Source of the DNA: Candidatus Woesearchaeota archaeon B3_Woes
GTDB taxonomy: Archaea; Nanobdellota; Nanobdellia; Woesearchaeales; B3-WOES
Reading direction: 5' to 3'
Assembly (NCBI GenBank): GCA_005222965.1
Contig: NJBG01000001.1
Coordinates: 394,323 to 435,060 of the forward strand
DNA: 40,738 nt
Position numbers and translations under genes: made by a program
The notes under the pieces: model-generated
What the model saw: only the letters and a program-made list of their open reading frames with translations
Databases searched by the model: none
What the model was told of the DNA's origin: nothing
Part shown: piece by piece, positions 1 to 40,738 of the stretch
Numbering within the stretch: position 1 is the stretch's first letter
How the letters are laid out: each line of letters opens with the position of its first letter

Positions 1-2
1 TT

Positions 3-626
3 CAAAACGAAGAAACACCATTTTACCCAAGAAGCCCATATGGGTGTGCAAAAGTGTTTTCATATTGGATTATGAAAAACTATCGAGAATCGTATGGTAT
101 GTTTACTTGTAATGGAATCTTATTTAACCATGAATCTCCAAGAAGAGGTAGAAATTTTGTTACAAGAAAGATCACAAGAACCCTATGTGAAATCAAACTT
201 GGATTAAAAGAAACTTTGTATTTAGGAAATCTCAATGCAAAACGAGATTGGGGTTATGCTAAAGATTATGTTGAAGCTATGTGGTTAATGATGCAACAAA
301 AAGAACCAAAAGACTATGTGATTGCTACAGGAGAATCTCATTCTGTAAGAGAGTTTGTAGAATTAGTATGTAAAGAGCTTAATTTTGATTTGGAATGGGA
401 AGGAGAAGGGCATAAAGAAATTGGAATTGATAAAAATACTGGAAAAACGATTGTTGCAGTTGATGAAAGATTTCTTAGACCATCTGAAGTAGATACACTA
501 CAAGGAGATCCATCTAAAGCTAGGAATGAGTTAAAGTGGAATCCAAAGACGAAGTTTAAAGATCTTGCAAAGATTATGGTAGAAACTGATATGAAAATGT
601 TAAAAGAACACGATGAAAGATTCTAA
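3..626 (+). CDS. gmd: GDP-mannose 4,6-dehydratase (5'-truncated by window edge)
   Basis: Frame is open from position 3: [17 protein letters not shown] (YxxxK), then [31 protein letters not shown] and [11 protein letters not shown], all characteristic Gmd motifs. Confidence 0.96.
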
Positions 627-1695
627 AATTCCGGTTGCTGAACCTGATTTGAATGGAAATGAATTAGATTATGTGACTGATTGTATAAAAAGCAGTTGGG
701 TTTCATCTAAAGGAGAATATATTAAAAAATTTGAAGATGCTTTCAGTAAATATTGTAATGTAAAACATAGTATTTCTACTTCGAATGGAACTGCCGCTTT
801 ACATCTCGCTTTAATTGCTCTCGGAATTAAAGAAGGGGATGAAGTTATTGTTCCTAATTTAACTTTTATCGCTAGTGCAAATACAGTTAAATATTGTAAT
901 GCAAAACCTGTTTTTGTTGATGTTGATAAAGAAACGTGGAATATAGATGCTAATAAAATTGAAGAAAAGATTACCAATAAAACAAAAGCAATAATGCCAG
1001 TTCACCTTTATGGAAGTCCATGTGATATGGATAAAATAATGGAAATTGCAAAAAAACATAATTTATTTGTTATAGAAGATTGTGCTGAAGCTCATGGTGC
1101 AGAATATAAAGGGAAAAAAGTTGGTGGTTTTGGTAATGTTGCTTGTTTTAGTTTTTTTGGAAATAAAATAATCACAACAGGGGAAGGAGGTATGTGTATA
1201 ACTAATAATAATAAGCTTGCTGAAAAGATGAAAATTTTAAAAGATCATGGAATGAGCAATACTAAAAGATACTGGCATCCTCTTGTAGGTTATAATTATA
1301 GAATGACTAACATACAAGCAGCTATAGGTTTAGCTCAGTTAGAAAGAATTGAAGATTTTATTGAAATAAGAAGAAAGAATGCTCAGTTATATGATTCTTT
1401 ATTAAAAAATGTAAAAGGCATAAGATTATCAATTGAAAAAGAAAACACAAAGAATGTTTATTGGATGTATTCTATCTTATTAGAAAACAGGGAAGAAGTG
1501 ATGGAAAGACTCAAAGAAGATGGGGTTGACACCAGACCTTTTTTTTATCCTATTAATACTATGCCTCCATATAAAAATGATGAAAAGTTTCCTATTTCAA
1601 AAGAATTAAGTAAAAAAGGATTAAATTTACCTTCTTCTACATTATTAGATGAAAAAGATATAAAAAGAATTGTTGAAACAATAAAGAGGGTGTGA
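613..1695 (+). CDS. DegT/DnrJ family PLP aminotransferase, GDP-perosamine synthase-like
   Basis: [35 protein letters not shown] (PLP Lys), [14 protein letters not shown]. Overlaps gmd, as per genes usually do. Confidence 0.88.
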
Positions 1696-1706
1696 GGGGT
1701 TTGTCA

Positions 1707-2825
1707 ATGAGAATTGGAATCTATAACCATACATTCATCTATGGAAGTGGGATTGATAATGTTATTAAAGAAATTGCTAATAGACTTTCTAAAAATCATA
1801 AAGTTGAAATAAATTCTTTTTTTGATAATAGAAGGGATTGTAAATCAAAAATAAATAAACTTTCTCTATCAAGAAAGAAATCTGTTTTCACTAGTTACAA
1901 TCCTTTTGTTGCTCTAAGAACTATAAAAAGTGTTAAAAAATATGATGTTGTAATGACTCATATTTATCCTATGAATCTGCTAGTTTCATTAGGAAGTTTA
2001 ATTTATAAAAAACCACATATTGCTTACTTTTGGGGAGCTCCGCCCAGTTGGATGGTTAAAGGAGTAACTGAAAAATTATATCATAAATATTTACATGTTA
2101 CTGAAAAGATCATTCCTAAAATTGGTGTTGAAAAATCCTTGGTTCCAAACGAATTCATTAAAAAATGGAATAAAAACAAAAATGCTGAGATATTACCTAT
2201 GCATGGTGTGGATTTAAAAAGATTTTCTATGCAAAATGTTAATAAAAAGAATTGTGAAAAAATTAGAAGGAAGTTTAAAATTCCAAAAAATGCTAAAATT
2301 ATTTTTACATTAGGGAGAGTTACACCTTATAAAGGTATTGATCTATTGATTAAGGTTTTAAATATTGTTAAAGAAAAACATCCTAATACTTATCTTGTTG
2401 TTGGAGGGAGTTTTTGGAATGAAAAATATCTTAAGTATCTCAAATCAATATCTGATAAAAACACCATACTAGTTGGGCTTGTGCCTGAAAAAGATTTAGT
2501 TGATTATTATGGTCTGTGTGACATATATGTTAGTGCTTCAAAATGGGAAGGTCAGCTTTGTGCAGAAGCTCTTGCTATGGGGAAACCGTATATTGCATTC
2601 AATACCACTTCTCATAAATATACAATTAAAAATGAGGAAAATGGTTATTTAGTAAAATCCTATAGTGTTAAAGAATTTGCAGATAAAATAATTTATTTGC
2701 TTAATAATCCACAGAAAATAAAAAGGATAAACAAAAATAGTCAAAAATGGGCTAATGATAATGCCGATTATGACAAGATTACTAAAAAATTGGAGAGAAT
2801 ATTGATCTCTCAAAAAATAAATTAA
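1707..2825 (+). CDS. Glycosyltransferase family 4 (GT-B)
   Basis: HGVDLKRF, LGRVTPYKGID, SASKWEGQLCAEALAMGKP. ATG 1707 follows GAGGGG (1694-1699). Confidence 0.88.
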   Translation: MRIGIYNHTFIYGSGIDNVIKEIANRLSKNHKVEINSFFDNRRDCKSKINKLSLSRKKSVFTSYNPFVALRTIKSVKKYDVVMTHIYPMNLLVSLGSLIYKKPHIAYFWGAPPSWMVKGVTEKLYHKYLHVTEKIIPKIGVEKSLVPNEFIKKWNKNKNAEILPMHGVDLKRFSMQNVNKKNCEKIRRKFKIPKNAKIIFTLGRVTPYKGIDLLIKVLNIVKEKHPNTYLVVGGSFWNEKYLKYLKSISDKNTILVGLVPEKDLVDYYGLCDIYVSASKWEGQLCAEALAMGKPYIAFNTTSHKYTIKNEENGYLVKSYSVKEFADKIIYLLNNPQKIKRINKNSQKWANDNADYDKITKKLERILISQKIN

Positions 2826-2826
2826 A

Positions 2827-4254
2827 ATGAAAAAAGTTTTTTTAATAGTTCCACCAAACGTTGAATGTGATTTGCCCCCTTTAGGGCTTCTCTATATAGC
2901 ATCAACAATAAAAAAGGAGTGTGATGTTAAGATAATTGATTGTGGAATCTTAAATATAAATTTAAAAAAACTTGAAAAGATTATTTCTGAAGAGAGGCCT
3001 AATTTAGTTGGAGTTATTGCAACAAGTCCAAGAATATACTATGCTTTACAAACTTTGGAGATGGTTAAAAGAGTTAGTAAAAAAATAAAAACAGTGATAG
3101 GTGGTCCACACGCATCTGCTGTTCCTAGCACTATTAACAATGAATATATAGATTTTCTAATTAAAGGAGAAGGAGAAATAACAATGAAAGAACTTGTTAT
3201 TAATTTAGATGATCCTAAAACATATTGTCAAATAAAAGGTTTACATTTTAAAGAAAATAATAAAGTGGTTATTAACCCTCCAAGAGAATTAATAAAAGAT
3301 TTAGATTCTCTACCTCTCCCTGCAAGAGACCTAGTACCAATTGAAAGATACAATGGAAGTATTATGCCAATTAAGCTTCCTGAAGTGAATATGGTTGCGA
3401 GTAGAGGGTGCCCTTTTCAATGTAGTTATTGTTTTAAAGGAACTTTTGGTATTGGTTCAAGATTTCGTGATCCAATTAAAGTTGTTGATGAAATTGAATA
3501 TGTATCTAAAAAATATAATGCAAAGACAATCAATTTTTTTGATGATGAATTCAATATGAATAAAGAATTCTTAAAGGTTTTTACAGATGAAATAATAAAA
3601 AGAAAACTTAACCACTTAAAATTCAAAGCTCAATTTAGAGCAAATAAACAATTTATTGATTTTGAAACTTTAAAAAAGCTAAAAAAGGCAGGATTTTACC
3701 TTATATCTTATGGGCTAGAATCTGGGAATCAAAAAGTTCTTGACGCTAACAGAAGAAACATAACTCTAGAAGAAATGAGAAGGGCAGTTATCTTAACTCA
3801 TAAGGCAGGTATTAGAACTCTTGGATTTTTTATGATGGGCATACTTGGAGAAACACTTGAAAGTGCAGAAGACACCATCAAGTTTGCAATATCAATACCT
3901 TTAGATTATGCACAAGTAACTATCGCTATGCCTTATCCAGGAACAGAATTTTATGAAATAGCAAAAAAGAACAAATGGCTTAATATAGATTACCAAAATA
4001 TTAATTTAGCAAAAGCAAAACATCTTAATTATAGAAAAGTTGTATGGAAAAGACCAAATCTTCCAGAAAAAGAGCTAAAAAAGAGATTTAAGAAATTTTA
4101 TTTAAGATTCTTTTTTAGACCTTCTTATATATTAAAAACGTTTGTAAGAATGTTTTCATCAGTTGATGATTTTAAACTTACATTAAAAGGTATTAGGTGG
4201 GTTTTTGATGCATTGAATCTAACAACAAAAATTGATAAAGAAAAATCTAGTTAA
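2827..4254 (+). CDS. B12-binding-domain radical SAM protein (class B methyltransferase-like)
   Basis: PPLGLLYIA, GGPHAS, GEGE, SRGCPFQCSYC (CxxxCxxC), GLESGNQ, PYPGT. Confidence 0.92.
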   Translation: MKKVFLIVPPNVECDLPPLGLLYIASTIKKECDVKIIDCGILNINLKKLEKIISEERPNLVGVIATSPRIYYALQTLEMVKRVSKKIKTVIGGPHASAVPSTINNEYIDFLIKGEGEITMKELVINLDDPKTYCQIKGLHFKENNKVVINPPRELIKDLDSLPLPARDLVPIERYNGSIMPIKLPEVNMVASRGCPFQCSYCFKGTFGIGSRFRDPIKVVDEIEYVSKKYNAKTINFFDDEFNMNKEFLKVFTDEIIKRKLNHLKFKAQFRANKQFIDFETLKKLKKAGFYLISYGLESGNQKVLDANRRNITLEEMRRAVILTHKAGIRTLGFFMMGILGETLESAEDTIKFAISIPLDYAQVTIAMPYPGTEFYEIAKKNKWLNIDYQNINLAKAKHLNYRKVVWKRPNLPEKELKKRFKKFYLRFFFRPSYILKTFVRMFSSVDDFKLTLKGIRWVFDALNLTTKIDKEKSS

Positions 4255-4255
4255 A

Positions 4256-6196
4256 ATGAATATTATATTTGTTAATAATAAAAAATATATTAAGAAAATT
4301 CTTAAGAAAAAAATAAATAAAGAGTATTTGTTTATTGCATTTAATGATGAAATTGGTAAATTATTAAAAAACAAAGGCCTCCATTGTAAAAAACTTGAGG
4401 AATATTCTACAAAAGAAGATTTGAACAAAAAAATTATTGATTGGATTAAAGAATTTCCAAATCAAAGAATTAATAATAAAAACATTAAAGAACATTTTAC
4501 ATATAAGAACATATCTATCTGGTGGTTAGCAGAATTTTTTCTTTTTGGAACAGGCATATATTTTGAAGCGTATCAAGATGTATTATTTAGATTTGAAAAT
4601 ATAAAAAGGATTATTGAATATGAAAAACCAAAAAAGGTTATTTATATTGACGATAAAAGCCTTGAGTCAAAACTGATATATAAAATATGCAATTTATATA
4701 ATATAAAAATAGTTACCTTAAAAGTAAAACACATTGTCAATAAAAAAGAAGTTATTAGTTATTTAAAAAGAAATGGAATTATCATATATAAATTTTTAAG
4801 ATATTTACTAAGAAAAGTTTTTTGGCATATCTTATCTTTATTTGATATTAGAAAAAGGGGTAATAATAATATATTAATATTTACGGAAAGTCAATGGGGC
4901 AATTTATATGATAATGGAAAGAATATTATTGATGATCTAAGATTCCACAACATCTTAAAAGAGATCAAAAAAAGAAAAGACATGTCTGTTGTTGTAATAG
5001 ATAATCCTATTGGATCAAAATTAAGATTAGAACATTTTACAAAAAGGATAAATCGTTTTTCAAAAAATCCACCATTAGAATCTTATATAAAGCTTAGTTC
5101 ATTTATAGGTGCTATTTTTGACAAAAGAAAGATTAAAAAAGAGTATGAACAAGTAAAAAAGGATATACAATACCTTTATGAGGGAATTGATTTTAAGGAA
5201 TTTTTTAAGCCAAAATTTGATTTCTTTTTTAATAGGTATATTTATGAAACAATTCTTTATCATAATGCAATCGAAAATGCGATAGATAAAGAGAAACCTT
5301 CAATATTAGTTGTATCCAGTGAAGCGAACCCCCCTCAAAGAAGTGCAATATCTTTAGGTCATATGAAAGGGATTAGATCTGTTTCTATTCAACATGGTGC
5401 AGTAGGAATTCATAGTGAATTTATAAACAACAAAAAAGATATTTGCCCTACAGAATTTAGTTCCCCTCCTTATCTCCCTTTACCAAATTATCTTTGTATT
5501 TATGGTAATTTTTATAAAAAATTTTTCCTGAAATCTGGAGGGTATAATAATAAACAATTGATTATAACAGGAAACCAAAAATATGATTGTGTAACTAAAG
5601 ATATTATGTCATTAAATAAATTTGATTTAAAAAAGAAATTTAATTTAGAAAAGCATAAAAAAATTGTTCTTTTTTTCAGTAAACCATACAGCAATTATGA
5701 AGAAGGGAGCAGATTTTTAAATGAAGTGTATGGTGCTTTGAAAAATATTAAAAATATTCAAATAATGGTAAAAATACATCCTAATGAATTTAACATAGGC
5801 ATTCATAAAAAAATAATGTTAGAGAAAAATATTAAAAATGCTCTAATTTTTAAAAAAGAAGATATTTTTGAGTTAGGATTTTGTTCCGATGTTGTGATTA
5901 GTTATGGTTCAACAGTTGTAATGGACATGGCAGTTGTTAAAAAACCCATAGTACTATTTGATCCAATCAAAAAAGATGATACTTATTGTATAGAATATGC
6001 AAAGATTAAAGCAGGTGTTATGACACATAACAAACAACAATTACATGAAAAAGTTAAAAACGTTCTTTTTGATGAAAATAGTGCTTTAAAAATGGTGAAA
6101 GATCAACAAAGATTTGCTATAAAGGAGTATATGTATAGATTAGACTCTAATGCTTCTCAAAGAATTGTAGAAGGATTATCTAAGCTAATTAAGTAG
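4256..6196 (+). CDS. Surface carbohydrate biosynthesis protein with C-terminal TagF/capsule-synthase-like GT-B domain (candidate CMP-nonulosonate or CDP-polyol transferase)
   Basis: SIQHG, ITGNQKYD, VKIHPNE, SDVVISYGSTVVMD, ASQRIV. ATG 4256 lies just after the upstream stop. Confidence 0.6.
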   Translation: MNIIFVNNKKYIKKILKKKINKEYLFIAFNDEIGKLLKNKGLHCKKLEEYSTKEDLNKKIIDWIKEFPNQRINNKNIKEHFTYKNISIWWLAEFFLFGTGIYFEAYQDVLFRFENIKRIIEYEKPKKVIYIDDKSLESKLIYKICNLYNIKIVTLKVKHIVNKKEVISYLKRNGIIIYKFLRYLLRKVFWHILSLFDIRKRGNNNILIFTESQWGNLYDNGKNIIDDLRFHNILKEIKKRKDMSVVVIDNPIGSKLRLEHFTKRINRFSKNPPLESYIKLSSFIGAIFDKRKIKKEYEQVKKDIQYLYEGIDFKEFFKPKFDFFFNRYIYETILYHNAIENAIDKEKPSILVVSSEANPPQRSAISLGHMKGIRSVSIQHGAVGIHSEFINNKKDICPTEFSSPPYLPLPNYLCIYGNFYKKFFLKSGGYNNKQLIITGNQKYDCVTKDIMSLNKFDLKKKFNLEKHKKIVLFFSKPYSNYEEGSRFLNEVYGALKNIKNIQIMVKIHPNEFNIGIHKKIMLEKNIKNALIFKKEDIFELGFCSDVVISYGSTVVMDMAVVKKPIVLFDPIKKDDTYCIEYAKIKAGVMTHNKQQLHEKVKNVLFDENSALKMVKDQQRFAIKEYMYRLDSNASQRIVEGLSKLIK

Positions 6197-6241
6197 ATTT
6201 TCTCTATATTTTATCTATTTATGTCTTAAATTTTCATAAGA

Positions 6242-6269
6242 TTTATAAACTAATCTTAATTTTTAAGAT
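6242..6269 (+). promoter_or_regulatory. Archaeal-type TATA box (TTTATAAA 6242-6249) plus inverted repeat ATCTTAA-ttt-TTAAGAT (6253-6269), candidate Lrp operator
   Basis: Sequence read directly; TATA ends 22 nt before the Lrp ATG at 6272. Confidence 0.55.
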
Positions 6270-6271
6270 AG

Positions 6272-6748
6272 ATGAGGGGTTTAGATAAAACAGATTGTAT
6301 AATTTTGGATACATTACAAAAGAATTGTAGATGTTCTTTAACAAATATAGCTAAAGAAGTAAATCTTTCTATAGATTCTGTTAAAAAAAGGATAAAAAAG
6401 ATGGAAAAAAACAAGATTTTTCATCCAACAATTCAATTAAGACCAAGAAACTTTGGATTTGTTAATATTATCAATACAAGAATTAGGTTAAAAAACCACA
6501 CAAAAGAAGAAAAAAATAGATTCATAAAACATTTAGAGAAAAATCCTAGAATAACAGAGATATTTAGTATGAGTGGAGAAGAAGATTTGTCAATAGTTGT
6601 TGTATCTAAAAATGCAGCTGACTTAGATAATATAATTTCTGAAATAAAAAATAAATTTGGAAATATTATATATTCGTGGAACGATTCAACTACCCTGAAA
6701 GTATATAAATTTGAAAGTTATGATATGGGAAAAATGATGGGTTTTTAA
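6272..6748 (+). CDS. Lrp/AsnC family transcriptional regulator
   Basis: LDKTDCIILDTLQKNCRCSLTNIAKEVNLS...VKKRIKKME HTH; C-terminal RAM domain (MSGEEDL). Confidence 0.93.
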   Translation: MRGLDKTDCIILDTLQKNCRCSLTNIAKEVNLSIDSVKKRIKKMEKNKIFHPTIQLRPRNFGFVNIINTRIRLKNHTKEEKNRFIKHLEKNPRITEIFSMSGEEDLSIVVVSKNAADLDNIISEIKNKFGNIIYSWNDSTTLKVYKFESYDMGKMMGF

Positions 6749-6771
6749 GATTAGGGGCAAATAAAACTAAA

Positions 6772-7104
6772 ATGAATATAGTAGGAATTGATATTGAAGA
6801 CATTTCTAGGTTCAAAAAAATCCCGTTTGATAGGAATAAATCTTTTTACAATAAAATTTTTACAAATAAAGAAATAGAATACTGTAAAAAGAAATCAAAT
6901 CCTTCTCAACATTTTGCTGTCAGATTTTGTGCAAAAGAAGCTTTTATTAAAGCAATTAATGAAAAAATAAATGATTATAAATTAATTGAAGTTTTGATTA
7001 AAGGGAACAAACCATTTATCAAATGGAAAAATGTGAATTCATCATTGTCTCTTAGTCATGATAAAGACAAAGCTATTGCTTGTGTTTTAATTGAAAAAAA
7101 TTAA
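6772..7104 (+). CDS. acpS: Holo-ACP synthase (4'-phosphopantetheinyl transferase)
   Basis: GIDIEDISRF, FAVRFCAKEAFIKA, LSLSHD; 110 aa AcpS-type size. Confidence 0.92.
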   Translation: MNIVGIDIEDISRFKKIPFDRNKSFYNKIFTNKEIEYCKKKSNPSQHFAVRFCAKEAFIKAINEKINDYKLIEVLIKGNKPFIKWKNVNSSLSLSHDKDKAIACVLIEKN

Positions 7105-7115
7105 AAGGTATACTT

Positions 7116-7742
7116 ATGAAAAATATAAATTCAAAGAAACTCTTGCCCATAAATATGAATAGTATTATTGAAGGTCATATGGTTATTATTAAACCCATCT
7201 CAAAAAAAGAAATAAATAAAACTTACCTTTCGTGGTTAAACGATTCACAAATAAACAAATATTTAGAGGTGAGGCATAACAAACAAACAATTAATGGAAT
7301 ATTTGATTATGTTAATAGTCATAGATCTAGGGAAAATAGTGAAGTATTTGCCATTTTCACTAAAAAAGGCATTCATATTGGAAATATAGGGGTCATTTAT
7401 GATAAAGACAACAAATATGTAGAGTATGGGATTATGATTGGTAACAAAAAAGCACAAATGTTAGGTCTTGGTGGAGAAGCAACCATACTTATGTTTGAAT
7501 TTCTTTTTAAGAATAAGGGATTTAGAAAGATATTTAATGGAGTCATATCTAAAAATGAATCATCATGGAAGCTGTTTGAATCCATTGGGTCTACACGAGA
7601 AGGAATTTTAAGAGGGCAGTGTATCTGTTCTTCAAAAAAACCGTGTGATGTTTATCTTTATGGTATTTTAAGAAAAGAGTGGTTAAATAGTCGTAAAAAA
7701 TATCTTAACATATTAAAAAACATTAAAATTAAAAATGGATAG
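7116..7742 (+). CDS. GNAT N-acyltransferase (RimJ/RimL/PseH-like)
   Basis: YLSWLND, HIGNIG, GIMIGNKKAQMLGLG, N..S..LFESIG..REG, DVYLYGIL. Confidence 0.82.
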   Translation: MKNINSKKLLPINMNSIIEGHMVIIKPISKKEINKTYLSWLNDSQINKYLEVRHNKQTINGIFDYVNSHRSRENSEVFAIFTKKGIHIGNIGVIYDKDNKYVEYGIMIGNKKAQMLGLGGEATILMFEFLFKNKGFRKIFNGVISKNESSWKLFESIGSTREGILRGQCICSSKKPCDVYLYGILRKEWLNSRKKYLNILKNIKIKNG

Positions 7743-8034
7743 AAGTGAAAAAATATTAAAAGCTATATATGATGCAATTGATGAAGTTAATGATCAACTT
7801 CCAAAAGAACAAAGGTTATTAAAAAATAAAAATACAACTTTGTTTGGAAAATTAGATTCTCTTGGATTAGTAAACTTTATTATATTAGTAGAACAAAATA
7901 TAGAAAATTTGTTTAATAAAACAATAAATCTAAATAATGAAAAAACTTTATCAGGAGAACAAAGTCCACTAACAAACGTAAAAGCCCTTTTAGATTATAT
8001 AAGTTCAGATTTAGAGGAAAAACATAATGACTAA
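7735..8034 (+). CDS. Acyl carrier protein (ACP1)
   Basis: 99 aa; LFGKLDSLGLVNFI..VE with DSL phosphopantetheine site (Ser42, codon 7858-7860); near acpS and directly before FkbH. Confidence 0.88.
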   Translation: MDRSEKILKAIYDAIDEVNDQLPKEQRLLKNKNTTLFGKLDSLGLVNFIILVEQNIENLFNKTINLNNEKTLSGEQSPLTNVKALLDYISSDLEEKHND

Positions 8035-9703
8035 GAAAAAATGTAAGGGTTTGCTTGTATCAGATTTTAATATACAAAATCTAGCAGGATATCTTAAAGG
8101 AGAAAATGATTCATTAATAATTGATGTAGAGGTTGCTCCTTATGATCAAGTTATACAAACTTTAATGCAATACAATAATTCAACAGAAAACAAAAAAGAT
8201 ATGATAATAGTATGGACCCAGCCAGAAAGTATCATTACGTCTTTTAAAGAAATTATTGAGTTTGAAAAGGCTTCTTTAAAAAAAATCATTAAAGAAGTTG
8301 ATGATTATTCTTCTATTTTAATAGAAGCCAGTAAAAAAACAAAAACAATGTTTGTTCCTTTGTGGATTGTTCCTTCTTATAATAGGGGGCATGGTATGAT
8401 TGATATAAAAAATGAGTTTGGTATATCAAATGTATTGAGGCATATGAATATGAGGCTTATTGAAAATTTAAAAAACAATTCAAATATATTTATTTTAGAT
8501 AGTCAAAGATGGATAAGTCTTGTGGGAAAGCAAGCATTTAGTTCTAAATTATATTATATGGGTAAAATACCTTTTAATAATGATGTTTTCAAGGAAGCAT
8601 CAAAAGATATAAAATCTGCTCTTGATGGGATAAATGGATTTGCAAGAAAATTAATAGTTGTTGACTTGGATGATACTTTATGGGGAGGCATAGTGGGTGA
8701 TGTTGGATGGGAAAATCTTAAATTAGGTGGTCATGATCCTCATGGAGAATCCTTTGTTGATTTCCAAAATGCTTTGAAATCTTTTTCAAAAAGAGGTATA
8801 ATTCTTGGTATTGTAAGTAAAAACGAAGAAAATATAGCTATTGAAGCTATAAAAAAACATCCAGAGATGGTTTTAAAATTAGATGATTTTGCTGGTTGGA
8901 AGATAAATTGGCAAGATAAAGCAAAAAATATTATGGAATTAACTTCTGAACTGAATTTAGGACTTCAATCAGTCGTTTTTATTGATGATAATCCTGTAGA
9001 ACGAGCTCGTGTTAGAGAGGCTCTTCCTGATGTGTTTGTTCCTGAATGGCCTGAAGACAAGATGTTGTACAAAAGCTTTCTGCTCAATCTTCGTTGTTTT
9101 GATGCTCCTCTCTTAAGTGAAGAAGATGTTAAAAGAACAAAAATGTATGTTGCAGAAAGAAAAAGAGAAAACATGAAAGAATCTTTTATATCAATTGATA
9201 AATGGCTAAAAAGTATAGATATGCGTATTTCTGTAAATGAGCTAAGTAAAGAAAATATTCAGAGAACTACTCAACTTATTAACAAAACTAATCAAATGAA
9301 TCTCACTACAAGGAGAATGACCGAATCAGAACTTTCAGATTGGGTAAAACAAGAAAACAACAAACTTTTGACATTTAGTGTATCTGATAAATTTGGTGAT
9401 TCTGGATTAACAGGTATAATAAGCATTGAAATTGAAAAGGATGTTGGAAAAATAGTAGATTTTGTACTAAGTTGCAGAGTTCTTGGGAGAAAAGTAGAAG
9501 AAACTATGTTACATCAATTAATTAAATATGCAAAAGATATGGGTTTAAAAGAAATCAAAGCAAAATACATCCCTACAGAAAAAAATAAACCTTGTTTAGG
9601 TTTTTGGAAGAAATCTGGATTTGATTATAATGAAAAAAAGAACACATTTAAATGGAAAATAGATAAAGATTTTCCTTTACCAAATTGTATAAAAATTGTA
9701 TAA
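8027..9703 (+). CDS. FkbH-like HAD-IIIC protein (glyceryl-ACP forming phosphatase/transferase)
   Basis: VDLDDTLWGGIVGD (DxDxT), SKN, FIDDNPVER, KTNQMNLTT, DKFGDSG, LSCRVLGR with conserved Cys. Confidence 0.93.
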   Translation: MTKKKCKGLLVSDFNIQNLAGYLKGENDSLIIDVEVAPYDQVIQTLMQYNNSTENKKDMIIVWTQPESIITSFKEIIEFEKASLKKIIKEVDDYSSILIEASKKTKTMFVPLWIVPSYNRGHGMIDIKNEFGISNVLRHMNMRLIENLKNNSNIFILDSQRWISLVGKQAFSSKLYYMGKIPFNNDVFKEASKDIKSALDGINGFARKLIVVDLDDTLWGGIVGDVGWENLKLGGHDPHGESFVDFQNALKSFSKRGIILGIVSKNEENIAIEAIKKHPEMVLKLDDFAGWKINWQDKAKNIMELTSELNLGLQSVVFIDDNPVERARVREALPDVFVPEWPEDKMLYKSFLLNLRCFDAPLLSEEDVKRTKMYVAERKRENMKESFISIDKWLKSIDMRISVNELSKENIQRTTQLINKTNQMNLTTRRMTESELSDWVKQENNKLLTFSVSDKFGDSGLTGIISIEIEKDVGKIVDFVLSCRVLGRKVEETMLHQLIKYAKDMGLKEIKAKYIPTEKNKPCLGFWKKSGFDYNEKKNTFKWKIDKDFPLPNCIKIV

Positions 9704-9712
9704 GAGGGAAAA

Positions 9713-11404
9713 ATGAAAAATAATTTACCTAATAATTTTGTTGAAGGAGTAACTAATAGTGTTCAATTTAATATAACCCAAAAGTTAGTTGATAAATTTG
9801 TTGAATTAACTGGAGATTCAAGTTCACTTCATACAGACAAGGATTTTGGAGACAAATCAATGTATGATAATAAAGTGGTTCATGGGATGTTACCATTAAT
9901 TTTTATAGCCGAGTTAGAAAAATTATACCCAAAAGAATATTCTTGTATTTTTAAGGAGATATCTGCAAGATTCTTAAAGCCTATTTTTTTGAATGATAAA
10001 CTATCATTAGTATCTGAGATATCTGAAATAAATGAAAAAGAAAACCAAATTAGAGTTGAATATATTCTAAAAAAGATTGGATCAGAATCTGTTTTGACAA
10101 CAGGCTATTTTAAAATTAAATATAAAAAGACTAATGGATCTAAAGAATTGCTTGAAAAAAATATTAAAAAAGATTCTAAAAAAGGATTAGTTCTTGATTC
10201 TTTAAAAGAAGAGACCATAACTTTTGAGAACATAGAAAAAGGGGATAAAAAAAGTTTTAATTTTAAAGTTAGTGAAAAAGATTTATTATCTACTTATAAT
10301 ATTCTATTAAAAAATACAAATTATGATACTTGGTCTGGGAAAAATGTTTCAAAAAATTTAATTGTAAGTTGTCTATTTTCTACTTTTGTAGGTATGTGTA
10401 TTCCAGGAAGACATGCAACATTTACTGATTTTAAAATAAATTTTGAAAACGATGTTGAATTGAATAAAAAATATAAATTTTTAGGTAAAGTTAGTTTTAA
10501 ATCAAGTTCTACTTCCATCATTGTGGAAAATATTTCAATAAGTCAAAATAATGGAGAAAGAGTAATTGCATCAGGAAAAATAAATGTTAAAGTTAATGAC
10601 CCTCAAATAGAAATGCTTTCTCTTGAATCTCTTAAAAAAGAAGGATTAGATTTAGAATTAAAAGACAAAGTTGTATTAATAACAGGTGCAAGTTCTGGAA
10701 TAGGTCAAACAACAGCTAAATTGTTTTCTTTATATGGTACAAAAGTTATTATAAATTACTTTAAAGGAAAAGATTCTGCAGAAAGAATTGTAAAAGAAAT
10801 TATAAAAAATAAAGGGGATGCAATTGCTATTAAGGCTGATATAAGAGACATAAAACAAGTTAAAAAGATGGTGAATACTGCTTGTAAAAAATATGGTGAT
10901 ATCCATATTTTAGTTAATAATGCAGTAAAAGGATTTTATCCAAAATCATTTACAGATCTTAATTGGGAAGACGTTCAAGGAGAGATGGATGTTACTTTAA
11001 AAGGAACATTTAATTGTTGTCAGGAAATAATTCCTTTAATGTTAAAAAATAAAAGTGGAAAAATAATTAATATGTTAACAGTTGCAACAGAATCTCCTCC
11101 TGCAAATCAAGCAAAATATGTTATTGCAAAATCGGCTTTAATAGGTCTTACTAGAAGTCTTGCTGTAGATTTAGCTCCTAGCAATATACAGGTTAACATG
11201 GTATCTCCAAGTATTGTGAAAACAAATCTAACAAAACACGTTTCAAATATCTTTTTAGATAGATTAAAAAATGAAACACCTATGAAAAGAAATGCTACTC
11301 CTGTTGATGTTGCAAAGGCAATCATCTTTTTATCATCTTCACTTGCACCATATACTACAGGTCAAAAAATAATGGTAACAGGAGGTAATCCTCCTTTTCT
11401 TTAA
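9713..11404 (+). CDS. Fusion: MaoC hot-dog dehydratase + degenerate second hot-dog domain + FabG-like SDR reductase
   Basis: N-term FVELTGDSSSLH...VVHGML...ARFLKP; middle FSTFVGMCIPG; C-term ITGASSGIG, NNA, YVIAK, TGQKIMVTGG. Confidence 0.85.
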   Translation: MKNNLPNNFVEGVTNSVQFNITQKLVDKFVELTGDSSSLHTDKDFGDKSMYDNKVVHGMLPLIFIAELEKLYPKEYSCIFKEISARFLKPIFLNDKLSLVSEISEINEKENQIRVEYILKKIGSESVLTTGYFKIKYKKTNGSKELLEKNIKKDSKKGLVLDSLKEETITFENIEKGDKKSFNFKVSEKDLLSTYNILLKNTNYDTWSGKNVSKNLIVSCLFSTFVGMCIPGRHATFTDFKINFENDVELNKKYKFLGKVSFKSSSTSIIVENISISQNNGERVIASGKINVKVNDPQIEMLSLESLKKEGLDLELKDKVVLITGASSGIGQTTAKLFSLYGTKVIINYFKGKDSAERIVKEIIKNKGDAIAIKADIRDIKQVKKMVNTACKKYGDIHILVNNAVKGFYPKSFTDLNWEDVQGEMDVTLKGTFNCCQEIIPLMLKNKSGKIINMLTVATESPPANQAKYVIAKSALIGLTRSLAVDLAPSNIQVNMVSPSIVKTNLTKHVSNIFLDRLKNETPMKRNATPVDVAKAIIFLSSSLAPYTTGQKIMVTGGNPPFL

Positions 11405-11423
11405 TTAAATAAAAAATATTAAA

Positions 11424-12248
11424 ATGGTCAAAGATCCAAAATTATATGAATCAAATGGAAAATTAATTTATCGTTCTGATTTTGTCAGAGCATTAAAGAA
11501 ATTAGGTATTAAAAAAGGGGATGTTGTTTTTGTTCATTCCAGTCTTGGTGTATTTGGAAAACCACCTTCATTTGAGAGGAGTTGGATTTTAGAAAATTTA
11601 ATTGATGTATTAAAAGAAAGTGTAGGTAAAGAAGGCACTTTAATCGTACCGACATTTAGTTATAGTTTCTGCAAAGGAGAAGTTTATGATAAGGATAAAA
11701 CATTATCAACCATTGGAATATTACCAGAGTTTTTTAGAAATCTGCCAGATGTAGTTAGAACAAACCACCCAATATTTTCTGTTGGAATCTGGGGCAAAAA
11801 CAAAGATTATTATTTAGATATAAGTAAAGATTCTTTTGGTAAAAATTCTATATTTGGAAAGCTACATAAAAACAACGCAAAACTAATACTTTTTGGTGCA
11901 CCTTTTGAAAGCTCAACATTTAATTATTATGTTGAACAAAGTTATGGTATTCCATATAGGTATATGAAAACATTTAAGGGCAAAATAAGAAAGAAAGGCA
12001 TAGAGTATGAAGATAAATGTACTTATTTTGTTAAATACTTAAACAAAAATGTAGTTGCAGATAAAAAAAGATTTGAAAATCATCTAAGGAAAAAAGGTTT
12101 AATCAATGATGTTAAAGTTGGTAATGGGAATATATTAATGGTTGAATTAAAAAAATGGTATGAAGAAGGTTTTAAAGTTTTAAATAAAGATATTTTTTTC
12201 TTTTTAAAAGAAAAACCTAATTTAAAAAATATTAAGATTATAAAATGA
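11424..12248 (+). CDS. AAC(3)/Antibiotic_NAT family N-acyltransferase
   Basis: LGIKKGDVVFVHSSL, GTLIVPTFSYSF, GILPEFFR, RTNHPIFSV, SFGKNSIF, IPYRYMKTF. Confidence 0.88.
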   Translation: MVKDPKLYESNGKLIYRSDFVRALKKLGIKKGDVVFVHSSLGVFGKPPSFERSWILENLIDVLKESVGKEGTLIVPTFSYSFCKGEVYDKDKTLSTIGILPEFFRNLPDVVRTNHPIFSVGIWGKNKDYYLDISKDSFGKNSIFGKLHKNNAKLILFGAPFESSTFNYYVEQSYGIPYRYMKTFKGKIRKKGIEYEDKCTYFVKYLNKNVVADKKRFENHLRKKGLINDVKVGNGNILMVELKKWYEEGFKVLNKDIFFFLKEKPNLKNIKIIK

Positions 12249-12979
12249 AAATAGTAGCAATAATACAAGCAAGGATGGGTTCATCGCGGCTTCCTGGAAA
12301 AATGATGAAGTTAATAAATAACAAACCCATCATCTGGCATGTAATAAATAATGTTAAAACTGTAAAATCTATTAATAGTATTGTTATAGCAACCAGTACT
12401 GAAAAGAATAATGATATTTTGATTGAAGAAGTTAAAAAATATGGAGTTGATGTTTTTGTAGGAAGTGAAAATGATGTTTTAGATAGATATTACCAAGCTG
12501 CAAAAACGTTTAAAGCAGATGTCATTGTAAGAATAACTGCTGATTGCCCCTTAATTGATTCTGAAGTTGTTGAAAGAGTCATAGAGGTATTTAAAGAAAA
12601 TAAATGCGATTATGCCTCAAATACTCTTCCTCCTTCTTATCCTGATGGTCTTGATGTAGAGGTATTTTCTTTTGATACATTAGAAAAAACATGGAAAGAA
12701 GCAAAACAAGAATCAGAAAGAGAACATGTAACATCTTATATGAAGGTAGGGAAAAATGAAAGCAAATTCAAAAAAATTAACATAAAAAACAAAGAGGATT
12801 TATCACATATCAGACTAACTCTAGATTACGAAGAAGATTTTAATTTAATAAAAGAAATAATTGAGAGAATAAATAAAAACCAAATACATCTAAGTGATAT
12901 TTTAGAATTAATTAAAAAAGATCCAAGATTATTAAACATAAATAATAAATTTGAAAGAAACAATGGTGAAAAAAGATAA
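12245..12979 (+). CDS. SpsF-like cytidylyltransferase (CMP-nonulosonate synthetase family)
   Basis: IIQARMGSSRLPGK, GSENDVLDRY, VRITADCP, YPDGLDVEVF, EREHVT, RLTLDYEED. Confidence 0.88.
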   Translation: MKIVAIIQARMGSSRLPGKMMKLINNKPIIWHVINNVKTVKSINSIVIATSTEKNNDILIEEVKKYGVDVFVGSENDVLDRYYQAAKTFKADVIVRITADCPLIDSEVVERVIEVFKENKCDYASNTLPPSYPDGLDVEVFSFDTLEKTWKEAKQESEREHVTSYMKVGKNESKFKKINIKNKEDLSHIRLTLDYEEDFNLIKEIIERINKNQIHLSDILELIKKDPRLLNINNKFERNNGEKR

Positions 12980-12980
12980 A

Positions 12981-13961
12981 ATGGTCTATACAAAAAAAAT
13001 ATTTATAACTGGTGGTTGTGGGTTCATTGGATCTAATTTTATTAAACTTTTATTAAATGAAACAGAATATCAAATTATTAATTATGATATGTTAACATAT
13101 GCAGGCAACTTAAATAATTTAAAGGAGGATGAAAAAAATCCAAAATATTTTTTTATAAAAGGGGATATATGTGATAAAGAACGGGTCTTAAAAAGTTTAG
13201 AAGGGTGCGATGTTCTTATCAATTTTGCTGCTGAAAGTCATGTAGATAGGTCTATAAAAAATGCGAGCAATTTTATTACCACAAATATTTTAGGAACATC
13301 GATACTTCTTGATGCTGCAAAAGAATTAGGAATAAAAAAATTCATTCAAATTAGTACAGATGAAGTGTATGGTTCATTGACGAAAGAGGATTCTTCAAGT
13401 AAAGAAGAGGACATACTTAAACCAAGTAGCCCTTATTCAAGTTCAAAAGCATCTGCTGAATTGCTCGCTTTATCATATTACAAAACCCACAAGTTACCAG
13501 TGATAATCACAAGGAGCTCAAATAATTATGGACTTTATCAATATCCAGAAAAATTAATCCCTTTATTTATAATCAATCTTATCAACAATAAGAAAGTTTC
13601 TTTAATGGGAAAAGGAGAGAATATACGAGACTGGATTCATGTAGAAGATAATTGTCGAGGAATACTTAATATAATTGAAAAAGGGAAAGTTGGTGAAATT
13701 TATAATATTGGTGGCGAAAATGAAAAAACAAATATGGAAATAACAAAATGTATTCTAGATGAATTTAATAAAGATGAATCTTGGATAAAAGAAATACCAC
13801 ACAGATTAGGACACGATTTTAGATATTCTTTAGATTGCAGCAAAATAAAACAATTGGGATGGAAACCAAAATATACATTTCAGGAAGGTATGAAAAAAAC
13901 AATAAAATGGTATAGAGAAAATCCTTCTTGGTGGAAAAAATTAATGGAGGAATCGAAATGA
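12981..13961 (+). CDS. rmlB: dTDP-glucose 4,6-dehydratase
   Basis: TGGCGFIGSNF, LTYAGN, NFAAESHVDRS, ISTDEVYG, PSSPYSSSK, NNYG..QYPEKLIP, R.GHDFRY. ATG 12963 is an alternative start. Confidence 0.95.
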   Translation: MVYTKKIFITGGCGFIGSNFIKLLLNETEYQIINYDMLTYAGNLNNLKEDEKNPKYFFIKGDICDKERVLKSLEGCDVLINFAAESHVDRSIKNASNFITTNILGTSILLDAAKELGIKKFIQISTDEVYGSLTKEDSSSKEEDILKPSSPYSSSKASAELLALSYYKTHKLPVIITRSSNNYGLYQYPEKLIPLFIINLINNKKVSLMGKGENIRDWIHVEDNCRGILNIIEKGKVGEIYNIGGENEKTNMEITKCILDEFNKDESWIKEIPHRLGHDFRYSLDCSKIKQLGWKPKYTFQEGMKKTIKWYRENPSWWKKLMEESK

Positions 13962-14686
13962 AAGGAGTAATTTTAGCAGGAGGAAATGGATCTAGGTTAT
14001 TTCCTCTAACGAAAACAACAAATAAGCATCTTTTACCAATCTACAATAAACAGATGATTCTATATCCTTTAGAGACTCTGAAAAAATCAGGTATAACTAA
14101 TGTTTTGATTATAAGTGGTCCAGGACACGCAGGTCAATTTCTTGAATTATTAGGTTCTGGTTATGATGAGGGTCTTGATATAAAATATGCTATACAAGAA
14201 AAAGCACTAGGAATTGCCCACGCAATATGGGTTGCTGCAAGGGATTTTGCAAAAGGAGAAGAAATAGTGGTGATATTAGGGGACAATATCTTAGAAGAAA
14301 GTATAGAAGAGGATATTAAATCTTTTAAAGGAGGAGCCAAGATTTTTCTAAAGAAAGTTAAGAACCCAAAAGAGTTCGGGGTTGCTGAAATTGAAGATGG
14401 GCGTATAAAAAGTATTGAAGAAAAACCCAAGAATCCGAAAAGCGATCTTGCTGTTGTTGGTGTATATATCTATGATAAACACGTCTATGAATATTCAGAA
14501 AAGTTAGCACCTTCTGAAAGAAATGAAGTAGAGGTAACTGATTTAAATAATGTATATTTAGAAAAAGGGCAATTGGATTTTAAAGAATTAAAAGGCAATT
14601 GGTTAGATGCAGGAACAATAGAAGGTTTATTTGAAGCTTCTGAAATCGAAAGAGGTTATAAAAAAAATGGTAATAAACAAAAATAA
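13958..14686 (+). CDS. rmlA: Glucose-1-phosphate thymidylyltransferase, short (SpsI-like) form
   Basis: MKGVILAGGNGSRLFPLT, NKHLLPIYNKQMI, LGDN, EEKP, WLDAGT; GGAGG SD at 13946-13950; ATGA overlap with rmlB. Confidence 0.9.
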   Translation: MKGVILAGGNGSRLFPLTKTTNKHLLPIYNKQMILYPLETLKKSGITNVLIISGPGHAGQFLELLGSGYDEGLDIKYAIQEKALGIAHAIWVAARDFAKGEEIVVILGDNILEESIEEDIKSFKGGAKIFLKKVKNPKEFGVAEIEDGRIKSIEEKPKNPKSDLAVVGVYIYDKHVYEYSEKLAPSERNEVEVTDLNNVYLEKGQLDFKELKGNWLDAGTIEGLFEASEIERGYKKNGNKQK

Positions 14687-15440
14687 ATCCACAACTAAGA
14701 AAGTAGTTATTATAACAGGAGGGGCTGGGCAGCTCGGTTCTTCCATATGTTGTCATTTTGATGAATTAAATAATAAAGTTTTTATGGCAGATTTAGATGA
14801 GAATATATGTAAAAAAAGAATATCTAAGTTAGGTTTAAAAAACACTTTCCCTCTTGAATTAGATGTTACAAACATAAAATCTATAGAATCTGCATTTAAA
14901 AAAATAATTAATAAATTTGGAAGAATTGATATACTAGTAAATAACGCAGGAATATCTGCTTTTACTTCTTTTGAAAAAAGAACTTTTGAAGAATTTGATA
15001 AAGTTATGAAAGTTAATCTTTATGGTACTTTTTTTTGTTCTCAAAGAGCATTATATTATATGGAAAAACAAAAAAAAGGTTGTATTGTTAACATAGGTTC
15101 TGTTTATGGTGTAAAAAGTCCAGATCCAAGGATTTATGGAAATTCTGGTAGAAACAGTCCTGAAGTGTATGGAGCTAGTAAAGCAGGAGTCATACAAATG
15201 ACAAGATATCTTGCAGTACATGTAAAATGTAAAAAAATAAGAATAAATTGTGTTAGTCCTGGTGGAATTTTCAACAATCAAGATAAAAAATTTGTTAAGA
15301 ATTATATCAACAAAACACCAATGAAGAAAATGGCGAATGAAGATGAAATTGCTAAAACAATTGTTTTTCTTTGTTCTGATAACTCTTCATATATAACTGG
15401 ACAAAATATAATTGCAGACGGGGGATTTACAATATGGTAA
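14667..15440 (+). CDS. SDR oxidoreductase, PtmA-like (nonulosonate-pathway associated)
   Basis: ITGGAGQLG, NNAG, NIGSVYG..SPD.RIY, YGASKAGVIQMTRYLA, NCVSPGGI. Confidence 0.82.
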   Translation: MVINKNKSTTKKVVIITGGAGQLGSSICCHFDELNNKVFMADLDENICKKRISKLGLKNTFPLELDVTNIKSIESAFKKIINKFGRIDILVNNAGISAFTSFEKRTFEEFDKVMKVNLYGTFFCSQRALYYMEKQKKGCIVNIGSVYGVKSPDPRIYGNSGRNSPEVYGASKAGVIQMTRYLAVHVKCKKIRINCVSPGGIFNNQDKKFVKNYINKTPMKKMANEDEIAKTIVFLCSDNSSYITGQNIIADGGFTIW

Positions 15441-16276
15441 AAACAATCTCAATTTGTAATAGAAAGATTGGTAAAGGAGAAAGGACATTTATCATTGCTG
15501 AAGCAGGTATAAATCATAATGGGGATATTAACATCGCTAAAAAATTGATTCACGAAGCAAAAAAAGCAGGTGCTGATGCTATAAAGTTTCAAACTTATAT
15601 TACTGAGAATAGGGTGCCAAAAGATAATCCTGTCTATAGTATACTTAAAAAAAGTGAACTGAATAAAGAACAAATAAATGTATTGAAAGAATTCGCTGAA
15701 CAAGAAGATATTATATTTTTTTCATCTCCTTTTGATGAAGAAAGTGTTGATGTTCTCTTAGATCTTAAAGTTCCACTTATTAAAATTACATCAATGCACG
15801 TAACTCATCTAAGATTATTAAGAAAAGTGGCCAAAACAAAAACACCAGTAATTATGTCAAGGGGAATGGCAAGCGTTAATGATATGGATAAAGCAATAGA
15901 AATTTTTGAAAAGTATGGCTGCCCTTACATTTTAATGCATTGTGTGTCATCATATCCTATGAAAGAGGAAGATGCTAATATTTCAATAGTAAGGACAATG
16001 ATTGAAAGGTATAAATGCCCTATAGGGTATTCTGATCATTCAAAAGGAATAAAAGTGCCTTTAATTGCTATAGCTGGTGGGGCAAATATTATTGAAAAAC
16101 ATTTTACACATGATAAAAAATATGATTGTGCTGATCAGATTTTATCTTCAGATCCCATGGAATTAAAAAAATTAGTAGATGAAGCAAGAAAAATTGAAAC
16201 AATTCTTGGTAAACCAGATATAAGACTTTTAGATTGTGAAAAAGGCACAGTACAATACAAGTTTAAGAGCAAATAA
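15434..16276 (+). CDS. NeuB-family nonulosonic acid synthase (short, apparently without the C-terminal SAF/AFP-like domain)
   Basis: IIAEAGINHNGD, GADAIKFQ, SPFD, MHCVSSYP, GYSDHS, IIEKHFT; ends at 280 aa. Confidence 0.9.
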   Translation: MVKTISICNRKIGKGERTFIIAEAGINHNGDINIAKKLIHEAKKAGADAIKFQTYITENRVPKDNPVYSILKKSELNKEQINVLKEFAEQEDIIFFSSPFDEESVDVLLDLKVPLIKITSMHVTHLRLLRKVAKTKTPVIMSRGMASVNDMDKAIEIFEKYGCPYILMHCVSSYPMKEEDANISIVRTMIERYKCPIGYSDHSKGIKVPLIAIAGGANIIEKHFTHDKKYDCADQILSSDPMELKKLVDEARKIETILGKPDIRLLDCEKGTVQYKFKSK

Positions 16277-16277
16277 T

Positions 16278-17045
16278 ATGAAAAATATTAAAATAGTCAC
16301 ACCAGTTTCGCATTTATTTAAGAATGATGGTAATAGGAAAATGATTATAGAAAATAGTGATTTGTTGGAATTGAGAGATAGTTCAATTCTTTTGGATTCT
16401 AATAATATTAAACTATACCATTCTGATTATAATTTAGTAACATTATTCGATAAAAATACTTTGAAGAGATTTGAAGAGTTTAAAGTTAGATATAATTTTG
16501 ATGCGATATCATTTCATCTTAGTTCAAAGTATAAAAAAAATAAGATAATAAATAATTCCTTTGTTGGTATTGGAAAACCATTAACAGAAACAGAAATGAA
16601 ATCGAATATTAAAAAGAATATTCAAACATTAAGAAAAATTTTTGATGATATCCCAATAATGGTGGAGAATAATAATCATTTAAAATCAGATGCATATGAT
16701 ATTATTACTGAACCTAGATTTATTAGTAAGATAGTGAATGAAAATAATATTTATTTTCTTTTTGATATTCCACACGCATTAATTTCCAAGATTAATACAA
16801 ATCAAGAAAATTATATTTCAAAATTGCCACTCAAACGAACATTGCAAATCCATATTAGCAAACATGGTTTCAAAAAAGGGGAGATAATAGATGCGCATGA
16901 AGAACTAAAAGAAGAGGATTGGAATTTTTTGAAGGAAACGATATCAAAAACTTTTAAACTTAAATATATTACAATTGAATATTATAAAAATGGAACAAAA
17001 TTAATAGAACAACTCAAAAGACTTAATCAAATAATAAAAAACTAA
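16278..17045 (+). CDS. Metal-binding TIM-barrel protein, DUF692 (MNIO)/xylose-isomerase-like
   Basis: Ordered candidate ligands LYH, ISFHL, MVENN, FLFDIPHA, QIHIS, DAH, TIEYY; ATG 16278 follows the NeuB stop. Confidence 0.65.
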   Translation: MKNIKIVTPVSHLFKNDGNRKMIIENSDLLELRDSSILLDSNNIKLYHSDYNLVTLFDKNTLKRFEEFKVRYNFDAISFHLSSKYKKNKIINNSFVGIGKPLTETEMKSNIKKNIQTLRKIFDDIPIMVENNNHLKSDAYDIITEPRFISKIVNENNIYFLFDIPHALISKINTNQENYISKLPLKRTLQIHISKHGFKKGEIIDAHEELKEEDWNFLKETISKTFKLKYITIEYYKNGTKLIEQLKRLNQIIKN

Positions 17046-17066
17046 TATTATGGAGGCAAGGTTATT

Positions 17067-17387
17067 ATGAAAGTTCATCATATTGGGATTATTGTAAAAG
17101 AATTTAAACCACTTCAAGATTTGTTTGTTGGGATGGGTGGTAAAGTTATTTGTAAAGATATAGCCAAAAGATATAATGCTATATGTGTATTTATTGATAT
17201 GGGTAACGTTATTATTGAATTAGTAAAAAGCAAAAATAAGAATCAACCCAAAGAGGGATTAAATCATATCGCTTTTTATGGGAAAGGTAAATATGATGGT
17301 GCTATGCCTAATATGAAAGTTGATTTTAAAATAAAAAATAATATTATAATAGAAGAAGTTGAATTTGAAAAAAATGAAAGAAATTAA
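17067..17387 (+). CDS. VOC family protein (methylmalonyl-CoA epimerase/glyoxalase-like)
   Basis: HHIGIIV, IELV, GLNHIAF, IIEEVE; GGAGG SD upstream. Confidence 0.75.
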   Translation: MKVHHIGIIVKEFKPLQDLFVGMGGKVICKDIAKRYNAICVFIDMGNVIIELVKSKNKNQPKEGLNHIAFYGKGKYDGAMPNMKVDFKIKNNIIIEEVEFEKNERN

Positions 17388-18120
17388 TCTTATACCCTGG
17401 GATTCAAAAATTCTTAATAAAAAGGTTTTTGAAATAAAATATCAGAAAGGTTTACCACTTAAAACATTAGCTAAGCTTGATAAAAGTTGTGAAAAACAAG
17501 ATGCATATTATGTATTTATTAAGGTGGATAATGATGATATTAAAACCATACATTATCTTGAGACTTTAGGATTCAATTACATAGAATTTCAGTTAAGAAT
17601 AGAAAAAAGATTAGTAAAACCATATACTCTCCCACATTATAAAAACTTTTATCTAAAAGAAATTTTTAAATCAGATGTAGATGATATTAAAAATATTTGT
17701 AAGATCGCAAAAACCACCTTTACAACTGACAGATTTTATATTGATCCTAAAATAAACAAAGATTTTTCAGGAAAAAGATATATGAATTGGATTTTAAATT
17801 CTCTTGAAGACAATACATATAAGATATATAAATATTGTTTTAAATCAAATGATGAAATTGCGGCTTTTTTAATGGTGAAAAAAGACAAAGATAAAATTTA
17901 CATAGCATTGGGTGGAACTAATCCAAAATTTAAAGGAAGTGGTATTTATTTAAGTTTACTTATCGAATATCTTAATCTATCTTATTTGAATAAGAATAAA
18001 AATATATATACAACTATAACTGCGCTTAATAAAGACGTTGTTGATTTTTATAATCTCTTAGAATTTAAAATAATTGATAGAAAAGTAGTTTTAAGAAAGG
18101 TGTACGAACATGAAAGATGA
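17374..18120 (+). CDS. GNAT acyltransferase, WecD/RffC-like
   Basis: PWDSKILNKKVFEI, LETLGF, RFYIDP, RYMNWI, PKFKGSGI, N...VDFYNLLEF. Confidence 0.75.
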   Translation: MKEINLIPWDSKILNKKVFEIKYQKGLPLKTLAKLDKSCEKQDAYYVFIKVDNDDIKTIHYLETLGFNYIEFQLRIEKRLVKPYTLPHYKNFYLKEIFKSDVDDIKNICKIAKTTFTTDRFYIDPKINKDFSGKRYMNWILNSLEDNTYKIYKYCFKSNDEIAAFLMVKKDKDKIYIALGGTNPKFKGSGIYLSLLIEYLNLSYLNKNKNIYTTITALNKDVVDFYNLLEFKIIDRKVVLRKVYEHER

Positions 18121-18400
18121 TGAAATTATAAAAGCAATATACAATGCTATTGATGATGTTAATGAGCTACTTCCAAAAGAAGAGAAATTACGCAAAGAAC
18201 CAAACACACCTATATTTGATGTATTGAGTTCTCTTTTAATATTAAATTTTATTGTAAAACTAGAAGAAAATATAAAAGAAGTTTTTAATGTAACAATAAA
18301 TTTGGCTGATGAATTAATAGTATTAAAAAAAAATAACCCTCTTAAAAATGTTCAAAATCTTAAAAACCATATCTCTTCAAATTTAAAAAACAACCAATAA
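18110..18400 (+). CDS. Acyl carrier protein paralogue (ACP2) with SSL in place of DSL
   Basis: Aligns by eye to ACP1 (KAIYxAIDxVNxxLPKE...NFIxxxExNI...TINL); Ser41 matches ACP1 Ser42. Confidence 0.78.
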   Translation: MKDDEIIKAIYNAIDDVNELLPKEEKLRKEPNTPIFDVLSSLLILNFIVKLEENIKEVFNVTINLADELIVLKKNNPLKNVQNLKNHISSNLKNNQ

Positions 18401-18401
18401 A

Positions 18402-19277
18402 ATGAATTTTAAAAAAATTAAAAATAAATTTGGATTTTATCAAATAGAACCCAAACCGACTAAAGAAGAATTAAAAGAGTTTTACCAAAAGAAATACTAT
18501 CAAGAAAGTAAAGGAAGTTTTGAAGTGAAATATAATAAAGCAGAACAGGTATATTTTAGAAATGAAAGTATAACATTTGAAAGAATATGGGAAATGTTTG
18601 GAAAAAGCAAGAATATTAAATTATTAGATGTTGGTTGTGGAGAAGGATATTTTATGAAATATTTTGTAGAACAAGGTTATAAAGCAGAAGGCTTTGATTT
18701 TTCTAATTGGGGTATTACCCACCATAATAAAAAGTTGTTAAAATATTTTGAGCAAGGTGATATTTATGAAATTTTAGACAAAAAAATATCCAAAGAAAAG
18801 AAATATGATTTGATCAATCTTGGGAATATATTAGAACATGTTTTAGAACCATTAGAATTATTAGATAAATTAAAGAAATTAATGAATAAAGAATCTTTGC
18901 TCAGAATTAAAGTACCAAATGATTACTCAGATTTTCAAATGTTATTATTGAAACAAAAAAAGATAAAAGAATCAGCGTGGTTTACTCCTCCAGATCATTT
19001 AAGTTATTTTAATTTTAAATCTTTAAGAAAAACATTAAAAGCAAAGGGTTTTAGGGTGTATAAAATGTTAGCAGATTTTCCAAATGAGATTTATCTTTCT
19101 AATGAATATTCTAATTATTTCAAAACACGAAGTAAAGGGAAAGAATGTCACAACTCAAGGGTTTTGATTACAAACTTTTTGTTTAATACTGGTGTTGATA
19201 AATATATAAAATATATGGAATCGGCCGGAAATTGTGGAATTGGAAGAACTATAACAGCTTATGTGAGTTTAAAATGA
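18402..19277 (+). CDS. Class I SAM-dependent methyltransferase
   Basis: LLDVGCGEG, NILEHV, IKVPND, PPDHLSYF. Confidence 0.88.
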   Translation: MNFKKIKNKFGFYQIEPKPTKEELKEFYQKKYYQESKGSFEVKYNKAEQVYFRNESITFERIWEMFGKSKNIKLLDVGCGEGYFMKYFVEQGYKAEGFDFSNWGITHHNKKLLKYFEQGDIYEILDKKISKEKKYDLINLGNILEHVLEPLELLDKLKKLMNKESLLRIKVPNDYSDFQMLLLKQKKIKESAWFTPPDHLSYFNFKSLRKTLKAKGFRVYKMLADFPNEIYLSNEYSNYFKTRSKGKECHNSRVLITNFLFNTGVDKYIKYMESAGNCGIGRTITAYVSLK

Positions 19278-20467
19278 AAAAACCAGCAATAGAAGGTGGG
19301 AATCCTATTAGAAAAGAATATTTAATATTCGGAAAACCAGATATAGGAAAAGAAGAGATAAATGAAGTAGTTAATACTCTAAAATCAGGATGGTTAAGCA
19401 CTGGACCTAAAGTAAAACGTTTAGAAGATAGATTTAAAAAATATGTTGGATGCAAACACGCAATAGCTGTAAACTCATGTACTGCTGCTCTTCATTTATC
19501 TTTATTATGTAATGGTGTTGGAAAAGATGATGAAGTAATTGTAACTCCTATGACTTTTGCAGCCACTGTTAACGTCATTGAACATGTTGGTGCTAAACCT
19601 GTTTTTGTTGATATTGAAAAAGATTCATATAATATTGATGCAGACAAAATAAAAAAAGCAATTACATCAAAAACTAAAGCTATAATCCTTGTTCATTTCG
19701 CAGGACTACCTTGTGATATGCTAAAAGTAAACAAAATTGCAAGAGAACACAAGTTAATAGTAATAGAGGATGCTGCTCATGCAATTGGATCGGAATATAA
19801 TTCTAAAAAAATCGGATCAGAAGGCAATCCAACTTGTTTCAGCTTTTATGCTACTAAAAATTTAACAGCAGGAGAAGGCGGAATGATTGCTTTAAATGAT
19901 GGTAAATTAGCAGAAAAGATGAGGATATATTCACTTCATGGTTTAAGTAAACATGCTTGGCAAAGATACACTAAAGATTGTAAAAAGACTTATGAGATTG
20001 TATACCCTGGTTATAAATACAACATGCAAGATATCAATGCAGCAATAGCAATTCATCAATTGGAAAAGATTGATAAATTTAATTCTATTCGAAAAAAGTA
20101 TGCAAAATTATATTTCAAAGCATTTAAAAATTATGACCTTATAGAACTTCCTCCAGATAAGAAAGAAAGAAAGAACGCATGGCATTTGTTTCCAATTTTG
20201 CTTAAACTTGATAAATTAAAAATATCAAGAAATGATTTTATAAACGCATTGGATAAAGAAAACATAGGATCCGGTATTCATTTTCTTTCAATACATGAAC
20301 AACCTTATTACAAAAAGAAATATAAATTAAAGAAGAATATTCTAAAAAGAGCAGAGTATGTTTCTAGTAGAACTGCCTCTTTACCCTTACAAACATCTAT
20401 GAACAAAAAAGATGTTTTGGATGTAGTAAAAGCAGTAAAAAGGATTTTAGATTATTATAAAATATAA
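19274..20467 (+). CDS. DegT/DnrJ family sugar aminotransferase (SpsC/ArnB/PseC-like)
   Basis: NSCTAALHL, IEDAAHAIG, FSFYATKNLTAGEGG, GYKYNMQD; ATG 19274 overlaps the upstream stop. Confidence 0.9.
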   Translation: MKKPAIEGGNPIRKEYLIFGKPDIGKEEINEVVNTLKSGWLSTGPKVKRLEDRFKKYVGCKHAIAVNSCTAALHLSLLCNGVGKDDEVIVTPMTFAATVNVIEHVGAKPVFVDIEKDSYNIDADKIKKAITSKTKAIILVHFAGLPCDMLKVNKIAREHKLIVIEDAAHAIGSEYNSKKIGSEGNPTCFSFYATKNLTAGEGGMIALNDGKLAEKMRIYSLHGLSKHAWQRYTKDCKKTYEIVYPGYKYNMQDINAAIAIHQLEKIDKFNSIRKKYAKLYFKAFKNYDLIELPPDKKERKNAWHLFPILLKLDKLKISRNDFINALDKENIGSGIHFLSIHEQPYYKKKYKLKKNILKRAEYVSSRTASLPLQTSMNKKDVLDVVKAVKRILDYYKI

Positions 20468-20477
20468 AGAGGGAAAA

Positions 20478-21788
20478 ATGAAGAACAAAAAAGGAAAATT
20501 AATGTGGAACAAGGCAAAAGAATTAATTCCTGGAGGAACACAGCTACTGAGTAAAAGAGCAGAAAGGTTTTTGCCTGATAACTGGCCATCTTATTATAAA
20601 AAAGCAAAAGGTGTTAAAGTTGAAGATTTAGATGGAAATAACTATATTGACATGAGTATAATGGGGATTGGTAGTTGTGTGTTAGGTTATTCTGATGATG
20701 ATGTTAACAATGCTGTAAAAAAAGTTATTGATGAAGGTTCAATGTGCACTCTAAATTCTATTGAAGAAGTTGAATTAGCGGAATTATTATTAAAAATACA
20801 TCCCTGGGCTCAACAAGTTAGATATGCTAGAACAGGTGGAGAAGCAATGGCTATTGCTATAAGGATAGCTAGGGCTGCTTCAAAAAAGGAAAAAGTTGCT
20901 TTTTGTGGTTATCATGGTTGGCAAGATTGGTACTTATCATCTAATCTAAACAATAAAAAAAATCTGGATGGGCATTTGCTACCTGGGCTAAAACCAACTG
21001 GTGTTCCAAGAGGACTTTTAAATACAACTATTCCTTTTGAATATAATAAAATTGAGCAATTAAAAAAAATTGTAAAAAATAATGACATAGGAATAATTGT
21101 AATTGAACCTTTTAGACATCAAAACCCAAAGAATGGTTTTATTGAAAAAGTGAGAGAAATTGCGGATAAGAACAATATTGTGCTTATTTTTGACGAAATA
21201 AGTTCTGGTTGGAGGAATAATTTAGGAGGCATACACTTAGTTTACGATGTAATTCCTGATATTGTTGTTTATGCTAAAGCAATGAGTAATGGTTATCCAA
21301 TGGCTACAATTTTAGGTAAGAAAAAAGTAATGGATGTAGCACAAGATAGTTTTATTAGTAGTACATATTGGACAGAACGTATTGGTCCTACAGCAGCAAT
21401 AGCTACAATTAAAAAAATGAAAGAGAAAAAAGTTTTTGATCATATTAGTAAAATAGGTAACATGATTGGTGAAGGGTGGAAAAAATTAGCTAAAAAACAT
21501 AATCTTGATATATCAGTTAGAGGTCCAAATTCTTTAATCACTTTTTCATTTAATTATGAAAATGCAAATGAATTAAGAACATTATTCACCCAAGAGATGC
21601 TTAGAAATGGTTTTTTGGCTTCGTTGTGTGTTTATGTGTCATACAGTCATAAAAAAGAACATGTAGAAAAATACCTAAATAGTGTAGATGATGTTTTTGG
21701 TTTAATTAAATGCGCTTTAGAAAAAAACAATGTAAAAAATATGTTAGAAGGGCCAATAGCGAGCGATGATTTTAAAAGATTAACGTAA
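20478..21788 (+). CDS. Class III aminotransferase (glutamate-1-semialdehyde aminomutase-like, glycan-cluster type)
   Basis: IPGGTQLLSKR, DLDGNNYID, ARTGGEA, CGYHGWQDW, FDEISSGWR, AKAMSNGYP, ISSTYW. Confidence 0.87.
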   Translation: MKNKKGKLMWNKAKELIPGGTQLLSKRAERFLPDNWPSYYKKAKGVKVEDLDGNNYIDMSIMGIGSCVLGYSDDDVNNAVKKVIDEGSMCTLNSIEEVELAELLLKIHPWAQQVRYARTGGEAMAIAIRIARAASKKEKVAFCGYHGWQDWYLSSNLNNKKNLDGHLLPGLKPTGVPRGLLNTTIPFEYNKIEQLKKIVKNNDIGIIVIEPFRHQNPKNGFIEKVREIADKNNIVLIFDEISSGWRNNLGGIHLVYDVIPDIVVYAKAMSNGYPMATILGKKKVMDVAQDSFISSTYWTERIGPTAAIATIKKMKEKKVFDHISKIGNMIGEGWKKLAKKHNLDISVRGPNSLITFSFNYENANELRTLFTQEMLRNGFLASLCVYVSYSHKKEHVEKYLNSVDDVFGLIKCALEKNNVKNMLEGPIASDDFKRLT

Positions 21789-21876
21789 TAAGACAAACTA
21801 TTTGAATTTTATATATAATTCTTTAATTGATAAACTTTAAAAAGAGATATAAATTATAATTAAATAAATAGTTAAA

Positions 21877-23346
21877 ATGAATGTATTATTAATAAATCCG
21901 CCGGTAAGAGAAGAGGTTCCTCCTGTCATATTTCCACTAGGAGTAGCCTATTTAGTTACATGTTTAAAAAGAGCCAAACATAATCCTGTTGTTGTCGATA
22001 TAGATGGGAATAGGTTTAATTACAATGAAGCATTAAAGATTATTAAAAAACATTTAGAAAAGAATAATATTGAAGCAATATGTACTGGTGGCCTTGTTAC
22101 AGTATATAAATACTGTAAGAGATTGACAAACGATATCAGAAAAATAAATCCTAACGTTCCTATAATAATTGGAGGAAGTCTTGCGTCATCAACTCCAGAA
22201 TTAGTTTTAGAAAAGATTAAACCAAATTATATTGTTTTTGGAGAAGGCGAAATTCCCCTAACAAATTTAATTAATTGTTTAGAAAAAAAGATAGAACCAA
22301 AAGATGTTAAAGGTATTGGTTTCAAAGAAAATAATAAGATCACGTTTACACCAAAAGAAGAACCACTAAATGAAGAATTTTTGAATAATCTTTTGCCAGA
22401 TTGGGATGAATTTCCTATTGAAAAATATATTAAATATCCAAATACAGATTGTGGTACTAAAAAAAGTATGGGTGTAACTTCAATGAGGGGTTGCCCTTTT
22501 AGATGTAAATATTGTTATCATATATTTGAAAAAACAAGAATGCGTTCTCCTGAATCATTAGTAAATGAAATAAATATATTAAAGAGAAAATATAGTGTTG
22601 AACACATAATCTTTTCAGACGACCTTTTTACAGTTAGTCGTAAAAGAGTAGAAAAGTTATGTGAACTAATAGTAAAACAAAAACTTAATGTTACATGGAG
22701 TTGTTGTTCTAGAGTAAATTTAGTAGATTTAGATTTATTAAAGAAGATGAAAAAAGCAGGGTGTATTCTTATTGGATATGGTTTTGAATCTGGGAGTCAA
22801 AAAATTTTAGATTTAATGGGTAAAAGAGCAAAAGTGGAAGAAGGAGAAAAAGCTATAGAGATGACAAGAAAAGCAGGAATTTCTATTAGGGGGGCGTTTA
22901 TGATAGGTTTCCCTGGGGAAACAAAAGAGACATTTGAAGAGACTATCCAATTTTGCTTAAGAAATAACTTGACCACTTATTTTTCATTCACAGATCCTTA
23001 TCCTGGAACAGAAATATTTTATAGCTGTGAAATTGAAAAAAAGATGGATTTAGAAAAATTTGTAGAGAATATAGGAGAACAAGTTACATTAAGAGTCAAT
23101 CTCACAGATCTACCCGATAAAGAATTATTAGAAATGTGTGATAAAGGAGAAAAAAAGATAGCTAAGGCAGGTGTAATTCAGAATTTTCCATTAAATATTC
23201 TTCTTTTTCCTTTTTTTGTTCTTGGAATTAAAAAATACGCTACTGCAATAACACAATCTAAACAACTTGGTTTTGGTATGTTTCTCAAATTAAACATCTA
23301 TTATTTGAATTATAAAATCAAAATGGTTTTATCAAAATTCTTTTAA
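21877..23346 (+). CDS. B12-binding-domain radical SAM protein
   Basis: FPLGVAYL, GEGE, RGCPFRCKYC, DDLF, GFESGSQ, FMIGFPGET, PYPGT. Confidence 0.92.
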   Translation: MNVLLINPPVREEVPPVIFPLGVAYLVTCLKRAKHNPVVVDIDGNRFNYNEALKIIKKHLEKNNIEAICTGGLVTVYKYCKRLTNDIRKINPNVPIIIGGSLASSTPELVLEKIKPNYIVFGEGEIPLTNLINCLEKKIEPKDVKGIGFKENNKITFTPKEEPLNEEFLNNLLPDWDEFPIEKYIKYPNTDCGTKKSMGVTSMRGCPFRCKYCYHIFEKTRMRSPESLVNEINILKRKYSVEHIIFSDDLFTVSRKRVEKLCELIVKQKLNVTWSCCSRVNLVDLDLLKKMKKAGCILIGYGFESGSQKILDLMGKRAKVEEGEKAIEMTRKAGISIRGAFMIGFPGETKETFEETIQFCLRNNLTTYFSFTDPYPGTEIFYSCEIEKKMDLEKFVENIGEQVTLRVNLTDLPDKELLEMCDKGEKKIAKAGVIQNFPLNILLFPFFVLGIKKYATAITQSKQLGFGMFLKLNIYYLNYKIKMVLSKFF

Positions 23347-23352
23347 ATAAAA

Positions 23353-24912
23353 ATGGATAAAGATAGGATAGTTATGTTTGGATTGGATTGTGCGTCTTAT
23401 AATATTATTAATCAACTAATTAAAGAAAATAAATTGCCGAATTTTGGAAAGATTATAAATAATGGTTGTTTTGGTATGTTAAAAAGTGTAGAACCAGTAT
23501 CATCTGCGCCTGCCTGGGTTTCTTTTATGACAGGTAAGAATCAAGGAAAACACGGTATATATGCTTGGTTTAAGACGGATCCTAAACTCTATAACGATAG
23601 AGGGAAATTGCTTAATGCGTTTGATATTGATAGTAAAACAATATGGGAGATTTTAGGTAAAAAATCTGGGTGTATAAATATGCCTTTTACTTATCCTTAC
23701 TTTAAGACCACTAAATTTATGGTGTCTGGTTTTCCAAGACCTTCATTCGAAAAAGCAGTATATCCAAAGAAGCTTTTAAAAGAGTTAAAGGAATATGAAA
23801 CTGAAGATCTTCCATCTATAAAGAACAAGACAGAATATTTAAAAAAAATTTATAAAAATGATGAAAAAGTTTTTAATCTTTTTTTATACTTTCTGAACAA
23901 GAACAAAAATCTTGATTTTTTATGTTGTGTAATTGATAATCTCGATAAAATGAGTCATCATTTTTGGGATGATGAAAAAGTTTTATTTAATTACTACAAT
24001 CATCTTGATAAGAAAATAGGTATGTTGTTAAACAAACTTGAAAAAAATGATACATTATTCATTCTTTCTGACCATGGTGCTAATGCTACTCCTACAAAAA
24101 AGTTTTATTTCAATAAATGGCTCAAAGAAAAAGGATTATTAAAATTAGAAAATAAACAATTTTTTGATTTTGGTTACTGGATGGCAAAACTTCGTATAAG
24201 TAAATCAAGCTTAGAGAAAGTTATATATAAATTAGGATTATTACGTTTTGTTGCGAAAAATATATCAAATCAGAATAAAGCAAAAATGGAAAATATGCTC
24301 CCTCCTTTTTCATATATAGATTGGAATCAGACTAAAATGTATTACACAAAAACCAATGCACATTCTCCATATGAGGGAATTAATATAAATTCAAAAGGCA
24401 AAAAACCAAAAGGAATTGTTGATGAAAAAGAGTATGAAAAATTAAGAGAATCTATGATTGCAGAATTAAAAGAATTAAAAGACCCAAATACTAATAAAAA
24501 GATTGTTGAATGGGTTTGTAAAAGAGAGGAATTATATAAAGGAAAACACACTAAAGAAAGACCAGACATAATACTTAAATTAAAAGAAGATTATACTGGC
24601 GAAATTGATATTAAAAATAAGTTAGTTGAGAATTTTAAAATAAGTATCCCTGGGGAGCATCATGTTGAAGGAATTTTTATGGCTTATGGAGAAAATATAA
24701 AAAAAGAGTTTATAAAAGGAGCTGAGCTTATTGATGTTACCCCAACAATTCTTCACATGCTTAATATTCCAATTCCTTCTGATATAGATGGTAAAGTTTT
24801 AAAAATATTTGACAAAGACTCTGATTTTGAAAAAAGAGATGTAAAAATAAATTCTAAGACTGATATAGAAAAAGAGCACATAAACGATATTCTTAAAGAT
24901 ATTAAATTTTGA
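23353..24912 (+). CDS. AlkP superfamily protein (type I phosphodiesterase/nucleotide pyrophosphatase-like)
   Basis: FGLDCA, PVSSAPAWVSFMTGKNQGKHG, DKMSHHFW, LSDHG, GEHHVEGIF, DVTPTIL, DGKVL. Confidence 0.87.
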   Translation: MDKDRIVMFGLDCASYNIINQLIKENKLPNFGKIINNGCFGMLKSVEPVSSAPAWVSFMTGKNQGKHGIYAWFKTDPKLYNDRGKLLNAFDIDSKTIWEILGKKSGCINMPFTYPYFKTTKFMVSGFPRPSFEKAVYPKKLLKELKEYETEDLPSIKNKTEYLKKIYKNDEKVFNLFLYFLNKNKNLDFLCCVIDNLDKMSHHFWDDEKVLFNYYNHLDKKIGMLLNKLEKNDTLFILSDHGANATPTKKFYFNKWLKEKGLLKLENKQFFDFGYWMAKLRISKSSLEKVIYKLGLLRFVAKNISNQNKAKMENMLPPFSYIDWNQTKMYYTKTNAHSPYEGININSKGKKPKGIVDEKEYEKLRESMIAELKELKDPNTNKKIVEWVCKREELYKGKHTKERPDIILKLKEDYTGEIDIKNKLVENFKISIPGEHHVEGIFMAYGENIKKEFIKGAELIDVTPTILHMLNIPIPSDIDGKVLKIFDKDSDFEKRDVKINSKTDIEKEHINDILKDIKF

Positions 24913-24928
24913 TTACTAATCCATAAGC

Positions 24929-24977
24929 TTTATATAACAATTATATGTAATTATATGTAATTAATATATATGAGGTG
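24929..24977 (+). promoter_or_regulatory. TATA box TTTATATA (24929-24936), tandem 10-bp repeat AATTATATGT x2.5 (24939-24963) and SD GAGGTG (24972-24977) upstream of the RHH gene
   Basis: Read directly from sequence. Confidence 0.55.
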
Positions 24978-24981
24978 CAAA

Positions 24982-25203
24982 ATGGATAATAAATATACAA
25001 CCATTACAATACCGACAACACTTGCAGAAAAACTTAAAGAAAGAACAAAAGGAACAGGGTTTAGTTCTTTATCGAGTTATGTAACCTATATCTTAAGGCA
25101 GATTGTTTCTAGTACAAAGAAAAAAGAAGATAAAGAAGCTTTTAGTGAAGAAGACGAGAAAAAGGTAAAAGACAGATTGAGAGGTTTAGGATACATTGAA
25201 TAA
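24982..25203 (+). CDS. CopG/ribbon-helix-helix small regulator with C-terminal RLxxLGY tail
   Basis: YTTITIPTTLAEKLKER...GFSSLSSYVTYILRQ; ATG 24982 preferred to 24970 because of the GAGGTG SD. Confidence 0.8.
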   Translation: MDNKYTTITIPTTLAEKLKERTKGTGFSSLSSYVTYILRQIVSSTKKKEDKEAFSEEDEKKVKDRLRGLGYIE

Positions 25204-26365
25204 AAAACTTAATTTAATCTTTATCACAATAGATGGAGCAAGACAAGATAGACTAGATATTTCTAAGAAGTTTAGATATTTAATAGACAAAGGGGTTTAT
25301 TTTTCTCAGATGATTACTTGTGCACCTTATACTTTGTCTTCGATGTATGCTATATTTTCTGGAATGTATCCTTCAAAAAATGGTGTTGATTCTTATTACA
25401 ATATGTTTAAATTTAAAGAAGATACATGCAAAACTTTAACAGAATATTTTAAAGAAGAGGGATATTACACAAAAGGTGATTTTCTAAATGATGCTACAAT
25501 GCCTAATCAAGGTTTTGATGAAGTCACAATTCATAATGAACATAAAGATGATTTTTTGAAATTACATCAAAAATATTTGAAAAAAGTCCATCAAATTAAT
25601 AAAAAAGGTAAGAACTTCTTTTTATATTTACATTATAGTAATATACATACTTCAATTGTCAAAAATGTAATTAAAAAATATTCTGATTTTGATGATGTTT
25701 ATTTTAATAGCACAAATCAAAATATCAAAAAATATAATGGTTATTTAATGACAGCAGGAAATTATGCTAAACAAATGTATGAAACCATTAAACAACTTGG
25801 ATTACTTAAAAATACATTAGTAGTTTTTGTTTCTGATCATGGTATAAGTAATGGTGAAAAAAAAGGGGAAAGGTGTTATGGTTCTTTTCTATATGATTAT
25901 ACTCTTAAATCTTTTGCTATTTTTATGTTTCCAAATAAGATGAATAAAGAAGTTAAAGAAGTCACTAGAACTGTTGATATCACCCCATCCATACTTGACT
26001 TTTTTGGATTCCCTGAGGATGATTCATATGAAAAAATTCAGGGAAAATCTCTTTTTCCTTTAATCAAAAGGAAAGAAAACTCTAAAAGAATAGCTTTTGC
26101 TGAAACTGGTGGTTTAAATGGACCTTGGCCCTCTCATAAAAAATCGAATGTTAAATGTGTAAGAAGCGATGAATGGAAATTAATTCATAATGAAACACCA
26201 AATACTTGGGAATTATATAATATAAAAAAAGATAAAAACGAAGTTAAAAATGTCATATCAAAATATCCAAAAATAAAAAAGAAAATGGAAGATCAATTAA
26301 ATAAAATAGTAAATGATTGTAAAACACCTAAAATCGAGATTCCAATTGAATTAATCAAAAAATAA
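25196..26365 (+). CDS. Sulfatase-like AlkP superfamily hydrolase/transferase (Thr at the nucleophile position)
   Basis: ITIDGARQD, APYTLSSM..IFSGMYP, FFLYLHY, VSDHG, VDITPSILD, QGKSL, WKLI, ELYN. TTG start overlaps the RHH gene end. Confidence 0.85.
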   Translation: MNKKLNLIFITIDGARQDRLDISKKFRYLIDKGVYFSQMITCAPYTLSSMYAIFSGMYPSKNGVDSYYNMFKFKEDTCKTLTEYFKEEGYYTKGDFLNDATMPNQGFDEVTIHNEHKDDFLKLHQKYLKKVHQINKKGKNFFLYLHYSNIHTSIVKNVIKKYSDFDDVYFNSTNQNIKKYNGYLMTAGNYAKQMYETIKQLGLLKNTLVVFVSDHGISNGEKKGERCYGSFLYDYTLKSFAIFMFPNKMNKEVKEVTRTVDITPSILDFFGFPEDDSYEKIQGKSLFPLIKRKENSKRIAFAETGGLNGPWPSHKKSNVKCVRSDEWKLIHNETPNTWELYNIKKDKNEVKNVISKYPKIKKKMEDQLNKIVNDCKTPKIEIPIELIKK

Positions 26366-26375
26366 GGGGATTGAA

Positions 26376-26846
26376 ATGAAAATTAACAAAAAGAAAAGCA
26401 ACAAATCTAAATGTAATAAACCTATAATCGTATATGTATATGTTTGCGGGGATATAATTCATGAAGGTCATTTATTGCAACTGGAAAATGGCAAAGCTTT
26501 AGGAGATAAACTAATAGTTGGTGTATTGACGGACGAAGCAGTAATGGAAAAAAAATCAAGACCAATATTACCTTTTAGAGAAAGACTAAGATTAATACAA
26601 TCTATAAAATGTGTTGATTGTGCTGTTCCTCAACATGAATATTCTCCTATGAATAATTTAATAGCTATACAACCTGATATTCATATGGAAAGTGCTAGCC
26701 ATTTAGGAAATAAATATCTTAGGGACTTGAAAAAAGTATTTAAGGGTAGAATTGTGATGACCCCCTATTACCCTGAACAATCAAGTACAGATATAAAGAA
26801 TAGAATAAAACAAAAACATAAAATAAAAATAAATAGAGGGTGTTAA
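26376..26846 (+). CDS. HxGH cytidylyltransferase (TagD-like; resembles the CyTase domain fused to PEP mutases)
   Basis: VYVCGDIIHEGH, LIVGVLTDEA, RERL, VDCAVPQ, PYYPEQSST. Confidence 0.85.
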   Translation: MKINKKKSNKSKCNKPIIVYVYVCGDIIHEGHLLQLENGKALGDKLIVGVLTDEAVMEKKSRPILPFRERLRLIQSIKCVDCAVPQHEYSPMNNLIAIQPDIHMESASHLGNKYLRDLKKVFKGRIVMTPYYPEQSSTDIKNRIKQKHKIKINRGC

Positions 26847-26850
26847 TAAA

Positions 26851-27744
26851 ATGAAAAAAACAATGGTAATTAGTGCATTTTTAGGTTTGATGTTGTTTTT
26901 AGTAGGATGTCAAACAGAAAACAAAGGTGAAATAGAAGTTATAAAAATGGGTTTAATACCTGCAGATGATTCAGATGAAATGTTAAGAAATTATGAACCT
27001 ATAAAAGATTATTTATCTAAACAATTAGGTATTCCTGTAGAAATACAAGTAACATCTGATTATACTGCTGCTATTGAGGCTATGAGAGCAAAACATATTG
27101 ATATGGCTTGGTTTGGACCATTTTCATATGTTATAGCTGCAAATGTTGCAGGAGCAGAAGCCATAGTAAATGGAGTTAAAGAAAGTACAGGAAGTGCAAC
27201 ATATAAATCCTTAATAATTGCAAATAAAGATAGTGGAATAAAAACTTTAGAAGATTTAAAAGGAAAAACATTTGCCTTTGTAGACCCAGCTTCAACTTCA
27301 GGTAATCTTATTCCAAGAAAGATGTTAATTGAAAACGAGATAGATCCTGACAACGATTTTAGTACTAGCTATTATGCTGGAACACATAATGCAGTTCAGT
27401 ATGCAATATCTAATGGTAAAGTGGATGCTGGTGCTAGCGGTGATAATGTTTATTATAGGATGATTGAAGCAGGAGAAATTGATTCTGAAGTAAATGTAAT
27501 TATTCATGAATCAGAACCAATTCCAGGTTCACCAATTGTTGTTAGAGATGATTTACCTGAAGCACTAAAGAAAGGTATTCAAAATGCTTTGATTAGTATG
27601 GACCAACAAACAATCCATAAAGTTGATGGGTGGGGGGGCATAGCAAGTTATCAAGCAGTATCTGACAGTGATTATGATGTAATCAGAGAAACTGCAATAC
27701 TGTTAGGCATGGATGTAACAAGTGCAGAGGCTGCTAACAAATAA
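26851..27744 (+). CDS. phnD: Phosphonate/phosphite ABC transporter substrate-binding lipoprotein
   Basis: Lipobox-like LFLVGC; DYTAAIEAM, GPFSY, DPASTSGNLIP, GTH, IPGSPIVVR, DYDVIRE. Confidence 0.92.
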   Translation: MKKTMVISAFLGLMLFLVGCQTENKGEIEVIKMGLIPADDSDEMLRNYEPIKDYLSKQLGIPVEIQVTSDYTAAIEAMRAKHIDMAWFGPFSYVIAANVAGAEAIVNGVKESTGSATYKSLIIANKDSGIKTLEDLKGKTFAFVDPASTSGNLIPRKMLIENEIDPDNDFSTSYYAGTHNAVQYAISNGKVDAGASGDNVYYRMIEAGEIDSEVNVIIHESEPIPGSPIVVRDDLPEALKKGIQNALISMDQQTIHKVDGWGGIASYQAVSDSDYDVIRETAILLGMDVTSAEAANK

Positions 27745-27773
27745 AATAATTTATTTTTTTATTTTTAATTAAA

Positions 27774-28547
27774 ATGATAAAAATAGAGAACTTAAGTCAT
27801 ACTTATAAGAACCGAGAAGAAGAAGCTGTAAAAAACATCAATCTTCATATTGAACAAGGAGAAAGTTTAGTTATAATTGGTTCAAGCGGTTCTGGTAAAT
27901 CTACCCTACTTAAATGTATTAATAGATTGATAGAACCAACTTCTGGGAAGATTCTTATAAAAAAAGAGGATATAATCAATTGCGACATTAAAAAAGTCAA
28001 TACAATAAGAAGCAAGATTGGAATGATTTTCCAAAATTTTAATCTTCTTGAAAGAGAAACTGTTCTAAAGAATGTTTTAAATGGAAGATTAAGATATAAT
28101 ACTTCTTTTAATACGATTCTAGGAAGATTTTCTAAAGAAGATTATGAGATAGTAAAAGAAAATCTTAAACGAGTAGGATTAGAAGAGTATAAACATGAAA
28201 GAGTTAATAATCTGAGCGGTGGCCAAAAACAAAGGGTTGCAATAGCAAGAGCTTTATCACAGAAACCAGAAGTTATTCTTGCAGATGAACCAGTGTCCAG
28301 TTTAGATCCAAAATTAATGAAAGAAATAATGGATTTATTAAAAAGTATATGTGATGAGGACGGTATAACATTAGTTACAAGTTTACATTTCCTTGAATTT
28401 GCTAAGAGATATGGTTCAAGAATAGTGGGAATGAAAGATGGTGAAATAGTTTTTAATGGAAAACCAGAAGATCTTACAGAAAAAGATATTGTTGATATTT
28501 ATGGTAAAACAAAAGAATGGAATCTCTATGGTAAAATTGGTTTTTAA
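27774..28547 (+). CDS. phnC: Phosphonate ABC transporter ATP-binding protein
   Basis: GSSGSGKST, IGMIFQNFNL, NVLNGRL, LSGGQKQRVAIARAL, LADEPVSSLDP, SLH. Confidence 0.92.
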   Translation: MIKIENLSHTYKNREEEAVKNINLHIEQGESLVIIGSSGSGKSTLLKCINRLIEPTSGKILIKKEDIINCDIKKVNTIRSKIGMIFQNFNLLERETVLKNVLNGRLRYNTSFNTILGRFSKEDYEIVKENLKRVGLEEYKHERVNNLSGGQKQRVAIARALSQKPEVILADEPVSSLDPKLMKEIMDLLKSICDEDGITLVTSLHFLEFAKRYGSRIVGMKDGEIVFNGKPEDLTEKDIVDIYGKTKEWNLYGKIGF

Positions 28548-28549
28548 AG

Positions 28550-29341
28550 ATGAAATTAAAAAAATTAAAAAATAAATACAAAGGATTATTTATTGGGTTA
28601 TTAATAGTTATAATTTATTATTGGGCTATTAATGGAACAAACACCAGTCCTTCTAATTTTGTTAAAGGTATCCCATTTATGATGGATTTTATAGGTAGAA
28701 TGTTCCCTCCTGATATAAGCAATTTAGGAACTTTTTTACTTAAAGCTCTTGAAACATTACAAATGGCTATTGTTGGTTCAACATTGGGAGCTTTGATTGC
28801 TTTGCCTTTATCTTTTTTAGCGGCAAGGAACATTATGTCAAACAAATTTGTGTATCATAGTGTAAGAAGTATTTTTGATGCTTGTAGGGGAATAAATGAA
28901 GTTGTATGGGGTCTTATATTTGTTTCAATGGTGGGTTTGGGTCCTTTCCCTGGTGTTTTGGCTCTCACAGTTCATGTTACAGGAGCTTTAGGAAGATATT
29001 TCTCAGAATCAATAGAAACAGTTGATCCAGAGGTGATTAAAGCTATCATCTCAACAGGAGCGAATAAAATGCAAGTTATTACTAGAGGGATTTTTCCTCA
29101 GGTTAAACCATTATTTATTAATTATGCTCTTTATTATTTAGAAAATAATTTCAGAGCAGCAACAGTCTTAGGACTAGTTGGAGCAGGGGGAATTGGTATG
29201 GAATTATTAACCAGCATGAGACTTTTTAGAAATCAAGAAGTTTTGACTATTTTGATTATTATGGTGTTAATGGTTACAGTGATAGATAGATTTAGTGCAT
29301 ATATAAGAAAGAATATTGTGAAAGTAGAAAGTTTAGAATAA
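28550..29341 (+). CDS. phnE: Phosphonate ABC transporter permease
   Basis: MFPPD, ETLQMAI, GLGPFPGVLAL, ESIETVD, ENNFRAATVLGLVGAGGIG. Confidence 0.92.
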   Translation: MKLKKLKNKYKGLFIGLLIVIIYYWAINGTNTSPSNFVKGIPFMMDFIGRMFPPDISNLGTFLLKALETLQMAIVGSTLGALIALPLSFLAARNIMSNKFVYHSVRSIFDACRGINEVVWGLIFVSMVGLGPFPGVLALTVHVTGALGRYFSESIETVDPEVIKAIISTGANKMQVITRGIFPQVKPLFINYALYYLENNFRAATVLGLVGAGGIGMELLTSMRLFRNQEVLTILIIMVLMVTVIDRFSAYIRKNIVKVESLE

Positions 29342-29344
29342 AAA

Positions 29345-29352
29345 TTTATAAA
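29345..29352 (+). promoter_or_regulatory. Candidate archaeal TATA box TTTATAAA
   Basis: 23 nt before ATG 29376; same spacing as at other genes in the window. Confidence 0.4.
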
Positions 29353-29375
29353 GAATAAAAACTAATAAAGATACG

Positions 29376-30068
29376 ATGAAAGCAATTATTTTAGCAGCTG
29401 GGAAATCAACAAGATTGTTACCTTTAACTAAAGATATACCCCAATGTTTATTAAAAGTTTACAACAAAACTATTTTAGAAGAACAGATCGAATCTCTAAA
29501 AAGCTCAGGTATTAATGATATAGTTGTGATTATTGGTTATCTTTCAGAGAAAGTAGAAGAATTTTGTAAAAAAAAGGGTATTAAAACTTTATTTAATCCT
29601 TTTTTTGAAGTTTCTGGAATGGCTATGTCATTGTGGGTAGCAAAAGAAGAGTTGAAAAAAGGTTTTATATTTCTTTATTCGGATGTTTTATTTGATGCAA
29701 AAATAATACAAGATTTATTAACAGATAAAACTGATATTTGTTTAGCTATAAAAAAGAACGGTTTAAGAGAAGAAGCAGAAAAAGTTATTGAAAAACAAGG
29801 TATAATTAAAAGAATAACTAAATCCAAGTTAGACAAAGAAAATGGGGAATTTATCGGAATTGCAAAATTCTCACCTAATGGAACTACTAAATTAATAAAA
29901 GAATTAAATAATTTAGCAAAGAAGGATCTTAATATTTCATTTATATCTGCACTTGACAATCTCATAAACAAAGGAGAGGAAATCAATGCTTGTGATATAA
30001 AAGATGCAAAATTTATAGATATCGATTTTCCAGAAGATTTAGAAAAAGCAAAAAAATTATTTGAATAA
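29376..30068 (+). CDS. LicC/PntC-like NTP transferase (phosphocholine/phosphonate cytidylyltransferase family)
   Basis: MKAIILAAGKSTRL.PLT..IPQCLL, GYL.EK, LYSDVLF, GEFIGIAKF, IDIDFPEDL. Confidence 0.8.
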   Translation: MKAIILAAGKSTRLLPLTKDIPQCLLKVYNKTILEEQIESLKSSGINDIVVIIGYLSEKVEEFCKKKGIKTLFNPFFEVSGMAMSLWVAKEELKKGFIFLYSDVLFDAKIIQDLLTDKTDICLAIKKNGLREEAEKVIEKQGIIKRITKSKLDKENGEFIGIAKFSPNGTTKLIKELNNLAKKDLNISFISALDNLINKGEEINACDIKDAKFIDIDFPEDLEKAKKLFE

Positions 30069-30071
30069 AAT

Positions 30072-31562
30072 TTAGATAACTCTTTTAACTATTTTTTTTA
30101 CCTCTTTTATTGTTAATAAATTGAACAAGAATACAAGAACTATATAGATTAATCCCACTATTCCAAAAATAATAATTATTTCAAGATAAACATTCAAAAC
30201 AAGAGCATATTTAAGATAAGATATTAGTGATATAAAAATTAATCCTATAAATAAACTCTTAGTCCAATATTTAAAAGGGATATGTATTTTTACTAGTTTT
30301 TTTAAGTTTGATATGCTTAATCCCATCATTAACAAATAACCAAAGAAAGTTGTAATTGCTGCTCCCATCATGCCATACAATGGGATTAGAATAAAATTTA
30401 ATATTAAGTTGAATATTGCTCCAATTAATATTATTCTTGCGTTAAGTTTGGGTTTACCAATACCTGAAATAGCGCTAAAATTAATTCTAGTAATTGTCAT
30501 CAATATAACGCCTAAAGAGAGTATTCTTAAGACATTGCTTGCTTGTATGTATGTATTTCCAAAAAGAATGTTAAGAATTGTCTCTGGAAAAGAAAACATT
30601 GTTAATGCTATTGGAAATATTGTAATAAACGAATATTTGTAAAGGGTGTTTATACCTTCTATCAATTGTTTTTTATGGCCTTTTGTCCACAATTCTGAAG
30701 ACAATGGGAAAAGTACAGTCATCAAGGCTATACTAAAATATCCCAAAACATTTGCCGTTGGCAAAGCTGCATTATACAATCCAACTTGATCTAATCCAGA
30801 AAAATAAGTTAGCATTAAAGTGTCTGTGTGGTTGAGTATCATTATACCAACAACCATAAGCATTAAAGGAGCACCAAATAATACGAGCTTTTTCATTAAA
30901 TTTTTATCAAAAGAGTACTTTAATTTTGAAAACAAGGGGAATGTTTTTTTAAAAAAGAAAAAATAAAAGAAAGGAAGCAAGATTAATGGTGCGAATAAAT
31001 AAGCTATAGTAGGTACTAAAATATTTTTTCCAAATAAGATGAAACCACCAGATGCAATAATGAATATAAGGAAAGTTCTCAAAAAATCTACAAAAGCAAA
31101 ATATTTCATCTTTTGGAATCCTTGAAAAATATAAACCAAAAGAGACAAAAAAGAACGGAAAAAGAATATAAAAGCAAAAAGTTTGATTATCAAAGATGCT
31201 TGAAGATTGTGAAAATAATTAAGTGCTAAAAAATCTGAAGATGCAAATAATATAATTACTATTATGGTAGAAATAACAAGTTGTATGATACTTACATTAA
31301 TTATTGAATTTTTTATTAAGTTGAATTTTTTATTGGTTTTAAATTCAGGAATAAATTTTACTAAAGCTTGGCCAGTTCCAAGATTATTAAAAATAATAGA
31401 AAAAATTGATAAAGAATATATTGCATAAAACATACCATATTCTGTTTGTGTTAAATTTCTAGCCAAAAGCAATCTAAGGAGATACCCAAAAAAAGCAGAA
31501 AGAACACTTATTATAAATACATATCCTGCACCATGTATCGCCTTCTTTGTATAGTTAGTCAT
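30072..31562 (-). CDS. Wzx-type oligosaccharide flippase (MOP superfamily)
   Basis: LARNLTQTEYG, TDTLML, VGLYNAA, NFILIPLYGMMGAAITT; many hydrophobic segments. Confidence 0.92.
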   Translation of the reverse strand: MTNYTKKAIHGAGYVFIISVLSAFFGYLLRLLLARNLTQTEYGMFYAIYSLSIFSIIFNNLGTGQALVKFIPEFKTNKKFNLIKNSIINVSIIQLVISTIIVIILFASSDFLALNYFHNLQASLIIKLFAFIFFFRSFLSLLVYIFQGFQKMKYFAFVDFLRTFLIFIIASGGFILFGKNILVPTIAYLFAPLILLPFFYFFFFKKTFPLFSKLKYSFDKNLMKKLVLFGAPLMLMVVGIMILNHTDTLMLTYFSGLDQVGLYNAALPTANVLGYFSIALMTVLFPLSSELWTKGHKKQLIEGINTLYKYSFITIFPIALTMFSFPETILNILFGNTYIQASNVLRILSLGVILMTITRINFSAISGIGKPKLNARIILIGAIFNLILNFILIPLYGMMGAAITTFFGYLLMMGLSISNLKKLVKIHIPFKYWTKSLFIGLIFISLISYLKYALVLNVYLEIIIIFGIVGLIYIVLVFLFNLLTIKEVKKIVKRVI

Positions 31563-31687
31563 TTTATATTATTTAGTAACCATCATTGATGTATATAAAA
31601 TTATCTTTTGTAAACAATTTTTGATATTTCTTTATCTTTTAAGTCCCGTGTGTATTAATAAAAAAAAAGAAAGAGTAATTCAGAAAC

Positions 31688-31695
31688 TTTTTAAA
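31688..31695 (+). promoter_or_regulatory. Candidate archaeal TATA box TTTTTAAA
   Basis: 22 nt before ATG 31718, in a divergent intergenic region. Confidence 0.35.
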
Positions 31696-31717
31696 GAGGG
31701 TTCTTTTCAAAATTATT

Positions 31718-32887
31718 ATGAAAATAGCGTTGTTGCCTACAACTTTTTTAAATGAATCTTCAGAATCATCACATATTACGTTGATTTTATTAGCAAGAGA
31801 ACTAAAGAAAAAAGGGCACGATGTTTGTATAATCAGTGAAGGAGTAAAAAACTTCCCAGAATATGAAATATTTCAAGGAATTAAAATTTATAGGGGACCG
31901 ACATTTAGCATTCGTCCAGATGGTTCTGAAGTACGTTTTCTGAATGCTTTAAATAGAATAATATCTCCAATCATGGCTATTAAGAAGTTAAGTAAAAGGG
32001 GGATAGAGTTTGATATAATTCATAATTTTAGTGCTGCAAGATTTCTAGCTTTGAAGTCCCTCTTTGCTAAAAGGATTATTAAAAATAAAGATGCAAAAAT
32101 CATACATACTCTTAAAAGTTATTCTCGTTTTAAATTAGGTAATAAATTTACTAGATTGTTAAATTCATCAGATTTAATCACGGTTCCCACTAAAAGATTT
32201 GCAAAAGACATTCTTAAAAAAGGGACAACAAAAACCAAAGTAAAAGTAATAAATTCATATATTGATTCTGAAAAATTTAAATCGATTGATAAAAAAATAG
32301 CAAAGAAAAAAATAAACATAAAAGAAGATTTTATTCTTTATTATGGTGGATTATTAGAAAACAAAGGTCCTAAAATATTAATCGAAGCTATGAAAAAAGT
32401 ATTTGAAGAAAATGATAATTTAAAACTTGTTATGATCATAAGACATAAAAAACATAAAATTTTTGAAGAATATAAAAAATTGATGAAATCTCTTAACATT
32501 GAGAAAAAAGTTTTATTTATAAAAGGAGAATTACATAATGTAGAGTATTATATTAATTCTGCAGAGATTGTTGTTTTGCCTTATATAAATCTAATAGCTA
32601 CTGAAGGGAACCCTTCTTGTATTTTAGAAACAATAGCTTGTAAAACCCCCCTCATCACAACAGATTTACCAGAATTAAGAGAGATTGTTGATTATAAAAA
32701 AGATGTTTTAATGGCTAAGCCAAATAATGTTGAAGATTTATCAAAAGAAATTAATAAATTATTAAAAGATAAAAAACTTCAAAAAAGATTATCAGAAAAT
32801 GCCTATAAAAAATCAAAAGAATTTGATTTTAAAAAAATAACAATGAAATTTATAAAATTATATGAAGGTTTGCTTAATGGCAGTTGA
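31718..32887 (+). CDS. Glycosyltransferase family 4
   Basis: ELKKKGHDV, DIIH, YGGLLENKG, EGNPSCILETIACKTP (E-x7-E). Confidence 0.88.
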   Translation: MKIALLPTTFLNESSESSHITLILLARELKKKGHDVCIISEGVKNFPEYEIFQGIKIYRGPTFSIRPDGSEVRFLNALNRIISPIMAIKKLSKRGIEFDIIHNFSAARFLALKSLFAKRIIKNKDAKIIHTLKSYSRFKLGNKFTRLLNSSDLITVPTKRFAKDILKKGTTKTKVKVINSYIDSEKFKSIDKKIAKKKINIKEDFILYYGGLLENKGPKILIEAMKKVFEENDNLKLVMIIRHKKHKIFEEYKKLMKSLNIEKKVLFIKGELHNVEYYINSAEIVVLPYINLIATEGNPSCILETIACKTPLITTDLPELREIVDYKKDVLMAKPNNVEDLSKEINKLLKDKKLQKRLSENAYKKSKEFDFKKITMKFIKLYEGLLNGS

Positions 32888-33650
32888 ACATCCATGGTGG
32901 AAGAAAGCAATGTGTTATGTTTTTTGTGAATGGTTTACTAAACCATTATTTGGTAAAAGATTATGTGTTTGCGCTTATGATGTTCTTCATATCAAAAAAA
33001 AAGTTAAAAGAAGTTTGAATGGAAAAGACGGTGGATTTAAATTTTTACGAGCTCCAAAATTAATCGTTCTTATTGGACTAGATGGGTCAGGCAAAAGTAC
33101 ACATGCCAAAAATATTATTAAATTTTTAAATAAGAATAATTTTAAAACAAAATATTTACATTTGCCAAGTGTTGTTCCATTAAATATAATTGTGAAGGAG
33201 AGGGAATCTCATAAATCAAATAATAAAAATAATTCTAAAAAATCATTATTAATTTCATTTTTAAGGCAAATTGCATTTGTAATTGGTATTTATTATATAA
33301 TATTTTTTAAAATAATTCCTAACATTTTATTAGGAAGAATTATTGTATCAGATAGATGGTTTTATGATGAATTGGTACATTTAAAATATATCAATATGTG
33401 TACTTTTCCACGATTATATAAATTCTTAATTCCACATCCCAGTTTATTAATATCCTTATCTATTAATCCAAAAACAGCTATGAAAAGAAAACCCGATGAA
33501 GAAGAAAAATATTATATCAAAAAGAATGATTTGTATAATTCACTTTTAAAAAATTTGAAATATGAAAATATATTATCAAATGAAGTAAATGCTACTAAAA
33601 AAAATATTGAAAAAAGATTAAAAGAAAAATTAAAGTATACTCTTTGTTAA
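32877..33650 (+). CDS. Thymidylate-kinase-like P-loop protein with unusual N-terminal extension
   Basis: LIGLDGSGKST, SDRWFYD, RK; start at 32877 or 32862. Confidence 0.7.
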   Translation: MAVEHPWWKKAMCYVFCEWFTKPLFGKRLCVCAYDVLHIKKKVKRSLNGKDGGFKFLRAPKLIVLIGLDGSGKSTHAKNIIKFLNKNNFKTKYLHLPSVVPLNIIVKERESHKSNNKNNSKKSLLISFLRQIAFVIGIYYIIFFKIIPNILLGRIIVSDRWFYDELVHLKYINMCTFPRLYKFLIPHPSLLISLSINPKTAMKRKPDEEEKYYIKKNDLYNSLLKNLKYENILSNEVNATKKNIEKRLKEKLKYTLC

Positions 33651-33656
33651 ATTTAA

Positions 33657-34409
33657 CTATTTCTTAATAATTAAACTTTTCCAAGAGCAAAAGATGCTAG
33701 GAAATAATTTGTAAGCATTGCACCAATTTGAAAAACGCACAAATATAAAAACAAATTTATTTGATAACTCTATAGCCTTATTTTTTCCTTTATAAAAAAC
33801 AAATGGGAATGTTATGATATAAATAATTTGTTTTAAAAAGAAAATAAAATTTAAATTTTTATCAATCTTAATATCAACATCATCTGCTCCAAGATTACTA
33901 AATATATTTTTTGTTTCTTTAATATTGATATATCTTATAAAATTATTATTAATAAAAAAAAATTTGAAATAATTTAATAATGTCATACATTCTTCATCAA
34001 TTAGAATAATGCCTCCTTTTTTCGTAACACGAAAAATTTCTGATATCACTTTTTTTCTATGATTATTATCAATAATATGTTGTAATGTACGCATAATTAT
34101 TACAATATCAAAAAAATTACTTTGATAAGGGAGTTTTGTTATATATCCAACTTTAAATTGCGCTTTGACTTTTTTGCTTGCATAATTGATTCTACTTTTG
34201 GAAATATCTATTCCGTACAATTTATTTGAATAATTTTCGCAAAATTTAAGAGAGTCTCCCATACCACACCCAACATCAAGAATTTTTGGATTATTTTTTT
34301 TATATTGGTTAACTATATGTTTAATAAGTTTTTTTTTATATGTCAAAATAATTTTTTGCATAATAGTTTTATTATTATTAAAGTTTTTTTTAATTTTCCA
34401 TTTTGACAT
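33657..34409 (-). CDS. Class I SAM-dependent methyltransferase (Methyltransf_11-like)
   Basis: ILDVGCGMG, GIDIS, LPY..NFFD, LQHI, EIFRVTKKGG; GAGGT SD on the minus strand at 34417-34421. Confidence 0.85.
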   Translation of the reverse strand: MSKWKIKKNFNNNKTIMQKIILTYKKKLIKHIVNQYKKNNPKILDVGCGMGDSLKFCENYSNKLYGIDISKSRINYASKKVKAQFKVGYITKLPYQSNFFDIVIIMRTLQHIIDNNHRKKVISEIFRVTKKGGIILIDEECMTLLNYFKFFFINNNFIRYINIKETKNIFSNLGADDVDIKIDKNLNFIFFLKQIIYIITFPFVFYKGKNKAIELSNKFVFIFVRFSNWCNAYKLFPSIFCSWKSLIIKK

Positions 34410-34491
34410 TTAATATACCTCTTTACTTCAAAAAATTTATTTAAATTAAATTATGTAAATAAGTGTTCTTAACAAAACAAATAATCTATCA

Positions 34492-36369
34492 TTATATTAC
34501 TTTTAAAATTATTACACTCTGTGTTTGATATGAAGATTCAAATCTAGTTGAATTTTGAAGATTTTTGAATAAATTATCAAAAGAGGTTTTTGTTTTATTC
34601 TCACCATATTGTCTTCCTAAATGTTTGTAAGACAACCCAGATATAACGATGTATTGGTATTTGTTTGTTTTTAAAAAATTATAAACTTGTGTTAAGTTTT
34701 TATCTAAAATGTTTTTTCTAAAGTCAATAACATTACTACACCATTCACAACTATATTTGTCAAACCCAATTATTGGTTTATCTGTTGTAGAATATGTAAA
34801 AACTTTCGTATCTATAGGTAAAGTTGTAAGCCAAATATACCCTTGTAGTTCTTCGTTTGATGTCCAAAAAACGCCAGGTGGCCACACAGCATTGTGGTTT
34901 TGGTTATATTTTTGATAACCTGCTGTTGAAATCACACCTATTAAAATTATAAATAGTACTAACAAATAAGGTATTTTAAATTTTTTCGTCAGTTTGAATA
35001 GAGACCAAAGACCTAATGAAGAGAGTAAAGCTACTGGAACTGCCAATAATAACCAAAATCTAAATGCAAATAAACCTATTGGAAGGTTAAAAGTCATAGA
35101 ATTTGTTCCAAGAAAAGTAAAAACAAACCATAATAAAGTGATAGTAATCCAAATTCTATCTTTTTTCAATAAATTTTTATATTTTAATAAAGAATATACA
35201 ATTCCTATTAATAACAAGAAGGTTATAAACACCCCCCACCCAAGATGGATATTAATACCTCCAAAAGGTTTTGTGATAAAAAAGTCATTAAATGTATAAG
35301 ACCTAGTGGCTGTTCCCATTGTAGGTGAAAAAGCAGATTGTATTTTTGAAAAGAAAGTTGTAGAAGTTGTTATATCTATATCGCTTATTCTTATTTGTGA
35401 CAAAAACATTGATTTCCATTTTCCTATCCACCAAATAAAAGAAAGCAAAAGCCCTCCTATTTCTGCGATTAAAATTTCTTTTAATAAGTTTTTTTCAATA
35501 ATCGCCTTTACTAACCAATATACACCAAACATTATACCAATCTTTATAGATTGGGATGGGTGAATCAATAATATAGAAGATATAACAACCATTGAAGGAT
35601 AAATCCATTTTTTATCTCGTTTTATCATTTCTAAACAATATATTGCTGGAAAAAACAACATAATTGATAAAGAAAGTGCCCAAATAAAATGTGTAAAATA
35701 AGATGGTAACGCAGCCAATATAAAGGTTGAAAATAAAGCTTTATTTTTATCTCCAGTAAATATTTTAGCAAAGAAATAGAAAAATAAGATCCCTAAGGAA
35801 ATTATTAACCCATTAAAGAATTTTAAAGTCCAGTTTAATGAAGGAGCGGTTTGATGTAATATCCCCATTAATAAATCATATCCTGGTGGATATGGGTCAA
35901 TATATTGAAAATCAAAATTTTGTGGTTCGTATACTGTTTTTTCTAATGATATATATTTAACGCTTAATGCATGATCCCAGGGATCATCATTTTCAAGATA
36001 AGGGTATTGGAAAGCTCCCCCCACGTACATTCGAAGGCAAAAAAAGAAGATAATTAAAACGAAAAGTATGTTTAAATTTGATTTTGTTAGTTTAAATTTG
36101 GTTTTTGGTTTTTTGAATTCTTTTAATTTTATTTTTTTAAATAGAATGAATAAAGGATATATCAAACTTAACACAAAGAATATTTTCCAATCAAGTGGAA
36201 TTCTCAAGAGATTGAGAAAAACACCCAGAAAAACAAAAGCTCCAATACCAATACCAATTCTTATTAAATTTCTCTCAAAAAAATTGTTTGAATTTTTTAA
36301 AAAATAAGTTATAGTAAATCCTAACCCATATGTGTATACAAAAAATAATAGTACTGTTATTACGCTCAT
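34492..36369 (-). CDS. Polytopic membrane protein, GT-C fold glycosyltransferase-like
   Basis: Many TM segments; loop ENDDPWDH...YPPG after the N-terminal TMs; soluble C-terminal domain. Confidence 0.55.
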   Translation of the reverse strand: MSVITVLLFFVYTYGLGFTITYFLKNSNNFFERNLIRIGIGIGAFVFLGVFLNLLRIPLDWKIFFVLSLIYPLFILFKKIKLKEFKKPKTKFKLTKSNLNILFVLIIFFFCLRMYVGGAFQYPYLENDDPWDHALSVKYISLEKTVYEPQNFDFQYIDPYPPGYDLLMGILHQTAPSLNWTLKFFNGLIISLGILFFYFFAKIFTGDKNKALFSTFILAALPSYFTHFIWALSLSIMLFFPAIYCLEMIKRDKKWIYPSMVVISSILLIHPSQSIKIGIMFGVYWLVKAIIEKNLLKEILIAEIGGLLLSFIWWIGKWKSMFLSQIRISDIDITTSTTFFSKIQSAFSPTMGTATRSYTFNDFFITKPFGGINIHLGWGVFITFLLLIGIVYSLLKYKNLLKKDRIWITITLLWFVFTFLGTNSMTFNLPIGLFAFRFWLLLAVPVALLSSLGLWSLFKLTKKFKIPYLLVLFIILIGVISTAGYQKYNQNHNAVWPPGVFWTSNEELQGYIWLTTLPIDTKVFTYSTTDKPIIGFDKYSCEWCSNVIDFRKNILDKNLTQVYNFLKTNKYQYIVISGLSYKHLGRQYGENKTKTSFDNLFKNLQNSTRFESSYQTQSVIILKVI

Positions 36370-36402
36370 TTGGATCTTCTTATAGTCGTAAAAATTCGAA
36401 AC

Positions 36403-36414
36403 CTATTTAAATAG
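36403..36414. promoter_or_regulatory. Palindrome CTATTTAAATAG, candidate bidirectional TATA box for divergent GT-C and GT2 genes
   Basis: Perfect 12-bp palindrome giving TTTAAATA on both strands; 21 nt to ATG 36435 and 34 nt to the minus-strand ATG 36369. Confidence 0.45.
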
Positions 36415-36434
36415 TTTATGGTTTTTAGAGTGTT

Positions 36435-37316
36435 ATGAAGATTGCTATTAGCATCCCTGCATATAATGAGGAAAAAACAATTGGTAATGTAATTGAAGAT
36501 ATAAAAAAAATTATGAGTCATACTAAATATGAATATAAAATTCTTGTTGTTGATGATGGTTCTAAAGACAATACTGTTAAAATTGCAAAAGAAAAAGGTG
36601 CAATTACTTATTCTCATCATAAAAATCTTGGTTTAGCAGAAACTTTCAAGACAGAAATAGAAAGATGCTTAGAATTAGGTGTAGATATTATTGTTCACAC
36701 TGACGCAGATGGACAATATCCTGCTAAAGAAATACCTAAACTGATTACAAACGTTGAAGAAGGTTATGATTTGGTCTTAGGAGCAAGATTTGGAAAAGGA
36801 AAATATAATGGCTCTTTTATGAAAAAAATAGGTAATGTTGCTTTCGCTAGGGTTTTTTCTAAATTACTAAGAACAAAGATTACAGATACTACAACAGGAT
36901 TTAGAGCGTTTACATCAGAAGTTGCTCAACTTCCCTTAATAAATGATTTCACATATACACAAGAACAATTAATTAGAGCTGGAAAAGCTAAGATGAAAAT
37001 TAAAGAAGTTCCAATAAAAGCCAATAAAACAAGATCAAGTAGGTTATTTAAAAATTCATTAGACTATGCACTGAAAGCTTGGGTAAATATATTTAGAATT
37101 TATAGGGATTTTGAGCCTTTGCGATTTTTTGTGAGAATAGGATTAATGTTTGTCTTTGTTGGCTTCTTGCTTGGTTCATTTATCTTATATAGAATTCTCA
37201 CTATAGGTAGTGCAGGAGGAATTCCAAGAGTAATTCTAAGTATGTTGTTAATATTGGTAGGGATACAAATTGTACTATTTGGGTTTTTAGCAGATATGAT
37301 GAATAGATTAAAATAA
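36435..37316 (+). CDS. GT2 polyprenol-phosphate glycosyltransferase (DPM1-like) with two C-terminal TM helices
   Basis: IPAYNEE, VVDDGSKD, TDADGQY, GAR, DTTTGFRAF; C-terminal hydrophobic pair. Confidence 0.9.
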   Translation: MKIAISIPAYNEEKTIGNVIEDIKKIMSHTKYEYKILVVDDGSKDNTVKIAKEKGAITYSHHKNLGLAETFKTEIERCLELGVDIIVHTDADGQYPAKEIPKLITNVEEGYDLVLGARFGKGKYNGSFMKKIGNVAFARVFSKLLRTKITDTTTGFRAFTSEVAQLPLINDFTYTQEQLIRAGKAKMKIKEVPIKANKTRSSRLFKNSLDYALKAWVNIFRIYRDFEPLRFFVRIGLMFVFVGFLLGSFILYRILTIGSAGGIPRVILSMLLILVGIQIVLFGFLADMMNRLK

Positions 37317-37340
37317 ATTAATAAAAAAGTTAAAAGCATA

Positions 37341-38309
37341 ATGGATAGAACAATCAAAAAATATTATGATAAATTTAAGAAGTTTGAAAAACATTTTATT
37401 TATTTTCTCTATATTTTTCTTTTTGTAATTTTAGTAATATATTCTATAAAATACTTTTCAATACTATCTGAAAATATAAAGAAAATAGGGTTTTTGATTA
37501 TCTTTGTTATATTTCTAATTCAAATATTGATAGTATATTTTTGTGATGTTCGTATTTATTATTTGCTGAAACCTTTAAATAAAAAGAAAATAAGGGTTAT
37601 TGATTTATTTCTTGTATTCAATATATCCAACCTGTTTAAATATGTACCACCTAAAGGGATTAATTACTATATGAGAATCAAATTGTTAAATAAAATAAAG
37701 AATCTTCAAGGAAAAATAACTTCAACTTTTGGTGAATTTGTTTCAGAAATTTATATTTCTTCAATTTGTACATTAATCTTAATATATAATATTTTAGAAA
37801 CTTCTCTCTTCTTGAAATTGAGTATTTTATTGTTTATAGTTCTAGCTACTTATTTCATGTTATTCCCATATTACATTAATAAAATTTTGAATTTATTAAA
37901 ACTGAAACTAAAAAAAATAAGAAAGTTAATATTTCATTTCACTAAGCTAGTAAGATATAAAGAATACTATTATTCTTTATTTTTAACATTAATAACTGCG
38001 ATATTGCATGGTTTTTCTTTATATATGATATCAAGTTCTATTGGTTTATCTCAATTCTCAATCTTTGAGATGACCATTGTTTTTTATTCTGCACAATTTT
38101 TATCTATTTTATTAATGGCTCCTGCAGGTATTGGTGTAAGAGATATAGGCATAACTAGTTTTTTGGTATTCAACGGAGTAGATATTGGAAATGCCATTTT
38201 CATATCGCTTCTTCATAGAGCAATAATGTTCATATCTGAGTTGGTTATAGGTTTGGTTAGTATAATTTGGTTAAAATCAAAAGATTCCTTTTCTTTTAAA
38301 AATGTTTGA
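37341..38309 (+). CDS. Lysylphosphatidylglycerol-synthase-TM (flippase-like) membrane protein
   Basis: Multi-TM; KYVP and APAGIGVRD...LLHR motifs. Confidence 0.75.
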   Translation: MDRTIKKYYDKFKKFEKHFIYFLYIFLFVILVIYSIKYFSILSENIKKIGFLIIFVIFLIQILIVYFCDVRIYYLLKPLNKKKIRVIDLFLVFNISNLFKYVPPKGINYYMRIKLLNKIKNLQGKITSTFGEFVSEIYISSICTLILIYNILETSLFLKLSILLFIVLATYFMLFPYYINKILNLLKLKLKKIRKLIFHFTKLVRYKEYYYSLFLTLITAILHGFSLYMISSSIGLSQFSIFEMTIVFYSAQFLSILLMAPAGIGVRDIGITSFLVFNGVDIGNAIFISLLHRAIMFISELVIGLVSIIWLKSKDSFSFKNV

Positions 38310-38324
38310 TTAAAAAAACAAGAA

Positions 38325-38332
38325 TTTATATA
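38325..38332 (+). promoter_or_regulatory. Candidate TATA box TTTATATA
   Basis: 23 nt before ATG 38356, supporting that start over 38332. Confidence 0.4.
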
Positions 38333-38355
38333 TGTTTATTCTGTTTCTTAAATTT

Positions 38356-39819
38356 ATGAAAATTTTAATAATACACCCCCCTTGGCCAGGTCCAGGATTT
38401 GGTCTTAGGAGCCAGAATAGGTGGCCTAGGAAAAGAGGCGATAAAACTAACAGATATCCTATTTATCTTTGTTATACTGCTACATTACTTAAGAATAAAG
38501 GGCATAATGTAAAATATATAGATAGTGTTTATCAAAATCTCAACTATAAATCGACTTTAATCGAGATCATCAAATTTAAACCAGATGTGTTATTTTTTGA
38601 GACATCTACTCCTACCTTTGATTATGATTGCTCTTTTGTTGATATGGTTAAAAAAAGAATTCCTAATTTAAAAATAGTAGTCGCTGGTACACATGTTACT
38701 TTTGACCCTATTGGATCTATCAAAAAAAGTAAGATTGATGTTGTAATTAAAGGGGAACAAGATTTCACAACATTAAATGTTATGAATGCTTTTAAAAATT
38801 CCAAATCATTAAAAAATATCAAAGGCATTTGTTATAAGTATAAGAATAAGATTATTAATAATCCTCAAGCACCATTAATAAAAGATCTTGATAGTTTGCC
38901 TTTTCCAGATAGAGATCTTATACCGCATCAATGGTACATCGAAGGGCATGTTAAGTACACTCCTTTTACATTTGTTATGGGTTCTAGAGGGTGTCCTAAC
39001 AAATGTACTTTTTGTTTGTGGCCTCACGTTTATTACAACCACACAGTTAGATTTAGATCCCCTGTCAATATATGTGACGAGCTTGAATGGCTCATAAAAA
39101 AATATGGGATTAAAGAAGTTTTTTTTGATGATTCTACATTTAATGTAAACGAAAAGAGGGCTATAGATATTTCAAAAGAAATTATTAAGAGGGATATAAA
39201 AATAGTTTGGTCATGTAGTGCCAGAGTCGATAAAGTTAGTAAAGAGATGTTATATTGGATGAAAAAAAGCGGATGCAAATTAATTTGTTATGGGGGCGAG
39301 TCTGCAAATCCTGAAACTTTAAAGAAAACAGATAAAAAAATTACTCTAGAACAAATAAGAAAGGCAATTAAACTTACAAAGGAATCTAAAATCATAGCTC
39401 ATGCTAATTTTATGATTGGTTTTCCTTGGGAAACAAAAAAAGATATGGAAAAAACAATTGAGTTTGGGATTAAAACAGACCCAGATACAATCCAATTTTC
39501 ACTTGTTTTCCCTCATCCAGGTTCAAAAATGTATAAAGAAGCTGTGGAAAAAGAGTGGTTTTATGAAGAAGTATTTGATCATATGGATATGTTTGATATG
39601 ACAAAAGGGCCTATACTAAAAACAAAAATACCTAAAAAAGAGTTAATGAAAATAGTAAATAAATCTCATGCAAAATTTTTTTTAAGACCCAATTATATAT
39701 TAAAAAACATATATAAAATAAGAGATAAAAAAGAATTATTTAGAGTTCTTAAAGGGGCAAAGAGCGTTATAAAAGGCAAGATTTTATTTAATATATTTAA
39801 AAAGAATAAACTAAATTAA
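38356..39819 (+). CDS. B12-binding-domain radical SAM protein (HpnJ-like N-terminus)
   Basis: MKILIIHPP...RWP...YPIYL, TSTPT, SRGCPNKCTFC, FFDDSTF, FMIGFPWET, PHPGS. Confidence 0.9.
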   Translation: MKILIIHPPWPGPGFGLRSQNRWPRKRGDKTNRYPIYLCYTATLLKNKGHNVKYIDSVYQNLNYKSTLIEIIKFKPDVLFFETSTPTFDYDCSFVDMVKKRIPNLKIVVAGTHVTFDPIGSIKKSKIDVVIKGEQDFTTLNVMNAFKNSKSLKNIKGICYKYKNKIINNPQAPLIKDLDSLPFPDRDLIPHQWYIEGHVKYTPFTFVMGSRGCPNKCTFCLWPHVYYNHTVRFRSPVNICDELEWLIKKYGIKEVFFDDSTFNVNEKRAIDISKEIIKRDIKIVWSCSARVDKVSKEMLYWMKKSGCKLICYGGESANPETLKKTDKKITLEQIRKAIKLTKESKIIAHANFMIGFPWETKKDMEKTIEFGIKTDPDTIQFSLVFPHPGSKMYKEAVEKEWFYEEVFDHMDMFDMTKGPILKTKIPKKELMKIVNKSHAKFFLRPNYILKNIYKIRDKKELFRVLKGAKSVIKGKILFNIFKKNKLN

Positions 39820-40737
39820 CTTCTTTGTTTTATACCAATCTACCATTTTTCTTATGCCTTCCTCTGGTTTTATTCTAGGATGATAATTCAAATCCTTTTT
39901 AGCACTAGAAATATCATATTTATTAGATCTTAAAAAGAAAGCTAATTTTTTTCTGTTGATAAATGGTTCTTTTTTAAGAAAAAAGAATAATATTTCGTTT
40001 ATTATTGCCATTGTCTTTACAATAAAAACAGGCATATTGATTCTTGGCATTTTCTTCCCAACATTTTTTGAAAGCATGCTTAAAAATTGTTTTTTGTTTA
40101 TTGGTTCTGGACCAGCAAGATTATATTCACCATTAAATGATTTTTTATTATTTATTGAGTTTATTATTCCTTGTACACAATCTTTTACATAAACTGGTTG
40201 CATAAATGTTTTACCTAGTCCAATATTAAAAAATAATTTCTTTTTCATTAATTTGCATATTGGCAAAAAGGAAATATCTCTTTCGCCATATATTCTTGAT
40301 GGGCGAACTATTGTTAAAGGCACTTTATATTTATTTGTTAATGATTTTATAGCAAGTTCTCCTTTATATTTTGTTACGCCATATATTGTCGTCTGTTTTC
40401 TGCATGGGGCGTTTTCAGAAATTGGTTTATTTTCGTCTTCTATTTCCCCATAAACTGTAACACTACTACAATGGATAAATTGTTTTAATTTTTTATTATT
40501 TTCATATGATTTTCTAAACACATTTTCAGTTCCTTTGACGTTTATATCGTAATAGAGGCTGTCTGGTACATTTACTGGGTGGATAAGGCTTGCGAGATGT
40601 ATTACAATTTCTATGTTTTTTGTCGCTTTTTTTAAGGAATCTAAGTTAGTTACGTCTCCATGTAAAATTTCTATGTTTAAATTTTTTAAATATTTGATGT
40701 TGCTTGTTTTTCTTACTAAAACTTTAACAGTATGGCC
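39811..40737 (-). CDS. NAD-dependent epimerase/dehydratase (extended SDR), 5'-truncated by window edge
   Basis: Frame open to the edge: GHTVKVLVR...HGDVT...VIHLAS, then SSVTVYG, YGVTK, RPSRIYG. Confidence 0.88.
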   Translation of the reverse strand, partial: GHTVKVLVRKTSNIKYLKNLNIEILHGDVTNLDSLKKATKNIEIVIHLASLIHPVNVPDSLYYDINVKGTENVFRKSYENNKKLKQFIHCSSVTVYGEIEDENKPISENAPCRKQTTIYGVTKYKGELAIKSLTNKYKVPLTIVRPSRIYGERDISFLPICKLMKKKLFFNIGLGKTFMQPVYVKDCVQGIINSINNKKSFNGEYNLAGPEPINKKQFLSMLSKNVGKKMPRINMPVFIVKTMAIINEILFFFLKKEPFINRKKLAFFLRSNKYDISSAKKDLNYHPRIKPEEGIRKMVDWYKTKKLI

Positions 40738-40738
40738 T

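Follow-up and report, generated by a model that had tools for sequence, protein, structure and literature searches.

A candidate carrier-protein-dependent acylation cassette in a cell-surface glycan operon of a Woesearchaeota-type archaeon

We describe a run of six genes in a DPANN (Woesearchaeota-type) archaeon that we read, with a probability of about one half, as a self-sufficient, carrier-protein-dependent acylation module within a cell-surface glycan operon. Most likely, a three-carbon hydroxy-acid would be assembled on the carrier and then attached to a cell-surface sugar. The genes occupy 6772-12248 of the analysed stretch of DNA (40,738 nucleotides; hereafter the window), where six + strand ORFs lie inside a 40-kb glycan island. 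The spacing between neighbouring genes in this run is -8 to +19 nt and the six are translationally coupled, with genes continuing in the same direction on the + strand until at least 20467. The gene identities and positions proposed in the initial annotation were borne out by ORF coordinates and by Pfam and NCBIfam matches. The cassette and its relevant surroundings are as follows.

4232-6196: Glyphos_transf gene
6272..6748, +: Lrp/AsnC-type regulator (PF13412 1e-12, PF13404 4.3e-12, PF01037 2.8e-8)
6772..7104, +: AcpS-type (group I) 4'-phosphopantetheinyl transferase (PPTase), 110 aa (PF01648 67.3 bits, cut-off 25; TIGR00556 72.9, cut-off 45.35)
7116..7742, +: GNAT1 (Acetyltransf_3), 208 aa (PF13302 3.6e-12); overlaps the carrier 1 gene by 8 nt
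7735..8034, +: carrier protein 1 (divergent ACP), 99 aa; Ser42 in KLDSLGL; no Pfam match
8027..9703, +: FkbH-like putative glyceryl loader, 558 aa (TIGR01686 306.2 bits, cut-off 146.65; TIGR01681 59.5, cut-off 35.75; PF21211)
9713..11404, +: fusion of a double-hotdog MaoC-type dehydratase and a classical SDR ketoreductase, 563 aa (PF01575 46.3 bits; PF13561 191.9 bits; PF00106)
11424..12248, +: AAC(3)-fold (Antibiotic_NAT) N-acyltransferase, 274 aa (PF02522 129.3 bits); shares 4 nt with the cytidylyltransferase gene
12245..12979, +: CTP_transf_3 cytidylyltransferase, KdsB/PseF/NeuA-like (PF02348 117.5 bits; all NCBIfam matches below cut-offs)
12951..16276, +: RmlB, RmlA-like, PtmA-like SDR and NeuB-family synthase (NCBIfam/Pfam profiles)
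17359..18120, +: GNAT2, a protein of the GNAT fold; its gene shares 11 nt with that of carrier 2
18110..18400, +: carrier protein 2, paralogous to carrier 1 and retrieved by the family search as P0129; retains the Ser (VLSSLL)
18402..21788, +: Methyltransf_23 methyltransferase, DegT (PseC/ArnB-like) aminotransferase and class-III aminotransferase
26376-26846: TagD/RfaE-like cytidylyltransferase
37341-38309: LPG_synthase_TM gene

The Lrp/AsnC-type gene ends 24 nt 5' of acpS, a position that, taken by itself, makes its product a possible operon regulator. While the cassette genes, archaeal host, sole acpS and Campylobacter parallel of the initial annotation stood, its description of a complete assembly line did not. 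It overlooked a second GNAT and carrier pair 5 kb downstream (17359-18400), and the AAC(3)-like gene that it counted in the set is missing between the fusion and cytidylyltransferase genes in the closest relative found, L110. In L110 the cytidylyltransferase gene (1e-136 to that of the window) lies directly 3' of the fusion.

The host is an archaeon. Its 16S gene scored 1404.7 bits with the archaeal SSU model versus 1061.6 with the bacterial model, aEF-2 scored 1031.7 (cut-off 738), both genes lie on the window's own contig, and 16 of 16 named aEF-2 relatives come from Woesearchaeota or Nanoarchaeota; the earlier assignment of the contig to an archaeon thus survived a marker-gene check. Of fatty-acid synthesis genes, the genome searches found neither FabH nor FabD, and they found no PF00550 carrier and no PPTase besides the window's AcpS. 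The genome does contain PGK and GAPDH genes, and the FkbH substrate, 1,3-bisphosphoglycerate, should therefore be available. The AcpS scored 52.6 with the TIGR00516 acpS model, slightly below the cut-off of 59.8. It is the sole PF01648 match in the genome, and in a sample of 401 genomes from the phylum only 32 carry a PF01648 gene. Linkage of FkbH with AcpS is recurrent: the two lie within 6 kb at 12 of 16 archaeal loci and at the single CPR locus (1/1), versus 0 of 74 other bacterial loci. These counts agree with the earlier idea that the cassette brings its own acpS because the host has no other.

Carrier 1 belongs to a large family: a search of the representative library yielded 1666 relatives at E<=1e-3. 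Ser42 is the sole invariant column of a 66-row alignment (A2) that includes carrier 2, which is 48% identical to carrier 1 over 92 aa (E 2e-27). Among 21 PDB profile matches at E<=1, 20 were carrier proteins, all weak (E 0.002-0.94). In the AF2 model (pLDDT 89.4) Ser42 opens helix 42-60, and the best Foldseek PDB rows were almost all carrier proteins or carrier-containing complexes, none at E<=0.001. Counting against our reading, PF00550 gave no match to carrier 1 at E<=1; it matched 19 of 66 relatives, all weakly. At 22 of the 31 bacterial loci of the window's FkbH clade, a carrier homologue adjoins FkbH or is close to it, in most cases immediately 5' of it.

The FkbH protein consists, in order, of an N-domain, a HAD-IIIC phosphatase and a C-terminal GNAT-like domain with Cys483; all of the 20 sequences compared keep D213, D215, T217, S482, C483 and R484, and PDB 3slr (BF1531) matches residues 10-365 (9.3e-47). 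The established reaction of the family uses 1,3-bisphosphoglycerate. More than 7000 homologues of this FkbH type were found, the named ones all bacterial, and the window's FkbH branches inside a bacterial clade. FkbH is thus of bacterial origin, and the cassette genes are partly borrowed from bacteria. Since FkbH, carrier and fusion all belong to a bacterial type that has thousands of relatives, the cassette is less new than had been implied.

In the fusion, PF01575 MaoC spans residues 16-116 and PF13561/PF00106 SDR residues 319-558; the second hotdog had no Pfam match. The AF2 model, of only moderate quality (pLDDT 74.6 from 7 rows), places hotdogs at about 14-139 and 179-294 and the SDR at about 320-563. 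PDB matches were MaoC, HTD2 and PhaJ for the hotdog part, and FabG or ketoreductases for the SDR part. Invariant in 7 fusions are hotdog D35 and H40, within GDSSSLH and aligned with hydratase-2 type structures, and SDR Y469, K473 and the glycine motif. The unmatched second hotdog and the moderate model count against the reading. So do the SDR catalytic residues, where the window and 2 of 6 other fusions have Thr at the place of the usual Ser, and the fact that FabG-type SDRs normally reduce beta-keto, not alpha-keto, groups. The fusion adjoins FkbH at L004, L018, L019, L029, L031, L033, L110 and L116, a second, longer MaoC form does so at L005, L017, L022, L027, L030 and L079, and hotdog and SDR are separate genes by FkbH at DPANN L102, L103 and L104 and at L139. 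Overall, FkbH has a hotdog gene no more than 6 kb away in 7/31, 11/48 and 5/8 loci of three groups, and linkage of FkbH with hotdog and SDR recurs in two separate FkbH clades.

Several proteins are candidates to transfer the acyl group. GNAT1 is a candidate acyl-ACP or acetyl-CoA N-acyltransferase, but that it has a single homologue across the loci examined counts against our reading. The AAC(3)-fold protein is not a resistance enzyme, as its NCBIfam AAC_3 equivalog score is only 66.2 (cut-off 270). Its PDB matches include YokD (3.2e-17) and FrbF (7.5e-12), the latter an enzyme that acts on a CMP-linked amine. GNAT2 has a PF00583 match below cut-off (E 0.0018), and resembles GNAT clusters by Atlas feature score (0.97-0.98) and by structure (TM 0.83-0.91).

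Genes that probably supply the acceptor follow directly. The CTP_transf_3 protein is a probable CMP-nonulosonate synthetase, and the next four genes would supply activated (amino)sugar acceptors: RmlB (TIGR01181 435.5 bits, cut-off 365.1), and, each below its NCBIfam cut-off, the RmlA-like protein (TIGR01207 234, cut-off 360.65), the PtmA-like SDR (NF050062 142.8, cut-off 350) and the NeuB-family synthase (PF03102 245 bits; TIGR03569 269.5, equivalog cut-off 399.65). Counting against our reading, no NeuC/PseG/LegG-type hydrolase was found among the window ORFs scanned and NeuB does not reach its equivalog cut-off, so that any nonulosonate pathway here is incomplete or atypical. NeuB and/or CTP_transf_3 genes also lie near FkbH at L019, L054, L111 and L130. 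The methyltransferase and aminotransferases at 18402..21788 may possibly serve in acyl-unit tailoring and sugar amine supply.

From these features we infer the chemical steps, the lactyl product, the acceptor and an acyl-ACP-using transferase, and we give even odds to a route from 1,3-bisphosphoglycerate through glyceryl-ACP, pyruvoyl-ACP and lactyl-ACP to N-acylation of an activated amino sugar, probably a nonulosonate. AcpS would turn both small carrier proteins into their holo forms. FkbH would dephosphorylate glycolytic 1,3-bisphosphoglycerate and load D-glycerate, giving glyceryl-S-carrier; the catalytic hotdog of the fusion would eliminate water across C2/C3, with tautomerisation of the enol to pyruvoyl-S-carrier, which the SDR half would reduce to lactyl-S-carrier. 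The soluble AAC(3)-fold enzyme and/or GNAT1 would then pass the acyl group to the free amine of a nucleotide-activated sugar, most likely CMP-nonulosonate or alternatively a dTDP- or GDP-4-amino-6-deoxyhexose. Carrier 2, GNAT2 and the methyltransferase may provide a further acyl variant that, like the one in C. jejuni, is O-methylated.

With the same loading, the group transferred could be glyceroyl or its O-methylated form instead of lactyl, as happens in C. jejuni and Tannerella. The fusion would then have another role: oxidation of a hydroxyl, action on a different thioester, or editing or hydrolysis of a mis-loaded carrier. The natural products on record, in the portions of the papers available to us, are nonulosonates with N-glyceroyl or di-O-methylglyceroyl groups (PMC5378307, PMC3068675). 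The methyltransferase gene after carrier 2, with weak homologues near FkbH at DPANN L101, L104, L108 and L109 and metagenome L113, L114 and L136, is also consistent with this outcome, as are a weak 4HBT thioesterase match of the L004 fusion (2.9e-5) and the many FkbH loci at which neither a hotdog nor an SDR gene occurs within 6 kb. We nonetheless consider it rather unlikely: the hydratase-type D35/H40 pair is kept in 7/7 fusions, and the recurrence of hotdog and SDR together by FkbH in two clades, fused or split, argues for joint action on the FkbH product. Somewhat less likely still, the AAC(3)-fold enzyme and GNAT1 could be ordinary acetyl-CoA N-acetyltransferases that serve the amino-sugar pathways, with the carrier acyl delivered by GNAT2 or the FkbH C-terminal GNAT-like domain, or to another kind of acceptor. 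The named solved relatives of the AAC(3)-fold protein all bear acetyltransferase names, GNAT1 weakly resembles PseH (TIGR03585, 29.6 bits, cut-off 93.1), and the commonest transferase neighbour in the window's FkbH clade is a hexapeptide (LbH) enzyme, absent near the window's cassette. The AAC(3)-like gene is absent at the equivalent spot in L110, and so may be an accessory gene with a separate acetyl-CoA function. Against this, AAC(3)-fold genes adjoin FkbH and ACP in CPR L074, in L021 and L027 and in DPANN L109, and one is fused to FkbH in L065, while the sole GNAT1 homologue across all loci examined (3e-49) comes directly 3' of a fusion gene of this type, at L004 of Omnitrophota.

Decoration of a teichoic-acid-like polymer, lipid or protein, by analogy with Dlt D-alanylation, in place of a sugar amine, strikes us as improbable. 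The Glyphos_transf, TagD/RfaE-like and LPG_synthase_TM genes of the window fit such a target, as do D-alanyl carrier proteins among the PDB matches of carrier 1 and an MBOAT and a GDSL-like gene 3' of the L018 cassette. In our domain scans of the window ORFs, however, MBOAT was not found; the cassette transferases have soluble N-acyltransferase folds, and nucleotide-sugar and aminotransferase genes are coupled to the cassette. Polyketide and non-ribosomal peptide pathways are the best-known setting of FkbH, and 27 of 29 FkbH papers listed are on secondary metabolites, yet a small diffusible product of this kind is very improbable here. In line with the initial description of a cassette without ketosynthase, none was found either among the 41 window ORFs scanned or genome-wide with PF00109 or PF08541; the window ORF scans found no condensation or adenylation domain; and glycosyltransferases, a Wzx-type flippase and nucleotide-sugar enzymes surround the cassette.

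Returning to the carrier-dependent lactyl route, close counterparts are the AcpS-FkbH-ACP cassettes of other DPANN, Asgard and CPR genomes (L074, L075, L100-L104, L036-L038, and L108 and L109 from unpublished genomes), for which literature searches found no published account. A different FkbH type has AcpS adjoining or within 6 kb at 8 DPANN and 3 Asgard loci examined and at 1 CPR locus. These cassettes share AcpS-FkbH proximity with the window, and some also hold small hotdog, SDR, AAC(3)-fold or methyltransferase genes. Their FkbH, however, falls in the other half of the tree and is followed by a PF00550-type ACP, whereas the window's carrier lies upstream of FkbH, and its FkbH, carrier and fusion are of bacterial type.

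The lactate-starter DH-KR-FkbH-ACP loading modules of trans-AT polyketide synthases, examples of which are those of bryostatin (BryA) and FR901464, similarly unite an FkbH loader, carrier, double-hotdog dehydratase and SDR ketoreductase, with the same proposed chemistry from 1,3-bisphosphoglycerate through glyceryl-ACP to lactyl-ACP. The window differs in having stand-alone proteins and one two-enzyme fusion with no ketosynthase or downstream module, a MaoC-type (PF01575) dehydratase instead of a PKS DH domain, a carrier of a divergent family, and a proposed acyltransferase, rather than a KS, as the destination of the acyl group. The glyceryl-ACP loaders FkbH and OzmB share TIGR01686, the HAD DxDxT motif and the conserved Cys with the window's FkbH. 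In their methoxymalonyl-ACP and tetronate pathways loading is followed by oxidation (FkbK/FkbI) or tetronate formation within PKS systems, unlike the window, where FkbH stands in a glycan operon with a dehydratase-reductase. The accessible text of PMC7901079 states the use of 1,3-bisphosphoglycerate by this family and lists, in a table row, an FkbH loading module that converts it, with ACP, to D-lactate-ACP.

The Cj1295-Cj1302 region of C. jejuni NCTC 11168 also combines an fkbH-domain gene, a dedicated ACP and an N-acetyltransferase-type gene in a nonulosonate locus, as far as the published descriptions available to us go; the host is bacterial where that of the window is archaeal. Cj1296/7 presumably has the AAC(3) fold. 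The aminopeptidase-like Cj1295, required in C. jejuni according to the available text, would belong to the same M28/DUF4910 family as a gene of L074, of which no homologue was found in the window. The consulted parts of these sources mention neither acpS nor a hotdog or SDR gene for the locus (PMC7099621, PMC6109747, PMC3068675), and the acyl group is glyceroyl, not lactyl, which counts against our reading. The Campylobacter flagellin-glycan parallel drawn initially is nevertheless in print in the same parts, where cj1302 is termed an fkbH-domain gene (PMC7099621), Cj1299 is acpP2 (PMC6109747), Cj1296/7 is an N-acetyltransferase, and the locus yields CMP-linked 5-N-(2,3-di-O-methylglyceroyl)-Pse (PMC3068675). 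Like the product proposed for the window, this one bears an N-linked C3 acyl group that derives from glycerate and is present while the sugar is still linked to CMP.

The initial annotation had read six open reading frames between 6772 and 12248 as a stand-alone route from glyceryl-ACP to lactyl-ACP that N-acylates perosamine or a nonulosonate. All six were present on the plus strand, with coordinates exact:

6772-7104, plus strand: AcpS-type phosphopantetheinyl transferase (PPTase), 110 aa; PF01648 67.3 bits; TIGR00556 72.9 bits against a cut-off of 45.35
7116-7742, plus strand: GNAT (GNAT1), 208 aa; PF13302
7735-8034, plus strand: carrier protein 1, 99 aa; no Pfam match
8027-9703, plus strand: FkbH, 558 aa; TIGR01686 306.2 bits against a cut-off of 146.65; HAD-IIIC TIGR01681; PF21211
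9713-11404, plus strand: MaoC + SDR fusion, 563 aa; PF01575 at residues 16-116, SDR at 319-558
11424-12248, plus strand: Antibiotic_NAT (AAC(3)) fold, 274 aa; PF02522 129.3 bits

Neighboring genes of the cassette overlap by 4 to 8 nt or are spaced by 9 to 19 nt, and the same-strand run continues downstream through a cytidylyltransferase, RmlB, an RmlA-like gene, a PtmA-like SDR, a NeuB-family synthase and beyond. GC content lies at 22-30% over the entire window, with no step at the cassette. The window corresponds to positions 394323-435060 of contig C1 in a 1.02-Mb genome of 4 contigs, rated 96% complete. The SSU rRNA on this contig scored 1404.7 bits with the archaeal model versus 1061.6 with the bacterial model, and its aEF-2 scored 1031.7 bits against a cut-off of 738; among the 120 best aEF-2 relatives listed, the 16 that carried names were 'Candidatus Woesearchaeota archaeon' (14) or 'Nanoarchaeota archaeon' (2), at 72-76% identity. 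These results identify the host as a Woesearchaeota-type DPANN archaeon, and the marker genes bear out the archaeal origin first assumed. The claim that ketosynthase is lacking also held: none was found among the window ORFs scanned or in the genome with PF00109 or PF08541, and a genome search returned no FabD.

The carrier protein needed further searches to be recognized. PF00550 gave no match at E≤1 on carrier 1 or in the host genome, and 19 of 66 relatives of carrier 1 touched the model (best E 0.012). A word-index search with carrier 1 returned 2 proteins, and an exhaustive search returned 1666 representatives at E≤1e-3 (233 at E≤1e-10). Searching the PDB with the single sequence (phmmer) yielded one irrelevant match (E 0.25); the profile of the 66-row alignment yielded 21 matches at E≤1, all weak (E 0.002-0.94), comprising 20 acyl or D-alanyl carrier proteins and one dynein chain. 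The AF2 model (pLDDT 89.4) places helices at residues 3-19, 42-60, 69-72 and 82-97, and the top Foldseek rows for it were nearly all carrier proteins or carrier-containing complexes, none at E≤0.001. Ser42, within the sequence LDSLG, is the sole invariant column of the alignment and opens helix 42-60. As modeled, the 99-aa protein has the four-helix bundle of a carrier, the serine of its D-S-L motif heading helix 2, and is a divergent carrier protein.

A second such protein, carrier 2 (18110-18400, 96 aa), is 48% identical to carrier 1 over 92 aa (E 2e-27), keeps the serine, and was recovered as P0129 in the exhaustive family search. Its gene is overlapped by 11 nt by that of a further GNAT, GNAT2 (17359-18120), whose fold is indicated by a below-cut-off PF00583 match (E 0.0018), Atlas feature scores of 0.97-0.98 and a structural TM of 0.83-0.91 to GNAT clusters. 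As GNAT2 overlaps a paralogue of carrier 1, the operon holds two 'GNAT then carrier' pairs; GNAT1 and GNAT2 showed no sequence similarity to each other. The initial gene list was correct for its six members, and it overlooked this second pair at 17359-18400, about 5 kb downstream. On the 3' side of carrier 2 lie genes for a methyltransferase, a DegT aminotransferase, a class-III aminotransferase and a B12-radical-SAM protein. The methyltransferase shares only a generic SAM-binding stretch (27% over 103 aa) with the one in the CPR locus L074, and we propose orthology neither for this pair nor for the two GNATs. Among the fetched FkbH loci of other genomes and metagenomes, L118 has two and L119 three (L119:5652-7974) divergent carrier genes upstream of FkbH, those proximal to FkbH in tandem; the window is thus not alone in having a duplicated carrier.

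FkbH itself scored above curated cut-offs (TIGR01686 as listed; TIGR01681 59.5 bits against 35.75). All 20 sequences aligned keep its DLDDTLW motif (D213, D215, T217) and the S482-C483-R484 triplet of the C-terminal domain, whose cysteine is reported to be catalytic from work on OzmB. FkbH would load glycerate from 1,3-bisphosphoglycerate onto the carrier, a role that we checked at the level of substrate availability: PGK (393 bits) adjoins GAPDH (218 bits) in the host genome, so 1,3-bisphosphoglycerate is made by the host. Scoring 8000 candidates gave at least 7152 FkbH relatives at E≤1e-10. Among the 119 relatives listed, 118 were 56-63% identical and one partial protein 86% identical; all those listed with organism names were bacterial (Omnitrophica, Anaerolineae, Scalindua, Nitrospirales, 'bacterium').

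Relatives were then compared in their genomic setting, using 80 genome loci, 10 loci from genomes of the window's phylum and 31 metagenome loci. The FkbH tree was a quick LG+G4 inference on 83 rows, many of unusual composition, with SH-aLRT as its only support; L026, L051, L056, L066, L070, L105, L106 and L107 were dropped for having fewer than 420 matched profile positions. The window FkbH fell inside a clade of 31 bacteria (clade A, SH-aLRT 100%), its nearest rows being Bacteroidota, Acidobacteriota and Omnitrophota with a top identity of 55%. The other 12 archaeal sequences (8 DPANN, 3 Asgard, 1 Thaumarchaeota) all lay in the other half of the tree (clade B), 10 of them in one 98% clade with a CPR sequence and two other bacterial sequences. 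By this support, the split between clades A and B is strong and the fine branching is not. Gene content differed along the same division: a divergent carrier, mostly directly upstream of FkbH, occurs in 22 of the 31 clade-A loci, and in clade B a PF00550-type ACP follows FkbH in 39 of 48 loci that are bacterial for the most part, as well as in all 11 loci from DPANN and Asgard archaea. The closest relative found was L110, a metagenome contig of 3991 bases (GC 29%) that encodes an FkbH 84% identical to that of the window, in the order FkbH, fusion, cytidylyltransferase (L110:1-3991).

The AcpS protein is a group I PPTase by its PF01648 score (cut-off 25), its TIGR00556 score and a length close to the expected ~120 aa, with a score of 52.6 bits that falls marginally under the cut-off of 59.8 for the equivalog TIGR00516. 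The suggestion that the locus brings its own acpS because the host has none agrees with our finding that this gene is the sole PF01648 match of the genome. An AcpS homologue lay within 6 kb of FkbH in the window, in 8 of 8 DPANN clade-B loci, in 3 of 3 Asgard loci and in one CPR locus (L074), and by phmmer in 0 of 74 other bacterial loci, among which L027 has an Sfp-type PPTase by Pfam. None was near FkbH in the Thaumarchaeota locus L050, whose contig ends at FkbH, or in L105-L107, three DPANN loci whose FkbH is weak or truncated. Of 401 genomes sampled from the phylum, the window's included, 9 had an FkbH above its cut-off, spread over several family codes, and 32 had a PPTase. PPTase occurred in 8 of the 9 FkbH-positive genomes (all but G183) versus 24 of the 392 others; these figures are counts and not a test, related genomes not being independent. 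Two of the FkbH-positive genomes (G242 and G359, the sources of L108 and L109) and four of the PPTase-positive ones (G242, G359, G243 and G321) are unpublished, and the AcpS linkage survives their removal with smaller counts. The occurrence of AcpS beside the cassette in archaeal and CPR loci, and in none of the 74 other bacterial loci, neatly illustrates how a helper gene is carried along where the recipient lacks it.

Downstream of FkbH, the fusion joins a double-hotdog MaoC dehydratase to a putative SDR ketoreductase. The MaoC part scored 46.3 bits with PF01575 (cut-off 27), and its D35 and H40 (GDSSSLH) are invariant in 7 fusions and align with 1q6w, 3ir3 and 2b3m; over this motif the N-terminal region can be aligned to structures of MaoC-like, HTD2 and PhaJ proteins. 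Of the residues that mark a classical SDR (TGxxxGxG, a catalytic serine and YxxxK), the same 7 fusions all keep the glycine motif, Y469 and K473, and the serine position holds threonine in three (the window, L019 and L033). With the FabG equivalog TIGR01830 it scored 189.5 bits, below the cut-off of 297.75, so the SDR half is not FabG itself. The AF2 model of the fusion (pLDDT 74.6, from a shallow alignment) contains two hotdog folds (residues 14-139 and 179-294) that precede a Rossmann domain; Foldseek with the whole model returned SDR matches only and was uninformative on the hotdog half. The same fusion lies 3' of FkbH in L004 and L018 (Omnitrophota), L019, the Flavobacteriales loci L029, L031 and L033, and the metagenome loci L110 and L116. 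A second MaoC-containing form of 450-500 aa was seen in L005, L017, L022, L027, L030 and L079, and separate hotdog (~150 aa) and SDR (~250 aa) genes flank FkbH in DPANN L102, L103 and L104, in L139 and in several bacterial clade-B loci (Pfam annotation covered 103 of 152 prepared loci ORFs).

The acyltransferases that accompany FkbH cassettes in the fetched loci were as follows:

Hexapeptide (LbH) transferase: many clade-A loci, fused to the N-terminus of FkbH in L007, L020, L024 and L035; all three Asgard loci
GNATs: L004, L005, L029, L031, L033
AAC(3)-fold: L021, L027, L065 (fused to FkbH), L074, L105, L109
MBOAT and GDSL-like gene: L018

The AAC(3)-fold protein of the window, well above the PF02522 cut-off of 25, scored 66.2 bits against 270 for NF033082 and fell far under the cut-offs of other AAC(3) models; by these profile scores it appears to be a fold relative only of the aminoglycoside acetyltransferases. 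Its best match among the fetched loci was in DPANN L109 (6e-90; unpublished genome), and the only GNAT1 homologue was in L004, right after the fusion. In L110 no AAC(3)-like gene separates the fusion from the cytidylyltransferase. The gene is therefore accessory at this position: either it was inserted in the lineage of the window or that of L110 lost it. With its bacterial-type core and DPANN-type helpers, the cluster of the window has the look of a mosaic. A complex prediction of the AAC(3)-fold protein (5 rows) with carrier 1 (66 rows), run without controls, scored 0.20 against a mark of 0.32 and is evidence neither way.

Other loci showed further arrangements of these transferases. At L027:3341-5500 a single gene joins an AAC(3)-fold domain and a DUF4910/M28 aminopeptidase-like domain, and the corresponding genes are near neighbors in L074 with a methyltransferase gene between them, a pairing that recalls Cj1295 and Cj1296/7 of C. 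jejuni. In the Omnitrophota locus L018 (L018:11328-14094), carrier, FkbH and fusion are followed by the MBOAT and GDSL-like gene, resembling the logic of Dlt or of alginate acetylation, in which an acyl group is moved across the membrane. L004, also from Omnitrophota and closest to the window in architecture, has a sulfotransferase directly before the carrier (6688-7665) and an ATP-sulfurylase fusion nearby (14164-16344); this locus may make a sulfated C3 acyl group.

Three routes to an amino sugar are encoded around the cassette. A GDP-mannose 4,6-dehydratase fragment with a DegT enzyme at the window's start would fit perosamine; RmlA/RmlB with a PseC/ArnB-like DegT enzyme form a second route, and a NeuB-family synthase with a CTP_transf_3 cytidylyltransferase a third. 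Synteny favours the third, a nonulosonate, as the acceptor: the cytidylyltransferase abuts the cassette in both the window and L110, and NeuB and/or CTP_transf_3 lie near FkbH in L019, L054, L111 and L130. FrbF, a PDB relative of the AAC(3)-fold protein, is reported to act on a CMP-linked substrate. Of a nonulosonate pathway (Pse/Leg/Neu type), the window has a domain of the NeuB family, CTP_transf_3, DegT enzymes and dehydratases, with all NulO equivalogs under their cut-offs and no NeuC/PseG-type gene seen among the window ORFs scanned.

The surrounding glycan island holds several further genes. Between NeuB and a glyoxalase-fold gene lies an MNIO-like gene of the DUF692/MbnB-TglH-ChrH family (16236-17045; PF05114 6e-17), with no obvious peptide substrate near and all NCBIfam matches under cut-offs. 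Three B12-binding radical-SAM genes (2827-4254, 21877-23346 and 38332-39819) have similar counterparts adjoining the FkbH cassettes of CPR L074 and metagenome L114, L119, L134 and L136, and their products may C-methylate the sugar or the acyl unit. The run at 20478-29341 contains a class-III aminotransferase weakly similar to GSA aminomutase, GntE and PbfA, phosphodiesterase-family, sulfatase-family and small cytidylyltransferase genes, and all the parts of an ABC importer of the phosphonate type (PF12974 binding protein, ATPase and permease), which hints at phosphonate or phospho-alcohol decoration. On the minus strand, a 625-aa ORF with no Pfam match (34492-36369) is kept in DPANN L102 (2e-119) and L075 (3e-31), in both cases adjoining the FkbH cassette. 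A polysaccharide deacetylase (PF01522), often with a glyoxalase-fold gene, accompanies FkbH cassettes in L005, L006, L008, L010, L022, L027 and Asgard L036-L038, suggesting a 'de-N-acetylate, then re-acylate' logic; of these two genes, the window contains the glyoxalase-fold one (17067-17387) and lacks the deacetylase.

Taken as a whole, the best-supported reading is the lactyl route first proposed. FkbH would load glycerate onto the carrier, the hotdog domain would dehydrate glyceryl-carrier to the enol of pyruvoyl, the SDR would reduce pyruvoyl to lactyl, and an N-acyltransferase would pass lactyl to an activated amino sugar. Each chemical step is drawn from family knowledge and gene linkage, and we give the complete route, including transfer to the amino sugar, a probability of about 0.5; the initial interpretation is largely reasonable but unproven. 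Its parts differ in strength: that a surface glycan is acylated through FkbH and the carrier is, by itself, quite probable, and the identity of the acyl group as lactyl falls slightly short of an even chance.

3-Hydroxybutyryl is common on such sugars; we rejected it here, since the loader is FkbH and the genome searches turned up no ketosynthase, FabH or FabD. A rival reading, in which the product is glyceroyl or O-methylglyceroyl, is unlikely. In C. jejuni, cj1302 is an fkbH-domain gene (PMC7099621), Cj1299 is acpP2 (PMC6109747), Cj1296/7 is an 'N-acetyltransferase' and CMP-5-N-(2,3-di-O-methylglyceroyl)-Pse depends on Cj1295, the evidence for C. jejuni being genetic only (PMC3068675). T. 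forsythia carries Pse5Am7Gra, and a 2017 paper describes its glyceroyl basis as unresolved and the assignment of genes for N-glyceroyl-type groups on nonulosonic acids as 'a major challenge' (PMC5378307). We consider it improbable that the AAC(3)-fold protein and GNAT1 are plain acetyltransferases. An acceptor other than a sugar, in a cassette set among amino-sugar genes, is still less probable, and a diffusible metabolite as the product is very improbable indeed.

The gene set combines known parts anew (FkbH loading, dehydratase-reductase editing and amino-sugar N-acylation); what is notable is an archaeal host lacking fatty-acid synthesis, a PPTase travelling along and a mosaic origin. A joint reading, possible but doubtful, is that lineages lacking fatty-acid synthesis (DPANN, Asgard, CPR) repeatedly acquired FkbH-carrier cassettes with their own AcpS as a portable system for decorating surface glycans, not lipids, and that here a bacterial-type carrier-FkbH-dehydratase/reductase module was joined to DPANN-type AcpS, an AAC(3)-fold protein and a duplicated carrier, giving an N-lactyl (perhaps also O-methylglyceroyl) nonulosonate. 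If true, N-lactyl nonulosonate would be a sugar modification not yet described in archaea, and the DPANN 'FabG/FabZ/ACP' genes reported as fatty-acid synthesis would at least partly be glycan-acylation genes. With its large FkbH family (more than 7000 relatives), the operon offers a compact soluble enzyme set for reconstitution that could settle the N-glyceroyl gene question.

In the literature covered, with most subscription journals outside that coverage, we found no FkbH cassettes in archaea and no reconstituted FkbH-dependent sugar acylation. Archaea are said to lack ACP and ACP synthase save for a few that acquired them by transfer (PMC3533463). The window offers a clear instance of phosphopantetheine-carrier biochemistry from an archaeon with no sign of fatty-acid synthesis. 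It counsels caution in taking DPANN FabG/FabZ/ACP-like genes for lipid synthesis; compare the interpretation of FabG/FabI/FabZ genes as fatty-acid synthesis in PMC10936187. Other flagellin islands carry ACP/FabG/LuxC/LuxE sets of a different kind (PMC7874193, PMC4875605).

Bryostatin and FR901464 are reportedly examples of FkbH-type lactyl-starter loading modules. FkbH loading modules are listed as yielding D-lactate-ACP (PMC7901079). In the DH-KR-FkbH-ACP lactyl-starter module, the domains belong to a PKS polypeptide and a ketosynthase takes over the starter, whereas the window proteins stand alone, with no ketosynthase in window or genome. The cassette may work like a PKS lactyl-starter module but does not belong to that class.

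Follow-up and report, generated by a model that had tools for sequence, protein, structure and literature searches.

In the tiny DPANN-type archaeon Candidatus Woesearchaeota archaeon B3_Woes, a phosphonate-type ABC importer, PhnDCE, is encoded directly between two nucleotidyltransferases, an arrangement that is conserved within one clade of PhnD proteins. The stretch analysed (40,738 nucleotides of contig NJBG01000001.1, hereafter the window) belongs to a 1.02-Mb genome in which no genes to make or cleave C–P bonds were found; this suggests that a phosphonate would serve here as a head group on the surface rather than as a nutrient. It is somewhat probable that these genes encode an import–activate–attach pathway, by which a scavenged, ready-made phosphonate decorates the cell surface. 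Salvage, CMP activation and surface decoration had been proposed in the initial annotation, and both the gene absences and the conserved, clade-specific linkage support that reading. Lipid-anchored PhnD at the surface would capture a small external phosphonate, PhnC and PhnE would import it, and the LicC-like transferase and/or the Fom1-like HxGH cytidylyltransferase would join it to CMP. The phosphonyl group would then be moved onto a glycan or a lipid-linked precursor, for which a sulfatase-family protein within the operon and a TagF-like protein are candidates, and a Wzx flippase would turn the decorated product outward. The display step is suggested by gene context, and we infer what the cargo is, that the nucleotide is CMP, and which enzyme and acceptor serve the attachment.

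In the window gene calls, 25196–30068 is one tight operon of six forward-strand genes, with coordinates that agree with those first reported. It encodes, in order, a sulfatase-family member of the AlkP superfamily (25196–26365; PF00884), an HxGH cytidylyltransferase resembling the Fom1 CyTase domain and ECT (26376–26846; PF01467, CTP_transf_like), the lipoprotein-type substrate-binding protein PhnD (26851–27744; Phosphonate-bd), the ABC ATPase PhnC (27774–28547; ABC_tran), the permease PhnE (28550–29341; BPD_transp_1) and a LicC/PntC-like nucleotidyltransferase, NTPtr-B (29376–30068; PF00483 and PF12804, NTP_transferase/NTP_transf_3). The intergenic gaps are 10, 4, 29, 2 and 34 bases. A Wzx-type flippase gene on the reverse strand converges with the operon (30072–31562; PF01943, Polysacc_synt), and the surrounding glycan island includes GT1, GT2, DegT, NeuB and epimerase genes (Pfam) and a gene for a TagF-like protein (4232–6196, forward strand; PF04464, E 1.1e-9). 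Gene calls, Pfam and NCBIfam agree on the layout originally described, with phnD–phnC–phnE between two transferases in a glycan island and wzx convergent. Immediately 5' of the operon is a 284-base gap, containing a 77-aa ORF (24970–25203, forward strand). Set against the tight gaps inside the operon, this gap suggests that a B12-binding radical SAM enzyme (21877–23346; PF02310 and PF04055) and a Phosphodiest-family protein of the AlkP superfamily (23353–24912; PF01663), both on the forward strand, form part of another transcription unit, upstream of the operon.

All three importer subunits exceed their NCBIfam equivalog cut-offs: PhnD scores 282.1 bits (TIGR03431, cut-off 261.1), PhnC 326.6 bits (TIGR02315, cut-off 266.1) and PhnE 295.6 bits (TIGR01097, cut-off 216.7). 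This places the system among the PhnCDE phosphonate-type importers (TC 3.A.1.9). PhnD begins with a signal peptide and a lipobox, LVGC. The absence of pepM, ppd and phosphonate catabolism genes noted earlier holds across the whole genome (1,021,708 bases in four contigs, 96.23% complete), where PEP mutase (TIGR02320, PF13714), PhnJ and PhnA gave no match, tblastn with the Ppd of a related locus (L025) gave no hit, and PhnX and PhnW reached only 31.5 bits (cut-off 220) and 36.3 bits (cut-off 400.8), respectively. A single generic 2-hydroxyacid dehydrogenase is encoded approximately 200 kb from the window.

No PstS-type protein, Pit or Na/Pi carrier was found in the genome, which encodes no BPD_transp_1 permease other than PhnE. 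PhnDCE is the sole recognisable phosphorus importer, a position that would also suit a role in nutrition, with PhnDCE as a general importer of phosphate, phosphite or organophosphates, the cytoplasmic AlkP-family enzymes freeing phosphate, and the transferases as mere neighbours. The PhnDCE system of Mycobacterium smegmatis, which is reported to be phosphate-specific, is a precedent for such a role. Another is PhnD1 of picocyanobacterial strains that lack catabolic genes, proposed to be a phosphate transporter in the available text of that study (PMC10284923). However, 35 of 40 same-order relatives have neither PstS nor Pit and this PhnD is missing from 39 of the 40, which suggests that the lineage obtains its phosphorus otherwise, and four of five module-bearing Dehalococcoidia genomes also encode PstS. 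Nor could a phosphonate yield phosphate here, because PhnJ, PhnX, PhnA and PhnW were not found. With the transferase linkage as tight and clade-specific as is set out below, a purely nutritional role appears improbable.

From the tight PhnD clade, 30 loci were compared (L004–L033, 61–84% identity), which come from DPANN-type archaea, Dehalococcoidia and contigs labelled Patescibacteria, and 28 of them keep both phnC and phnE. A LicC-like gene lies directly after phnE, within 1 kb and on the same strand, in 19 of the 23 loci with at least 800 bases after phnE (39–73% identity). Upstream, an HxGH or LicC-like transferase is present within 1.6 kb in 25 of the 28 clade loci with room for one; HxGH homologues directly precede phnD in L005, L008, L011, L016, L022 and L033 (45–87%). 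Gaps between transferase and module are 0–110 bases in most loci. By a looser count, accepting any match within 4 kb, a transferase is found in 29 of the 30 clade loci and in none of 49 more distant PhnD loci. The CyTase–phnDCE–PntC neighbourhood to which the initial annotation drew attention is a conserved feature, confined to one PhnD clade.

These counts bear on whether the adjacency is fortuitous, with phnDCE a recent insertion that has no functional tie to its neighbours. PhnD occurs in only one of the 40 same-order relatives (27% identity), and GC content is slightly higher over phnDCE (0.30–0.31) than in the flanks (0.26–0.27). Locus L098 also shows that the segment is exchangeable: its flanks are 85–88% identical to the window at the DNA level, and a GlpT-like MFS transporter replaces phnDCE and the LicC-like gene exactly from the cytidylyltransferase stop codon to the wzx stop codon. 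The substitute is, however, another organophosphate transporter, the gene order recurs across archaeal and bacterial groups, and the presence of a transferase in nearly all clade loci and in no distant locus already contradicts chance, so that this explanation is very hard to credit.

The residues of PhnD point to the kind of cargo that the importer may carry. In a quick maximum-likelihood tree with long branches and a midpoint root, the clade forms one branch (SH-aLRT 98), on the side with all eight C–P lyase-linked PhnDs and separate from the 35 rows with a Tyr cap. Six residues that bind the phosphoryl group are the same in all 120 clade members; we take their E. coli PhnD counterparts to be Tyr47, Tyr93, Ser127, Thr128, Ser129 and His157, a list reproduced on the K-12 sequence by an offset of 26. 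The best PDB sequence matches of PhnD are the PtxB structures 5O2J, 5LV1 and 5JVB (158–165 bits). In phosphite binders a capping tyrosine is strictly conserved and makes a P–H···pi contact (PMC5700983); Ser227, found in 120 of 120 clade members, aligns with this residue (Tyr208 of 5JVB, Te_PtxB), and a PtxB-type phosphite binder was rejected. In E. coli PhnD (3P7I), the acidic pair Glu177/Asp205 holds the amine of AEP, as cited in the available text of PMC12718374. Here the pair is replaced by Asn199 (114 of 120 members) and Ser227, the site reading N, T or S at the first position and S at the second in all 30 clade loci, and an AEP-binding protein of the E. coli type was likewise rejected. 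The same applies to an AEP-type PntC: Tyr101 of the LicC-like enzyme aligns with Glu104 of Tde-PntC, a residue in contact with the amine of AEP (the alignment does not extend to Glu196), and Tyr occupies the Glu104 site in all 21 B-type sequences and in 24 of the 25 of A type. The missing phosphite cap and AEP acidic pair, together with this tyrosine, suggest a neutral phosphonate. Judged from these residues, the cargo is probably of the methylphosphonate or 2-hydroxyethylphosphonate type and not AEP, the example originally put forward, which both proteins disfavour. The binding residues of PhnD do not tell C–P from C–O–P.

Both nucleotidyltransferases fall below every NCBIfam equivalog cut-off. 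The best solved relative of the LicC-like enzyme is LicC (1JYK, E 1.1e-21), and its third-ranked PDB match is 6PD1, a PntC–AEPT fusion (E 1.7e-11). It has the PF12804 fold of PntC, along with PF00483, and carries a YSD motif at the ESD site of PntC. In the available text of Rice et al. (PMC6697681), PntC is defined operationally by a gene lying near ppm; the whole genome studied here contains no ppm. In locus L026, by comparison, the homologue of the LicC-like gene lies 48 bases from a CyTase–PepM fusion. The HxGH enzyme is a stand-alone protein of 156 aa, with no PEP mutase fused to it. It matches PF01467 (4e-13) with an HEGH motif in the alignment, and resembles ECT (3ELB, 6.8e-16, N-terminal half), the Fom1 CyTase domain (5X3D, 8.3e-14, residues 15–146) and TagD (1COZ, 4.4e-9), a combination of family, motif and 5X3D similarity that fits a Fom1-type CyTase. 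Identity as TagD was rejected on the basis of a TIGR01518 score of 51.9 bits (cut-off 165.4). The enzyme is approximately 28–30% identical to the PepM-fused domains of L013 and L026.

The TagD matches are nevertheless compatible with a cargo of another kind, a phosphate ester (for example glycerol phosphate or a different phospho-alcohol), from which a CDP-alcohol would be made and added to the glycan by a TagF-like enzyme as a teichoic-acid-like decoration. The window contains a TagF-family (PF04464) gene, others are neighbours of the module in L007 (246.6 bits), L011 and L026, and the genome has no G1P dehydrogenase above cut-off (29.3 bits against 413). In the available text of PMC12718374, the PhnD-family protein GpxB binds glycerol-1- and glycerol-3-phosphate, its Arg223/Thr247 pair holding the hydroxyls; the same two positions are polar here, with Asn and Ser. 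That PhnD-family proteins can bind phosphate esters, and that the MFS transporter of L098 most resembles GlpT, which carries glycerol-3-phosphate, were both counted against a phosphonate cargo. However, Arg223 is not kept and the score of PhnD against GpxB (9LF9) is 54.6 bits, far below the 165.5 for PtxB, and a GpxB-type PhnD was rejected. The HxGH enzyme is also nearer to the Fom1 CyTase and ECT than to TagD, the most constant partner of the module is the LicC-like and not a TagD-like enzyme, and the operons of relatives share PEP mutase, Ppd and MpnS-like genes. A phosphate-ester cargo is, on balance, rather unlikely.

A phosphonate cargo accords with the gene content of those relatives, some of which tie the clade to real phosphonate biosynthesis genes. 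A CTP_transf_like–PEP_mutase fusion lies beside the module in L013 (TIGR02320, 394.8 bits; cut-off 319.55), in L026 and apparently in L025. The last of these loci also has an Fe-ADH, Ppd (506.6 bits, cut-off 312.5) and an MpnS-like protein, whose top hit in the PDB is methylphosphonate synthase (6B9S, 2.9e-25). Among the small (DPANN-type) module genomes, for which completeness is not stated, five of 25 encode PEP mutase, three of them beside the module, and 20 have no strong match to it. The low number with PEP mutase was counted against the pathway proposed here, the lack of it in the other 20 in favour of salvage. In the available text of Rice et al. (PMC6697681), the transferases fused to or beside Ppm belong to two families, PF12804 and PF01467. 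Here the importer stands in place of phosphonate biosynthesis, beside both kinds of activating enzyme known from phosphonate-making clusters.

Among the closest parallels is the Pnt pathway (Rice et al., 2019; PMC6697681, available text), in which LicC-like (PF12804) and Fom1-like (PF01467) transferases likewise accompany glycan genes; the shared logic, here proposed, is that a phosphonate is activated with CMP in order to be displayed at the surface. Pnt pathways are, however, defined around PEP mutase, which is lacking here and replaced by an ABC importer; they also differ in the Glu104 contact of PntC, and LicD is absent here. The pneumococcal lic system (LicB, LicA, LicC, LicD) similarly imports an external head group, activates it with CTP through LicC and places it on a surface glycan, but its importer is the LicB permease and not a PhnCDE-family ABC system. 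A kinase would be unnecessary if phosphorus is already part of the cargo. The initial annotation had suggested a lic-like pathway; LicD (PF04991) gave no match in the genome. The Fom1 CyTase domain of fosfomycin biosynthesis is an HxGH cytidylyltransferase that, as in the PEP mutase fusions of relatives, is part of a larger protein, unlike the free-standing enzyme here, and no gene was assigned as Fom3 or FomD. E. coli PhnCDE, part of the C–P lyase operon, belongs to the same transporter family and keeps the six phosphoryl-binding residues; its acidic pair and C–P lyase have no equivalent here.

A wider proposal, that small symbiotic archaea and some bacteria display phosphonates beyond their own means of synthesis, with scavenged head groups of the methyl- or hydroxyethylphosphonate type set on the envelope through a portable cassette of CMP activation and an importer (PhnDCE or an interchangeable GlpT-like MFS transporter), falls just short of probable. 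If true, the cargo would come from hosts or dissolved organic matter, counts of phosphonate-bearing organisms from pepM-based surveys would be too low, and a symbiont could imitate the surface chemistry of its host.

No CDP-alcohol phosphatidyltransferase was found in the genome and, with LicD also absent, the attachment step has no recognised enzyme here; CDP-alcohol phosphatidyltransferase family genes lie near the module in eight of 15 related loci. The initial annotation had included two AlkP-family proteins and the B12 radical SAM enzyme in the system, and only the sulfatase-family protein recurs among the 30 loci. Its homologues directly precede the module in L023 and L032 (43–44% identity), with weaker paralogues in L025 and L032 and an 89% homologue in L098. 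It has no signal peptide and reads C-A-P-Y-T at the site of the sulfatase consensus, CxPxR; it is a candidate for a transferase or for an enzyme that hydrolyses phosphonate esters. In none of the 30 loci does the module have a neighbour homologous to the phosphodiesterase-family protein, although a homologue occurs in L098 (72–75% identity), and the sole PDB match of this protein is weak (E 6.6e-4); conservation does not support giving it a role in the system. The radical SAM enzyme at 21877, which has two counterparts of its kind in the window, is below every NCBIfam cut-off (BchE 177 bits; PhpK family 156 against 600), and none of the B12 radical SAM proteins near the module elsewhere matched it best, being closer to the window paralogues at 2827 and 38332. 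The 77-aa ORF, possibly a regulator, matches no Pfam family above cut-off and has a counterpart in the same place in L098 (1077–1298). A Wzx homologue of 85% identity also occupies the same place in L098, and the module has wzx genes nearby in L011, L013, L021, L024 and L032.

The window is AT-rich (GC 0.23–0.31), with almost all genes on the + strand. The run at 21877–30068 encodes, in order, a B12-binding radical SAM enzyme (21877–23346), a Phosphodiest-family protein (23353–24912), a Sulfatase-family protein (25196–26365), an HxGH cytidylyltransferase (26376–26846), PhnD, PhnC and PhnE (26851–29341), and a LicC/PntC-like NTP_transferase, NTPtr-B (29376–30068). The three Phn proteins exceed their NCBIfam equivalog cut-offs, and the remaining assignments are from Pfam. 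A Wzx flippase gene on the − strand (30072–31562) is convergent with this run. All genes named in the initial annotation were borne out by Pfam and NCBIfam, and the remainder of the window forms a glycan island of glycosyltransferases, DegT aminotransferases, NeuB, epimerases and a TagF-like protein (Pfam). Intergenic gaps within 25196–30068 are only 2–34 bases, and a 284-base gap containing a 77-aa ORF lies upstream. This indicates that the operon proper consists of the sulfatase, cytidylyltransferase, PhnD, PhnC, PhnE and NTPtr-B genes. The radical SAM enzyme and phosphodiesterase, previously counted as parts of the system, are on this spacing predicted members of the preceding unit. PhnD has a signal peptide with a lipobox (LVGC), indicating a location outside the cell.

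The 77-aa ORF (within 24913–25203) has no family match and is kept in L098, a near-identical metagenome contig. Ahead of it are a TATA-like tttatataa and a tandem ATTATATGTA repeated twice; the ORF and these repeats may represent a small regulator with its operator. Assignment as a ribbon-helix-helix regulator was dropped, being without Pfam support.

The linkage of importer and transferases is conserved, as the initial annotation would require of a single system. The best 120 PhnD relatives (68–84% identity) are labelled Woesearchaeota, Nanoarchaeota, archaeon or Patescibacteria. Scanning species genomes with PhnD gave 79 loci, 30 of which (L004–L033) show 61–84% identity, the next falling to 44% and below. 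Twenty-five of these 30 are from small genomes (0.6–1.9 Mb, mostly labelled DPANN-type) and five from Dehalococcoidia; several small-genome labels (Methanosarcinales, Saccharibacteria) look wrong for genomes that small. Both phnC and phnE are kept in 28 of the 30 loci. Where there is room on the contig, an NTPtr-B homologue (39–73% identity) begins within 1 kb past phnE in 19/23 loci, mostly at a spacing of 0–110 bases, and an HxGH or LicC-like transferase lies within 1.6 kb upstream in 25/28. The four loci lacking NTPtr-B (L011, L013, L016 and L022) all have the upstream HxGH enzyme. By a looser count of any match within 4 kb, a transferase is present in 29/30 clade loci, compared with 0/49 more distant loci. 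The transferase-linked PhnD sequences form a single branch (SH-aLRT 98) in a quick maximum-likelihood tree with long branches and a midpoint root.

Comparison with L098, the only locus recovered by a metagenome scan with the phosphodiesterase, reveals a replacement of the transporter. The contig is 85–88% identical to the window at the DNA level across the phosphodiesterase, sulfatase and Wzx genes, and has the order phosphodiesterase, small ORF, sulfatase, HD-domain protein, HxGH enzyme (72% identity), MFS transporter, Wzx. The MFS gene (L098:3649–4848) exactly fills the place of phnDCE and NTPtr-B (26851–30068 in the window). Its 399-aa product is of the organophosphate:phosphate antiporter type, with GlpT as best PDB match (1PW4, 1.4e-19). 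That unrelated organophosphorus carriers, two in number, occupy the same site beside one cytidylyltransferase argues that import supplies the HxGH enzyme. The likeness to GlpT also keeps alive the alternative that the cargo is a phosphate ester. The HD-domain gene of L098 is inserted ahead of the cytidylyltransferase; it has homologues elsewhere in the present genome and, in L007, L016, L023 and L033, within the module itself.

A tie to phosphonates is provided by the neighbours of the module in its relatives (142 ORFs from 15 loci, searched with Pfam and then NCBIfam). A CTP_transf_like–PEP_mutase fusion directly adjoins the module in L013 (394.8 bits; cut-off 319.55) and in L026. L025 has genes for a phosphonopyruvate decarboxylase (Ppd; 506.6 bits, cut-off 312.5), for an Fe-ADH and for a 419-aa protein that, among solved structures, best matches methylphosphonate synthase (MpnS; 6B9S, 2.9e-25), followed by HepD (6B9R, 1.3e-10); a copy of this protein in L026 is 37% identical. 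To judge from coordinates, the PEP-mutase match of the L025 genome appears to be on the same contig, adjoining an HxGH hit. Genome-wide, strong PEP-mutase matches are present in 5/25 small genomes, and the five Dehalococcoidia genomes give weak matches only (28–31 bits). Thus, a minority of relatives have the module within real phosphonate operons; in the majority, including the present genome, it is without one. The two transferase families seen here are those that Rice et al. reported as fusions with Ppm or as its neighbours (PMC6697681).

In the host genome (1,021,708 bases in four contigs, 96.23% complete), the absence of phosphonate synthesis and catabolism genes, initially noted for the window, extends genome-wide: PEP mutase, PhnJ and PhnA had no match over cut-off, the best scores for PhnX and PhnW were 31.5 bits (cut-off 220) and 36.3 bits (cut-off 400.8), and tblastn for Ppd returned nothing. 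Also missing from the genome are a PstS-type binding protein, Pit and an Na/Pi carrier, and PhnE is its sole BPD_transp_1 permease, which raises the alternative that PhnDCE merely supplies the cell with phosphorus. However, among 40 relatives of the same order, 35 have neither PstS nor Pit and this PhnD is absent from 39, and PstS is also present in four of the five module-bearing Dehalococcoidia genomes. As PstS occurs in only 1/25 small module genomes, this explanation is weakened for the DPANN yet retains some probability there. Two further candidates were rejected. A supposed second phosphonate island (contig 1, 58–76 kb), suggested by tblastn matches to an Fe-ADH and an HD protein, contains AMP phosphorylase and unrelated genes; and a role of the phosphodiesterase-family protein as phosphonoacetate hydrolase has no support, there being no TIGR02335 match genome-wide. 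The B12 radical SAM enzyme, considered as a candidate Fom3- or PhpK-like protein, is under all cut-offs with no informative solved relative.

The identity of the cargo can be approached through the binding residues. All 120 of 120 clade members keep, without variation, the six residues by which E. coli PhnD binds the phosphoryl group. According to PMC12718374 and PMC5700983, the tail pair Glu177/Asp205 of E. coli PhnD holds the amine of 2-aminoethylphosphonate (AEP), Arg223/Thr247 of GpxB holds the glycerol phosphate hydroxyls, and in PtxB a capping Tyr occupies the second position. Here, these positions are Asn199 (114/120) and Ser227 (120/120). In the wider PhnD set, C-P lyase genes adjoin seven loci in which the first tail residue is small and the second is Ser or Thr, and the Tyr-cap sequences form a separate group (35 rows, split SH-aLRT 97 in the quick tree). 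In NTPtr-B, Tyr101 (motif YSD; ESD in PntC, DAD in LicC) aligns with Glu104 of Tde-PntC, which contacts the AEP amine, and Tyr occupies this position in 21/21 B-type and 24/25 A-type sequences. Acidic residues of the kind used for amines are thus missing from PhnD and from the transferase alike. Combined with the genes for Ppd, Fe-ADH and MpnS-like proteins in relatives and the absence of a class-V aminotransferase domain from the 142 neighbour proteins of 15 loci (Pfam), this leads us to infer a neutral cargo, a phosphonate of methyl- or hydroxyethylphosphonate type. The missing acidic residues and aminotransferase likewise disfavour AEP. Phosphite import of the PtxB kind was rejected, the capping Tyr being Ser in all clade members; no PtxD-type gene is nearby, and the only strong 2-hydroxyacid dehydrogenase appears generic. 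The logic initially proposed, of a scavenged phosphonate that is imported, CMP-activated and placed on a surface glycan, is supported, with changes to the cargo and to the membership of neighbouring genes.

Neither LicD nor a CDP-alcohol phosphatidyltransferase is encoded in the genome. Near the module in 15 related loci, the latter occurs in eight, LicD in one and TagF-like genes in three. Candidates for the attachment step would be the in-operon sulfatase-family protein and the TagF-like protein (4232–6196). The former lacks a signal peptide and has C-A-P-Y-T in place of the sulfatase consensus, CxPxR. Homologues are present in L023, L032 and L098. One family of phosphonate gene clusters described in PMC8942020 includes sulfatase genes.

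Phosphonate biology has been charted almost entirely via PEP mutase. The inventory in PMC8942020 starts from ppm neighbourhoods, and is therefore blind to a pepM-less, importer-fed route. If it exists, such a route would uncouple phosphonate display from phosphonate synthesis, constitute, in anoxic waters and sediments, a new sink for methyl- and hydroxyethylphosphonate, and offer a concrete, assayable case of genome-reduced DPANN cells making their surface from scavenged parts. No description of a PhnDCE-fed tailoring pathway in prokaryotes was found in the literature searched; a diatom study reports AEP uptake, with phospholipid synthesis indicated (PMC9765203).

Several other genes in the window merit mention. 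Enzymes of the MbnB/TglH/ChrH (MNIO) family are known from peptide maturation; here, one (16236–17045) lies within a run of sugar-nucleotide genes beside NeuB. A run at 6772–11404, comprising a phosphopantetheinyl transferase, a GNAT protein, a 99-aa ORF, an FkbH-domain protein (306 bits; cut-off 146.65) and a MaoC–SDR fusion, looks like a system that would modify a sugar with an acyl or glyceryl unit borne on a carrier protein. The nearest match of the class-III aminotransferase at 20478–21788 is glutamate-1-semialdehyde aminomutase (252.5 bits; cut-off 486), and tetrapyrrole synthesis in the present genome is unlikely. Including that at 21877–23346, there are three B12-binding radical SAM genes in the window; several related loci have homologues of the other two (2827–4254 and 38332–39819) in the vicinity of the module. 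A 625-aa protein without a Pfam family (34492–36369, − strand) is grouped by a protein atlas, as a lead only, with Woesearchaeota clusters named PMT-like mannosyltransferases; its homologue in L024 is 42% identical and adjoins a GT2 gene, as in the window. Beside the module in L009 (6960–9755, − strand) is a 931-aa fusion of a pyruvate kinase barrel, a PUA-like domain, ATP sulfurylase and APS kinase, with a sulfotransferase downstream, which suggests sulfated glycans in that genome.
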